A stretch of 63,480 bases of DNA, the filler included, from Octopus bimaculoides (Eukaryota), in assembly GCF_001194135.2 (NCBI RefSeq). It is 7 parts of 5 records of this genome, joined end to end, with 100 filler letters (N's around TTAATTAATTAA, not from the genome) between each part and the next. Parts side by side here need not be neighbours in the genome. Positions count along the whole stretch, not along the records: positions 1 to 28,895 come from NC_068990.1; 6 more parts are not named here. One strand, given 5' to 3'. Under the pieces are notes generated by a model. It was not told the origin of the DNA. It worked only from the letters and a program-made list of their open reading frames with translations, and did not search any database. Shown here in pieces: positions 1-63,480 of this stretch. Position 1 is the first letter of the stretch; each line of letters opens with the position of its first letter. Made by a program: the position numbers and the translations under genes.

Positions 1-300
1 AAAGAGTATAGGGGTGGGTTAGGGAAAATGGGGTGGGTGGTGGGATCGAACTGGAGGCGACGGAAGGCCCGTAGGATCCTCCGACGAAGGGGTAGGGTGG
101 CAGGGTGGAAACGGAGTGGGAAGGGGGTACGGTTAGAGGATTGGTGTGGGGGAGGAGAGAGGGCGGTGATGCGGTCGATTCGACGAGCGCGGGCGAGGGC
201 GGATTGGATAAGGTGGGAGGGAGTATTTATACACAGAGAGGCAACCCTTTACAGAGTGCCTTACTTGTTAGATAGGGCAGCCAAACCCAAACCACGAAAA
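1..300 (-). mobile_element. Penelope-like element fragment (RT thumb / linker to GIY-YIG)
   Basis: Minus translation ...LIQSALARARRIDRITAL...PFPLRFHPATLPLRRRILRAFRRLQFDPTTHPIFPNPP resembles the PLE C-terminal RT region. CpGs intact. Runs off the window. Confidence 0.6.
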
Positions 301-422
301 AAGTAATTCCAAAGAGAATGGAAACATTATTTACAGTTAATCCCAAACTCATTTCTGTATTAATGAACAAATAAATTAATTTGTCATCTGTACTTCATCA
401 GTGGGATCATCTAAGACAATGA

Positions 423-3226
423 ATGCATCTCACTGATAAAGAGAATGAATGGGAGAAAGAGAGCCTGCCGTATGTCGACCCAACAGAGGGACCAGCGATT
501 CGAGTTGACAGTACCATGGTACATAAAGCTATTGAGACTATGAAGACAGGGAAAGTCCCTGGCCCTTCAGGAATCACTGCAGAGATGCTCAAAATATCTG
601 GCAGTGTTGGCTATAGCCTAGTCACCCGTATTGTTAACCAGGTGATACATGAAGGAGTCATACCCAATGACTGGTGTAGCAGCACCATAGTCAAATGCTA
701 CAAAGGTAAAGGTGACGCTTTAGATACAAATAATTACAGAGGTATCAAGTTGTTAGATCAGGTAATGAAAGTCACGGAGAGGGTCATAGCCCAACTAATT
801 ACGGAGAGAGTCAGTTTAGATGAGATGCAGTTTGGGTTCGTGCCAGGGAAAAGCACCACTGATGCTATATTTTTGGTAAGGCAGCTGCAGGAGAAATACC
901 TAGCCAAAGATAAACCTCTGTACCTGGCTTTCGTTGATATGGAGAAGGCCTTTGACAGGGTCCCCCGATCCCTTATCTGGTGGTNNNNNNNNNNNNNNNN
1001 NNNNNNNNNNNNNNNNNNNNNNNNNNNNNNNNNNNNNNNNNNNNNNNNNNNNNNNNNNNNNNNNNNNNNNNNNNNNNNNNNNNNNNNNNNNNNNNNNNNN
1101 NNNNNNNNNNNNNNNNNNNNNNNNNNNNNNNNNNNNNNNNNNNNNNNNNNNNNNNNNNNNNNNNNNNNNNNNNNNNNNNNNNNNNNNNNNNNNNNNNNNN
1201 NNNNNNNNNNNNNNNNNNNNNNNNNNNNNNNNNNNNNNNNNNNNNNNNNNNNNNNNNNNNNNNNNNNNNNNNNNNNNNNNNNNNNNNNNNNNNNNNNNNN
1301 NNNNNNNNNNNNNNNNNNNNNNNNNNNNNNNNNNNNNNNNNNNNNNNNNNNNNNNNNNNNNNNNNNNNNNNNNNNNNNNNNNNNNNNNNNNNNNNNNNNN
1401 NNNNNNNNNNNNNNNNNNNNNNNNNNNNNNNNNNNNNNNNNNNNNNNNNNNNNNNNNNNNNNNNNNNNNNNNNNNNNNNNNNNNNNNNNNNNNNNNNNNN
1501 NNNNNNNNNNNNNNNNNNNNNNNNNNNNNNNNNNNNNNNNNNNNNNNNNNNNNNNNNNNNNNNNNNNNNNNNNNNNNNNNNNNNNNNNNNNNNNNNNNNN
1601 NNNNNNNNNNNNNNNNNNNNNNNNNNNNNNNNNNNNNNNNNNNNNNNNNNNNNNNNNNNNNNNNNNNNNNNNNNNNNNNNNNNNNNNNNNNNNNNNNNNN
1701 NNNNNNNNNNNNNNNNNNNNNNNNNNNNAACATGGGCCGTGACTGCTGAGGACATGCGTAGGCTCACAAGGAATGAAGCCAGTATGCTCCGATGGATGTG
1801 TAATATCAGTGTGCATACTAGACAGAGTATTAGTACCTTGAGAGAAAAGTTGAACTTACGAAGCATCAGTTGTGGTGTGCAAGAGAGACGACTGCGCAGG
1901 TATGGTCATGTAGCGAGAATGGATGACGATAGCTGTATGAAAAAGTGCCACACCCTAGTAGTGGAGGGAACCTGTGGAAGAGGTAGGCCCAGGAAGACCT
2001 GGGATGAGGTGGTGAGGCACGACATTTGAACATTGGACCTCACCGAGGCGATGACTTCTGACCGAGACCTTTGGAAATATGCTGTGCGTGAGAAGACCCA
2101 GCAAGCCAAGTGAGACCTAAATCTAAGGCCTCAGCCAGTCCACTTATGCATACCTTCCTTCATTGGACACTAAACTCCACTTGCGAAGACCTGTTGAGGC
2201 AAGTGAAATCGAAATCGAGATCGAGTTAAATTTGACAACCGGCACCCATGCCAACGTCGACTCCTTCATTGGGACACGAAACTCAGCTTGCGAAGACATA
2301 TTGGGGAAAATGAAATCGAAACCGTGATGGCACCTGTGCCCAGCGTCGCCTTTCTGGCACTTGTGCCCGCGGCATGTGTAAGGACTTTCAAGCGAGATCG
2401 TTGCCAGTGCCCCTGGACTGGTTCTTGTGCGGGTGGCACATGAAATACACCATTTTGAGCGTGGCCGTTGCCAGTACCGCCTGACTGGCCTTCGTGCCGA
2501 TGGCACGTAAAAGCATCCACTACACTCTCTGAGTGGTTGGCATTTAGGAAGGGCATCTAGCTGTAGAAACTCTGCCAAATGCTGTGCATGAGAAGACCCA
2601 GCAAGCCAAGTGAGACCTAAATCTAAGGCCTCAGCCAGTCCTCTTAGGCGTACCTTCCTTCACTGGACACTAAACTCCAGTTGCGAAGACCTGTTGATGC
2701 AAGTGAAATCGAAATCGAGTTAAATTGGACACTAAACTCCACTTGCGAAGACCTGTTGAGGCAAGTGAATCAAAATCGAGTTAAATTCGACGACTGGCAC
2801 CCATGCCAACATTGTCTCCTTCATTGGACATGAAACTCAGCTTGCAAAGACTTACTGAGGCAAGCGAAAGCGAAATTGTGATGGAACCTGTGCCTAGCAT
2901 CGCCTCTCTGGCACTTGTGCCTGCGGCATGTGTAAGGACTTTCGAGCGAGGTCGTTGCCAGTGCCCCTAGACTGGCTCTTGTGCAGGTGGCACATAAAAT
3001 ACACCATTTTGAGCGTGGCCTTTGCCAGTACCGCCTGACTGGCCTTCGTGCCGGTGGCACGTAAAAGCACCCACTACACTCTCTGAGTGGTTGGCGTTAG
3101 GAAGGGCATCCAGCTGTAGAAACTCTGCCAATTCAGATTGGAGCCTGGTGTAGCCATCTGGTTTCACCAGTCCTCAGTCAAATCGTCCAACCCATGCTTG
3201 CATGGAAAGCGATGATGATGATGATG
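423..3226 (+). mobile_element. RTE-clade LINE, 5'-truncated: RT ORF, gap 985-1728, 3'UTR and (GAT)n tail
   Basis: KTGKVPGPSGITAEMLK, NYRGIKLL, QFGFVPGKSTTDAIF, LAFVDMEKAFDRVPR; C-terminal RLRRYGHVARM...GRGRPRKTW; 3'UTR motif ggcgttaggaagggcatccagc; ends in gatgatgat at ~3210-3226. Confidence 0.92.
2081..3127 (+). repeat. Tandem duplication of the RTE 3'UTR, 500-bp period
   Basis: gctgtgc[g/a]tgagaagacccagcaagccaagtgagacctaaatctaagg starts at both 2081 and 2581. Each copy has internal ~60-70 bp subrepeats. Confidence 0.9.
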
Positions 3227-3459
3227 ATATATATATACATACACATATATTGAAGATGAAGTAGATGCTATGTAACTTTTTGTAACCTTGAAGGACCACA
3301 AAGACATTTTTATGCAAAACCATAGCTGTAGAATGAAAAATCACACAACAAAGCGAAACAGGTATTATCAGCAAATCTAAAGATAACATCATACAACAAA
3401 TCAGAGCATCCTCAAACCTTACTTAATGGATATGTAGTTGTGCAAGCATCAAATCATCA

Positions 3460-5640
3460 TGACCATCATTTAACGTCTGTTTTCCAAGCTGGAATGGGTA
3501 AGATGGCTTACTTTCTACAGTTGGATGCCGTTCCTAATGCCAACCACTTTAGAGTGTACTGGGTGCTTTTCATGTGGCAGCAGCAGCACTAGTGCTTTTT
3601 ATGTGGCACCAGCATCAATGCTTTTTATGTAGCACCAACACCAGTGCTTTTTACGTGATACCAGCGCCAAAGCTTTTTACATGGCACCCTGGTTTTGGAG
3701 ATCAATTCTATTGTGGCAAGTGGATCTTCCTGAGTACAGCAATGTGCTACACATTACAGTTTTTGCCATCTTCATGAGGCTTAGTGTTTTGAGATCGGCC
3801 TTCACTACTTCATTCTATGTCTTCCTTTATCTCTCTCTTCCACAACTTCTCTCCACTTTAAGTGATCGAGACTTCTTCATGCAACTGTCCTCATCCATCC
3901 ACATCACATGGCTGAACCAGTGCAGTCTTCTCTCTTGTACACTGCATATAATTCTTCTTATGCTCAACTTTTTTCTCAATATACTAGTGCTCCATCACAC
4001 ATGTATAGTGATATTGCACATCCAGTGGAGCATACAAGCTTTATTCCTTACTAGTCTTCACATGTCCTTTGCATTCAGGACCCATGTTTCACTACCATGT
4101 AGCATTGCAGTTTGTAGACATGCATAATACAATTTTCCTTCCACTGGGGTGGGGGGGAGACCTTTGACTGTCAACTGAGGTAAAAGCTCTCTGAACTTTC
4201 TCCATCCTATTCTTATTCTAGTAATTAAACTTTTGGTACATCCTCTTCCACTGCTAATTAGGTTGCACATTACCAGAGAGCCTCCAGGACATTTGAGGAA
4301 ATCAGTTTCCTGTGTATCTGTAGACTTTATAGCACCTGTACATCTTCCACATACAAACATTACTTTCTCTGTCAATCTTCCTGCTATTTCACTTGCACCT
4401 CTTGTGTGTCCATAGTTTGCATTGGGTACACTGGATGAAATTTTTGCCTACACCCTTCCTACATACCAAGCAAGGCCATTTACATGAAGTGAGTAGGGTC
4501 CTGTCAGATTTCTTGCTTACTAGGACCTAGGACTTTGATAAGTTAACTTTAAGACCCTTTGATTTTAGATTTTGTTTCAACACATGGAATTTCTTTTCTA
4601 ATTCTGTTACAGATTCTGCAAAGAAGGCAAGATCATGAGCATATAATAGTTCCCATGGACTTCCAATCTTAAATTTTTTTTGTTATGGGCTGGAGGAAGA
4701 TGACAAATAGGAGAGGACTAAGAACTGAACCACAATTAATGCCTACCAGTACACTAGATTGGTCACTGCAGTTGTGTCTAATTCTTACCCTGTAATGTCC
4801 TATACAGCTTTCAAAAGCCATTCATGTACCCCTACCTTCCTCAGAGACCATCATATCACAGAGCAAGGAACTCTGTCAAATCTATGGTGCTTCTCCACAG
4901 AACAAAGTCAAACTGCATCTCACCTAGTCTAATTCTGTCCCTAATTAATTTATGCTATAACTCTCTCCACAACTTTTATCCCCTGGTCCAGGAATTTGAT
5001 GCCTCTATAACTACTTCTATTTGACACATCTCCCTTGTCTTTTTAGCAGCTCACTATGATGCAGCTACACCAGTCACTGGGGATTAATGCACCTTCCAGA
5101 ATAACCTGATTAACTATACAGGTGACTAGACTGTATCCAACTCTACCAGATATCTTCTGCATCTCAGCAGTGATTTCTGATAGACCTAGGGCCTTCCCTG
5201 TCTTCATATCTTTAACTGCCTTACCTACCATGTTGCTGTCCATCTATTGGATTCACATGGTGGAGACTCCTTCCACCTATTCATTCTCCACATTTAATAG
5301 CCTTGCATTATAACTCTTCCACATATTTCTTTCCAGGATTGCTAAGAGCAATTCCTCTGTATACACATCTGTCCTGCAGCATCTTGATTCTTTCTAACAC
5401 ACTGCCTAACAATCCGGAACACCTCAAGTCTCTGAAATTCATGCTGTAAGACATAGGCAAACCTCTTCCTTTCTGCTTCTGCCCTAGGTACATAAACTTG
5501 ATACCTAGCTTTTCTTTTAGCTATCTGATATGGTTCTTTGCTACCGCCACTCTTCCACTCTTTCCAAACCCATCTCTTCACTCTTAGAGCCCTGTCGACC
5601 ACACTATTCCACCACAATGTCACCCTTTGTCTAGTAGAAG
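3460..5640 (-). mobile_element. Decayed RTE LINE (3' tail plus RT fragments)
   Basis: Reverse-complement tail at 3460-3720; minus ORF pieces RIRIGWRKFRELLP, AMLHGSETW, KTGKALGLSEITAEM; many stops and frameshifts. Confidence 0.85.
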
Positions 5641-5669
5641 CTTTGCTCCAACCAGAGATTTGGTCAGTT

Positions 5670-6620
5670 GCCCTCAGTAGATTGTCTCAAGTGAATGGTC
5701 CAAGAAAATTGAAGATAAGCCCAAATGCAAATTCATCCAGTTCGATATTGTCGAGTTTTACTCCTTGATCTTCAAACCAAAAGGCACTCAAATTTAGTAA
5801 AACATATACAACAGACACTAACATCAATATAGTCATTGCTTTTTCATAATACCTACTGGGTGAATAGAATGGGGATGAGTTATTTGATGTCACTATAGGG
5901 AGATATGATAGAGCAAAGATAGTGGATCTAAGCCTTTACATCCTACATGCTTTTAAAAACAAAATAAAAGAAGCCAATATAGGATTATATTGTGATATAT
6001 ATATATTATGTACTATTATTAATACATAATAAAAAAAATGGACATGATATGGATAGAAAAATATACAAAATATTTAGTTGACCTAAAAAATTTCAATTAA
6101 CACAAACCTTAAAGAAGTTAGTTTCCTAGATATTAATATGAATCTTAGCACAGGCAAATTTAAACCCTCCCATAAACCAAATGAAGACACGTCCTACATT
6201 GACAGAGGCTCTAACCATCCAGTGTCAATAATCGGACAATTAGTTAATAGTGTTAGTAGGCATATTTCCAACCTATCTGCCAATAAAGCTACTTTCAAAA
6301 AAAGTAGCCCTATATTATAATGCCACATTAGAAAGGTCCAATTTTAAGAATTGTATAACCTATATTGAATCAAATATAGATAGACAATAAAAGATATAGA
6401 CAGAGAAAAACATTATGGTATAATACCCCATACAGCATGAATATAGCTACAAATATAGCTAGAAAATTTCTGTAACACAAAGACACCCACTTCTGACACT
6501 CACATAAATAACACAAGATCTTCAATAGATGTACAGTTAAAGTTAGCTATAGTTGCTTTAACGCAAAGATCAATGATTTTCAATCACAAAAATAACAACA
6601 TTAATATCAATCAATGCTAA
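5670..6620 (+). mobile_element. Penelope-like RT fragments
   Basis: EWSKKIEDKPKCKFIQFDIVEFY (5690-5760); FLDINMNLSTGKFKPSHKPN...SNHP (6120-6320). Confidence 0.75.
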
Positions 6621-6699
6621 CATACTTATATATTTAGCTTTAAGATTCTGTTGCTTGCCTAGTGTACCAGTGTTATTATTCTTGTTCTTAGTTGTCTTA

Positions 6700-7200
6700 T
6701 TTATATTAAACTTCTAATTGTATTTACTCTTATAGCACACCCTATGAAAACTAATCAGATTCATTACACAATCATTATTGGGTAGCTTTATAAGTGGTAA
6801 GATTAGGGACATAGTAAATTTTTTCTTTATATCCAGCTTCAGATAAAGAGTGGGATATTTTTAACAATAAAGTTAATGATATTTTTAGAATGATTAGAAT
6901 TTTTACTTACATACCTTGAGTATTCACTCAGTTTGTGGTATGGTTGGCATAGTCTTGCGCTCAAGTTAAAGATAACATCCAGGAAGTTAATTCTGCTATA
7001 TTCATTTTCAAAGAGATAGACAAACTAAGACTATTAAATGATCTAAAGAATTTTACAGGACCTTACTAGATCTATAGATAGTAAAAAGAGCACCATCCCT
7101 ATATAATCTTCCCCCTGATGCAAGAAATCCACTATGTATACAATTAAGAATACAAATCTCCACTAAGTCTAGTTTTTTCAGCTGTGTATTTTTGTACCTG
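6700..7200 (-). mobile_element. Penelope-like RT fragment, opposite orientation
   Basis: Minus translation contains LVEICILN...GRLYRDG (GLYRDDGL-like) and FLDVIFNLSARLCQPYHK. Confidence 0.65.
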
Positions 7201-7229
7201 GTTTCCACTTACTACATACATACGTAAAG

Positions 7230-7590
7230 TTCCCATCTATGTTTTAACATCATCTCCTTTGAAATAGTCACCTTGCAATCCTGCCACTTTTAGTCCCAGT
7301 GTTCCTTCCCCATTTAGATTCTTATGGAAAAGTAATTTTTCATAAGCAAGTCAAGGACCTTCTGCGATTCACTCTGGATCTTGACAATGGTGTTAAAATG
7401 GTGACCTTTGAGTTGCATTTTCATCTTGGGGAATGGACAGAAGCCGGCAGGTGCTAGATATAATGATGATGTAGCAGAGGCTCAATTACTCTTGACCTTT
7501 AGCTACCCATATTGTGGCTTCTTTCTTTTAGCTACCTATTTTTGGTTCATCATGTGATGGTCCAGTCCACTTAACTTTACTTGGACTGTC
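7230..7590 (-). mobile_element. mariner-like transposase C-terminal relic
   Basis: Minus translation DLAPAGFCPFPKMKMQLKGHHFNTIVKIQSESQKVLD matches the mariner PDLAPxDF.LF motif region. Confidence 0.7.
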
Positions 7591-7679
7591 CACCCCTTAA
7601 CACGATGGACTCACCTAGCATCCCTATGTCAGCTATTTAAAGGACTATTTTCCCCGCTAATTCTTAGGAAAGTGAGTTT

Positions 7680-8027
7680 TGCTATGAGCAATTTTGGATC
7701 TTTGATGTGAGAGCAGTTTGATTCCACTATGCAGCTTCAGCCTGAACAGAATTGTAACCAGAATCCTTGACGCTATGTTTAGTGTCTTACCAACATTTTA
7801 AACAGAACTGTAACCAGAATTTTTGATGCTATGCTTCAGGTTTTTCTAACCTTCTATCTTCCATTTTGAATCTATACAATAAATTGACAATTATTAATGT
7901 CCTACCAGTTTGCTGTATATAATTTTAGCAATGGCAGTAAATGTTTCAGTGCAGTCAACTATAACTTGCCTTTGCATAACATTATCAGACCTTGAACCGC
8001 ATTTCATACAGCAACCATCATTGCTAA
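7680..8027 (+). repeat. 5' LTR remnant
   Basis: Direct repeat of 14488-14897 (tgctatgagcaa...caaccatcattgctaa), followed immediately by a PBS-like site. Confidence 0.75.
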
Positions 8028-8031
8028 TAAT

Positions 8032-8049
8032 TAGTGACCCTAACGTGAT
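8032..8049 (+). promoter_or_regulatory. Primer-binding site, tRNA-Trp type (decayed)
   Basis: tagtgaccctaacgtgat vs TGGTGACCCCGACGTGAT (complement of the tRNA-Trp 3' end). Three transitions, two in one CpG. Sits directly 3' of the left LTR. Confidence 0.7.
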
Positions 8050-10243
8050 AGACAACATAGCTATGGAGAATTTTGCAGAAATATCTGACCCAACCATAAA
8101 ACTTTTCATAGAATTATATTCAACCAACTTTAGAACTGCTTTGCAGAAAAAATTCATCCAGCTACCAAAGTAATGCCATTTTCAATCTTAACGTTTTGCC
8201 ACCACTTTAGTGACATAAAAGTTTAAAATATTTTTTAACAGCAAAACTGGTAACATTTGTCAATTCTGGTTTACATGTTATAATATTATTTGGTGTATTG
8301 TGAAAAGTCTTTAAGTCAGAAAACTCCTTTTCAAACCTGTTTTAGCTATTTTTAAAGTTTTCAAGCTACGACTGTGAGACAAAATTTGCACATATCTTTT
8401 ACCCCTTACTACTCCTCCAGTGTTTTTGATAATATCGCTTACATCATGTGCTGGAAATAGCAGTCAAATCAGCCACTCATATTTCCTGAATTAAGTACCC
8501 ACCAAATTTTCATTTTGGTACAATTCACTTTTTGATAATTTACATATCATGGCATATTCTCCAGTATCTTCAATTGCTTCTGAAATTCCTAATACATTAC
8601 CAATGCAAGCTTCCATATCATTTGTTTCTCCACAATTTAATGGTTCTCACAGTTACAGACAATAATATAACTTCTGATGTCAGGCAATCACATTTATTAG
8701 TCAGTGTTTTGCCTCTGGTTATAAGTAGTGAAGTTAAAGATCTCAGTAACAATAACACAGATAACCCATCATATTTCACTTTGAAAGCAGAAATTTTGTG
8801 GTATACAACTTCTTCAAAAGAGAAACAATACCACCAATTAATGTATAATGAGACTCTCAGAGATAAGCGCCCTTCTCAGTTGCTTTGATGGCTGAGGGAT
8901 TTAGCTGGAAGCAATCCCATAGATGAAGATATAGTGAAACAATTATTTTTCACTAGGATTCCCAGTAATGTACAAGCAATTCTGATCACCATCAAGGAGC
9001 TTAACTCCACCCAGCAATGGCTGGTATGGCTGATGAAATCATGGACATTTCTTCTCCAGTTTCACAAGCTTCTGAAAGTTCTGTCATTTCATCATTATTA
9101 ATGGAACTATCTGTTTTCTGAAAGGAATTTGATAACAAGATCCAAAAATTAACTGAACAATTCTCTCATTGCTATCTCCTGTGTTTTCTCCTCACTCAAG
9201 GCAACAAAGTCAATCATCTTCTCGTAACTGTTGTTCCTCCAGAAGTTCATGGCAATATTGTTGGTATCATCAAAAATTTGGAACTCATGCACACAAGTGT
9301 GTATCAACATGTGTTTTTCCTTTTTCAGTTCAACCTCAAGAAAACTTTATTCCCAGGTATTAACTGCGACTACATTCTTGGATAAGTCATCAGAATGTCA
9401 CATCTTTTTCATTCCCAATGCCAACTCTAACCAACAGTTATTAGTTGATAGCGGTGCTGCATGTAGTGTCTAGCCTGCAAGTTTTATTACTTATTTATGC
9501 CAATCAGCCACTATTTCATTAATCATTCATCAATTCTCACCTATGCAGAAAAGTTGTTCACTTTGGACATCAACCTTTGCAGACCATTTCAATGATCTGC
9601 AAACCTTCCATATCCAATTCTTGGTGCTGTCTTCGTACAAACCATTTCCATCTCTTAGTTGAGTTGAGGAATAAGAGACTAATAGATACACAGACTCTTC
9701 TTTCTGCTCAAGGTTCATCTTCCAGAACTGCTACTGTTAGTCCTCTATTTTTTATTCCATTTCCATTTCCTTCAAATGTTTTTCATGAGCTGCTACCAAA
9801 ATGTCCAGAGTCGATCCAAACTGTTTTTCAAAATAGATCTCCATCACACATCATATTCTTACTAAAGGTCCTCCTGTGGTTTCCATTCCTCAGTAACTTG
9901 CCCCAAATAAACTTTAAGTTGTAAAGGATGATTTTCATCACATGCTTGACTGAAGGAAAATTTGCCCTTCTAGTAGTATCTTGTTTGAAAGAAAAATTTG
10001 ACAGCTGGAAACTTTGTTGAGATTATTGTTATTTGAATGCCATGACAGTTCCTGATCATTATTTGATATCTCACTTACATGATTTTTCAACATCTTTTTA
10101 AGGCTGCACCATCTTCTCTAAAATCGATTTGGTGTGAGCTTATAACTAAATTCCTGCTGAACCTTCCAACATACTTAAGACCACCATAACTTTCTCCTTT
10201 TAGCTTTTTTGTATTTGTGCAGATGCTGTTTGGTTTATGGTAA

Positions 10244-10460
10244 CTTCATCATCATTTAGCGTCTGCTTTACATGTTAGCATGGGTTGGACGATTTGACTG
10301 GGGACTGGCGAACCAGATTGCTACACCAGACTCCAATCTGATCTGGCAGAGTTTCTACAGCTGGATGCCCTTCCTAATGCCAACCACTCCGAGAGTGTAG
10401 TGGGTGCTTTTTACGTGCCACTGGCACGAGGGCCAGTCCGGTGGTACTGGCAACGGCCAT
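10244..10460 (-). mobile_element. RTE 3'-tail fragment inserted in the Gypsy RT
   Basis: catcatcatttagcgtctg...gctggatgcccttcctaatgccaaccactc interrupts the RT after the FGL motif. Confidence 0.85.
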
Positions 10461-11660
10461 GGTTGTGGTTTAAATTTTGTCTTCTCTTACACTGATGTAA
10501 CATTTAGCACATTTACAGCAACTTTTCACTCATCTGATGAAATATGGTGTCATTATTAATGCTAGCAGGTGCATGTTCAGTGTCCCTTCTCTCACTTTTC
10601 TAGGACATTCGATTGACAAGGATGGCATATGTCTATTACCAGTGAAAATTGAAGCTATCTGCAATTTCCCTATCCCTACTTCATTATGGAATTTACGCGA
10701 GTTTCTTGGTCTCATTAATTTCAACAGGATATTGATTCCTCAGTGTATGGAGACTATCTGAACTTTTATGAAATTGTAAAAAGAAAAATGAAACTATATC
10801 ATGAGATTCTTTTCACCTACAAGCATTTGAAGATATCAAGAAGTTATCCGGAGTAACACTGTTAGCTCACCCCATTCCTGAAGCACCTTTATCATTAATG
10901 GTTGATAGATCTAATGTAGGGGTAGATGCAGTTCTTCAACAGTTGGTCAGTGGTAACTGGCAACCACTTGCTTTTTTTTTCTCGTTGTTTCAAACCTGCT
11001 GAGTCTAGACATAGTACTTTCAGTAGAGAGTTACTGTCTGCTTATCTCACTGTTAGACATTTCTGACATTTTCTTGAAGAATGCCAGTTCACACTTTTTA
11101 CAGATCACAGACTATTAACATTTCTTTTGAAATTGACATCCAATAAATATTCTTCTAGAGATTTGTGACATCTGGATTTCATTTCTCAGTATACCTTAGA
11201 CATCCAGTATATCAAGGGTGTGGATAATTCTGCAGCTGATGCTTTATCTTGCGTTCATATTAACATTTTGCACACTACTGATTCAATTGATTTGCAACAA
11301 TTAGGTTTGGATCAAGATAACAATCAAGAACTTTCATTTCTCAAATCATCAGATTCTCACTCTTTGGACCTCTGGCTGTTACCATTATTTTCTTCAGATT
11401 CTTCTATCTGGTGTGTTGTATCTACTGGTGTATCTCTGCCTTATGTTCCTAAGGAGCACAGATGATCAGTATTTTCAGTGTTCTATAATTTGTTTCACCC
11501 CGGTAACGGTCAAATTGATTTCTAGTTGTTTTGTTTGGCCCAGTATGTGAAAGGATATTTGACATTGCACATGAACCTGCATTTCATGGCAGAAGACTGA
11601 AGCGCAACATCATATTCAGGCACCTTTGGGTACTTTTGCCACCTCGAATGCATGCTTTAA

Positions 11661-12721
11661 CCCTTTCGTTACCAAACCGCCCGAAAAAAATTTTGGTTCA
11701 TGTGACCAAGCCGCCCGTAATCACCTATTCATATTTAAATGAGAATATCCGAGCAAATCTTGTTAGTACATTCGTGAAAACACGTGATTATACTGCGTAA
11801 ACAGTTCAGCTATAGTTTTGTACGATGATCGACGTGTTTTTTTAGTTTTTTTAATTTTGTGAATTTTGTGAGATTTTTTTCCAAATTTGTAATCCTGACA
11901 AAAAAATGGATACGAATTTTATTCTGTCAAGCAGCGAGTCAGAATTCGAAGGATTTTCGATTGAAGACCTTGATAAATCTAACTCTGTAACCGAAAAAAA
12001 AAAGCACGTGGTATTTGATAATGAATCTGATGTTTCATTTTCCGAAAATGAAAGGAGTGAATCTGTGAGCTCCGATGATAGCGATAAAGAGAATGAATTG
12101 GTACCTGAATGGAGTGAAAATTTAAAAACTCCTTCTTTCAGTGATTTTTCTGAAGAAACTGGACCAAGTCACAGTCTTACCCAGGGGAGTAAAGCTTTAG
12201 ACTATTTCTTTTTGATTTTTCCGATGTACCTATTTGAATTGATTACGGCGGAAACAAACCGTTAAGCTAAATGTAAACAAAGCGTAAAAAAGGATAGTTT
12301 GTGGTTTCCCACAAACTTGAATGAAATTAAAGCATATTTTGCCATAAATATTATTATGGGCATTAGAAAGTTACCCAGAATTACAAATTACTGGAGTAGT
12401 GATGAACCCTTTGGAGATGAATATGTCTCAATGACGAGGACACGGTTTTTAAAATTGACTTAATATCTACATGTAAGAGACACGAGCAGTACACCAGTAC
12501 GTGGAGAACCAGACTTTGATCCCTTATTTAAAATAAGACCCCTCATTGACTGTTCAAAACACATATAAAACAGTTTATAGACCAGGGAGACATTTATCAA
12601 TTGATGAGGGTATGGTGGGCTATAAAGGCCGAGTGTGTTTTTGACAGTATATGCCAGGAAAGCCCACAAAATGGGGGATCAAAGTTTGGAAAATTTGTGA
12701 ATCAAATACTGGGTACTGCTC
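11661..12721 (+). mobile_element. piggyBac DNA transposon (left end plus disrupted transposase); right end hidden in gap 12722-13664
   Basis: TTAA (11657-11660) followed by CCCTTT terminus; 13-bp subterminal repeat accaa[a/g]ccgcccg at 11671 and 11705; ORF from ATG 11906 with LDYFFLIF...AETNR, IIMGIRKLP, IDEGMVGYKGR, YMPGKPTKWGIKVW (PGBD-type DDE). In-frame stops present. Confidence 0.92.
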
Positions 12722-14487
12722 NNNNNNNNNNNNNNNNNNNNNNNNNNNNNNNNNNNNNNNNNNNNNNNNNNNNNNNNNNNNNNNNNNNNNNNNNNNNNNN
12801 NNNNNNNNNNNNNNNNNNNNNNNNNNNNNNNNNNNNNNNNNNNNNNNNNNNNNNNNNNNNNNNNNNNNNNNNNNNNNNNNNNNNNNNNNNNNNNNNNNNN
12901 NNNNNNNNNNNNNNNNNNNNNNNNNNNNNNNNNNNNNNNNNNNNNNNNNNNNNNNNNNNNNNNNNNNNNNNNNNNNNNNNNNNNNNNNNNNNNNNNNNNN
13001 NNNNNNNNNNNNNNNNNNNNNNNNNNNNNNNNNNNNNNNNNNNNNNNNNNNNNNNNNNNNNNNNNNNNNNNNNNNNNNNNNNNNNNNNNNNNNNNNNNNN
13101 NNNNNNNNNNNNNNNNNNNNNNNNNNNNNNNNNNNNNNNNNNNNNNNNNNNNNNNNNNNNNNNNNNNNNNNNNNNNNNNNNNNNNNNNNNNNNNNNNNNN
13201 NNNNNNNNNNNNNNNNNNNNNNNNNNNNNNNNNNNNNNNNNNNNNNNNNNNNNNNNNNNNNNNNNNNNNNNNNNNNNNNNNNNNNNNNNNNNNNNNNNNN
13301 NNNNNNNNNNNNNNNNNNNNNNNNNNNNNNNNNNNNNNNNNNNNNNNNNNNNNNNNNNNNNNNNNNNNNNNNNNNNNNNNNNNNNNNNNNNNNNNNNNNN
13401 NNNNNNNNNNNNNNNNNNNNNNNNNNNNNNNNNNNNNNNNNNNNNNNNNNNNNNNNNNNNNNNNNNNNNNNNNNNNNNNNNNNNNNNNNNNNNNNNNNNN
13501 NNNNNNNNNNNNNNNNNNNNNNNNNNNNNNNNNNNNNNNNNNNNNNNNNNNNNNNNNNNNNNNNNNNNNNNNNNNNNNNNNNNNNNNNNNNNNNNNNNNN
13601 NNNNNNNNNNNNNNNNNNNNNNNNNNNNNNNNNNNNNNNNNNNNNNNNNNNNNNNNNNNNNNNNAATTGGTCCTTTGCCACCAGCACAAGATTATCTATA
13701 TTTGTTGACCTGCATTGATCATTTTTCAGGATGGCCTGAAGCCATTCTTATCAAGGATATCTCAGCTCTTACAATCGCAAAGGCTGGATGGATCTCGCAG
13801 TTCAGAGTTATTGTCACTACTGATTGTGGTCAACAGTTCAAATCAAATATTTTTGCAGAGCTCTCAAAATTACTAGGTCCGCAACAAATCTGTACCACTG
13901 CTTATCACTCCATGGCTAATGAGATGATAGAGAGATTTCATTGTCAGATAAAATCTGCTTTACGTGTTCATCCCCATTCAGACAAATGGTTGGAAGCATT
14001 ACCGGCTGTTCTCTTAGGTCTTTGGTCTGTTGTTAAGGAAGACCTAGACTTTTCTCTGGCAGAACTCCTCTACAGTGCCCCATTCTGTTTATTTAGCCAG
14101 ATGATCATAACTTCAACTCCTGAACAAATTTCTGATCTGGTTGATTACATACATCGTTTATGGAATTACATAAAAGAATTACCTCCTTTAGTTACTAAAG
14201 CACAGTCTATCAAGTCTTTTGTGCTTCCTGATATATGTTCATGGACTCATGTTTTTATTTACAACAATCTTGTTAAACAACCTCTTCAAGCTTCTAACAG
14301 TGGTCCTTACCAACTTCTTAAAGTAAAATCTAAATTTATGGTATTAGATGTTAAATGGCAAACAACAAACTGTGAGTATTGATCACATTAAACAAACATT
14401 TATTAATTCATCTACATAACAAGAGTTTACTCCAACTACAAACACGACGCTTACAGATTCTGCACTTTCAACTACATCACCTTGAAC

Positions 14488-14897
14488 TGCTATGAGCAAT
14501 TTTGGATCTTTGATGCAAGTGCAGTTTGATTTCCTTATGCAGCTTCAGCTTGAACAGAATTGTAACCAGAATCCTTGACGCTATGTTTAGTGTCTTACCA
14601 ACATTTTAAACAGAACTGTAACAAGAATTTTTGATGCTTTGCTTCAAATTTTTCTAACCTTCTATCTTCCATTTTTATGAACATTGGAACCTATACATCT
14701 ATACAATGTATTGACAATTATTAATGTCCTACCAGTTTGCTGTATATAATTTTAGCAACAGTAATAAATGTTTCAGTGCAGTCAACTCTAACTTGCCTTT
14801 GCATATGTTTATTGATATCTACCCTGACTTCATTTAACAGAAGACATAAAACTATCAGACCTTAAACCACATTTTATACAACAACCATCATTGCTAA
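14488..14897 (+). repeat. 3' LTR remnant
   Basis: Diverged copy of 7680-8027 with small insertions, ~100 bp after the integrase. No clear polypurine tract seen. Confidence 0.7.
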
Positions 14898-15182
14898 AAT
14901 GATATCACTGCCATCAATTTTCAAATAACTTGCTCAATGATCTTTTAGTCATTTACTTATCTTACTGGCAGACATAAGCAGAAATACTAATTACTTAGGC
15001 TAATATGGCTATTTCAGTTACTGCACCTACTCACTTGAAATATACCTACATCACACATCCCAGAACTCTTATCTATAAAGAAGAATTTGTAATAAGGTTC
15101 TTTATCTTCAAAGAGTCTGACTGAATTGAAGCATCTCTAAATATCAGCTGTCAGTAACAAAAAGAAAAAAAAACAAACTTAC

Positions 15183-15265
15183 TTTTTAAGTTGAGAATAA
15201 ACAAACGGAAGGTATTTAAGTTTCTTTGTAGCAGCTTTTTTTGATTGGTTTAACTCTCTATCTTC
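15183..15265 (-). CDS. IWS1: IWS1 exon (83 nt), EDRELNQSKKAATKKLKYLPFVYSQLK
   Basis: ccttttag|GAA...AA|gtaagt. Not in the ORF track. Start of the TFIIS-N-like domain. Confidence 0.93.
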
Positions 15266-18200
15266 CTAAAAGGAAAGCCAAAAATTATTTTAGTTGAAAA
15301 GATTAACATGTGCATTCTACATGCATTGTTACCATAAAAGCAGTAAGCTATCAGTTATCCAAATCAGCCAGTTTCATTCTTGATAGAAACATTCCATTTT
15401 ATTTCCTTTACATCTTGTCCCAGTATTTTCTAGTAGTAGTCAATACTTTAAAGAGTGCAATTACTTCGTACACAACACAAAAGACAAAATGGACTTTCTG
15501 GCAACAGTGAATACTTTGAAGAGAGCTTCATTCAGCTGACTTTTACATAATACAATGATGAGACTGGTTTCATGCATTTCACAATTTTTTTTCTGTATTT
15601 ACTGTCATGCTATTCAAGAGTGGATTTTTTAATTTACTTTATCACACACCAGTTAATAAGATCTGCTACTTCCCTCATAACTAATCCTCATAGGATAAAA
15701 ACAGAGTGTTCTTTTTATGCTAGGCTTATGAAGAAAACTTTGCAAGTAATAGATTTCCAGGGCACCAAGAATGAAAGGATGGTTTTTCACATTTAGATAT
15801 TTGAATATTGCTTGAAGAGTTATTTTTACAGTTCATATGCTTCCTGCCACAGAACCACAGAATAGGAGTGAAGTCTACTATTAGCAAGGCAAATTAAGGT
15901 TAACAGTTTTGTGCCTTGGTTAGAACAGTATAATGGCAGTAATGAGGTCTAAATTCAAAACCATGGAGGAGTGGGATTAGTAACTCAAAAACATAAGTCA
16001 CAAATTATCTTAGATAAATAAAAATACAATAAAATGAAATAAAACCTATTTTATTTGAAAATATTTCCAAACATTCTTTTGTTTAGAATATTGCAATGGA
16101 AGTGCACTGAAATTGAGTATCATCAAATTATATTTACTAAATTTTATTTAAATGTTGAAATTCTTTTTCAAACAAATTAGTCATTATACAGAAATTGGCC
16201 TGCATGTTTACTGTCATATTTAACACAAAACCTTGCGTTATTTTTAAGTTGTGAAATTGACTTTAATTTATGAAAGATAAATGATGAGCTTCTCTATAAA
16301 AGATATCAATAAAGCAAGAAGTGGAGGATCCTACAGGCAGAAAGACAGACAATCAGACACCAGAGAAAGAAAAATGAGAATATGACAAAAATCAAACTGT
16401 ACCTCAGCAGCTAACTTCATTTTCTGTACCATATCAGCAATAAGGTCATCATTATCATTAATGATGTCAATATCTTTCCGCCTGCGACGATTCCCTTGTC
16501 GTTCAGCTTTCTTCTTTTCTAGCATGATATCGAAATCAGATACAAAATCCCTGGTCAAAGAGTAAGAGGAAGAGTTTTAAAATTTTTAATGAACTAAAAG
16601 TTGATATATGCATTTAAGTAAGAACAAATATGACATATAATAAGAGAATATACTAAAAATGTCGATGTATACTATATAATAATGTATCAATAATCTGTCT
16701 ACCGCCAAGGATCATGCAATTATTCCTGATCACTAAGCTGCAAATATATTTATTTTTATATATCTTTACCTTTATGAAAGTCCTCAAGAATCAAAAATTG
16801 AATCTCCTCAAAATTTAAACCTTGATATAAACACTGAATGTCTGTCTATTTTTGAGAGAGAATGACTATGACTCTCTCAATTCTACTAACACTTCTTTTC
16901 CAACACATTGTCAAACATTAGGTTGCTACCACCACCATCATCATCATCATTTTAATTTTTTCATGCTTGCATTGGTAAGAAGGAATATAGTTGGAAACAG
17001 ATAAATTGTGTGTATCCGCACATTTATATTAATATACCTAATAAGAAATCATTCTATCAGTGCCTAGTTTTTCATTTGTGCCCTTAAGTCTACCATGTAT
17101 GGTTTTAGCGCCTTAATATCACAGTACACCTTTAAAAGGCATATTGTGATATTTCAGATTGGTATTTCCAGTTGCATGTAATGCCATAAAGTAGTTGCCT
17201 TGAATATAGATTCACTTGTCATGATCTGTTAATAAATTAGCATGAGGTCTTCATTATTGGGCACTTCATTATTGGCCATGGTGCTTCTTGCACAAATTAA
17301 TTTTACAATTAGTGAACAATAATCCAGCAATTTAATTCTATTAAGTCAGTGGGGAATGTTTTACAATACTGGATTAAATTGAAAATGTTGTCAAAAACAG
17401 CTTGACAGCACTTTAATTTAATTCAGTATCATAAAACATTCCCTGCTGACTTAACAGAATTAAGTTGATGGATTATATGTTCACTAATCATACAATTAAT
17501 TTGTGCAAGGAGTACCATTTTTAGAGTTAACCTTCTGTTAGTGCACCAATAATGAAGACATCATGCTAATTTACTAACAGATCATGACAAGTGAATTCAT
17601 ATTCATGGCAACTACTTTATGGCATTGCATGCAACTGGAAATACCAATCTGAAAATGTTAGCCAATATAGACTGGTATTGCTTATCTTCTCTTGGTGTAA
17701 TGTTATTAAATCTGGAGCTAAAAAAAAGCATTATGACATCTTATGACATCTGAAGACAATTATATCAGAGATATGCAATGATCAAAGAGGGAAGCGAAGT
17801 GGCTGAGAAATAGTTAAAATAATGTTTTGCATATCTTTCAACATTATTATGAGCTTAGAGATCCGTTTTTCACCAGGTATTTTAGAAATTCTCTCACTTT
17901 TCAAACACTTCTTCAATCATAATACCTCTAGTTATATACTTTAATCTTCTTCATTATAACTCTTAGATATTATTTTAATTTTATCATTATTGTGTAAAGC
18001 TGGATATATGAGTAATCAAATGTAGCACTGCAAGAAAAAAATTGTACTGATTTGGGCATTTGATGTGCATAGAAAATGACAGCTGTAAATGAAAGAGTCT
18101 TGTACTCACAGTAAATAGCACCTCTGGAAGAAGAGACTGAAGGGAAAATTAGGACTCAAGATGTATCTCACAAAAGAGGTGGCAAAACATGTTAAATGGA

Positions 18201-21200
18201 GGAACTGGTGGAAGCTGGGGTATATGCAGTCAGGTCTCTAACTTACATTGTCACCTACAAAGTTTCTGTATGCTTCCCATTCAATACTCTCACACCTCTC
18301 TCCAAAATATTGCACCATAACACCAAATACAGTTTCTTACTGCCAACCATTTCTATGTCTATCCATCACTTGCCCACTCTCTCTCTCTCTCTCTCTCTCA
18401 CTAGCAAACAAGCAACTACCACTAATGTGTTTTTCTCTCATAATAACACCTGAATAATGAGGTTTTGCATTGGATCTATCAGTATACTCTGCACTACCCC
18501 TTTTGTGCTACTCAGAATCCCTCCCTCTTCCTCAAACCACCCTATTATTCGACATCCATCACATATGCTCTTTCTTATAAGATAACATTACTACCTCTTC
18601 TATACAGGTAGCTGCCACTTCCTCTCTCCTAGATGACTTATTATTGACATCCATTACACATTCCTAACATTTCTGACACTTGCACTTTCTCACACCTGTA
18701 AATATGTAGCTGCTATTATTGCTGCTACCTTATTATGGCATCACTGGCTCTCATTATACCATGCCTTTGTCTCTCTTCATCATTCCTCTAGCACTGTCTC
18801 CTATTTCTACCTCCCCTTCCACACTATTACTTCAATCATTCTATTCCTCATTTCATAAACTCTCTTCTTTCTCCTTTTCATCCTATTTCAGTTTTTACTA
18901 TCACCCTCTCTCCTGCCCACTCTCTTAGTTCTGTTGCCCTGAGCAAATGGAGAACTACAGCAGCAAGGACCCCCTTTTTGTCTTGCAAGGTTCAAGGCAA
19001 TCTATCTAGTGCCAGTGTTTCAACAAAATGTACCTGGTACATCCTGTAAAGCAAAGACAGAATAGAGTTGAGAGGATTCTTTAGTCCTATTATGTCAAAG
19101 ACACGGCTGGTTTCATGATAAAATGCACCACTACAGGCTGTAAAGTGGTTGATGTTACAAAGGGCATCCAACCACCAAAGCCATTCTAAAAGAATGTATT
19201 ACAAGTGAGATAAGGGAGAGGTACTGTCTTCCTAATTTTGGTCCCTTGACCAAAACTAGGAGGGTTGTAAGAAGTAACTTGAAGTAAGAACAAATTAAGA
19301 CCTTGGTAACCACCTATTCAATCCATGCCCGTATCCAAAGTGGAAGTAAAAAAAAAATGTTGATAATTATTTCATGTGATTTTTATAAATCTGAAAATTC
19401 TGAGACACGCTCAGGTCAAGAAACATTGCATTAATTTAAGCCAGCCATCTCTCTAGTGTGATATCAGTACACAGCATTAAAATTGCACTTCCTCGTACCA
19501 ATAATATCAATGCCTGAAAATTAAGGCTTTTCACTTTATTTTTTAAATAAATACTTACTCTCTTTGTGAATCTCGAACAATTTCTTCATTTTCATCATCT
19601 GATACCAGAGGAAGAACTTCATTATTGTCATCATTCAAATCAGTCTTTTGTTGATCATCATCGTCATCGTCATCATCATCATCATTACCATCATCATCAT
19701 TATCAGCTTTCTTTTCCTTCCTCTTGGGAACAGCTTCTACATCAGCCTCACCAAAACCCTTGTGAACAAGAGATGAATACAAATAAAATTGTATTTCAAA
19801 AAGAAATAGAAAATGTTTTAAAATGATATCTAACACACATGAGATATTTATTGATGTGAAATTAATTCTGATGACTTCAGATGTAATGGCAAACTCTGAT
19901 TAATGCAATTTTCAAAGGAATTAAAACAAATGTGAAATAATTCTAATCAGGATCATGGAGTTAACTCAGTAGTCTTCACTATAGTTCAGATGACAGAAAT
20001 CCCTGATTACAATATATTGTGTATAATTAAAAACCAGTGCACAAGTGTCATCAAAATTTATGACGGCTTTATTAATTATGAAAAATGCTTTTCAGTAAGA
20101 AAAACATCGTTTCTTTTATAACAATCTTTACTGCAAATACATTATGTAGTTTATTTTCAGTATGTAAAAGAAAAGGTACAATTGAAGACAAAAACTACTT
20201 AGTGTTTCTTTTAAAATAAATGCGTGTGTATAAGGTTAAGAACTTTCAGGTTGGATTTCACTGTGTAACATCTTAGACTAAGTACCCTCTTCTATAATCT
20301 TGGGTTGACCAATAAGTTGTGAGTGTAATTTAGTAGACAGAAACTGTATGAATGCCCATAATACATGGGAAAGATGAGTGAGTAAGTGTGTATTGCACTT
20401 GGTTTGACATGAGCATGACTGCAAACAAAAGTCATCATTCATTAGAGGAGTATCAACAATATTTGTTTGTAACTTTGTTGATTTTTTTACATGCAGATTT
20501 GAAATTTTGTCAGCAGGTGTTTAAATACCAATGATTTACAATTATGAATTTTTACCTTTCTTTTGTTTGTTTCTTAAATTTGACATCAATGGACAGGTGG
20601 AAATAATCAAACAGGTGTGGAAGCAATGACTTCATAGACAAACACTAAAATTGAACCACTGTGTTTTAACAGCTGTTTTGCTGCTAAAATTATTGAACAA
20701 TGACCCATATGTCAACCTCTAACAATTACACCACTTTTCAAGAACAGGTGAATAAATATGAATTAGTCAAATTGCAGGTATAATCAGCACAGGATTTTAT
20801 TCTTTTTTTGTCATTGAAAAGCAAGTATAAAATCCTTTTACAAGTCAATATACTATTGGCATTGTACTCTAACACATTTTACTATGTAGATTTACTTAAC
20901 AAAATGTGTCCAGTAAAAAATACATATTAATAGGTGAGACACAGATGAATACAGAAATGCACATACTGAAAATTATTATATATTTCCATTTCTGCACATT
21001 ATTTGTGTTCAAATTCAAAGAATTTATAATATTTGCATTTCTGTCAAACTACAATACAATAAAATATATTTATGCTATATTCTTATCATGAAAGTGTCCA
21101 AAGCTCCCTTTATACAATGGCACTTAAGTTGATCCCTTCAGCAGCTTTTCTCTTGTGCAATGAACACATTCAGCACATTTTTTTCCTATCACTTATTTTT

Positions 21201-22797
21201 CAGTTATGAAAATCAATATTCTCTGTTTATATCCACATCAGTTAATTTTGCTTTTCTCACAGCTCTTTTTGAAGCCTGTCTTTAAAAGACGTTCATTTTA
21301 AAAACACTCTAATAAAGAAGAGTATTATCAATTTCTTTAGGCCATCATGTTTTGCAACACGGATTCAGTTTGTGTGTGCATACGCCTCTTAGTCTTAGCT
21401 CCTCTTGCTTACCATGGAGCACTGGGCAACAAGATCTCCATAGAGCATGGTTGCAAGCCCATCCAAAGCTTGCTCCCAGGCCAAGCCTATGCCTGCCAAA
21501 TCTTGCTCCAGAGTTATCAACCACCCTCACTCTAAAGTAAATTATAACACCCTCACTCTAAAATAAATCCATACTAATGAAAAACAACTATTCTTAAGCA
21601 AAGCTATTCTTAGCTTCGAAGTAGCTAAATCTAGACCTGATATTTCTCAATTCAGAGTAAAAAAAAATTAAAATGTCAATGGAAATTAAACAAACAGGCC
21701 AAAGTGATCTACTTATTGCAGACAATTTTTTAAACATAACTTTCCCTTTGAAAACGACCTGAGAGTATTTCTGAACAGTAAAATTGTTGAAAAACTATCA
21801 ATGAACAAAACTTAGATTTGTCTGCTATATAAGAAATTGCCATATATTTTAACTCAAACCTCAATCCTCTCCATCAAATCATAGAAACATTATTCATTTA
21901 GAATACATGTTTGTACCAATAAGCCCAAATTAAAAACATTTATTCTCACTAATATAAACTTTTAAGCACCCAACAATTAAAATATATTCAAAAGTCATTT
22001 AAGATCATTAACATTCAATGATCATAAGTTACTATAATGTGGCATCACACTCAATATAGATCTAAATTACTAGTGACATAAAGTAATACCTCAAACTCTT
22101 CATCTTCATCACTCGAGCCAAAAATATCAGCAATGAGTTTCTCACCAGTCCTGCAAGATAGAAGAGAGTGTGTGTATGTGTGTGTACACACACACATGCA
22201 CACACAAACACAAAAGAAATACATGCAAACAAGTGTATGTATGTGCAAGTGTGTGCATGCATATACAGTCAGAATCATTTTGATATCTTGTGTTCTTGGT
22301 TAAGATAATTAAATTGGTTTCTTATGACATTAGCAATTGTTGGCATTCCGTCGCTTACAACGTCGAGGGTTCCAGTTGATCCGATCAACGGCACAGCCTG
22401 CTTGTGAAATTAACGTGCAAGTGGCTGAGCACTCCACAGACACGCGTACCTTTAACGTAGTTCTCGGGGATATTCAGCGTGACACAGTGTGACAAGGCTG
22501 ACCCTTTGAATTACAGGCACAACAGAAATAGGAAGTAAGAGTGAGAGAAAGTTGTGGTGAAAGAGTACAGCAGGGTTCGCCATCATCCCCTGCCGGAGCC
22601 TCGAGGAGCTTTAGGTGTTTTCGCTCAATAAACACTCACAATGCCCAGTCTGGGAATCGAAACCGCGATTCCGCTGCCCTAACCACTGGGCCATTGCGCC
22701 TCCACGACATTAGCAATATACAGAGATGAAAGATTAGTCAATTATAGTAAAACTTACTCCTTATCACTTTCATCATCTTCATTTTCACTTCCTTTGG
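15183..22797 (-). CDS. IWS1: IWS1 (Spn1) transcription elongation factor homolog, partial; visible coding exons span this interval
   Basis: Spliced translation KGSENEDDESDKETGEKLIADIFGSSDEDEEFEGFGEADVEA...RDSQREDFVSDFDIMLEKKKAERQGNRRRRKDIDIINDNDDLIADMVQKMKLAAEEDRELNQSKKAATKKLKYLPFVYSQLK matches the IWS1 architecture I recall (ADIFG..EEFxGF; SDF.MML..KK; KM..AAEEDR.LN..KK.A.KKL..LP). All four junctions are GT-AG and phase-compatible. Confidence 0.95.
16403..16550 (-). CDS. IWS1: IWS1 exon (148 nt), DFVSDFDIML...KMKLAAE
   Basis: ctttgaccag|G...GAG|gtacag. Confidence 0.95.
17152..17654. repeat. ~500-bp imperfect palindrome (fold-back / MITE-like)
   Basis: tttcagattggtatttccagttgcatg... is the reverse complement of ...catgcaactggaaataccaatctgaaa. 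Arms pair inward to a ~7-nt loop at 17395-17401. Confidence 0.92.
18940..19360 (+). mobile_element. Old RTE-type 3'UTR relic
   Basis: Degenerate gtggttgatgttacaaagggcatccaacc and ccatgcccgtatcc...aaaatgttgat tail. Confidence 0.5.
19559..19758 (-). CDS. IWS1: IWS1 exon (200 nt), GFGE...RDSQR, with poly-Asp (GAT)n
   Basis: ttcacaag|GGT...GA|gtaagt. Confidence 0.93.
20240..20350 (+). mobile_element. Heavily decayed tRNA-derived SINE (family A)
   Basis: Degenerate copy of ...ttgggcaagtgtcttctactatagcctcgggccgaccaaagccttgtgagtggatttggtagacggaaactg, with CpGs lost. Confidence 0.5.
22090..22150 (-). CDS. IWS1: IWS1 exon (61 nt), TGEKLIADIFGSSDEDEEFE
   Basis: tcttgcag|G...GAG|gtatta. Confidence 0.93.
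22338..22705 (-). mobile_element. Full-length tRNA-derived SINE (family C) with 12-bp TSD
   Basis: TSD gacattagcaat at 22326-22337 and 22706-22717; A/B-box-like head (ggcgcaatggcccagtggtta...gtttcgattccc). Confidence 0.92.
22758..22797 (-). CDS. IWS1: IWS1 exon (40 nt), KGSENEDDESDK
   Basis: ttttacattctag|CC...GA|gtaagt. Not in the ORF track. Phase fits the next exon. Confidence 0.85.
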
Positions 22798-23049
22798 CTA
22801 GAATGTAAAAGATAACTGAACTTCAAAAAACTGGCAATATGTAATTAGCAAAGAGTAAAAAGAAATTATTATTTGTTACTGGATATAGCTTGTGCAGAAC
22901 CTTCCAACGTTTTCATCCCTTCCCAACACTTTAATGGTTGTAGTTGTTTAGCCTACTGTCAGCTTTGATTAAGCAAACTTTTGATTAAAAAGCATTTCAG
23001 TCATTACCATCCTGTTTTTATTGCTTTTTCTTTTTTCGCCAGTGTAGCT

Positions 23050-23730
23050 AGGACATTAATCCATTTAGTTGAGCTATGAGTCTTTCTGCAACTTTTCATG
23101 CACTGGTCCAGAAATTTGATATATCTGCAATTACTCTGTCTAAGAAATTTCCTTTACCTTTCTAACATTAAACTATGATGCTGCTACACAAGTCATTAGG
23201 TATGACCTCTTCCTGGACAATTTTATGGGGGACTAGGCCATATTCCACTCTGCAAGATACTTTAAGCATCAGAGTGGTACTTCCTGATGGGCCAGAGGCT
23301 TTACCTATCTTCATATCCTTAATTCCTTTATCTAACATGCAGTTGTTGACTCAGATAGTTGGTCCCTCTGTTGGGTCCACATTAGGAAGACTCTCTTTTC
23401 CAATGCATTTTTCACATTTAGCAGCCTTTCATAGTGACACTTCCATGTCTCTTTCCATTCAGAGTCACTAAGTGCATGTGTACCATCAACCAATCAAAAA
23501 TACTTCTCTTCTACAACATCATCATTTTCTCTAACACACTGTGTTGCAATCTGGAACAAAAGAAAGGCTAAAAAATGGCCCTAGATGGTGTTCGGAAGGG
23601 CATCCAGCTGTAAAAATCCTGCCAAAACAGTCACAGAAGTCTGGTGCAGGCTTTGGCCTGGCAAGCTTTTGTGGTACTGTCCCACCCATACTAGCAGGGA
23701 ACATGGATGTTAAATGATCATGATGAATGA
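23050..23730. mobile_element. RTE fragments (RT piece on minus, 3' tail on plus)
   Basis: Minus KDMKIGKASGPSGST; plus ggaagggcatccagctgtaaaa...gatgttaaatgatcatgatg. Confidence 0.7.
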
Positions 23731-24053
23731 GTGATTAAGAAGATGGATTGGCAGGGTTTTTGCAAGCAGATATGTTAAATTACATATTTAAGAAAAGGAT
23801 AGAAAAATCAGCAACAATCATCTTAAGTTAAATATTTTGTACTTAGCAGTAAGCAAATGAATGACTGAATGAATCAAAGTCTCATATGCAAGAATTTTTA
23901 CAATGAAAAAGGAAGCTAGCAACAGGAGGTGGGTGAGGTGAGAAGCCATCTAACCAGTAGTGGGTTAATATAAAAAGTCTTGCTTAAGACAATAACACAC
24001 CACACTTTTTATACAATAGTAATAAAATGCTTAAAAATATACAAACACTTCAG

Positions 24054-24126
<73 letters not shown>

Positions 24127-24530
24127 AAATAATAAATTCCAAAAGAAGAGAAGCTTAAAAAAAAACCCTAGAAAGGCCAAATAAACCAAGGTCACATATG
24201 CAGGAGTTTTACAACAAAAAAGGGAGTTAGCAGCAGGAAGGAGGAATGTGAGAAGCCATCTAGCTGGCAGTGAGTTTAGAAGTCTTGTTTAGGATGACAG
24301 ATAACACACAACACTTTCTATGCTTAAAATCAATATATATGGCAGTCTCAGCAGCAATAGTGGACAATTATCTCTCACTAGCATTATATAAATGAATGCT
24401 CATGTTCACCACAAGTCCATGAGTGGTTCTCTCACAGTAAATAACACAGTATTTTGTGTTATAATACAACATCCACTTTTAAGTGGGGATAAATATTACC
24501 TTTTGGTATTAATACTGCTTCTGGTGCTAT

Positions 24531-24618
24531 TTCATGGGTTAACCAGGCTATTATTGGTTTCATGTTGAGAGAGATTTTTTGCAACATGAAACCAATGGTT
24601 GTCTGGTTAACCCATGAA
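24531..24618. other. 88-nt hairpin, 37-bp stem
   Basis: ttcatgggttaaccag-gctatt-attggtttcatgttg [14-nt loop] caacatgaaaccaat-ggttgt-ctggttaacccatgaa. Confidence 0.9.
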
Positions 24619-24759
24619 TAAAGAATATTTATCTATCAATGCAGTGTTGAGCACTCGTTCACACTGTTTGATAACAACATGTGTGTGTGTGCATGCGCAT
24701 AATATTACATATTCTATCTACTCTGTCTCATTAAAGTTGGCTTGTAGCCCAAGCTGTTG

Positions 24760-25200
24760 CATATTCTACTGTATTCTCTGTATTCTATGTTCTAAGATAC
24801 CAACATGGCTTTCACATCTGGTATCTTGCCTCCTTCCAGCCACTTCAATATAAAAGTGAGTTCTCTGACCATTGGTCTGTCTCTAAGGATTTACCCGGGC
24901 TATCATTCATGTATGCCCAAGCTATGTACAGATAAGTTGGTTTTGTTTGTTCCCTCGTTTTCATCCACACATTCTACCCTGCTAACTCTAACCTGTCTTA
25001 ATTTAATTTCATTTATTGCTTGCTCTGTCTCTCCTTTTGTCACCATGTAAATTCATCTAAGTCGCCTCTCTCTTCATTATTGCCATGGGCCCAAAGTCAT
25101 TTCAATGTTTCCTTATCCGCGATGACCGCTGCCCTTTCCCGTCCTCACTACCCATACCAAAACCTCTCCCAGCAACCCTGCTCCCCGCTCCAGTAGTGTC
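24760..25200 (-). mobile_element. LINE APE-endonuclease relic
   Basis: Minus translation resembles DxGTNKTNLSV/'TxNQxDYI' region. Degenerate. Confidence 0.4.
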
Positions 25201-25399
25201 ACCCACATTGCTGCAATACAAACACTGTAGTTTGTTACTTTGCTCCAAAGAAAATAAAACTAAACGTGACCATGCAGTACTTAGTTTTATTGCTCAGATA
25301 TTTAATTATCTAATTAACTATATATAATGAATTAACTACCCTTATCTTATTTATTTAATTGTATTTGTACTAATGCTGGTATATGCACCTGTCTCCAAC

Positions 25400-27170
25400 G
25401 GAGGTCATCATCATCATCATCATCGTTTAACGTTCGTTTTCCATGCTGGCATGGGTTGGATGGTTCAACTGAGGTCTGAGAAGCCTGGAGGCTGCACCAG
25501 GCCCCAATCTGGTCTGGCAGTGTTTCTACAGCTGGATGCCCTTCCTAATGCCAATCACTCTGAGAGTGTAGCGTGTGATTTTTACGTGCCACTGGCACAA
25601 GGGGCCAGAGGAGCTGGCATCGACCACGATCGGATGGTGCTTTTTACATGCCACCAGCACTGAAGCCAGTCAAGGTGGCACTGGCATCAGCCACGTTTGG
25701 ATGGTGCGTTTTACGTGCTACTGGCACGGGGTTCACAACTACAATTTCCATTTGATTTGATTTTGATATTGCTGATGTTCATGTACTTGACTCAAAAGTT
25801 CTCAAGTACAGTATGTTGCCCTACAATTCAAGGTACTTTTGAGTGGGCAGGTTATTGTGACACGGTATAGGTTACAGCTGTGGACTCCGGGTCTTCTCAG
25901 TCGCAGTGTACCTCCAGAGGTCTCGGTCTTTTGTCATTGCCTCTGTGAGGCCCAACATTCAAAGGTCATGCTTCACCACCTCATCCCATGGCTTCCTGGG
26001 TCTCCCTCTACCCTGGATTCCTTCCACTGTTTGGGAGTGGCACTTCTTCACACAATTCTCCTTGTCTGTCTGTAGTACATGACCATACCAGCGCAAACAT
26101 CTCTCTTGCATGCAACATCCGATGCTTCTTATGTCCAACATTTCTCTCAGGGCACTTACATTCTGTTGTGTGTGCACACTGACATTACACATCCAGTGGA
26201 TCATGCTAGCTTCATTTCTTTCGAGCCGACACATGTCTTCAGCAGTCACGGCCCGTGTTTCACTGCTGTGAAGCATGGCAGTTCGCACACATGCATCATG
26301 CAATCTACTTTTCACTCTGAGCAAGAGGCCCTTTATCACCAGTAAGGGTAGAAGCTTTCTGAACTTTGCCCAGGCAAAGTGGTAACACTCTCTGAGCATC
26401 CACCCCCACTTCAGACTTGGTCACCTAGGTAGTGGAAGCTATCAACTACTTCTAGTTTCTTCCCCTGGCATGTGATGGAATCTGTTTTCTGAGTATCTGT
26501 GGTGTTTATTGCCCCTGTGCATCTGTTGCACGTGAAAGCTATCTTCCCAGTTAATCTTCCTTTGATGTTGCTGCACCTCTTATGTGTCCATAGCTTACAC
26601 TGGGTACATCTTATGGAATTTCTACCTATACCTTTTCTACAGATCGAGCAGGACCACCCACTTGAAGGGGTTTGTGATGTGTTTGCCTTCCTACTTACTA
26701 GAACTTTGGTCTTTGCAACATTGACTCTAAGGCCCTTCGATTCTAAACCTTGCTTCAAAACCTGAAATTTCTTCTCTAGTTCTGGTAGTGATTCTGCTAT
26801 GTGGGCCAGACCATCAGCATAGAGGAGGTCCCAGGGGCAACCTGTCTTAAATTCCTCTGTTATTGCCAGGAGGACTATGATGAATAAATGGGGGCTGAGG
26901 GCTGATCCTTGGTGGACCCCTACTTCTACCCAGAATTCTTCACTATACTCATTTCCAATCCTAACCCTACTGATGGCATCTCTGTATAGGGCCTGTACAG
27001 CCCTTATTAACCATTCATCAATCCCCACTTCCGCATCACCCACCAGATAAGGGATCGAGGGACCCTGTCAAAGGCTTCCTCCTAGTCCACAAAAGCCAAA
27101 CATAGAGGTTTATCTTTGGCTAGGTATTTCTCCTGCAGTTGCCGTACTAGGAAAATAGCATCAGTAGTGC
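25400..27170 (-). mobile_element. RTE LINE, 5'-truncated, decayed, with tail
   Basis: ORFs 26411-27043 (GVHQGSALSP, LLYADG) and 25959-26399 (RWYGHV, GRGRPRK); tail catcatcatcgtttaacg at ~25410. Confidence 0.9.
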
Positions 27171-27329
27171 TTAGGTGACAATAATTAATCAGTTTGCATT
27201 TTTTTTAATGTATTTACTTGTATCTATATTAACATTTCTTGTACTAATGCTTGTATAGCACCCACTTCCAGTTGAACAGCAGGTGTAACATGAATGATGG
27301 TAAATTAAATGCAAAGACAACTGTTATGT

Positions 27330-28870
27330 CTGTTGGCAAACGTACATTAGAAGCTTCTTTTTAGATGTTGAAAGTTGCAGTTGCCCCATCAAAAATAAGC
27401 CTCTGTACTTGGCTTTTGTTGACATGGAGAATGCCATTGACAGGGTTCTCTGCTCCTTTACTTGATGGTCAGTGCAGAAACTTGGGATAGATGAGTGGTT
27501 GGTGAAAGTTGTAAAAGCCATGTACAGGGATGCTGTCAGTAAGGTGAGAGTTGGCAACAAGTATAGTAATGAATTCAGTATATAAGTAGAAGTTCACCAA
27601 GGATCAGTCCTCAGCCCCCTCTTGTTCATTATAATCCTTCAGGCAATAACAGGAATTTTAACTTGGGCTGCTCTTAGGAGTTCCTCCATGCTGATGACCT
27701 TGTTCTTATAGCTGAATCACTACCAGAACTAGAGAAGAAATTCCAGGTGTGGAAGCAAGGTTTGGAATCAAAGTGCCTTAGAGTTAATTTAGTAAGTAGG
27801 AAAACAGACAACTCACAGATCCCTTCAGGGAGATTGCCTTGCTTGATATGTAGAAAAGGTGTAAGTAGAAACTTCATAAGGTGTACCTGGTGAAAGCTAT
27901 GGATGCATAAGAAGTGGAGTAATATCAAAGGAAGGTTAACAGACAAAGTAGTCTTTGTGTGTGGTAGATGTATAAGTACAATAAACACTAGAAATGTACA
28001 GAAAATAGACTCCATCAAATGCCAGTGGGGACACTTAGTAGTTGATAGTTTCCATTATATGGGTGACCAAGTCAGTAGTAGAGGCAAATGCTCTGAGAGC
28101 ATAGCTACTAGAATAAGACTAGGCAAAATTCAGAGAGCTTCTACCTTTGGTGGTAACAAAGGGCCTCTCTCTCAAAGTGAAAGCAGATTGTATGATGCCT
28201 GCATATGAACAGCTATGCTACATGGCAGTGAAACATGAGCTATGACTACAGAGAACTTGCGAAGGCTTGAAAGAAATGAAGCTAGCATGCTTTGCTGGAT
28301 GTGCAATGTCAGTGTGCATGTACAACAGAGTGTATCCATATTAAGATAAAAATTGGGCATAAGAGGTATGTAAGAGAGGTATGTGGTGTGTAAGAGAGAA
28401 GACTGCGCTGATATGGTCATGTGATGCATATGGATGAGAACAGCTGCATGAAGAAGTGCCAATCTTTAACTGTGGAGGGGACCTATGGAAGAAGTAAACT
28501 GAAGAAGACAGGGACAAGGTGGTGAAGCATGATCTTTGAATGTTGGGTCTTACGGAAGCAATGAAAGATGATCGAGATCTTTAGCAATTTGCTGTGCTTG
28601 AGAAGACTTGTCAAACGAAGTGAAATTGTAGTCATGGACAGTACCAGCAACACATAAAAAGCACCCATGCCAGCAACATGTATAAGGTACCAGTGCCTGT
28701 GACACATAAAAGGCACCCACTACACTCTTGGAGTGGTTGGCATTAGGAAGGGCATCAAGTCATAGAAACCAGGCCAAAACAGAAAGGCCTGGTACAGCTC
28801 TCCAGTTTACCAGTTTCAGTCAAATCGCCTAACCCATGTCAGTATAGAAAACGGACGCTAAATGATGGTG
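27330..28870 (+). mobile_element. RTE LINE, 5'-truncated, decayed, with tail
   Basis: LYLAFVDMENAIDRV, VHQGSVLSPLLF; tail ggcattaggaagggcatc...cggacgctaaatgatgg. Confidence 0.9.
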
Positions 28871-29209
28871 TAATATATATATATATATATATATANNNNN
28901 NNNNNNNNNNNNNNNNNNNNNNNNNNNNNNNNNNNNNNNTTAATTAATTAANNNNNNNNNNNNNNNNNNNNNNNNNNNNNNNNNNNNNNNNNNNNTATAT
29001 ATATATATAAACAAATAATAAATGAGTATATGCATATATACGTACAGGTATGTGCATACCTACGTCTACCTGTATATATAGGTGCATATCTGGGTACAGG
29101 ACATTGCAAACAAAACGTAGACAAGAAAATAATAATAGCACGAGTATAGAAAACACACAAGCCACATAGAGAACATTTTCCTTCATCAGCTACCCCCGTT
29201 TTAACACCG

Positions 29210-29335
29210 GCGTTGTCTACCAAAACCACTCACAAGGCTTTTGTCAGCACGTGCCCTAGGTGCCACACAGTGGGACTGAACCCGAAGCCATGCAGTTTGT
29301 AAGCAAGCTACTTACCACACAGCCACTGCTACGCC
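29210..29335 (-). mobile_element. tRNA-derived SINE family A
   Basis: Reverse complement of gtggctgtgtggtaagtagcttgcttac...gggttcagtcccactg. Confidence 0.8.
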
Positions 29336-29569
29336 TCTTATGCTAATAGTTATTTTAATAGACTCTGGACGGAAGGTAAAATGGGCGTGGCAATTTTAAG
29401 TGACAGTAACATGGAACTGAACTTTAATAAAGTAACTTGGCATCACATTTTACTGAAAACTAAACTAAAAATCAATAAAACAAATACAAAATACTGATCA
29501 TCAATATTCGTAAACAGTAAAATACTTCAGCTAAAGCTAACTACATCCTGTAGGCACAGAGTCAGAAAC

Positions 29570-29755
29570 ATTGGGATGAGGGGATAAGTTGAATACATCA
29601 ACTCTAGTGCTCAAGTAGTACTTATTTCATCGACCCAGAAAAGATTAAATCAAAGTCGACCTACTCGTAATTTGATCTCTGAACGCTGTGTGTTGGAAGA
29701 AATGCGACTGAACATATTGTTCGACGGTTAACGATTCTGCAAGCTCACCGCTTTA
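29570..29755 (-). mobile_element. SINE family B
   Basis: Reverse complement of gcggtgagcttgcagaatcgtt...gggtcgatgaaataagtac. Confidence 0.75.
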
Positions 29756-30570
29756 CTTGCAATAGTGATATTTGTTATGTCTTGACAACGTTTGCCCTTG
29801 GTTTAAAAGCAGTTATAGATATGCCCTTGGCGTTAGATACTATTCAGTTCTAATAGAATAACTAAGCAAAATTCAAACAACGCTGGAGAGAAAAGAGTTC
29901 ACGCGGAAGCAAGAGAAAGAATAGAACGATCAGTTAGTCAACGTGTCCACAGGTCACTTGTATAAAGTTGATTACAAAGCTAACTTTTCTTTTTTCACGC
30001 CCCGGTTATCACGAAAAGAAATTATTCTGTTTGTTTATTTGTTTCGTCCTGTTTTTAGTATATCATGTGTTCCGCTTGACCATCAAAGCGTGTCAGAAAA
30101 TGTGTCTGTCTTCTATGCTACTTCAAGGAATATGTAAATATATTTGTTAGACGAGAGCAAAGTGTAGTGTGGCGAGGCTAAAAAGAATTAAATAACGGGA
30201 ACAAATTATTAAAATGAAGGGTAACCTTCCTTTTATAGATTAATAATAAAAATGCGAGTAAGAAAAAGAATGGGAGAAGGCTTACAACATAAAGAAAATG
30301 ACCTGTTAAAAGAGGAGGTAAAAGTTAAAAGGAAAAGATGTAGTTGTAAATAACTTTGAAAGATGAGAAGCGTAAGATCTATGAAGAAGCAAAATGGCTG
30401 ATTGAAGATGAGAAGTTTTTATATTTTTTTTATATATATAGTGTTTTTTTTCTCTTCTTTTGAGTGAGATGAATGGAAGCATAATATTACTTTAATTTGT
30501 AAACCTACTTAAAGAGATAAACAGTCCAAATATCTAGTTGATTAGCTGCCAATCTTGGCAGATTTTGTGA

Positions 30571-30896
30571 AACCTAATTGAGCTGACCTATGAAGAAAGG
30601 CACTCCAGCCGTGACCATTCTATATCTTTCTTATGGGCAGGACTACATTATCCAGTGTGGGTTTTTTTTTTTCTAAAGCTCTAGGGTTTGATTTGAGGGA
30701 GCTTTGACTTCTAATCGCTACGACTAACCCTAACCCTAACCCTCAACCTAATTGAGCTGACCTATGAAGAAAGGTACCCTAGCCGTGACCATTCTATATC
30801 TTTCTTATGGGCAGGACTACATTATCCAGTGTGGGGGGTTTTTTCTAAAGCTCTAGGCTTTGATTTGAGGGAGCTTTGACTTCTAATCGCTACGAC
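30571..30896 (+). repeat. Tandem duplication (~153 bp x2) with (TAACCC)3 at the junction
   Basis: Copies at 30571-30724 and 30745-30896; junction taaccctaaccctaaccctc. Confidence 0.92.
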
Positions 30897-31004
30897 GTAG
30901 TCTTCGTTCTTGGCTCACATCTCAGCAGTAGATGTCGTCCGGTCGCTACAAGCAAGTCCTAAATCTGACATAAACACTGCTCCTGCTGCGATAACTACAA
31001 CTGT

Positions 31005-31051
<47 letters not shown>

Positions 31052-32571
31052 TGTGGCCTTACTACTGCTGCGACGGCCACTACTTCAGCTGCAAACGCTT
31101 CTATTACTTCTGCCGCAGATGTTGCTGCAACAAAAACAGCAACAGCAGCAGCAACAACTACTACTTCATCTTGATAATTATTCATTGACACAATCTTCAG
31201 ACACTGAAGCAAAAGATGAATTCATTTGCTCCACTTCCTTTTCACTTTCTTTCTTTCTTTCTTTCTTTNNNNNNNNNNNNNNNNNNNNNNNNNNNNNNNN
31301 NNNNNNNNNNNNNNNNNNNNNNNNNNNNNNNNNNNNNNNNNNNNNNNNNNNNNNNNNNNNNNNNNNNNNNNNNNNNNNNNNNNNNNNNNNNNNNNNNNNN
31401 NNNNNNNNNNNNNNNNNNNNNNNNNNNNNNNNNNNNNNNNNNNNNNNNNNNNNNNNNNNNNNNNNNNNNNNNNNNNNNNNNNNNNNNNNNNNNNNNNNNN
31501 NNNNNNNNNNNNNNNNNNNNNNNNNNNNNNNNNNNNCTTTCTCTTGAAACTACTGTCGTACTATATATCCTCTTGCCCGCGTATCTCTTACTGTGCCTAT
31601 GTGTCGGTTTATGTAAGAGAAACAACAAATAAAGACTGAAGAGAGAGAGAGAGAGAGGGGGGGGGGAATTGAAATATGGGACAAGAGAAACAGAGAGAAA
31701 ACAAGGAAAGGTGGGAGCAATGAATATAGGGTGAAAGTCGAGACAGAGATAGTCAAATACATGAAGAATCAGATAAGGTGATGAATGTGATAGCAGAAGA
31801 ATAAAGAGACAAAAAAAAATGATGAAAATGATAAAAAAAAAAAAGTCTACTAGAAATTGGAGAGGACGAGGAATGATTGAGGGAAAGAGCGAGAGAGAGG
31901 TGGGGAGGAGGGGTAGGTCTCTTGAAAGCCAGAAGCAGAGAAACAATGATAGGCTACAGACAGAACAACAAAAGCAGTCACTAGAATATGTATCTATGAC
32001 ACTGAAATTTATGATCAGCGGGAAACCTGTGGCCTGAAGGTTAAGAAGGAGAACATCAGCTTTCACTCATGCAAATTGGGAAAATCTATATAACTCGTCC
32101 GATTACTCTTAGAATAGCCTTACTTAGTGTTATATTATATGTATTTGACTTAGCCAGAGGTAATGGAGCAATCGGTTGAGAGCCGCTTACTTCAATTGTA
32201 ATCCCGAGTTTGACACTTCAGTGTTTTGTCGTTGTTCTAAGATCACGATGTGCCTGAAACCATTTTGGCTTTCAGTTCTTCTTGCTTCGACTAAAGCTTT
32301 TATTCTACCGAAAATATTTTAAGCTCATTCAAACTAATTTATTAGATTTGTCTACTTTTGACCTTGATTAGTTTTCTATGTGACTTTAATATCAATTTCT
32401 TTAACGCAAAGTTCTCTACTGTGTGTGCGGAGATAGTTTACAGTAAGAGAGAACTGCGAAACAGCATTAACACCTTGGTTAATGGCTGTTTCAAATGATT
32501 ACTTATACAAACACTTTTGACAAATGTCTCAATAGTTTGCGTCTTTCTGGATGTGGAGTTAGTGGAATATT

Positions 32572-33014
32572 CTTTTCTACTCTAGGCACAAGGCACGAAA
32601 TTTTATTGTGGGGAGGGGGCCGGTCGATTAGATCGACCGCAGTACACAATTGGTACTTAATTTATCGACCCTGAAAGGATGAAGGACAAAGTCGAGCTCG
32701 GCGGAATTTGAACCCAGAACGTAAAGACAGACAAAATACCACGAAGCATTTCGCCCGGCGTGCTAACGTTTCTTATTTCTTTATTGCCCACAGGGGGCAA
32801 TAAAGGGGACATAGAGGGGACAAACAAGGACAGACAAAGGGATTGAGTCGATTACATCGACGCCAGTGCGTAACTGGTACTTAATTTATCGACTCCGAAA
32901 GGATGAAAGGCAAAGTTGAGCTCGGTGGAATTTGAACTCAGAGCGTAGCGGCAGACGAAATACCGCTAAGCATTTTGCCCGGTGTGCTAACGTTTCTGCT
33001 AGCTCACCGCGTTT
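32572..33014 (-). mobile_element. Dimeric SINE (two family-B units) with 16-bp TSD
   Basis: TSD gagttagtggaatatt at 32556-32571 and 33015-33030. Two homologous units joined by a ccctttgtctgtcc...gggcaataaagaaataagaaa linker. Confidence 0.88.
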
Positions 33015-33182
33015 GAGTTAGTGGAATATTGTCGAATTACCTAGTATATATTTATTGAATCTACCCAGATAAATCAAATATATAATCTGGTAGGATTCAA
33101 ACTCAAGAACGAAACAAAGGACTGCTATATATGTTTGTGTTTGCTTTAATTTTATTTAGTTTAGTTTAGCTATACTATTACT

Positions 33183-33484
33183 GGCACTTCGTCGGTTACT
33201 TCGTTGAGGGTTCCAATTGATCCGATGAACGGAACAACTTGCTCGCGAAATTAACGTACATGTGGCTGAGCACTCCACTGGCATATGCATCCTTAACATA
33301 GTTCTCGGGGGGATTCAGCGTGACAAGACTGGCCCTTTGAAATACAGGTTGTATACATTTTTGTCAGCTAAGTAGACTGGAGCAATGTGTCATGATCAAG
33401 GACACAACGAGTCTCCGAGAATTGAACTCACGATCTTATGATAGTGAGTCGAATATCCTAACCACTAAACCACGCGCCTTCACA
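33183..33484 (-). mobile_element. SINE family C
   Basis: Homologous to 22338-22705. Confidence 0.82.
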
Positions 33485-33522
33485 GTTCATCTATATATGT
33501 CTTATATAACTACGATCTAAAT

Positions 33523-33819
33523 CAGGGGTTTTCAAACTTTTTGACTTGCGGACCCCTTTATATTTCAGACTTTACCTTAGGGACCCCTTTATAGACACTT
33601 ATGGAATTTATACATAAATATTTGCTTAAAATAATATATATTTTTACATTTATTTATTTAACAGTATTTAACAAATAGGTTTATTGTCAATTAAAAGATT
33701 TCGATTAAAAAACATATATAAAATCAAATTGCCCATAAAAAGTATTTGCTGTCCACGGACCCCCTGTCTTGTCCTTGCGGACTCCCTGTGGTCCGCGGAC
33801 CACAGTTTGAAAACCCCTG
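33523..33819. mobile_element. hAT-type MITE (297 bp)
   Basis: TIR CAGGGGTTTTCAAACT / AGTTTGAAAACCCCTG; 8-bp TSD atctaaat at 33515-33522 and 33820-33827. Confidence 0.93.
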
Positions 33820-35774
33820 ATCTAAATGACTTGCTATAATTATTATTCATTCAGGCTAAATGAAGAAAGCCTTTATGCAATAACCCACCTTGTAGAAATA
33901 GCAGTTAAATCTCTCCAAAATCCTACTTTACAATCTAAAAAAAAAAAAAAAGCAACAACAAAAACGAAGTATACATTGGGCAATGTGGACTTAGATGTAA
34001 AAGAAAATAATCGTAAAAACGTTGTTCTTGTGCATGACTTGAGACAAAACAATAACTATTTCCAAACTGACGTAGATTGCTATCATAAATTTTTTAAAGA
34101 ATCTTTTAGTAAGAAGAAAAGACTACCCATAATCTTTGCAGAGTGTCTGAAGCTGATGTAAGGGAGGAAGGCGGGCATTCTCAAATTGAATCTTTGACTT
34201 AAATCGGACGGTTCTAAACAATCTGCTATCTAAAGTTATGGTGGGATTTGAAATCAGAGCGCAAAGAGTCGGCACAAATATCGCAACAAATCTCATCCGA
34301 TGTTATTACAGCTCCATCGATCCACCATCTTGGATTAGTACATTTTTATCGATGACCTGGAAAAAGAATAAAAGGCAAAGTTAATCCCGGCCGGCAGAAT
34401 TTGATTAAAATGCAGAAGTGGGAACAGGTGTGAAACATTATGCGGAACACTGAAAAATCTGCCCATTTGTGACTGCAATTTTGACCGAGCGTATAACTGA
34501 ACGACTTAATAAACTATTTAATATTAAGTTACTACAATATATATCTGTTGCTGTGACTATGTGGCTATAATGACTGATTGATAAAATAACGATTTCTAAC
34601 ATCTGTCATGGATCGAAGAAAGTTAAAGTTAATTTAACCAATTTCAATCATGTAAGAGAGATAAATAAATCTGGGGTTGAGAAAGATACGAGGTTCAAGC
34701 CTCGTTGATATATCACACTAAAGGACAGATACTGATCTATCTGTTTTTGTCGTTTAGCCCTACTTCAGATCTATGGAGCAGATCTATGTTCAAAGGCTTC
34801 CCAGTCGTGACTATCACAAACTATTTTTACATTTTCGACTACATAATCCACTCCTTTGACAGCTGGCAGAATCTTTAACACGCCTGGAAAAATGTTTAGC
34901 GGTATTTTGTCCGAAAATTGAATGCAACTAAATGTTGCACTTGGATCTTAGTAGTAAGATAATTATGAAACAACGAATTGGGAACATCTTAAGGAATATT
35001 TAACACACTTCCGTCTGTTCTGCCGGACTTGAATTTCACTGTAAACCTTGGTAATACGACCAGGGAGGTGGATAGCACTTGTCCATATGCTTCCTCAAGT
35101 GTACGGAGGGAAGAAACGGTTTGACATTTCTTTCACAGATTAATTCTATAGCCACAAGTAACAAGTGTCCCCCCCCCAAAAAAAAAGACGTTTGCTATAA
35201 GCAAGAGACACATTATTACAAAGTTCAAGAAGGAACTCAGAATTTCTAGTATGACATCCTTTCAAAATATTTCTCTTTTAGAAAGGAAACTCTGCAAACA
35301 AAAAGTAGTTTCTTGAATTATATAGAGAAAACCACACACATTGTTACCTTCTCTACTAAATAACGTTTTTTCTTATCAAATTAACTTGTATCAGCGGCAA
35401 TCTCCTTCTGGCTCTGGGACGATTGACAAAGCCCTGTTTTTTTTAAATCTGTGGAACGCTTGTATTTGTTTCGCACAAGATTCCTCCCATCTTGTCAATA
35501 AAATACTTTGGTTCTGTAACAAAGTGTTGAAGAAGATTGATGGCAGCAAACTGTTTTACACATCATCATCAGTTACAGCCATTGACGGCAATATGACTCA
35601 CATTTGCTTGTTGTGCCAGATTTGGATCATTACCGTGACCCTGGTATGTGATTGACTATAATACAGCATATCAAACACAGAATTCCAGAAAAGTGGAATG
35701 GGGCTGTTTCATGAAATAAGCTATTTGAATACTAATTCTCTGCAGCGAAAACGTCACAGAAAAATATTGTATAC

Positions 35775-35990
35775 TCTCTTTTACTCTTTTACTTGTTTCA
35801 GTCATTTGACTGCGGCCATGCTGGAGCACCACCTTTAGTCGAACAAATCGACCCCAGGATTTATTCTTTGTAAGCCTAGTTCTTATTCTATCGGTCTTTT
35901 TTGCCGAACCACTAAGTTACGGGGACGTAAACGCACCCCCATCGGTTGTCAAGCGATGTTGGAGGGACAAACACAGACACACAAACATAT

Positions 35991-36049
<59 letters not shown>

Positions 36050-36215
36050 TACGACGGGCTTCTTTCAATTTCCGTCTACCAAATCCACTCACAAGGCTTT
36101 GGTCGGCCCGAGGCTATAGTAGAAGACACTTGCCCAAGGTGCCACGCAGTGGGACTGAACCCGGAACCATGTGGTTGGTAAGCAAGCTACTTACCACACA
36201 GCCACTCCTGCGCCT
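35775..36215 (-). mobile_element. Composite SINE: family A head, (CA)/(TA)n, family D tail
   Basis: A head at 36050-36215, (TA)n at 36003-36045, D part at 35775-35975 ending ...atgactgaaacaagtaaaaagag. Confidence 0.8.
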
Positions 36216-36239
36216 ATGAACAAAATTTTACAAAATCCA

Positions 36240-36540
36240 TCCCCTCGACCAGAGTTCATATGACCCTTGAGAGTTCATATGACCCTTAGGAGTTTATATG
36301 ACCTTTGGGGGTTCATATAAAATTTTGTTGTTAAAGTTTATATGCAATAAATGGATTATACTTCTACAATACAAAAAATATTTTAACCATTTTTTAAATA
36401 TGATTCCTAATATTTAATTATAAAAATATATTAGGATTTTTTTGAAACTTCAAATAGCTATGGGGGTCCAGTGGAGTAAAATAGGAATCAAAGAGGTTCA
36501 TAGGCGAAAAATGGTTGAGAAACCTTGCTTTAGAATCGCA
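36240..36540. mobile_element. hAT-like MITE relic with short tandem gagttcatatgaccctt units
   Basis: Ends ggttgagaaaccttgc-tttagaat. Related to 40660-40855 and 62390-62620. Confidence 0.55.
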
Positions 36541-36834
36541 GCTTATTTCATACTGAAAACACAATGATGTCCCTGCTCAATTCGTTTAATTAAAACAAAA
36601 GAACAATTATTTTAACCAAGAAAGTTGCGGACCCCCATAGCTATTTGAAGTTTCAAAAAAATCCTAATATAGTTTTATAACCAAGAAAGTTGCGGAAACC
36701 AAATGTATATTCAAATGAGGACTCATAATGTTTGAAGAATGTAAAGGTCTAGAAGTGAATCATGGAATTCAATTTGGCTTTTTATAAACCATCAATTCTA
36801 ACAGTTAAGACATATAAACATTGATGTCAGATTT

Positions 36835-37015
36835 TGGCCCAAGATTAGTGATTTTGGGGGAAGGAGTAAGTCAACTAGTACTTATTTTATCGAACCTGAA
36901 AGGATGTATAGCAAAGTCGACCCCAACGGCATTTGAACTCAAAACGTAAAGGCGGAAGAAAGGCTGCTAAGCATATTGCTCGATATGGTAGCTACCCTAC
37001 CAGTTCACCGCCTTA
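36835..37015 (-). mobile_element. SINE family B
   Basis: Homologous to the 32572-33014 units. Confidence 0.75.
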
Positions 37016-37497
37016 GAAGTATATATATTACAAAATGAAATTAAAAGAATATCAAAACTTTCGGAAGTGGGTTGTTTTATTGAGTGCATGTGTATATATA
37101 TACGTGTGTCTGACTATGTGTGTGTATAGATATGAGTGTATACAAATATATACATGTAAACGAGAGTGAGAGAGGCACATAAATGCATTTGAGGTGTGCA
37201 TACGGTTTGTCATTCATGTGACCGTGTGATCTAAGCTAAGATAACCTTCTACTCTTCAGTTTAAACAAACAGAACCGACTGCGTTCCTTACGTTTAAGCT
37301 TTTATTCATATATAGCAACAGTATCTACTTGCTTTTTAGTCTCGGAAACCGACAGGATCATACCTGCCAGTTTCGAAGTTTATGCAAAATCACTGGATGA
37401 TCCACATGAAAATATCTCTAATCTCCCAAGATATACGATTCCTTATTATGGGAATTGTCTTCGAAATCTCTTTACGTTCTTTCCCTTTTTCTCCCCG

Positions 37498-37563
<66 letters not shown>

Positions 37564-38663
37564 ATATTCATACATATATATTCATACATATATTACTAAA
37601 AGCATAGCATATAACAGCATCTTTTGTAATCTCCTATATTTCGTGAAGCATATGTCTGAATCTCATTGAAATTAAATGGTAAACTTCGCAAAAAAATTTA
37701 AAGTGAGTTTCTGTTTTCCTTAATTATCAAGCAGTTACTACCATACTTCAAATTATGATTAAACACTGTCAGGAAAACAACCATAATTATTAATTCGTTT
37801 TTCAACCTTGATTTATAAAATATATATCAACTCGTTGTTGCAGGTGTAATGTTTTATAACGTTGATATATGTATTAATGAAACATTATACAGGAAGTTGT
37901 TAGATCTCCAAACCTATGAGGACTAACCCCATTCAAATAAAGTTATTTCCCAGTTATTAGCATAAGAAGGGATGCCATAACATTGTATAAATAGTTCAAG
38001 GCAATGTGATATCTAGCCCAAATATGTTATGAATACCATCAACCATTCACACATCTGGATATATAAACAAACAAAATGCTTACGTATTTACTTTCAGAGT
38101 TTTCTTTCTTAAAGGAATCAGTGATATTTATTGATGCAAATATATTTTATTAAAAGATATATAAATCTTTCACGGTTTAATTTCCTGTTAATTCAGTGTG
38201 GAGAACAAGAGAGGAGAAAGGGATGAAGTAAAATAGCTCTTATTCTAGGGAAAAGGTCAGTGAGCATGAAACAGCCCACTACTCAACTAATTAGTCCTTA
38301 CCAGCTACATTTGTATTCTTAGCAAATGTACCAATCTCTGTATTCATCGTAATTGTCATGGATTTACATACATGAAAATATTCATAATCCTGTGAAGCGA
38401 ACTCGGGATTTACATATTGGATGAACTACAGTGGGATTGCTCACCATAAGTGATCCTAGGTGCTCCTTACTACTCAATGCGGTTAGCGTGATCTCGGATT
38501 ATAACTGAGTGTTCGTACGGTACCCGCCTGGATAATCAATCACTGTATATTCATCGAATATATGTGTGTGCGTGCGTGCGTGTGTGTTTATGTGTGTGTG
38601 TATGTGCATCTCTGTGTGTGTATATGTGTGTCTTTGTGTGCGTGTGTGTGTATGTGTGTGTGT

Positions 38664-38985
38664 GTGAAGGCGCGTGGTCTAGTGGTTAGGCTGTTGCACT
38701 CACGATCGCTGGGTTCGATTCTCTGATTGGGCAGCACGTTGTGTTCTTGAGCAAAACATTTCCTTTCGTGTTGCTTCAGTACTCCCTTTCGATTAGGGGC
38801 GAATGTTGGTCTGCTCACTGAGCCAGCGGGGTGGCGTCATTTGAAGGCCAAAACAATGCAAAAACACTTTGTGTGACCAGCGTTGTGTAGCAACTTCTGA
38901 TAGCCCAGTCGGTCATGTGATCAGGTGATGCATACATACATACATACATACATACATACATACATACATACATACATACATACAC
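38664..38985 (+). mobile_element. tRNA-derived SINE with (CATA)n tail
   Basis: gaaggcgcgtggtctagtggttagg...gggttcgattc head; distinct body; (cata)n at 38930-38982. Confidence 0.75.
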
Positions 38986-39400
38986 TGAAGATATCATTCA
39001 CATCATAAACAGTCGTCCGAATATGTCATCACGGTATTTATCTACCGATGAGACATAATGATGTAGTTAGGACACTGTATAATGAGATCCGTTGGAAGGA
39101 TGACCCCGAGAACAAAGAAATAAGAAGCCAAAGGGACTCATAACAAACAGGAGTACTGGCGGAATATCCCAGCGAAAACCTCAATAAAACGTATAAATTA
39201 TAGAATTTATAATGATTTGGGATAGAGAAGAGGAACTGTAAAATTGCGGAAATCAGCTGCCCAGCAGATGTTAACATAAGGCGGAAGAAAGAATATCTAT
39301 ACTGAACTATTGAGAAATCTACAGTTATTCTATCCAGATTACTAGTTCATATTTATATCGTAATTCTTGGAGCACTGGGATATGTAGCACACTACCTAAG

Positions 39401-39850
39401 TACAGGGTGAGACAGAGAGGACTGACGTTTTTGAAAAAATCACAAAATCATTAATTTTAAATGCAAACAAATTTTATTGATATCAATGTGTTCGTATTAA
39501 ATTAGCATTTGTCAAAATTAAGTGTGGAAGACAACATCCATCATGTGGCATCCGTTTTCATTGATGCATTTCATAAGGCATTCTTAGAAGTTGGCTTCCA
39601 CTCTTGCCCCCACTGGTTTCCTATTCCTTAGTGTACCTCGTGTACAAAGTGCATTCACCCAACATAAGATTGTGTTACAGAGGGAAAACAACCTGATTTC
39701 GGTGAATGTTGAAATGGCGCCGAAACTCACACTGAGCTGCTGTGACAAACTCGTCATTCTTCACATAACTGTTGCAGGCAAACACGCGATGCTCTATCGT
39801 CCACAGCGCCATGGCTTCACCTCAAAAGAAAAAAAAATGTGAAGACACCA
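39401..39850 (-). mobile_element. Tc1/mariner 3' end relic
   Basis: TA-CAGGGTG terminus at ~39400; minus translation ...NFxECLMKCINENGCHMMDVVF, a typical mariner-like C-terminus. Confidence 0.6.
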
Positions 39851-40234
39851 TAGACTGAATGGTACCTGTCCGGCATATGTCCCTCCCCTAGGGCTGAGTA
39901 ATAATCATTTCAAAAAACATCCGTCCTCTTTGCCCCACCCTATACCAATCTTGAGAAGTTAGACTTCTCAAAACCAGAATGGAGAAAGCTGATTTGAAGA
40001 CTACAGATTCGAGCTATCACTGGAACTGCAAAAATCTGTAAAACTTCCCAGAAGTTTAGCATTTAAGTATATATGAGCATGTCTAGATATGTACCAATAT
40101 GCATGAGAATACATACATAAAACAACACATGCAAATCTTCACGTATACACACACACACACACACACACGCACACACGCACACACGCACACACACACACAC
40201 ACATACACATAAATATATATATACATACACACAC

Positions 40235-40385
40235 ACAATGGGTCTCTTTTAGCTTCCGTCTTCCAAATCCACTCGCAAGGTTGTGGTCGGCTCAGAGCTG
40301 TAGTAGAAGACGCATTTGTCAAAAGTACCACGCCGTGGGACTGAATCCGGAACCATATGTTTGGGAAGTAAATTTCTTATCACTA
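40235..40385 (-). mobile_element. SINE family A, diverged
   Basis: Homologous to 36050-36215. Confidence 0.7.
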
Positions 40386-40659
40386 TCTTAATATATTATA
40401 TGCATCCATTCAAATATGTTCTAAACAGCAGACGTTTAACCTCCAGTCTCCAAATCATACAATATTTATCTTTAAATATGGTATGAAGTCTTCGATCCCT
40501 AAAAAGATGAGATGAACACGAATGGAAAGGTTTTGGATCATAAGTCTGCTCTATCGGGGCTGACCTGGGGTAAACAACAACTAACATTTGTTATTTTTAA
40601 ACAGAAGCCGCATCTCTCTCTATTGATACTGTATCCATTTTTTACCTTCGGTTACTGAG

Positions 40660-40855
40660 ATTGACCCTCATGACCCTTTAATGTTTAAGAAATCCTATTA
40701 TATTTCTGTAATTAAATATTATTAGGAATTGTAATAAAAAATCAGTTAAAATATTTTGTGTATTGTAGAAGTATAACCAATTTATTACACAAATTTTAAC
40801 TAAAAAATCTTACATGGACCCCAAAGGGTATTATGGACCCCAGTTGAGAACCACT
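40660..40855. mobile_element. hAT-like MITE, one intact end
   Basis: ...ggaccccagttgagaaccactg followed by atctaaat. Confidence 0.65.
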
Positions 40856-41611
40856 GATCTAAATAAAAGGGAAAACCATATTGAGTAAAATAAGGCTAAA
40901 TGAAATTCTTCTGAAAAGCAACAGGGAGTACACGTGGCAGGAAAGCCATTTTATTCCTGTTTACTAAATCAAGTGACAAGGAGCTAACAACAACAACAAC
41001 AACAGAAGTAACAATAAAAATTACAACCAACGGGAGACTTCATAATAATCTCACCAACGACAATTTTATCGCATAAAAAGAAAAAGAAAACAGGTTAAAT
41101 TTTGAAGAAATCCGTTCAGTGATTATTTGAAATGAGTAAGAAATACTGCTCTGCAAAATATCCTACAGCTATACATATTTCAGTCCAAACCGGCAAAAGC
41201 AGCAGGTTAATTTTACCTTACATTCTTAACACTGACTGGCACAAGTATTTTAGAAAACTAAAACCCAGAAGCAACGTGGTACAAATATTACACCGAATAT
41301 AAAACATGGGAAAAACACGAACTAAGTAGTAACACATTCGATGGAAAAACACGAACAAGAAGCAACGCATTCGATGATACTTTGTTAGTATTGAATTAGT
41401 TTACAATCAAACAGCAAGCAGTTGTGAATCATTATACTAAAAACATCGTCTGACTTTTGTCACTGATCGCTCCAATCCAACAAAGCAACTTAGTGTAGAC
41501 AAATTCCTTTCTCTTGCTTCAAACAGCGCGCTGCAGCGCTAGCTCCTCGCTAAACTATTAAATCCACTTCTCTCATCTCATAGCACGTTTCCTTACCTTT
41601 TTTTCTTTCGT

Positions 41612-41667
<56 letters not shown>

Positions 41668-42884
41668 NNNNNNNNNNCTCTTTTTTTTTTTTTTTTTGGA
41701 AACATGCTAGTATAAATCATGTATTTATCGCGGTCGAAACATTGCCCATACTTTGCATCGAGATTCTCTTCTCAGTAATCACTAGTATGGTTTCTATGGT
41801 TATTTTGTGGTTATTTTGTTTTGAGAAAGTTGGTAATGAAAATATTGTTTATGATATCAATAAAGTTTCGGACTGTCTTCGTATGAGAATTTCTTTGGTG
41901 TCTCACCCATGTGATCCATCCATCTCCACTTTGACGACGCAGTTGTTTTCTATCAGTCTATACCGTTTACAGAAAGCCAAAATCCTTACTTCTGTAAGAA
42001 CAGAAATCTCGAAACGTTTCGAATAGTGATGTGATAATTGAGTCTTCTTCAAGAGCATCACATGCAATCGATACATATAACAGTATAACAGTTTTCCAAT
42101 ATATCTCCTTCCTACACATGAACATAGAGTTTAAACCTATATTTTTAGATTTCGTTCTTATCCTTGTAAATTTATTTCTCTCCATGACTAAACTTTCTCA
42201 AGAGTGGAGGGGAAAGTGAACCATCTTTTACAGACCTAAAATCTCGGATAATCTTTGATGGCATGATCATGTTGACGATATTGTAGAATATTCACTCCTA
42301 TGACTAGAGTTCCTCTTCAGAGCTAGGCAAAGCCTCGATCCTGATCAAGTGCTGACTCTCTAAAAAGGTCAAGTGCCATTTTGCATATGATGGGATGTTG
42401 TTGCTGCTAAGCACACACAAGCATTAGTGACAATAATCAAAAGGAAACCGTCACACTGATTGTCAAATATTCTTTCGAAACTTACGGATGAGATTTGTTT
42501 CCTCTCTTCCATCTCTGTCACTCATAAAATCTCTTCACTCGTCTTCATCAACCATATCAAACTCACAATATAAGAGGGTTTAGAAAAGTTATGGAAACTT
42601 TCCTATTCTTTCTGACTATCAAATAAGAAATGATTTTATGTTGGAGTTATGTATTTTCAAGAGTTAGTGGACACTCCACAGGCTTCTTCCATCAACTTTT
42701 GTTCAACGATAAGTGTTATGTGAGTTGCTTGTGGACAGTGATTACCAAGTATGACATCTGTATCAGTGTCACTTCTAAAATTTTGCTGATGACCAAGTTT
42801 TTAGGCATCATAGTGTTGTAGCAGTAGCCATAAAGTGATCTACTTGTTAAAAAATATCTCGGACGATATAAAATAAATATAGGT

Positions 42885-43035
42885 TTCAAATTTTGGCACA
42901 AGGCCAACGATTTCGGATGACGGGCTAAGTCGATTACATCGACTTCAGTGCTCAACTGATGCTTATTTTATCGATCCTGAAAGGATGAAAGGCAACGTCG
43001 ACTTCGGTAGAATTCAAACTCAGAACGTAAGCACC
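42885..43035 (-). mobile_element. SINE family B (head-truncated)
   Basis: ggtttcaaattttggcacaagg...gtcgattacatcgac...aaggatgaaaggcaacgtcgac. Confidence 0.75.
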
Positions 43036-43269
43036 TTAGATGTGAACGGAATTATAAAAAAAGACGAAGACAAAGTATTCAACATTTGAATGTATTGCAG
43101 ATATACATTCATACATAACAAACCTATGCGTCAATAAGAGAATCCTCTACGTGATTGTACGATCTTCTAGAAATACCAGCCAAGTCGCTATTATTTCAAA
43201 CTCTACTCTATCTCATTTTAATTTATTTTTAAAAGACATATTGGACATCATAATTTTGTATACATAAAA

Positions 43270-43425
43270 CAGCCTGTTTCATCATGGCGTACATCACGAC
43301 TTATGGTGAAACAGTGATAAAGCCTGCTTCAACATGACGTACATCAGGTCTTGTAGCGAAACGGTGACAAAAACAACCTGCCTCATCATAGTGCACTTAA
43401 GGACCTGCGGTTAAACGGGGCATAT
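43270..43425 (+). repeat. Three diverged ~50-55 bp tandem units
   Basis: agcctg[t/c]ttcatcatg.cgtacatca...aaac.gtga repeated. Confidence 0.6.
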
Positions 43426-43954
43426 ACACATACGAGATGGATTCTTCACTAAGTTAAACGATAGTACTTTGCTAGAGAGTGAGTCATCTTATTTTGTAAG
43501 CTTGCTCCCTCAATAAATATTAAGGTTATATGCACACATGTATGCATATATCTATGAATAAAATCATGTTATCATAGTTGAACGGTGGTTGACTAAACCA
43601 GCATCGACAACCAAGAGGGTCACTCTATTGAAAGCAACGCAAAAAAAGAAACGAAAAACAAAAACAAATGGACGGTCGCCTCATTAAGGCGAACCCTGCT
43701 GATTGTTCTTGGCAAACGCTGTAATATATGTTGTGTCTTTTGGATGTATTGGCCCAAATCTTTCTTTGGTCTACTCGGGTGAGAAAAGCCCCTTTACATG
43801 TGCAAGGACCATTAAAGCTAGATAAAATCGGTTTTGGCTAAAATTATCACCATATTTCATCTTATATATGTGCGTGCGTGTGTGTGTGTGCATGTATGCA
43901 TATGTGCGTGCGTGTGCATACATGTAGGCGTGTGTGTATATATGTATGTAAGAT

Positions 43955-44888
43955 GTTCAACTTCACTAGAATGCTCCTCGTGCCATTCAGTAACAACTTT
44001 AGCTGTGTGAAATGATGCATTATCATCTTGAAAGATTGCGTTTCCCTCCGGAAAAGGTTCTGCAACCATAGGATAAATTTGTTCAGATAAAATGTTTGAA
44101 TAGTCTTGACTATTAGTTCTGGCAAGAAGGGAAACCATTGGGCCGGTGGATTTCCAAGATATACCCACCTCACCCAGATCATCAAAGATTCTCCTCCATG
44201 TTTAACACTTGGAAGAAGGTAGTCTGGATCAAATGCTTCTTTTGGTTATCTCCACTCTTATACTCAGCCGGTGGTCGGCAATAAGGTAAAAGATGACTCG
44301 TCTGAGAAAACATTCTTCCACTGCCTGGAGACCAATTCGATTTAAATGTAGTGGTTTTCTGATTGCAGCCTACCCGTGAAATCCGGTTTTGTGCAGCTCC
44401 CGGCGAACAGTTTTTGTGGAAACTAGGTTCTCGAGGTGGTCATTAAGCTCTGCTCTAATTTTGAGAGCTGTACTTTTGTGATCCTTTCTAACAATTCGCT
44501 TAAGGGTCCGACGGTCTCGGTTTTCTTCTGGAGTTTTGTTTCGACGAGAAGGTTTTTTCCCTCTTTCTCAAAGGCTGTCATTATTTTCGAGACAGTACTT
44601 CTTGATACACCAAACATTTCGGCTGTTTTCGTAACTCTAGCGTCTGCCATACGAGCACCATCCATTTGACCTCTTTGAAAATCCGATAGAGTTGTCATTT
44701 TCATGAATTTTAATTACCTTTTTCTGATGATATCTGAAAAGAAACAGCAACTTTAGCAAAACATAATAAGCAACACTAATAATTAATTAAAAAACATAAA
44801 AAATAAAGAAGCTTTTGACGGTTTTATAAATATTTAAAAACTATAACGCTATGATACTAGGTATTTCCATTATTTTGTCCAAACCCTG
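43955..44888 (-). mobile_element. Tc1-like transposon, 3'-truncated, decayed
   Basis: TA-CAGGGTTTGGACAAAATAATGG terminus; MTTLSDFQRGQ...ARVTKTAEMFGVSRSTVSK (HTH); IFQDDNASFHTAKVVTEW (DDE). Confidence 0.85.
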
Positions 44889-45752
44889 TATATATAATAT
44901 AATATAATATAATATAATATAATATAATATAATATAAGACTATATACATACATTTATATGTATAATAACCAGTAATATTTAGTTCTAATAATCCTGTATG
45001 ATCTATGAAGCCTGTGCATGTATGTGTGAATGTATCTTGTGTGTATGTGTGTGTACGTGTGTATATGTATGCATTATATATATATATATGTAATGCATAC
45101 ATATAGACAAGTATGTATATATATATATATATATATACATAAACACACACACATAACAGAACAGCAAAGTCCTCCGCCCACCATTATATTTGCATATATA
45201 TCGACTGTGCCAATGTTTCAATGTGTTATAAGAATGAAAAGTAATTTTAAAAAATAATAATAAAACGACCTAAGACAAAATATTGTCGTTACCACCAGTT
45301 GTTATCGAAAGTTACCCATGCAATGAAAGATTGTCTAAAACAATGTGCTATACTTTGCATCATTAACACCGGTGTGATAGCTAAAGTTAGAGAAAAATGT
45401 TTCCAAAACAAACTGGATGTTATCAAATATATTCGACATTTGACTTTTCATTTCAAGTCAGTTTAAAAAAAACCTACTAAAAACAAACATTCCTACCTGA
45501 TGACTTATCTATATCAACACTTCAGAATATATGTGTGCGATATATATATATATATATCTATATATATATATATATATATATGTCCACAAATATACATATT
45601 CATGTACCATATATGCGCACATGTATACACTCACATAAACACAACCACTTACACATAACCACATACATAGCATTGATGTCTACGTATACGTACAAGTTCT
45701 GTTCGTGCATATACAAAATACATGCATATATGCATATATATGTATATGTATG

Positions 45753-45783
<31 letters not shown>

Positions 45784-46513
45784 ANNNNNNNNNNNNNNNN
45801 NNNNNNNNNNNNNNNNNNNNNNNNNNNNTTAATTAATTAANNNNNNNNNNNNNNNNNNNNNNNNNNNNNNNNNNNNNNNNNNNNTACATTAATCTTAATC
45901 TTATTTCGGCCAGAGTTCTTTCGTCACACTTCTGTGACCTCATCAGTGGTCCTTTGTTTCCTTCTTTCTTATGTGTGTCTCACCTTGCTAACTATCAGCC
46001 ATTTTGTATTTTGTATTCCTATTGTATGTGTCTACGCATGCGTGTCCTTCAATGTGTCTGTGTCTTTTGTAAGTGCATGTGTGTATGGGGAGTGTCTGTA
46101 TCACCTATATTCTCTGTTAATACGTGTTCGTTTGTATTTGTTTTTATTTATTTATTTGTTCATGTGTGTGTTTTTTTTTGTTTTTTTTTGTGTTTAATTA
46201 AATTTTGTTAACGTATATAGTATTTAATTCCATTTGTTTATCTATGTATTGTATTATACTTTGTTCATATTATTATTGGTTTATATATATATATCAATGT
46301 ATATGTACGTACATATAACCATATATGTATATATATATATATAATGTATGTATGTATATATGTGTGTGTGTGTGTGTGGGCGTTCAATCTATATTTCTGG
46401 ATGCATTCATGCAAGTGTTATTACGAATACAGGATTCTTTCTGGTTAAACGAAATTACTTCCTGTATATATGATGGGTGTGGAAACGGCAGTTGTGATGT
46501 TTCAAGGCATTAG

Positions 46514-46552
<39 letters not shown>

Positions 46553-46924
46553 NNNNNNNNNNNNNNNNNNNNNNNNNNNNNNNNNNNNNNNNNNNNNNNN
46601 NNNNNNNNNNNNNNNNNNNNNNNNNNNNNNNNNNNNNNNNNNNNNNNNNNNNNNNNNNNNNNNNNNNNNNNNNNNNNNNNNNNNNNNNNNNNNNNNNNNN
46701 NNNNNNNNNNNNNNNNNNNNNNNNNNNNNNNNNNNNNNNNNNNNNNNNNNNNNNNNNTATATATATGTATATATGTTTATATATATATAAACCGGAAGCG
46801 TTGGACGGGTCAATGACTTCCAATGTCAATTTGGAACTAGATTGAAAGATTCAGGATTCTTAGCAAATTTAACAGTTTACGTCTTACATAACAGTCATAG
46901 AAGTCTGGCTCATGTGGTACCGTG

Positions 46925-47221
46925 CCACCCATGCTAGCATAGAGCACGGACGTTGAATGATGATGATGATGATGATGATGATATATGATGAAGGCGGTGA
47001 GCTGGCAGATATGTTAGCATGCCGGGCGAAATGCTTAGCGGTATTTCGTCTGCCGTTACGTTCTGAGTTCAAATTCCGCCGAGGTCGACTCTTCCCTTCA
47101 TCCTATCGTTGTCAATAAATAAAGTACCAGTTGCGTACTGGAGTCGAGCTAATCGACTTAATTTCTTTGTCTGTCCTTGTGTATGCCTTGTATGTTTAGC
47201 CCCTTGTGGGTAATAAAGAAA
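46925..47221 (+). mobile_element. RTE tail (GAT)n followed by a SINE B unit plus dimer linker
   Basis: ccatgctagcat...gacgttgaatgatgatg then aaggcggtgagctggcag...gggtaataaagaaat. Confidence 0.8.
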
Positions 47222-47224
47222 TCT

Positions 47225-47301
<77 letters not shown>

Positions 47302-48119
47302 TGCATTTATGAATATTCTTCTATGCATAAATTATTGTATATGCGTACATATACATCCTTGTGTTATTGTACGTTCAAGCGCATAAATAATATACACATA
47401 TAAGGCTTCAAAATCCTTATTTCACTCATACATAGCCATACGTCTATATATATGCATATGTATGTGTGCGCGCGCACATGTGTGTATGTGTGTGTGTACA
47501 TATATATGAACATTTACACATGCGTGTCACTTTGTATCATCGTCTTATAAGTGTACAGACAAATATTCTTGTTTGTATGCGGACGAGTGCAGCCATGCAC
47601 ACATATCTCCATGTATCTATTTACATATTTCTTCTTATGAATATTTATTGAACACGTGTAATGTGTGTGTGTGTGCCAGCGTATGCATGTATGTACGTAT
47701 GTATAAATGTGCGTGTGTATATGTGCAAGCCAGTTCGGGGCACAGGCGTGTGTGTGTGTGTGTGTGTGTATGTGCTGGTGGTGTATGAACGCCTACCAAT
47801 ATATCAATTTATATGCCAGCTCAAACTTGTTTGTTCATTCATATGAACATATTAAAAGAAGAGTATGTTTTTATAATTATGTACGAATACACGTGTATAT
47901 ATTAACTTACAGTCAGCACTTTGGCTCCCCGCGTCTCTTCCGTGTCTTCAATGTTTCTGTGTGCAAACATCGGTTTCTGTACGTGTATGCATATACACAT
48001 ACGTACATACACACATATACACACATACACACACACATATATACACGTATATATGTATGTATGTGTGTATGTATGTATGTGTGTATGTATGTATGTATGC
48101 ATGTCTGTCGGTCTCTTTC

Positions 48120-48167
<48 letters not shown>

Positions 48168-50593
48168 NNNNNNNNNNNNNNNNNNNNNNNNNNNNNNNNN
48201 NNNNNNNNNNNNNNNNNNNNNNNNNNNNNNNNNNNNNNNNNNNNNNNNNNNNNNNNNNNNNNNNNNNNNNNNNNNNNNNNNNNNNNNNNNNNNNNNNNNN
48301 NNNNNNNNNNNNNNNNNNNNNNNNNNNNNNNNNNNNNNNNNNNNNNNNNNNNNNNNNNNNNNNNNNNNNNNNNNNNNNNNNNNNNNNNNNNNNNNNNNNN
48401 NNNNNNNNNNNNNNNNNNNNNNNNNNNNNNNNNNNNNNNNNNNNNNNNNNNNNNNNNNNNNNNNNNNNNNNNNNNNNNNNNNNNNNNNNNNNNNNNNNNN
48501 NNNNNNNNNNNNNNNNNNNNNNNNNNNNNNNNNNNNNNNNNNNNNNNNNNNNNNNNNNNNNNNNNNNNNNNNNNNNNNNNNNNNNNNNNNNNNNNNNNNN
48601 NNNNNNNNNNNNNNNNNNNNNNNNNNNNNNNNNNNNNNNNNNNNNNNNNNNNNNNNNNNNNNNNNNNNNNNNNNNNNNNNNNNNNNNNNNNNNNNNNNNN
48701 NNNNNNNNNNNNNNNNNNNNNNNNNNNNNNNNNNNNNNNNNNNNNNNNNNNNNATATATATATATATATATACATACACACGCAAACACGCAAACACGCA
48801 CACAAACACATGTATATATGTATGTATACACATGAGAGCTACATGTACCGTAATGTTCTAAGTATAAGTCTATCCGTCCATGAGAGTGTGCGTATACATC
48901 AAGGCACATCGGCTCCATTATATCTGTACAGTATGCATGTGTGTACGAGTGTGTATAAACTAACCGTACAGTAGGATGTCGAAACATATTTGTTGTGTTT
49001 CAGGAAACCGCGTTTCTCAAATGCATGTGAGCGCGTGCACGGATTTGTATATCTTTATGCACGCGCGTATGCCACGTTGGTAAGTGCACAAGACTACGCG
49101 TATATATTTGTATACATATAGATACACATTCATCCATATATAAGTATATATGAATATATATACATATATATATCTATATATGTATGTATGTATGTATATA
49201 TATNNNNNNNNNNNNNNNNNNNNNNNNNNNNNNNNNNNNNNNNNNNNNNNNNNNNNNNNNNNNNNNNNNNNNNNNNNNNNNNNNNNNNNNNNNNNNNNNN
49301 NNNNNNNNNNNNNNNNNNNNNNNNNNNNNNNNNNNNNNNNNNNNNNNNNNNNNNNNNNNNNNNNNNNNNNNNNNNNNNNNNNNNNNNNNNNNNNNNNNNN
49401 NNNNNNNNNNNNNNNNNNNNNNNNNNNNNNNNNNNNNNNNNNNNNNNNNNNNNNNNNNNNNNNNNNNNNNNNNNNNNNNNNNNNNNNNNNNNNNNNNNNN
49501 NNNNNNNNNNNNNNNNNNNNNNNNNNNNNNNNNNNNNNNNNNNNNNNNNNNNNNNNNNNNNNNNNNNNNNNNNNNNNNNNNNNNNNNNNNNNNNNNNNNN
49601 NNNNNNNNNNNNNNNNNNNNNNNNNNNNNNNNNNNNNNNNNNNNNNNNNNNNNNNNNNNNNNNNNNNNNNNNNNNNNNNNNNNNNNNNNNNNNNNNNNNN
49701 NNNNNNNNNNNNNNNNNNNNNNNNNNNNNNNNNNNNNNNNNNNNNNNNNNNNNNNNNNNNNNNNNNNNNNNNNNNNNNNNNNNNNNNNNNNNNNNNNNNN
49801 NNNNNNNNNNNNNNNNNNNNNNNNNNNNNNNNNNNNNNNNNNNNNNNNNNNNNNNNNNNNNNNNNNNNNNNATATATATATATATATATATAATGTATAT
49901 ATATAAACGTATATATGCATTTATTCAAATAGAAATACGTCTGTGCACGAACAGGAGTTTTTGCACTTGATATTGTGCACGTAGGTACGTGCATGTATGT
50001 GTGCGTGCATGTATGTGTGCGTGCGCATACGTAGCTTTTTGTCTCTGTGAGCATATTCGTCTGTGCGTGTGCGTGCGTGCGTGTGTGTTTATTGTGTATT
50101 GTGTATATGTCAGCGAGAAGGAATGTGTGTCTGACTGCTGTCTTCATCTCTTCCGGTTGCATGACGAAAGCAACTTCAGTTGAGGAGAGCGACTAAATTC
50201 TGGCATTCATGTCGAACAAAACTGCGTATCAATCAATTCGGTGATCAATAGCTCAGCCTTACATCAATTTGTCATGTCTATTTTTCTTGTCAATTTCTAT
50301 ATATCTGCCAACGCACGTCTATGCGTTCGTATGCACGCTCTTTGTGCGCATGCGTTCGCGGCTGTTCGCTTTTGTTTGTTTGTTTATTTCTTTCTTTATT
50401 TAGCAATCTTTTTTTTCTTTTTGGTTTATTTTGACATTGTTTTCTTCGTGGTTATTGTTGTTATAACGCATACATGCACACACTGATACACACCCACACA
50501 CACACACACATACAAACACACCTACACACGCACACACACACACGCGCGCACGTACTTGTGCATGTCTTCTACTCAAACATGTTGATAAAATAC

Positions 50594-50653
<60 letters not shown>

Positions 50654-50861
50654 GCGTGCACATTATCGTTTATCTTAGAACAACGATCCGAATATAAAAT
50701 AATATAACGCGTGCTTGCACATATATACATGTAAACGTATATATATATATATATATATATANNNNNNNNNNNNNNNNNNNNNNNNNNNNNNNNNNNNNNN
50801 NNNNNTTAATTAATTAANNNNNNNNNNNNNNNNNNNNNNNNNNNNNNNNNNNNNNNNNNNN

Positions 50862-50925
<64 letters not shown>

Positions 50926-51437
50926 GAAACAAGGCGGCACTCAACACATCTTGTAGAAGTTATATGCATTTTTTAATAACAGTTTGACTCAGCTCCACGT
51001 GACTTAAAGTTTCATGGGCGCATAGGACGCGTCCATCCCATCGGAAATCAGTAAATGGACGCTCCATACGCTCCCACGCGTATGGCGTTGATTGAGATTA
51101 TTTTTTTTTGTGTGTGTGTGTGTTTTTTTTTTACCTCTGTGTGTGTGTGAGTGTGAGTGTGTGTGTGTGTGTGTGCATGCGAGCGGGTGCGTGCTTGCGT
51201 GCATGCGTTTGTGTATGTGTATGCAGCATTACGTTGGTACCAATGTGCTAATAATTTTGGTGCCGGATTATCGTATTCAGCATGTTGCTATCTAACAACA
51301 GAATTAGAAACAATACAATCATATCTCACAGATTAATGCCGTATATACCAATATTTCTTATAGTATCAATTGTATATCAGCTATTATAATACGTTCGATA
51401 AAATGCCGCACTCCTCCCGCCAACTACCGAAGCCTCC

Positions 51438-51478
<41 letters not shown>

Positions 51479-52016
51479 CACCACCACCACCACCACCACC
51501 ACCATCATCACTATCATCATCATCATCATCATCATTATCATCATCATTATTATTAATGTTATTATAGGATTAACGATGCGCTTCTCTTGTTATTGTGGGG
51601 GATTATTACCATTAATGATATCATCGGATTTACTCTCTAATGCTGCCTCTGTTGTTGCTTTTGTAGACGCTGTTACTGCTGCTGCTGCTGCTGCTGTTGT
51701 TGTTCTTGCTGTAGTTGTTGTTGCTAATGTTGTTGTTATATGATATGCTTATGCATGCAGTTTGTTTAGTTTGTTTGTCCGTAATATTGCAGCGAGATTA
51801 TGCGACGTTTCAAAGATTGCTGCTAAGTTTTCATACTGTATCGACATTTGCTGTCCAGCAACAATAATTATCATCGATGATAGAATAGAAACGGATTAAT
51901 CGTAGCTTCTCTACTACCGTGTCCACGAAGTTATTATTATCACTAGATTAAAACGATAAACTCTTTTTCTTGTTGTTGTTGTTGCTGTTGCTATTATTGT
52001 TGATGTTGTTGTTGTT

Positions 52017-53050
52017 AAGGTGGCGAACTGGCAGAATCGTTAGCACGCCGAGAAAATTGCTTAGCGGCATTTCGTCCATATTTAGGTCGACTTTTCCTGT
52101 CATCCTTTCGGGGTCGATAAAGCAAGTACCAGTTGAACACTAGGGTCAATGTAATCGACTTATCCTTTACTCCGAAATTGCTGGCCTTGTGCCAAAATTT
52201 GATACCATTATTATTGTTGCTGTTGTTAAGGTGGTGAGCTGGCAGAATCGTTAACACGCCGGGCAGAATGCTTCACGGCATTTCGTCTGTTTTTTTATCT
52301 TCTGAGCAAATCAATGCACTAGGCCCTATAGTATTTATTTATTGACAGAAAGGCACAACATGCATCGATCAGAATTAGGCCCCTAAACTTGTGAGGCCCT
52401 CAGGCAACTGCCCATCGTGCCTAAACCTTAAGATGGTTCTAGCTGAACGAATAGAAGGAATAAAAGTTGTGGTGGAGGATTTAAAGAGTGAGCGTTAGCA
52501 GGTGTCCGGAAGAAATCGGTAATATTACTTCTTGATCTAGTGAAGGCGCGTGGCTTAGTGGTTAGGGCATTCGGTTCGCGATCGTAAGGTCGTAAGGTCA
52601 ATTCCCGGCGACGCGTTGTGTCCTTGAGCAAGACACTTTATTTCACGTTGCTCCAGTGCACTCAGCTGACAAAAATGAGTAGTACCTGTATTTCAAAGGG
52701 CCAGCCTTATCACACTCTGTGTCACGCTGAATCTCCCTGAGAACTACGTTAGGGGTACACGTGTCTGTGGAGTGCTCAGTCACTTGCACGTTAATTTCAC
52801 GAGCAAGCTGTTCCGTTGATCGTATCACTTCTTGATCTAAGGCGGTGAGCTGGCGGAATCGTTAGCACGCCGGGTAACATGCATAGTAGCATTTCGTCCG
52901 TCCTTACGTTCTGAGTTCAAATTCAGCCAAGGTTGACAATGTCTGTCGTCCTTTTGGGGTCGATAAATTAAATACCAGTCGAACACGAGGGTCGTTGTAA
53001 TCGACTTAGTCCTCACCCGAAATTGCTGGCCTTGAGCCAAAATTTGAAAC
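52017..53050 (+). mobile_element. SINE cluster: B (52017-52205), B head (52228-52290), C (52540-52826), B (52840-53050)
   Basis: Homology to the families above. C is flanked by TSD acttcttgatcta (52527-52539 / 52827-52839). Confidence 0.82.
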
Positions 53051-53782
53051 CACAATTACTTCTGGACCTACATCTCCAAAGAATCATGGGTGGCATACGG
53101 GTTCGTTCGTCATCTAGTAGAATAAGAACCGTCGCTTTGCTGCAGAGAACCCGGCGAGATTTGCAGACGAATCAATAGAACTCAGACTGTCTGTCCAGTG
53201 ACTTCGGTCCCAGAGTATATGGCACAATCCAGAAAGTTGGTGGGGGGCGGGTAGACATCAAATGAATATCGAATGTAAATTTGGAGGTGTGAGAGACACC
53301 GTAAGAAGCAACCACAAGATTTGTTTTGTTTTTTAGTCCAGTATGAAAGCGGTGCTTATGTCCCTTTACAGGGCTCCCGAGGCTGGTGGAAGAGAGAAAC
53401 ACACCTTCAAACAGGAGACCTGGCCTGAAAGCTTGTAATAGAGTGGACCCCGCAAACGGCTACCAAAAACTAGGCTGGTTGTAATCTTAAACTGGGTGAT
53501 GGGTCGAATCTACTAACCAAGTAAGGGACAGTAGGATTGAACATAAAATGCAAAGAGTCGAAACACGTACCCCAAGCTCTAAAGTATGGATGTAGGTATG
53601 TATGTATGTATGTATGTGTATGTTTAAATATACGCAAAGAAACGCGTACGCAGACATATAGATACATACAAACACAGAATATATGCACGTATACACATAC
53701 ACACAGACACACACGTACACATGTGCACACACAAATATATACATATATGCGCATCATATATATATGTATATATGTATATACT

Positions 53783-53878
<96 letters not shown>

Positions 53879-53894
53879 GTTTCGGGTATATACA

Positions 53895-54522
53895 CATGGT
53901 TCCGGGTTCAGTCCCACTGCGTGGCACCTTGGGCAAGTGTCTTCCACTATACCCTCGGCCGACGGGCCGACCAAAGCCTTGTGAATGGATTTGATACATG
54001 GGAACTGAAAGAACCCATCGTATACATATATATATATATATTTGTGTGCCCGTGTTTGTCCCCCTCACAATCACTTGACAACCGATGTTGGTGTGTAAGG
54101 GGGGAGGGTTTCTAGCACCGTAATTTTCGGTTCTGCAAAAGAAGCCAACAAAATAAGTACTAGGCTTACAAAGAATAAGTCCTGGGCGTCGATTTGTTCG
54201 AATAAAGGCGGTGCTCCAGCATTGCCGAAGTCAAATGACTGGTACAAGTAAAAGAATAAAATAGACTATATACATACATACATACNNNNNNNNNNNNNNN
54301 NNNNNNNNNNNNNNNNNNNNNNNNNNNNNTTAATTAATTAANNNNNNNNNNNNNNNNNNNNNNNNNNNNNNNNNNNNNNNNNNNNCCCTGGGACTTATTT
54401 TCTTTTAAGCCTGGCACTTATTCTATCGAACTCTTTTGCCGAACCGATAGGTTACGGGGACGTAAACACACGAACACCGGTTGCCAAGCGGTAGTCGGAG
54501 ACAAACACAAGTATAGCTACAC

Positions 54523-54559
<37 letters not shown>

Positions 54560-54716
54560 CGGGCTTCTTTCAGTTTCCGTCTACCAAATGCACTCACAAA
54601 GCTTTGGTCGGCCCGAGGTTTTAGTTGAAGACACTTTCCTGAGGTGCCACGCAGTGGGACTGAACCCGGAACCATGTGATTGGGAAGCAAGCTTCTTACC
54701 ACACAGCCACGCCTAC
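53895..54716. mobile_element. Two composite A-(TA)n-D SINEs in tail-to-tail inverted orientation across a gap
   Basis: A+D on plus at 53895-54265; D+A on minus at 54386-54716. Confidence 0.78.
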
Positions 54717-55487
54717 CTAGTATGCTTAACTAAATAAAACCTGTCCCGTATCACAACACTGAATTTATCGGACACGCACCGCCAGACATCGTCTCACCCA
54801 ATACGACTTAAAAACCCCTAAACACCACCACCACAACCACCACCACCATCACCAACCAACTTTCATTGACACTTCTGCACCTTTCTAACCTTTCACTAAC
54901 TCCCGAATCTGATTCTTCTCATTCTCATATATGTCTTCCACCCTTGTTTCTGGCGTTTCCTTCTTGATGTATTTTACTGTTCTTGTTCTTGTTCTTGTTC
55001 TTTTGCCCTGAGTTAGACTTGCAAGTGGAGGCGGCGATGGTGGTGGCTATGGTGGTGGTGGTGGGGGAATAACCATTTCAACCTTCCATTGTTTCTTTGC
55101 TTTTTTTTGTTTTTAATTTCTACTATTTCTTTCTTTTTCTTATTCTTTCTTTCCTATCTTTCTTTTAATTCATTCTCACTTTGTTTATCTCTTCTTTTTT
55201 TCTTTTCTTTCGTATATATATATATATCATTTCTTTCTTTCTTTCTTCATGTACGCAAGTATTTATCCCTGCCAAGCCCTCCACCCCCACCTCACCCGCT
55301 CACCGCTAACATTTAGGGCACAGTTTTTATCACCCTGTTCTGTCTTTTAACAAAACCCCTTTTTGTTATTAAGAAATTAATAGCGGTTTTTGTTGAAGTA
55401 TCTTTAGTAAATAAATTTTTTCATTGTACATCGAGAATTCTATGTATTTCTCTGCCAGTCCGTCTTATCTGTCTGTCTGTCTCCCTC

Positions 55488-55526
<39 letters not shown>

Positions 55527-57137
55527 GTTTGTCTCTCTCTCTTCCTCGGTTTGTCTCTCTCTCTTTCTCGATTTGTCTCTCTCTCTTTCTCGGTTTCTCT
55601 CTCTCTCTCCTCTCTTCTTTGTCTGTCTGCCTCTCTGTCTCATTGTAACCACCACCACCACCACCACCACCATCATCAACAACATTATCATCGTCACCAC
55701 CATCATTATAATGATTGGGTGATTCCTTAGTGTGATGGCTTGCAATCCATCGCTCTTGACACAATAACAAAAATCGCCAAGTGACTGACTGTCCTCATTC
55801 TTTTGGTGGTGGTGGTGGTGGTGGTGGCGGGGAACCAAAATAATGTCTGAAATTTATTGAGCTTGTGTCTTTTACTTATTTCAGTCATTTGACTGCGGCC
55901 ATGCTGGTTGATAAGCAAACTACTTACCACACAGCCGCGGGTTTTGCTTCTGATAGGCAATGATATATTGTAGGGAAAAGAAACAGAAATTAAGATTCTG
56001 TAAAATTTCTATTATTTGTGATTTTGATAGACTTTTCAGAGAATTTGATATTCTCAGGTCGACAGTATTTTTCAGAGGATTTGGGCAGCAACCACGAAAA
56101 CAATATTTTGTTGTAATAGTTTTAGATTTCCTGATATTTAGCCATAGTGTTTAAGAGGGTCGTATGTTATTATTCCCAATGCTCCAATAATCACGGGTAC
56201 ACACATATGTATAAATATATGTGTGTGTATTTACAAATATATATATATATATANNNNNNNNNNNNNNNNNNNNNNNNNNNNNNNNNNNNNNNNNNNNNNN
56301 NNNNNNNNNNNNNNNNNNNNNNNNNNNNNNNNNNNNNNNNNNNNNNNNNNNNNNNNNNNNNNNNNNNNNNNNNNNNNNNNNNNNNNNNNNNNNNNNNNNN
56401 NNNNNNNNNNNNNNNNNNNNNNNNNNNNNNNNNNNNNNNNNNNNNNNNNNNNNNNNNNNNNNNNNNNNNNNNNNNNNNNNNNNNNNNNNNNNNNNNNNNN
56501 NNNNNNNNNNNNNNNNNNNNNNNNNNNNNNNNNNNNNNNNNNNNNNNNNNNNNNNNNNNNNNNNNNNNNNNNNNNNNNNNNNNNNNNNNNNNNNNNNNNN
56601 NNNNNNNNNNNNNNNNNNNNNNNNNNNNNNNNNNNNNNNNNNNNNNNNNNNNNNNNNNNNNNNNNNNNNNNNNNNNNNNNNNNNNNNNNNNNNNNNNNNN
56701 NNNNNNNNNNNNNNNNNNNNNNNNNNNNNNNNNNNNNNNNNNNNNNNNNNNNNNNNNNNNNNNNNNNNNNNNNNNNNNNNNNNNNNNNNNNNNNNNNNNN
56801 NNNNNNNNNNNNNNNNNNNNNNNNNNNNNNNNNNNNNNNNNNNNNNNNNNNNNNNNNNNNNNNNNNNNNNNNNNNNNATATGTATGTATTGCATAGACAC
56901 ACATAGTGAGACTGTTCTGAGAGAGCCTGTGCTGTCTTGTATAGAAATACAACATTCAATTACCTTGCCATTGTTTAAATGTATATTTTTATAGCTTTGC
57001 TGCTGTTGTTCTGTTCTCTTTATTTATTCTCGGAGGCAAAAGCATCAATAAAAATAAATAGCATCAACCTTCTTAAACAACATCTGTCATTTGAATCATG
57101 TACAACGACGAACATCATTCTCTCTCTCCCACCTCTC

Positions 57138-57194
<57 letters not shown>

Positions 57195-58214
57195 AATATA
57201 TTTATGTGTGTGTGTGCATGTAGAGATATTACCTATGTATCTAATTATCTATCTCCCTCTCTCACTCTGTGTACATATACATACTTACACATACAGATGT
57301 GTGTGCACACAGAGAAACGCACACACATCTATCTATATATATATGTGTATGTATGTATGTATATATATANNNNNNNNNNNNNNNNNNNNNNNNNNNNNNN
57401 NNNNNNNNNNNNNNNNNNNNNNNNNNNNNNNNNNNNNNNNNNNNNNNNNNNNNNNNNNNNNNNNNNNNNNNNNNNNNNNNNNNNNNNNNNNNNNNNNNNN
57501 NNNNNNNNNNNNNNNNNNNNNNNNNNNNNNNNNNNNNNNNNNNNNNNNNNNNNNNNNNNNNNNNNNNNNNNNNNNNNNNNNNNNNNNNNNNNNNNNNNNN
57601 NNNNNNNNNNNNNNNNNNNNNNNNNNNNNNNNNNNNNNNNNNNNNNNNNNNNNNNNNNNNNNNNNNNNNNNNNNNNNNNNNNNNNNNNNNNNNNNNNNNN
57701 NNNNNNNNNNNNNNNNNNNNNNNNNNNNNNNNNNNNNNNNNNNNNNNNNNNNNNNNNNNNNNNNNNNNNNNNNNNNNNNNNNNNNNNNNNNNNNNNNNNN
57801 NNNNNNNNNNNNNNNNNNNNNNNNNNNNNNNNNNNNNNNNNNNNNNNNNNNNNNNNNNNNNNNNNNNNNNNNNNNNNNNNNNNNNNNNNNNNNNNNNNNN
57901 NNNNNNNNNNNNNNNNNNNNNNNNNNNNNNNNNNNNNNNNNNNNNNNNNNNNNNNNNNNNNNNNNNNNNNNNNNNNNNNNNNNNNNNNNNNNNNNNNNNN
58001 NNNNNNNNNNNNNNNNNNNNNNNNNNNNNNNNNNNNNNNNNNNNNNNNNNNNNNNNNNNNNNNNNNNNNNNNNNNNNNNNNNNNNNNNNNNNNNNNNNNN
58101 NNNNNNNNNNNNNNNNNNNNNNNNNNNNNNNNNNNNNNNNNNNNNNNNNNNNNNNNNNNNNNNNNNNNNNNNNNNNNNNNNNNNNNNNNNNTATATATGT
58201 ATATATATACACAC

Positions 58215-58274
<60 letters not shown>

Positions 58275-58829
58275 TATCTACATGCCTATCTATTAGTTTA
58301 TATGTATGTATGTATTTAACTATGCGTTTGTATGTCCGTGTGATGTATGTAGGTGCGTGTATGTAAGTGAAATAGAAGGGAGTTAAACAAAAAGAGGGAA
58401 AAACAAAGAAGGAAAAAACAAAGGAGCGTTTTGTTTTATGATTACAGAGAAATAGACTGTGAAACCATGACAACACACATACATATATAGACAAATTAAA
58501 ACTCAAACTCACACACATACATTATCATGCACACAGGCATATATATACTCAAATATATATATATCCTGAAGCTTACATACAATTACACAGATAGGCACAT
58601 TTATACATATACAATCACACATTACATGCACAATCGCTTATACGAATATATATATGTATGTCTGTGTGAGATTTCATAGGTGCGTGTATGGGAAATACAG
58701 AGTGTTTACATGCATGTATATATGTATATATGTATGAATGTATGTATGTATGTATTATGCATGTATGTATGTATGTATCTATCTATATGTCTGTCTGTCT
58801 ATTCATGCATGCATGCATATGTGTATGTA

Positions 58830-58871
<42 letters not shown>

Positions 58872-59397
58872 AACGTGATGAGGTACACTATACCTGTCTC
58901 AGCCTTTTTCAGGTGACTTTAAAAATATAAAATGTTGTTCCTGCCAGTAACGGTCCTAGCTAACAGCCAGCAACTACTGCTGTTAATTACTATCAAGCAA
59001 CAACCAGAAAGAAATGAAATACAAGACCATGGGGTGATTTATAAGAAAATTATATGAATATGAAATTCTCTAAATGTTATAATGAGTAATTAAATCAATT
59101 TAATCTAACAGAATTTCTTTTATCTTTATTGCAGCATGACTAAATCGTCATTTTAAAGCGACTGAAATTGGTAGCCGCACTTTTAATAAAAATGGAAATA
59201 CTTTTTTTGCATTGTTTCAGGATAAAATTCTAAAGTAGTTCCCTCTTTTCATTTTTTTAATACACACACACACTCCGACAGAACACACACATATACATAC
59301 ATTCGTACGTACGTGCGTACAAACCATATATGCATACATATATATGTATATATATATATATTTATATATATATATATATATGTATATATATACACAC

Positions 59398-59457
<60 letters not shown>

Positions 59458-59849
59458 TATCTACATGCCTATCTATTAGTTTATATGTATGTATGTATTT
59501 AACTATGCGTTTGTATGTCCGTGTGATGTATGTAGGTGCGTGTATGTAAGTGAAATAGAAGGGAGTTAAACAAAAAGAGGGAAAAACAAAGAAGGAAAAA
59601 ACAAAGGAGCGTTTTGTTTTATGATTACAGAGAAATAGACTGTGAAACCATGACAACACACATACATATATAGACAAATTAAAACTCAAACTCACACACA
59701 TACATTATCATGCACACAGGCATNNNNNNNNNNNNNNNNNNNNNNNNNNNNNNNNNNNNNNNNNNNNTTAATTAATTAANNNNNNNNNNNNNNNNNNNNN
59801 NNNNNNNNNNNNNNNNNNNNNNNACAGACACACAGACATATAGATATAT

Positions 59850-60010
59850 TATATGATGGGCTTCTTTTAGTTTCCATGTACTAGATCCACCCACAAGGCT
59901 TTTGTCAACTTAAATGTATAGTAGAAGACACTTGCCCAAGGTGCCACAGTGGGATTGATCCAGGAACCAGGCAATTGTGAAACAAACTTCTTACCACACA
60001 GCCATGACTG
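59850..60010 (-). mobile_element. SINE family A
   Basis: gtagaagacacttgcccaaggtgccac...cttaccacacagcc. Confidence 0.72.
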
Positions 60011-60017
60011 CATCTAT

Positions 60018-60029
<12 letters not shown>

Positions 60030-60080
<51 letters not shown>

Positions 60081-60845
60081 TATATGTACATACATATATA
60101 TATATATGTACATACATATATATATATATGTACATACATATATATATATATGTNNNNNNNNNNNNNNNNNNNNNNNNNNNNNNNNNNNNNNNNNNNNNNN
60201 NNNNNNNNNNNNNNNNNNNNNNNNNNNNNNNNNNNNNNNNNNNNNNNNNNNNNNNNNNNNNNNNNNNNNNNNNNNNNNNNNNNNNNNNNNNNNNNNNNNN
60301 NNNNNNNNNNNNNNNNNNNNNNNNNNNNNNNNNNNNNNNNNNNNNNNNNNNNNNNNNNNNNNNNNNNNNNNNNNNNNNNNNNNNNNNNNNNNNNNNNNNN
60401 NNNNNNNNNNNNNNNNNNNNNNNNNNNNNNNNNNNNNNNNNNNNNNNNNNNNNNNNNNNNNNNNNNNNNNNNNNNNNNNNNNNNNNNNNNNNNNNNNNNN
60501 NNNNNNNNNNNNNNNNNNNNNNNNNNNNNNNNNNNNNNNNNNNNNNNNNNNNNNNNNNNNNNNNNNNNNNNNNNNNNNNNNNNNNNNNNNNNNNNNNNNN
60601 NNNNNNNNNNNNNNNNNNNNNNNNNNNNNNNNNNNNNNNNNNNNNNNNNNNNNNNNNNNNNNNNNNNNNNNNNNNNNNNNNNNNNNNNNNNNNNNNNNNN
60701 NNNNNNNNNNNNNNNNNNNNNNNNNNNNNNNNNNNNNNNNNNNNNNNNNNNNNNNNNNNNNNNNNNNNNNNNATATATATATATATATATGTACATACAT
60801 ATATATATATATGTACATACATATATATATATATACATACATATA

Positions 60846-60888
<43 letters not shown>

Positions 60889-60936
60889 ACATACATATAT
60901 ATATATATATATATGTACATACATATATATATATAT

Positions 60937-60969
<33 letters not shown>

Positions 60970-61000
60970 CATATATATGTATGTATATATTTATATATAC
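60030..61000 (+). repeat. (TA)nTGTACATACA minisatellite spanning a gap
   Basis: ~22-26 bp units on both sides of Ns 60154-60772. Confidence 0.85.
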
Positions 61001-61715
61001 ATTCTCTCCTTTATTTTAATATGTAGCACTACATTGTTTAATATACCCTTCTCTAATTTATTACAATAGAGTGTGGGGAAACTCAGCTGCTATTTTTAGC
61101 ATGGCGCATGACAGCACAGAGTCCTTCTCTCATTGGCTCGATATAAACTTGGCCGTTGCTGTTGCTTAGCCTCGTATCGGCCATGATGAAACCAAAGCCA
61201 ACGACTAATGGCGTTCCAAGAGTGACCACCACCGTTCCTTGTTTTTGCATACCAGGAACTGACATAGACCAATGTTTTCGTTTACAGGAGACAGCAGGCT
61301 GTGAATTGAGGGAGATTTTAGCGCCGTTTCCACCTCGTTAAGAGGTACCAAATAGAAGCTTCTTTTTTTTTCTTCTCTGCTGAACAAAGAGAACAGCCAT
61401 CCTGCAGTGATGTCACTTTGCAGCGGGTTTGTGGGGAGAGGGCAGGCGGGAGAAAATTATCATTAAGTAGCAACATAGCAGCAGATACTCTGCTCTTCCA
61501 CCCCAATGCAACAAGCTTTACTCGTCCATAAACTTTACATTTATAGTCTTTTAAAGAGGGCGAAGACGCTGTGAGTGATGAAATATTTGCTTAATTATAT
61601 AGGGAGAGAGCTGGCTTTTTATGAGATATGACACCGTGTGAGAAGTGAGATACGAGCTAAAACTGATAGTGTGAGTGAGATAGATTGCAAGTGGGAAGCC
61701 AGGATAGTTTCGGTT

Positions 61716-61747
<32 letters not shown>

Positions 61748-61831
61748 GTATGTACATATGTGCATATGCATTCATATTTAATTAGATTTAAATGTAATTA
61801 CTATAAGCTCATTGATAATAAAAATATCACC

Positions 61832-61877
<46 letters not shown>

Positions 61878-62389
61878 ATACAAAGAATATATATGCATGT
61901 ATACACACACATATGTACATACTTACATCTACATGTGTATATAGATGCATATCAGGGTACAGGACATCAGAACAATGAACTACAGACCACGGAACGAACA
62001 CATAGGAGAACAGATAACCACTTGGAATTAATCCTTCGTCAGCTGCCTCTATTCTAACTAGACGTTTCGAATATATATATATATATATATATATGCTCAC
62101 ATCATACACACTCACACGATGTTAATGCTTGCCTTTCTGTCCAGTTATAATAAAGGCAATNNNNNNNNNNNNNNNNNNNNNNNNNNNNNNNNNNNNNNNN
62201 NNNNTTAATTAATTAANNNNNNNNNNNNNNNNNNNNNNNNNNNNNNNNNNNNNNNNNNNNTCGGATCAACTGGAACCTTCGACGTCGTAAGCGACGGAGT
62301 GCCAACAATAGATATTCTATGTCTAAAAACAAAGAGATAATTATAGCTAGAATGCTGTTGATCATACTAACTCGGTGTGGATCTTCTAA

Positions 62390-62620
62390 ATCAGCAGTTC
62401 TCAGCCAATTTTCTCCTAGGGACCCCTTTGACCCCTCTTTTACTCGGCTGGACCCTCATAACCATCCAATGCTTTAAAAAGTCCTATTATATCTTTATAA
62501 TCAAATATGATTAGGAATTATATAAAACATTGTTATATTTTGTCTATTGTAGGAATATAAACATTAATTGTAGAAAACTTATGTGGATTCTGAGGGTCAT
62601 ATGAACCCTGGTTGAAGCTA
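62390..62620. mobile_element. hAT-like MITE relic
   Basis: tctaaat-cagcagttctcagcc...gggacccctttgacccct. Confidence 0.6.
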
Positions 62621-62684
62621 AACCCATCATAACGACGACGACCCATATGAAATTAAACTGAACTGACTAATCATCCAGTCGTCG

Positions 62685-62997
62685 GTGAATGCGCGTGGCT
62701 TACTGGTTGGGATGTTCGGCTCACGATCGTTTGGTCGTGAGTTCGATTCCTGGTGTCGCGTTACCAGGCACTTTATTTCACGTTGCTACAGTCCACTCAG
62801 TTGACAAAAATATGTTGTACCTCTAATTCAAATGGCCAGCCTCGCCACATGTTATATTACAATGAATCTCCCTGAGAGCTATTGAAGAGTACGTGTGCCT
62901 TTGGAATGCTCAGCAACATGCACGTTAATTTCACAAGTTGGCTGCTCAGTTGATTGGATCAACTGAAACACCCATCGTCATAACCGAGAGAGTGCCA
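62685..62997 (+). mobile_element. SINE family C, diverged
   Basis: gtgaatgcgcgtggcttactggttggg...gagttcgattcc head; tail accgagagagtgcca. Confidence 0.78.
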
Positions 62998-63480
62998 GCT
63001 TTGCTAGACGCCTGTCGGGTGGGTTGTTCCGTTAATTCAAAAGTTACAATCTTCCCACACACTCTCTGCTACACTACTTTTTCCTGAGCATTACTTTAAT
63101 AGACAGGCACAATTCCAAAGACACGTATACACGATAAGTCAGAAACAGGTTTTTCAGTTCATTGAAAGTCTCGTATCTCATCATCGAACGACGGAGATAC
63201 AACACCGTCAAAAACACAGTTCATTATCGTCTACTTAATTAAATATGTATAATTCTTCAAATAGTGACGTTAAATTAATCTCATCCGAAAGTTGCTTAAA
63301 TTAATTGGTAATTTACAGCAACCATAAGTTTATAGATATTTCTAATAAATAGATAGTTTATGCTTTATTGCATTAATTTTATATGTATACAAACTTTACG
63401 ATGTTATCTGGTCGCATAAACATGTAAACAAATATATATATATATATCTTTTATAGTTTCAGCTTAGAGTGCGGCCATGC

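What the first reader, a model, noticed from the sequence alone, without database searches (positions are those of the whole stretch)
11918..11956. piggyBac transposase N-terminus carries a TIM/IBM-like motif with the same spacing as the host IWS1 motif
Seen: the transposase starts MDTN-FILSSSESEFEGF-S, and the IWS1 in this window reads I-FGSSDEDEEFEGF-G. Both are F-x8-F-E-G-F with a Ser/acidic linker. Established: acidic/phospho-Ser FxGF motifs (IBM/TIM) of IWS1, JPO2, MLL1 and the pogo-derived POGZ bind TFIIS-N-like domains such as the LEDGF IBD, and HIV integrase uses that domain to target active genes. Inference: this piggyBac lineage may mimic a TIM to dock on TND-containing elongation factors and bias insertion into transcribed gene bodies. 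Its presence in an IWS1 intron is one observation and may be coincidental. The strict E-x-E position is Ser here, so it would need phosphorylation. I do not know whether this has been described.
Basis: partly seen in the sequence, partly recalled or inferred. Interest (0 to 1): 0.8.

Follow-up and report, generated by a model that had tools for sequence, protein, structure and literature searches.

The report
IWS1-like docking motif on piggyBac transposases
A dead octopus piggyBac "jumping gene" starts with a short acidic F-x-G-F motif that is strongly conserved across a large animal piggyBac clade and closely resembles the peptide that the host elongation factor IWS1 uses to bind the chromatin reader LEDGF, which suggests, without proving it, how these transposons might choose where to land.

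Summary
Bases 11918-11956 encode F5-F17 (FILSSSESEFEGF) of a decayed octopus piggyBac transposase. The host IWS1 gene (minus strand) encodes LIADIFGSSDEDEEFE|GFGEADV across a splice junction, with the same F-x8-FEGF spacing. That peptide is the orthologue of human IWS1 TIM3, the LEDGF/HRP2-binding motif.

The motif is a family feature. F.GF occurs in the first 80 residues of 57 of 149 relatives that share under 50% identity (1.4 expected). It never occurs in their other 39,335 residues. In a set retrieved with the catalytic domain alone, 23 of 50 non-redundant proteins carry it (0.8 expected). It was the most over-represented pattern tested in the disordered N-terminus, among proteins only 31-58% identical in the catalytic domain.

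A profile built only from piggyBac N-termini gave three hits in the whole PDB. Two were the LEDGF-IBD fusions with IWS1 and JPO2.

The literature calls piggyBac N-termini non-conserved, and no searchable paper links piggyBac to FxGF. Binding to a TND and any effect on insertion sites are untested. The main rival is a CK2-regulated self-docking or dimerisation element.

The parts
11657..11660 (.). TTAA target site at the left end of the piggyBac copy
   Evidence: The sequence reads gcatgcTTTAACCCTTTCG. The same TTAA+CCCTTTCGTTAC junction occurs at related octopus copies in L001 and L003.
11661..11905 (+). Left terminal inverted repeat (CCCTTTCGTTACC...) and 5' untranslated part of the element
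   Evidence: The repeat matches once in the window, against 0 expected. The right end is not in the window and is presumably lost in the gap.
11906..12265 (+). Intact N-terminal ORF of the transposase: 119 codons plus a TAA stop, covering the disordered acidic N-terminus and the start of the DDE_Tnp_1_7 domain
   Evidence: It is 80% identical to a copy in O. sinensis locus L003.
11918..11956 (+). The finding: F5-ILSSSESE-F14-E-G-F17. An upstream hydrophobic residue, an 8-residue Ser/Glu linker, then FxGF.
   Evidence: F at -9 and both motif phenylalanines are kept in all 9 octopus copies examined; G is kept in 6 of 9.
11945..11971 (+). Core FEGF plus the conserved tail S-I-E-D-L. The family consensus is F-x-G-F-[TS]-x-[ED]-[DE]-[LIV].
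   Evidence: Position counts over 58 sequences. The tail [DE][LIVFM] at +7/+8 occurs in 38 of 58. IWS1 (FTGFNQEDL) and JPO2 (FAGFTQSD) have similar tails.
12023..12040 (+). Second N-terminal motif, E-S-D-V-S-F. The family consensus is E-S-D-[IV]-[DES]-[VIL].
   Evidence: The S-D pair is present in 94% of 94 full-length relatives. SDID and ESDI are among the most over-represented patterns. Its function is unknown.
12266..12721 (+). Decayed continuation of the transposase (first half of the DDE domain, including the LSIDE block), with several stops and one frameshift, cut by the assembly gap
   Evidence: The N run spans 12722-13664.
10900..11656 (+). Upstream flank: decayed LTR-retroelement pol (end of RNase H, start of integrase), into which the piggyBac copy inserted
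   Evidence: Pfam RT_RNaseH, E=1.7e-6; translation.
13665..14382 (+). Downstream flank after the gap: integrase core of the same retroelement
   Evidence: Pfam rve, E=1.8e-5, below the curated cut-off. The ORF begins IGPLPPAQDYLYLLTCIDHFSGWPEA.
22090..22150 (-). Host IWS1 exon encoding (E)TGEKLIADIFGSSDEDEEFE, which is the helix and acidic linker of TIM3 plus the first two residues (F-E) of FEGF
   Evidence: PDB matches are human IWS1 470-515 and 6EMR. Mollusc fragments read ELIADIFGSSDEDEEFEGFG.
19559..19758 (-). Next IWS1 exon, beginning GFGEADVEAV. It completes FEGF and the D-V tail.
15183..16550 (-). Two further IWS1 exons, 16550-16403 (DFVSDFDIMLEKKK...) and 15265-15183 (EDRELNQSKKAATKKLKYLPFVYSQLKK). 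The last ends in a gtaagt donor, so an intron follows that contains the piggyBac copy.
   Evidence: No later IWS1 exon was detected in 1-15182.

Best explanation
The 39 bases encode the N-terminal short linear motif of a now-dead piggyBac transposase. The motif is an acidic, CK2-phosphorylatable Ser/Asp/Glu run, followed by F-x-G-F, followed by [TS]-x-[ED]-[DE]-[LIV]. An upstream Phe often lies 8-9 residues before it. This motif was inherited across a metazoan piggyBac clade annotated 'PGBD4-like' and closer to piggyBat than to T. ni piggyBac. Members occur in molluscs, cnidarians and a chimaera.

It most likely works as a docking peptide that copies TIM3 of IWS1, the LEDGF/HRP2 IBD-binding motif. 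Once CK2 has phosphorylated the serines, the two phenylalanines would sit in the shallow second pocket of a TFIIS-N-terminal-type domain, and the acidic or phospho-serine run would lie on its basic patch. That would tether the transposase or transpososome to elongating chromatin marked by H3K36 methylation.

Shown here: the element, the motif, its conservation, and its sequence match to solved IBD ligands. Inferred: phosphorylation, binding to a TND, and any effect on target choice.
For: 1. Conservation in disorder.
- F.GF occurs in 57 of 149 relatives under 50% identical, against 1.4 expected, and 0 times in the other 39,335 residues.
- After retrieval with a catalytic-domain-only profile, 36 of 80 full-length proteins have it.
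- In the non-redundant set it occurs in 23 of 50 against 0.81 expected (z=24), the top pattern of the roughly 400 commonest tested.
- Carriers share only 31-58% catalytic-domain identity and are spread over most subclades.
- Flanking columns are at most about 0.2 conserved.

2. Match to known ligands.
- The profile of 58 piggyBac N-termini gave 3 hits at E<=10 among 177,635 PDB sequences.
- Hit 1 was 6EMR, LEDGF IBD fused to IWS1 ([21 protein letters not shown]). Hit 3 was 5YI9, LEDGF IBD fused to JPO2 (FIEDTDSETEDFAGFTQSD).
- The tail [DE][LIV] at +7/+8 is shared with IWS1; in JPO2 the solved chain ends at the aspartate.

3. The layout fits the published TIM anatomy.
- All known LEDGF/HRP2 ligands have FxGF.
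- Linkers are 8-16 residues, acidic and Ser-rich, and are phosphorylated by CK2 in IWS1, MLL1 and JPO2 (PMC9987994).
- Here 53 of 58 sequences have at least one minimal CK2 site in positions -8 to -1, and 35 of 58 have a hydrophobic residue 6-13 positions upstream.

4. Two relatives, P0280 and P0301, carry DIFGSSDEE/EIFGGSDEE and FEGF together, which is the whole IWS1 TIM3 layout.

5. The IWS1 motif with FxGF is near-identical in several mollusc-derived fragments. This implies that the FxGF-reading partner exists in these hosts.

6. The partner of the piggyBac N-terminal disordered region is an acknowledged open question. Scrambling the region impairs function (PMC9499001).
Against: - No binding data of any kind exist. 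A complex could not be modelled with the tools available.
- The two PDB matches have weak individual E-values (0.36 and 1.4).
- The review calls the TIM helix obligatory. About 40% of FxGF-bearing N-termini start only 7-10 residues before the motif and have no upstream hydrophobic residue.
- The strict E-x-E positions are acidic in only 10 of 58 sequences, so binding would depend on phosphorylation.
- A profile of the 'IFGSSDEE' subgroup did not retrieve IWS1 from the PDB.
- AlphaFold2 gives residues 11-20 of P0229 a pLDDT of 83, with a helix at 14-27 straight after FEGF. That fits docking on the transposase itself as well as on a host protein.
- For T. ni piggyBac and piggyBat, the only tested role of N-terminal CK2 sites is inhibition.
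- Some apparently intact relatives have FEVF, FSSF, FDAF or FDGVF instead of FxGF.
Confidence: 0.42

Rival explanations
1. The motif is an internal regulatory element of the transposase. The FxGF and the helix that follows it would dock on the transposase's own body or on its partner subunit, holding a pre-synaptic dimer or autoinhibited state. CK2 phosphorylation of the flanking serines would damp DNA binding. The resemblance to IWS1/JPO2 would then be convergent 'acidic plus aromatic' chemistry with no host TND involved.
For: - In T. ni piggyBac the N-terminus is multiply CK2-phosphorylated, phosphorylation inhibits transposition, and the N-terminus is needed for dimerisation. AlphaFold placed its first helix in trans (bioRxiv 10.1101/2022.09.26.509586).
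- In piggyBat, the closest solved relative of this clade (E=2.6e-58), Ser-to-Ala changes at four predicted N-terminal CK2 sites give hyperactivity (PMC11707139).
- The AlphaFold2 monomer model of P0229 gives residues 11-20 a pLDDT of 83 and a helix at 14-27, between truly disordered stretches 1-6 and 30-58.
Against: - It does not explain why the profile picks out LEDGF-bound IWS1 and JPO2 peptides from 177,635 PDB sequences.
- It does not explain why the tail at +7/+8 is shared with them.
- T. ni piggyBac and piggyBat are in the PDB as full-length chains and were not matched by the profile. The motif is therefore not required for the roles shown in those two enzymes.
- Sister subclades swap the whole N-terminal module while keeping the same catalytic body. 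That is easier to explain for an external partner than for an internal contact.
Confidence: 0.3
2. The motif docks on a different host reader of acidic-aromatic peptides. Candidates are the TFIIH p62 PH domain, a co-activator domain, a SUMO-related or chaperone site, or a repair factor. The purpose would be nuclear retention, chromatin access or repair of the excision site rather than TND-mediated targeting.
For: - Acidic runs with embedded aromatics are a common ligand class (own knowledge).
- The second, even more conserved motif E-S-D-[IV]-[DES]-[VIL] shows that the N-terminus carries more than one interaction element.
- The authors of PMC9499001 expect repair, chromatin or cell-cycle partners.
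Against: - No specific sequence match to any such ligand family was obtained.
- The only specific matches found were IBD ligands.
- The G between the phenylalanines is the commonest residue at its column (54% of 94 mixed relatives), and the F-x-G-F spacing is fixed. That is characteristic of FxGF motifs rather than of generic acidic activation-type peptides.
Confidence: 0.15
3. The resemblance is a chance or compositional effect in a low-complexity acidic, Ser-rich region, or a piece of IWS1 captured by this copy, with no function.
For: - The region is low-complexity.
- Similarity between the transposase N-terminus and octopus IWS1 outside the motif is not significant: 406 of 2000 shuffles score as high.
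- The window copy itself is a pseudogene.
Against: - Composition-preserving shuffles give 1.4 and 0.81 expected occurrences, against 57 and 23 observed.
- The motif is conserved among proteins with 31-58% catalytic-domain identity from several phyla. It is therefore neither chance nor a local capture in octopus.
- The similarity to IWS1 is limited to the motif, which argues against recent exon capture.
Confidence: 0.03

Closest known systems
IWS1 TIM3 / LEDGF-HRP2 IBD-binding motifs (IBMs) of IWS1, JPO2 (CDCA7L), MLL1, POGZ, ASK, MED1
   Same: - An acidic, Ser-rich CK2-type linker followed by F-x-G-F in a disordered region.
- An upstream hydrophobic residue 8-10 positions before (IWS1 LIADIF-x10-FTGF; octopus IWS1 F-x8-FEGF; this transposase F-x8-FEGF).
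- A shared acidic-aliphatic tail at +7/+8 (seen in full in IWS1).
- IWS1 and JPO2 are the specific PDB matches of the piggyBac profile (anatomy from PMC9987994).
   Different: - The motif sits at the extreme N-terminus of a transposase.
- Positions -2 and -4 are mostly Ser rather than Glu.
- Many family members lack room for the upstream helix that the review calls obligatory, and a predicted helix follows the FxGF instead.
- Binding is untested.
Tethered integration of other mobile elements: lentiviral integrase-LEDGF/HRP2 IBD; from own knowledge also gammaretroviral integrase-BET ET domain and Ty5 integrase-Sir4
   Same: The proposed logic is the same: a mobile-element enzyme binds a chromatin reader and so biases where it inserts. 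LEDGF/HRP2 TNDs are known to be hijacked this way (PMC9987994 'viral mimicry').
   Different: From own knowledge, lentiviral integrase contacts the IBD through its folded catalytic core, not through a TIM-like peptide. Here the candidate is a true mimic of a host linear motif, on a cut-and-paste DNA transposase. Nothing functional has been shown.
N-terminal disordered regions of T. ni piggyBac and Myotis piggyBat
   Same: - The same superfamily and the same position: acidic, disordered, rich in CK2 sites.
- Functional importance has been shown, with phosphorylation inhibitory and sequence order important.
   Different: - Those N-termini are described as non-conserved and impossible to align.
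- They lack the FxGF motif: the full-length chains 6x67 and 9c0f were not matched by the profile.
- No partner has been identified for them.
POGZ (pogo-transposase-derived host protein with an IBM)
   Different: POGZ is a domesticated host gene of another superfamily (pogo). The proteins here look like transposases of mobile, multi-copy piggyBac elements, with clusters of 20-97 near-identical members. POGZ did not reach E<=10 with the piggyBac profile.

Membership tests
piggyBac superfamily transposon | TTAA target site and a terminal inverted repeat beginning CCC | tested here: met
   TTAA at 11657-11660 followed by CCCTTTCGTTACC. It is unique in the window, and the same junction occurs in related octopus copies. 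Only the left end is present.
piggyBac superfamily transposon | Transposase with the DDE_Tnp_1_7 (PF13843) catalytic domain | tested here: met
   E=1.9e-42 over profile positions 2-168 of 349. The closest proteins are Octopus sinensis piggyBac-derived entries.
piggyBac superfamily transposon | Complete DDD catalytic triad, C-terminal Cys-rich domain, right terminal repeat (an intact, autonomous copy) | tested here: not met
   The reading frame has stops and a frameshift, and the sequence is cut by the N run 12722-13664. No right end is in the window. This copy is a relic. Intact relatives exist elsewhere.
TND-interacting motif (TIM) / LEDGF IBD-binding motif (IBM) | F-x-G-F in an intrinsically disordered region | tested here: met
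   FEGF at residues 14-17. In the AlphaFold2 model of relative P0229, residues 1-6 and 30-58 have pLDDT below 50 around the motif. The literature describes piggyBac N-termini as disordered.
TND-interacting motif (TIM) / LEDGF IBD-binding motif (IBM) | Acidic residues just upstream (E/D-x-E-x-F-x-G-F) or Ser/Thr made acidic by CK2 | tested here: inconclusive
   The window reads S-E-S-E-F-E-G-F, with Ser at -4 and -2 and Glu at -3 and -1. S8, S10 and S12 fit S-x-x-[DE]. In the family, strict acid at both positions occurs in 10 of 58, [DEST] at both in 40 of 58, and at least one minimal CK2 site in 53 of 58. Phosphorylation itself was not tested.
TND-interacting motif (TIM) / LEDGF IBD-binding motif (IBM) | Upstream short helix with a hydrophobic anchor, 8-16 residues before FxGF (called obligatory in PMC9987994) | tested here: inconclusive
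   The window has F5-I6-L7 with an 8-residue linker, but only 4 residues precede F5. A hydrophobic residue 6-13 positions upstream occurs in 35 of 58 family members; the others start too close to the motif. The predicted helix lies after FxGF, not before it.
TND-interacting motif (TIM) / LEDGF IBD-binding motif (IBM) | Physical binding to a TFIIS-N-terminal-type domain, lost on F-to-A change | not testable with these tools
   Complexes and fused constructs could not be submitted to the structure tool. No biochemical data exist in the searchable literature.
IWS1 (host gene in the window) | Orthology to IWS1, including the TIM3 region and the start of the conserved C-terminal half | tested here: met
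   Exon peptides match human IWS1 470-515 as the best PDB hits. Further exons DFVSDFDIMLEKKK... and EDRELNQSKKAATKKLKYLP match the IWS1 C-terminal half (the query was recalled from memory). Splice sites are canonical. The HEAT/TND exons are outside the piece.

The most novel reading that the evidence does not exclude
A metazoan-wide clade of piggyBac DNA transposons carries a faithful, phosphorylation-dependent mimic of IWS1 TIM3 at the transposase N-terminus. It would use this mimic to ride on LEDGF/HRP2-type H3K36me3 readers or other TND elongation factors, directing cut-and-paste insertion into transcribed gene bodies. Sister subclades that swapped this module for other N-terminal motifs (MAFxFL, ILxxYxDAxG, IFGSSDEE) would dock on other host factors. 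On this reading the 'non-conserved' piggyBac N-terminus is an exchangeable targeting cassette.
Probability: 0.3. Interest if true: 0.85.

Novelty: new variant of a known kind. Interest (0 to 1): 0.7.

Why it matters
The role and partners of the roughly 100-residue disordered N-terminus of piggyBac transposases are an open question. Reviews and structural papers call the region non-conserved and impossible to align.

This work shows a sharply conserved linear motif there in a large natural clade. The motif matches peptides already solved in complex with the LEDGF IBD. That turns the question into a direct experiment: peptide binding, F-to-A mutants, and integration profiling with and without LEDGF/HRP2.

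It would parallel lentiviral use of LEDGF, and it would explain intronic accumulation of such elements. It would also offer a small transferable peptide for steering piggyBac-type gene-delivery vectors.

If it is false, the motif still marks a conserved regulatory element in this clade, probably CK2-controlled.

Tried and rejected
1. Exon capture from IWS1. Local alignment of the transposase N-terminus with spliced octopus IWS1 is significant only because of the motif (6 of 2000 shuffles overall). The rest is not significant (406 of 2000). There is no support for capture.

2. 'IFGSSDEE'-type N-termini as mimics of the IWS1 helix. A profile of 16 such N-termini did not retrieve IWS1 from the PDB. 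The top hit was an unrelated villin-headpiece peptide. This is kept only as a loose resemblance.

3. Taxonomy through cluster members. Ten clusters returned no names. Names came instead from the profile search.

4. Primary TIM papers (PMC8943916, PMC6065015) are not held. The TIM anatomy was taken from the review PMC9987994, and the TIM3 coordinates from PMC13175633.

5. The right end of the element was not found in the window.

6. IWS1 exons downstream of 15183 were not found in the piece. The intron assignment therefore rests on the donor site and on the missing essential C-terminal exons.

7. The first protein search, with the window's 272-residue conceptual translation, gave only 20 hits with few N-termini. 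The representative search and the catalytic-domain profile search were needed.

8. Insertion context of other octopus copies. One copy is intronic and antisense in a photolyase-like gene. One lies between TAF1-like and AASDHPPT-like genes. One cluster lies about 270 bp from an ATP-synthase gene. This is too few for any inference.

9. The AlphaFold2 monomer model could not distinguish self-docking from a conditionally folding host-binding element. No contact map or error matrix is returned.
Full report
WHAT IS AT THE COORDINATES

The window comes from an octopus. The closest proteins are Octopus sinensis and O. bimaculoides piggyBac-derived entries.

At 11657-11660 there is a TTAA followed by CCCTTTCGTTACC, the left end of a piggyBac-like element. 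After about 245 bases of leader, an ATG at 11906 opens a 119-codon ORF:

MDTNFILSSSESEFEGFSIEDLDKSNSVTEKKKHVVFDNESDVSFSE...

The conceptual translation matches Pfam DDE_Tnp_1_7 at E=1.9e-42.

Bases 11918-11956 encode F5 to F17, and FEGF lies at 11945-11956. This is the only F.GF in a real ORF of the piece.

The copy is dead:
- an in-frame TAA at 12263;
- further stops;
- a frameshift near 12570;
- an assembly gap at 12722-13664 that removes the rest.

The element inserted into an LTR-retroelement pol gene. RNase H sequence lies upstream and integrase core downstream of the gap.

THE HOST IWS1 MOTIF

On the minus strand, exon 22150-22090 ends ...KLIADIFGSSDEDEEFE|gtatta, and exon 19758-19559 begins ...cacaag|GFGEADVEAV.

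The peptide's best matches in the PDB are human IWS1 residues 470-515 ([30 protein letters not shown]) and entry 6EMR, a fusion of the LEDGF integrase-binding domain with that IWS1 segment. A 2026 paper places TIM3, the LEDGF-binding motif, at human residues 482-491, that is [10 protein letters not shown] (PMC13175633).

Other IWS1 exons lie at 22797-22758, 16550-16403 and 15265-15183, all with canonical splice sites. The last visible exon ends in a gtaagt donor, and no later exon occurs in 1-15182. The exons for the essential HEAT/TND domain must therefore lie beyond the piece.

Both peptides read F-x8-F-E-G-F.

IS IT MORE THAN CHANCE?

Biased retrieval. An exhaustive HMMER search with the octopus relative P0002 returned 149 new representatives that share under 50% identity with each other.
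- F.GF occurs within the first 80 residues in 57 of them.
- Composition-preserving shuffles give 1.4 (maximum 7).
- F.GF never occurs in the remaining 39,335 residues.

Unbiased retrieval. The query carried the motif region, so I repeated the retrieval with a profile of 20 catalytic domains with the N-termini removed.
- Of 80 proteins of at least 540 residues, 36 have F.GF in the first 90 residues.
- In a set filtered to under 60% identity, it occurs in 23 of 50 against 0.81 expected (z=24).
- It is the single most over-represented of the roughly 400 commonest four-position patterns tested. It ranks ahead of the first blocks of the folded domain and of a second motif, SDID/ESDI.

Spread. Carriers are only 31-58% identical in the catalytic domain (median 40%) and occur in most subclades of a neighbour-joining tree.

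Conservation profile. Along the N-terminus of 94 full-length relatives there are two peaks in an otherwise unconserved stretch:
- F-x-G-F, with F 50%, G 54% and F 46% of all sequences, including subclades that lack the motif;
- E-S-D-[IV]-x-[VIL], with S and D at 94%.

Extended consensus from 58 sequences:
- F or M at -9/-10;
- alternating S/D/E from -8 to -1;
- F-x-G-F;
- [TS] at +4, [ED] at +6, [DE] at +7 and [LIV] at +8.

Octopus copies. Nine copies from at least two subfamilies all keep F at -9 and both motif phenylalanines. Six keep the glycine; three decayed copies have S, A or E.

Hosts. Named hosts of carriers include gastropods, bivalves, the octopus, a sea anemone and the chimaera Callorhinchus. 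NCBI labels the clade 'PGBD4-like'. Many carriers belong to clusters of 20-97 near-identical sequences, so some families look recently active.

DOES IT RESEMBLE A TIM/IBM SPECIFICALLY?

A profile built only from the 58 piggyBac N-termini was searched against all 177,635 distinct PDB sequences. Three sequences reached E<=10:
- first, 6EMR, LEDGF IBD fused to IWS1, aligned at [21 protein letters not shown] (E=0.36);
- second, an unrelated ribosomal protein L10 (E=1.1);
- third, 5YI9, LEDGF IBD fused to JPO2, aligned at FIEDTDSETEDFAGFTQSD (E=1.4).

Each E-value is weak on its own. But only a handful of PDB entries contain such ligands, so two of three hits being those ligands is not what chance gives. 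IWS1 shares the full tail after FxGF, an acidic residue then an aliphatic one at +7/+8; the JPO2 chain ends at the acidic position.

The TND review describes the anatomy of these motifs (PMC9987994):
- an anchoring helix;
- an acidic, Ser/Gly-rich linker of 8-16 residues that CK2 phosphorylates in IWS1, MLL1 and JPO2;
- an FxGF that every known LEDGF/HRP2 ligand has.

In the piggyBac set:
- 53 of 58 have at least one minimal CK2 site in -8 to -1;
- 10 of 58 have the strict acidic residues at -4 and -2;
- 35 of 58 have an upstream hydrophobic residue at a suitable distance.

Two relatives, P0280 from an anemone and P0301, carry DIFGSSDEE/EIFGGSDEE and FEGF together, which is the complete IWS1 layout.

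WHAT ARGUES FOR CAUTION

1. Nothing shows binding. The tools could not model a complex.

2. About 40% of carriers have no hydrophobic residue upstream of the motif: the protein begins 7-10 residues before FxGF, leaving no room for the helix the review calls obligatory.

3. A profile of the 'EE[YF]HDIFGSSDEE' subgroup did not retrieve IWS1.

4. In the two transposases that have been studied, the acidic N-terminus is CK2-phosphorylated or predicted to be, phosphorylation inhibits transposition, and in T. ni piggyBac the N-terminus is needed for dimerisation. piggyBat is the closest solved relative of this clade.

5. An AlphaFold2 monomer model of the carrier P0229 has mean pLDDT 89.5. Residues 1-6 and 30-58 are disordered, but residues 11-20 reach pLDDT 83, with a helix at 14-27 directly after FEGF. 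This looks like a conditionally folding element. It could dock on the transposase, on its partner subunit, or on a host protein, and the output does not say which.

6. Similarity between the transposase N-terminus and IWS1 is confined to the motif. The relation is therefore convergence or mimicry, not a captured exon.

WHAT IS KNOWN AND WHAT IS NEW

Full-text searches found no paper that mentions piggyBac together with FxGF, the TFIIS N-terminal domain or TND-interacting motifs in this sense.

The piggyBac literature states that:
- the N-termini 'cannot be aligned' or are 'non-conserved';
- a systematic screen is needed to find its partners (PMC9499001).

T. ni piggyBac and piggyBat, both present as full-length chains in the PDB, were not matched by the motif profile. 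This may be why the motif has been overlooked.

The known kinds it resembles are the LEDGF/HRP2 ligands (IWS1, JPO2, MLL1, POGZ and others) and tethered integration by lentiviruses through the same domain. A mobile DNA transposase carrying a true mimic of a host TIM would be a new variant of these.

VERDICT

- Docking on a TND-type domain: about 0.4.
- The full story including insertion bias: about 0.3.
- The self-regulation rival: about 0.3.

The location inside an IWS1 intron is one event, and the direct target was a retroelement sitting there. It carries no evidential weight.

Noticed in passing
window 12023-12040 (+); relatives in alignment A4: A second N-terminal motif, E-S-D-[IV]-[DES]-[VIL] ('ESDVSF' here), lies about 25 residues after FxGF. 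Its S-D pair is present in 94% of 94 full-length relatives, so it is more conserved than FxGF and also occurs in subclades without FxGF. It resembles a CK2 site followed by a SUMO-interaction-type hydrophobic core. Its function is unknown.
   Followed up: partly
relatives P0206-P0316 and P0021-P0169: Sister subclades with the same catalytic body carry other N-terminal modules instead of FxGF: 'MAFxFLxxL', 'ILxxYxDAxG' and 'EE[YF]HDIFGSSDEE'. The module type follows the catalytic-domain tree, as if the N-terminus were an exchangeable cassette.
   Followed up: partly
window 10900-11656 and 13665-14382 (+): The piggyBac copy is nested in a decayed LTR-retroelement pol gene (RNase H before it, integrase core after the gap). 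That retroelement in turn lies in an IWS1 intron.
   Followed up: partly
window 12722-13664 and 985-1728: Two runs of N (943 and 744 bases) are assembly gaps. The first hides the rest of the transposase, the right end of the element and the junction with the retroelement.
   Followed up: yes
window 17152-17654: A palindromic element with 109-base arms 94% complementary, plus inner arm pairs, looks like a MITE or foldback element. It lies in the IWS1 intron between the exons at 19.6 kb and 16.5 kb.
   Followed up: no
window 423-1742 (+), 25959-27043 (-), 27903-28208 (+), 4058-4375 (-): Several fragments of one non-LTR retrotransposon family occur on both strands. They include reverse-transcriptase blocks and a Cys-rich 'CxxCxKxxHxxC' segment.
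   Followed up: no
window 2144-2578 (-), 10362-10388, 19144-19170 and other places: A short repeat that translates as '...LQLDALPNANHSESV...' recurs many times on both strands. It is probably a SINE- or MITE-like octopus repeat.
   Followed up: no
L003 (O. sinensis CM016867.1) 153-7974: At least four copies of the same piggyBac family lie within 8 kb. One is a 1.08-kb internally deleted derivative (1598-2676) that keeps both ends and the N-terminal ORF with FEGF. Another is a 2.58-kb copy with both terminal repeats (5393-7970).
   Followed up: partly
relatives P0027, P0223, P0225, P0227, P0239, P0300: Shark and ray 'PGBD4-like' genes have a decayed version of the motif (VFDGI, AFEGH, VFGDS), while the chimaera Callorhinchus keeps FKGF. 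This may reflect domestication with loss of the motif.
   Followed up: no
window about 22150-22330 and about 24100-24250: A (CA/TG)n tract lies just upstream of the IWS1 TIM3 exon, and a long (TA)n microsatellite lies at about 24.1 kb.
   Followed up: no
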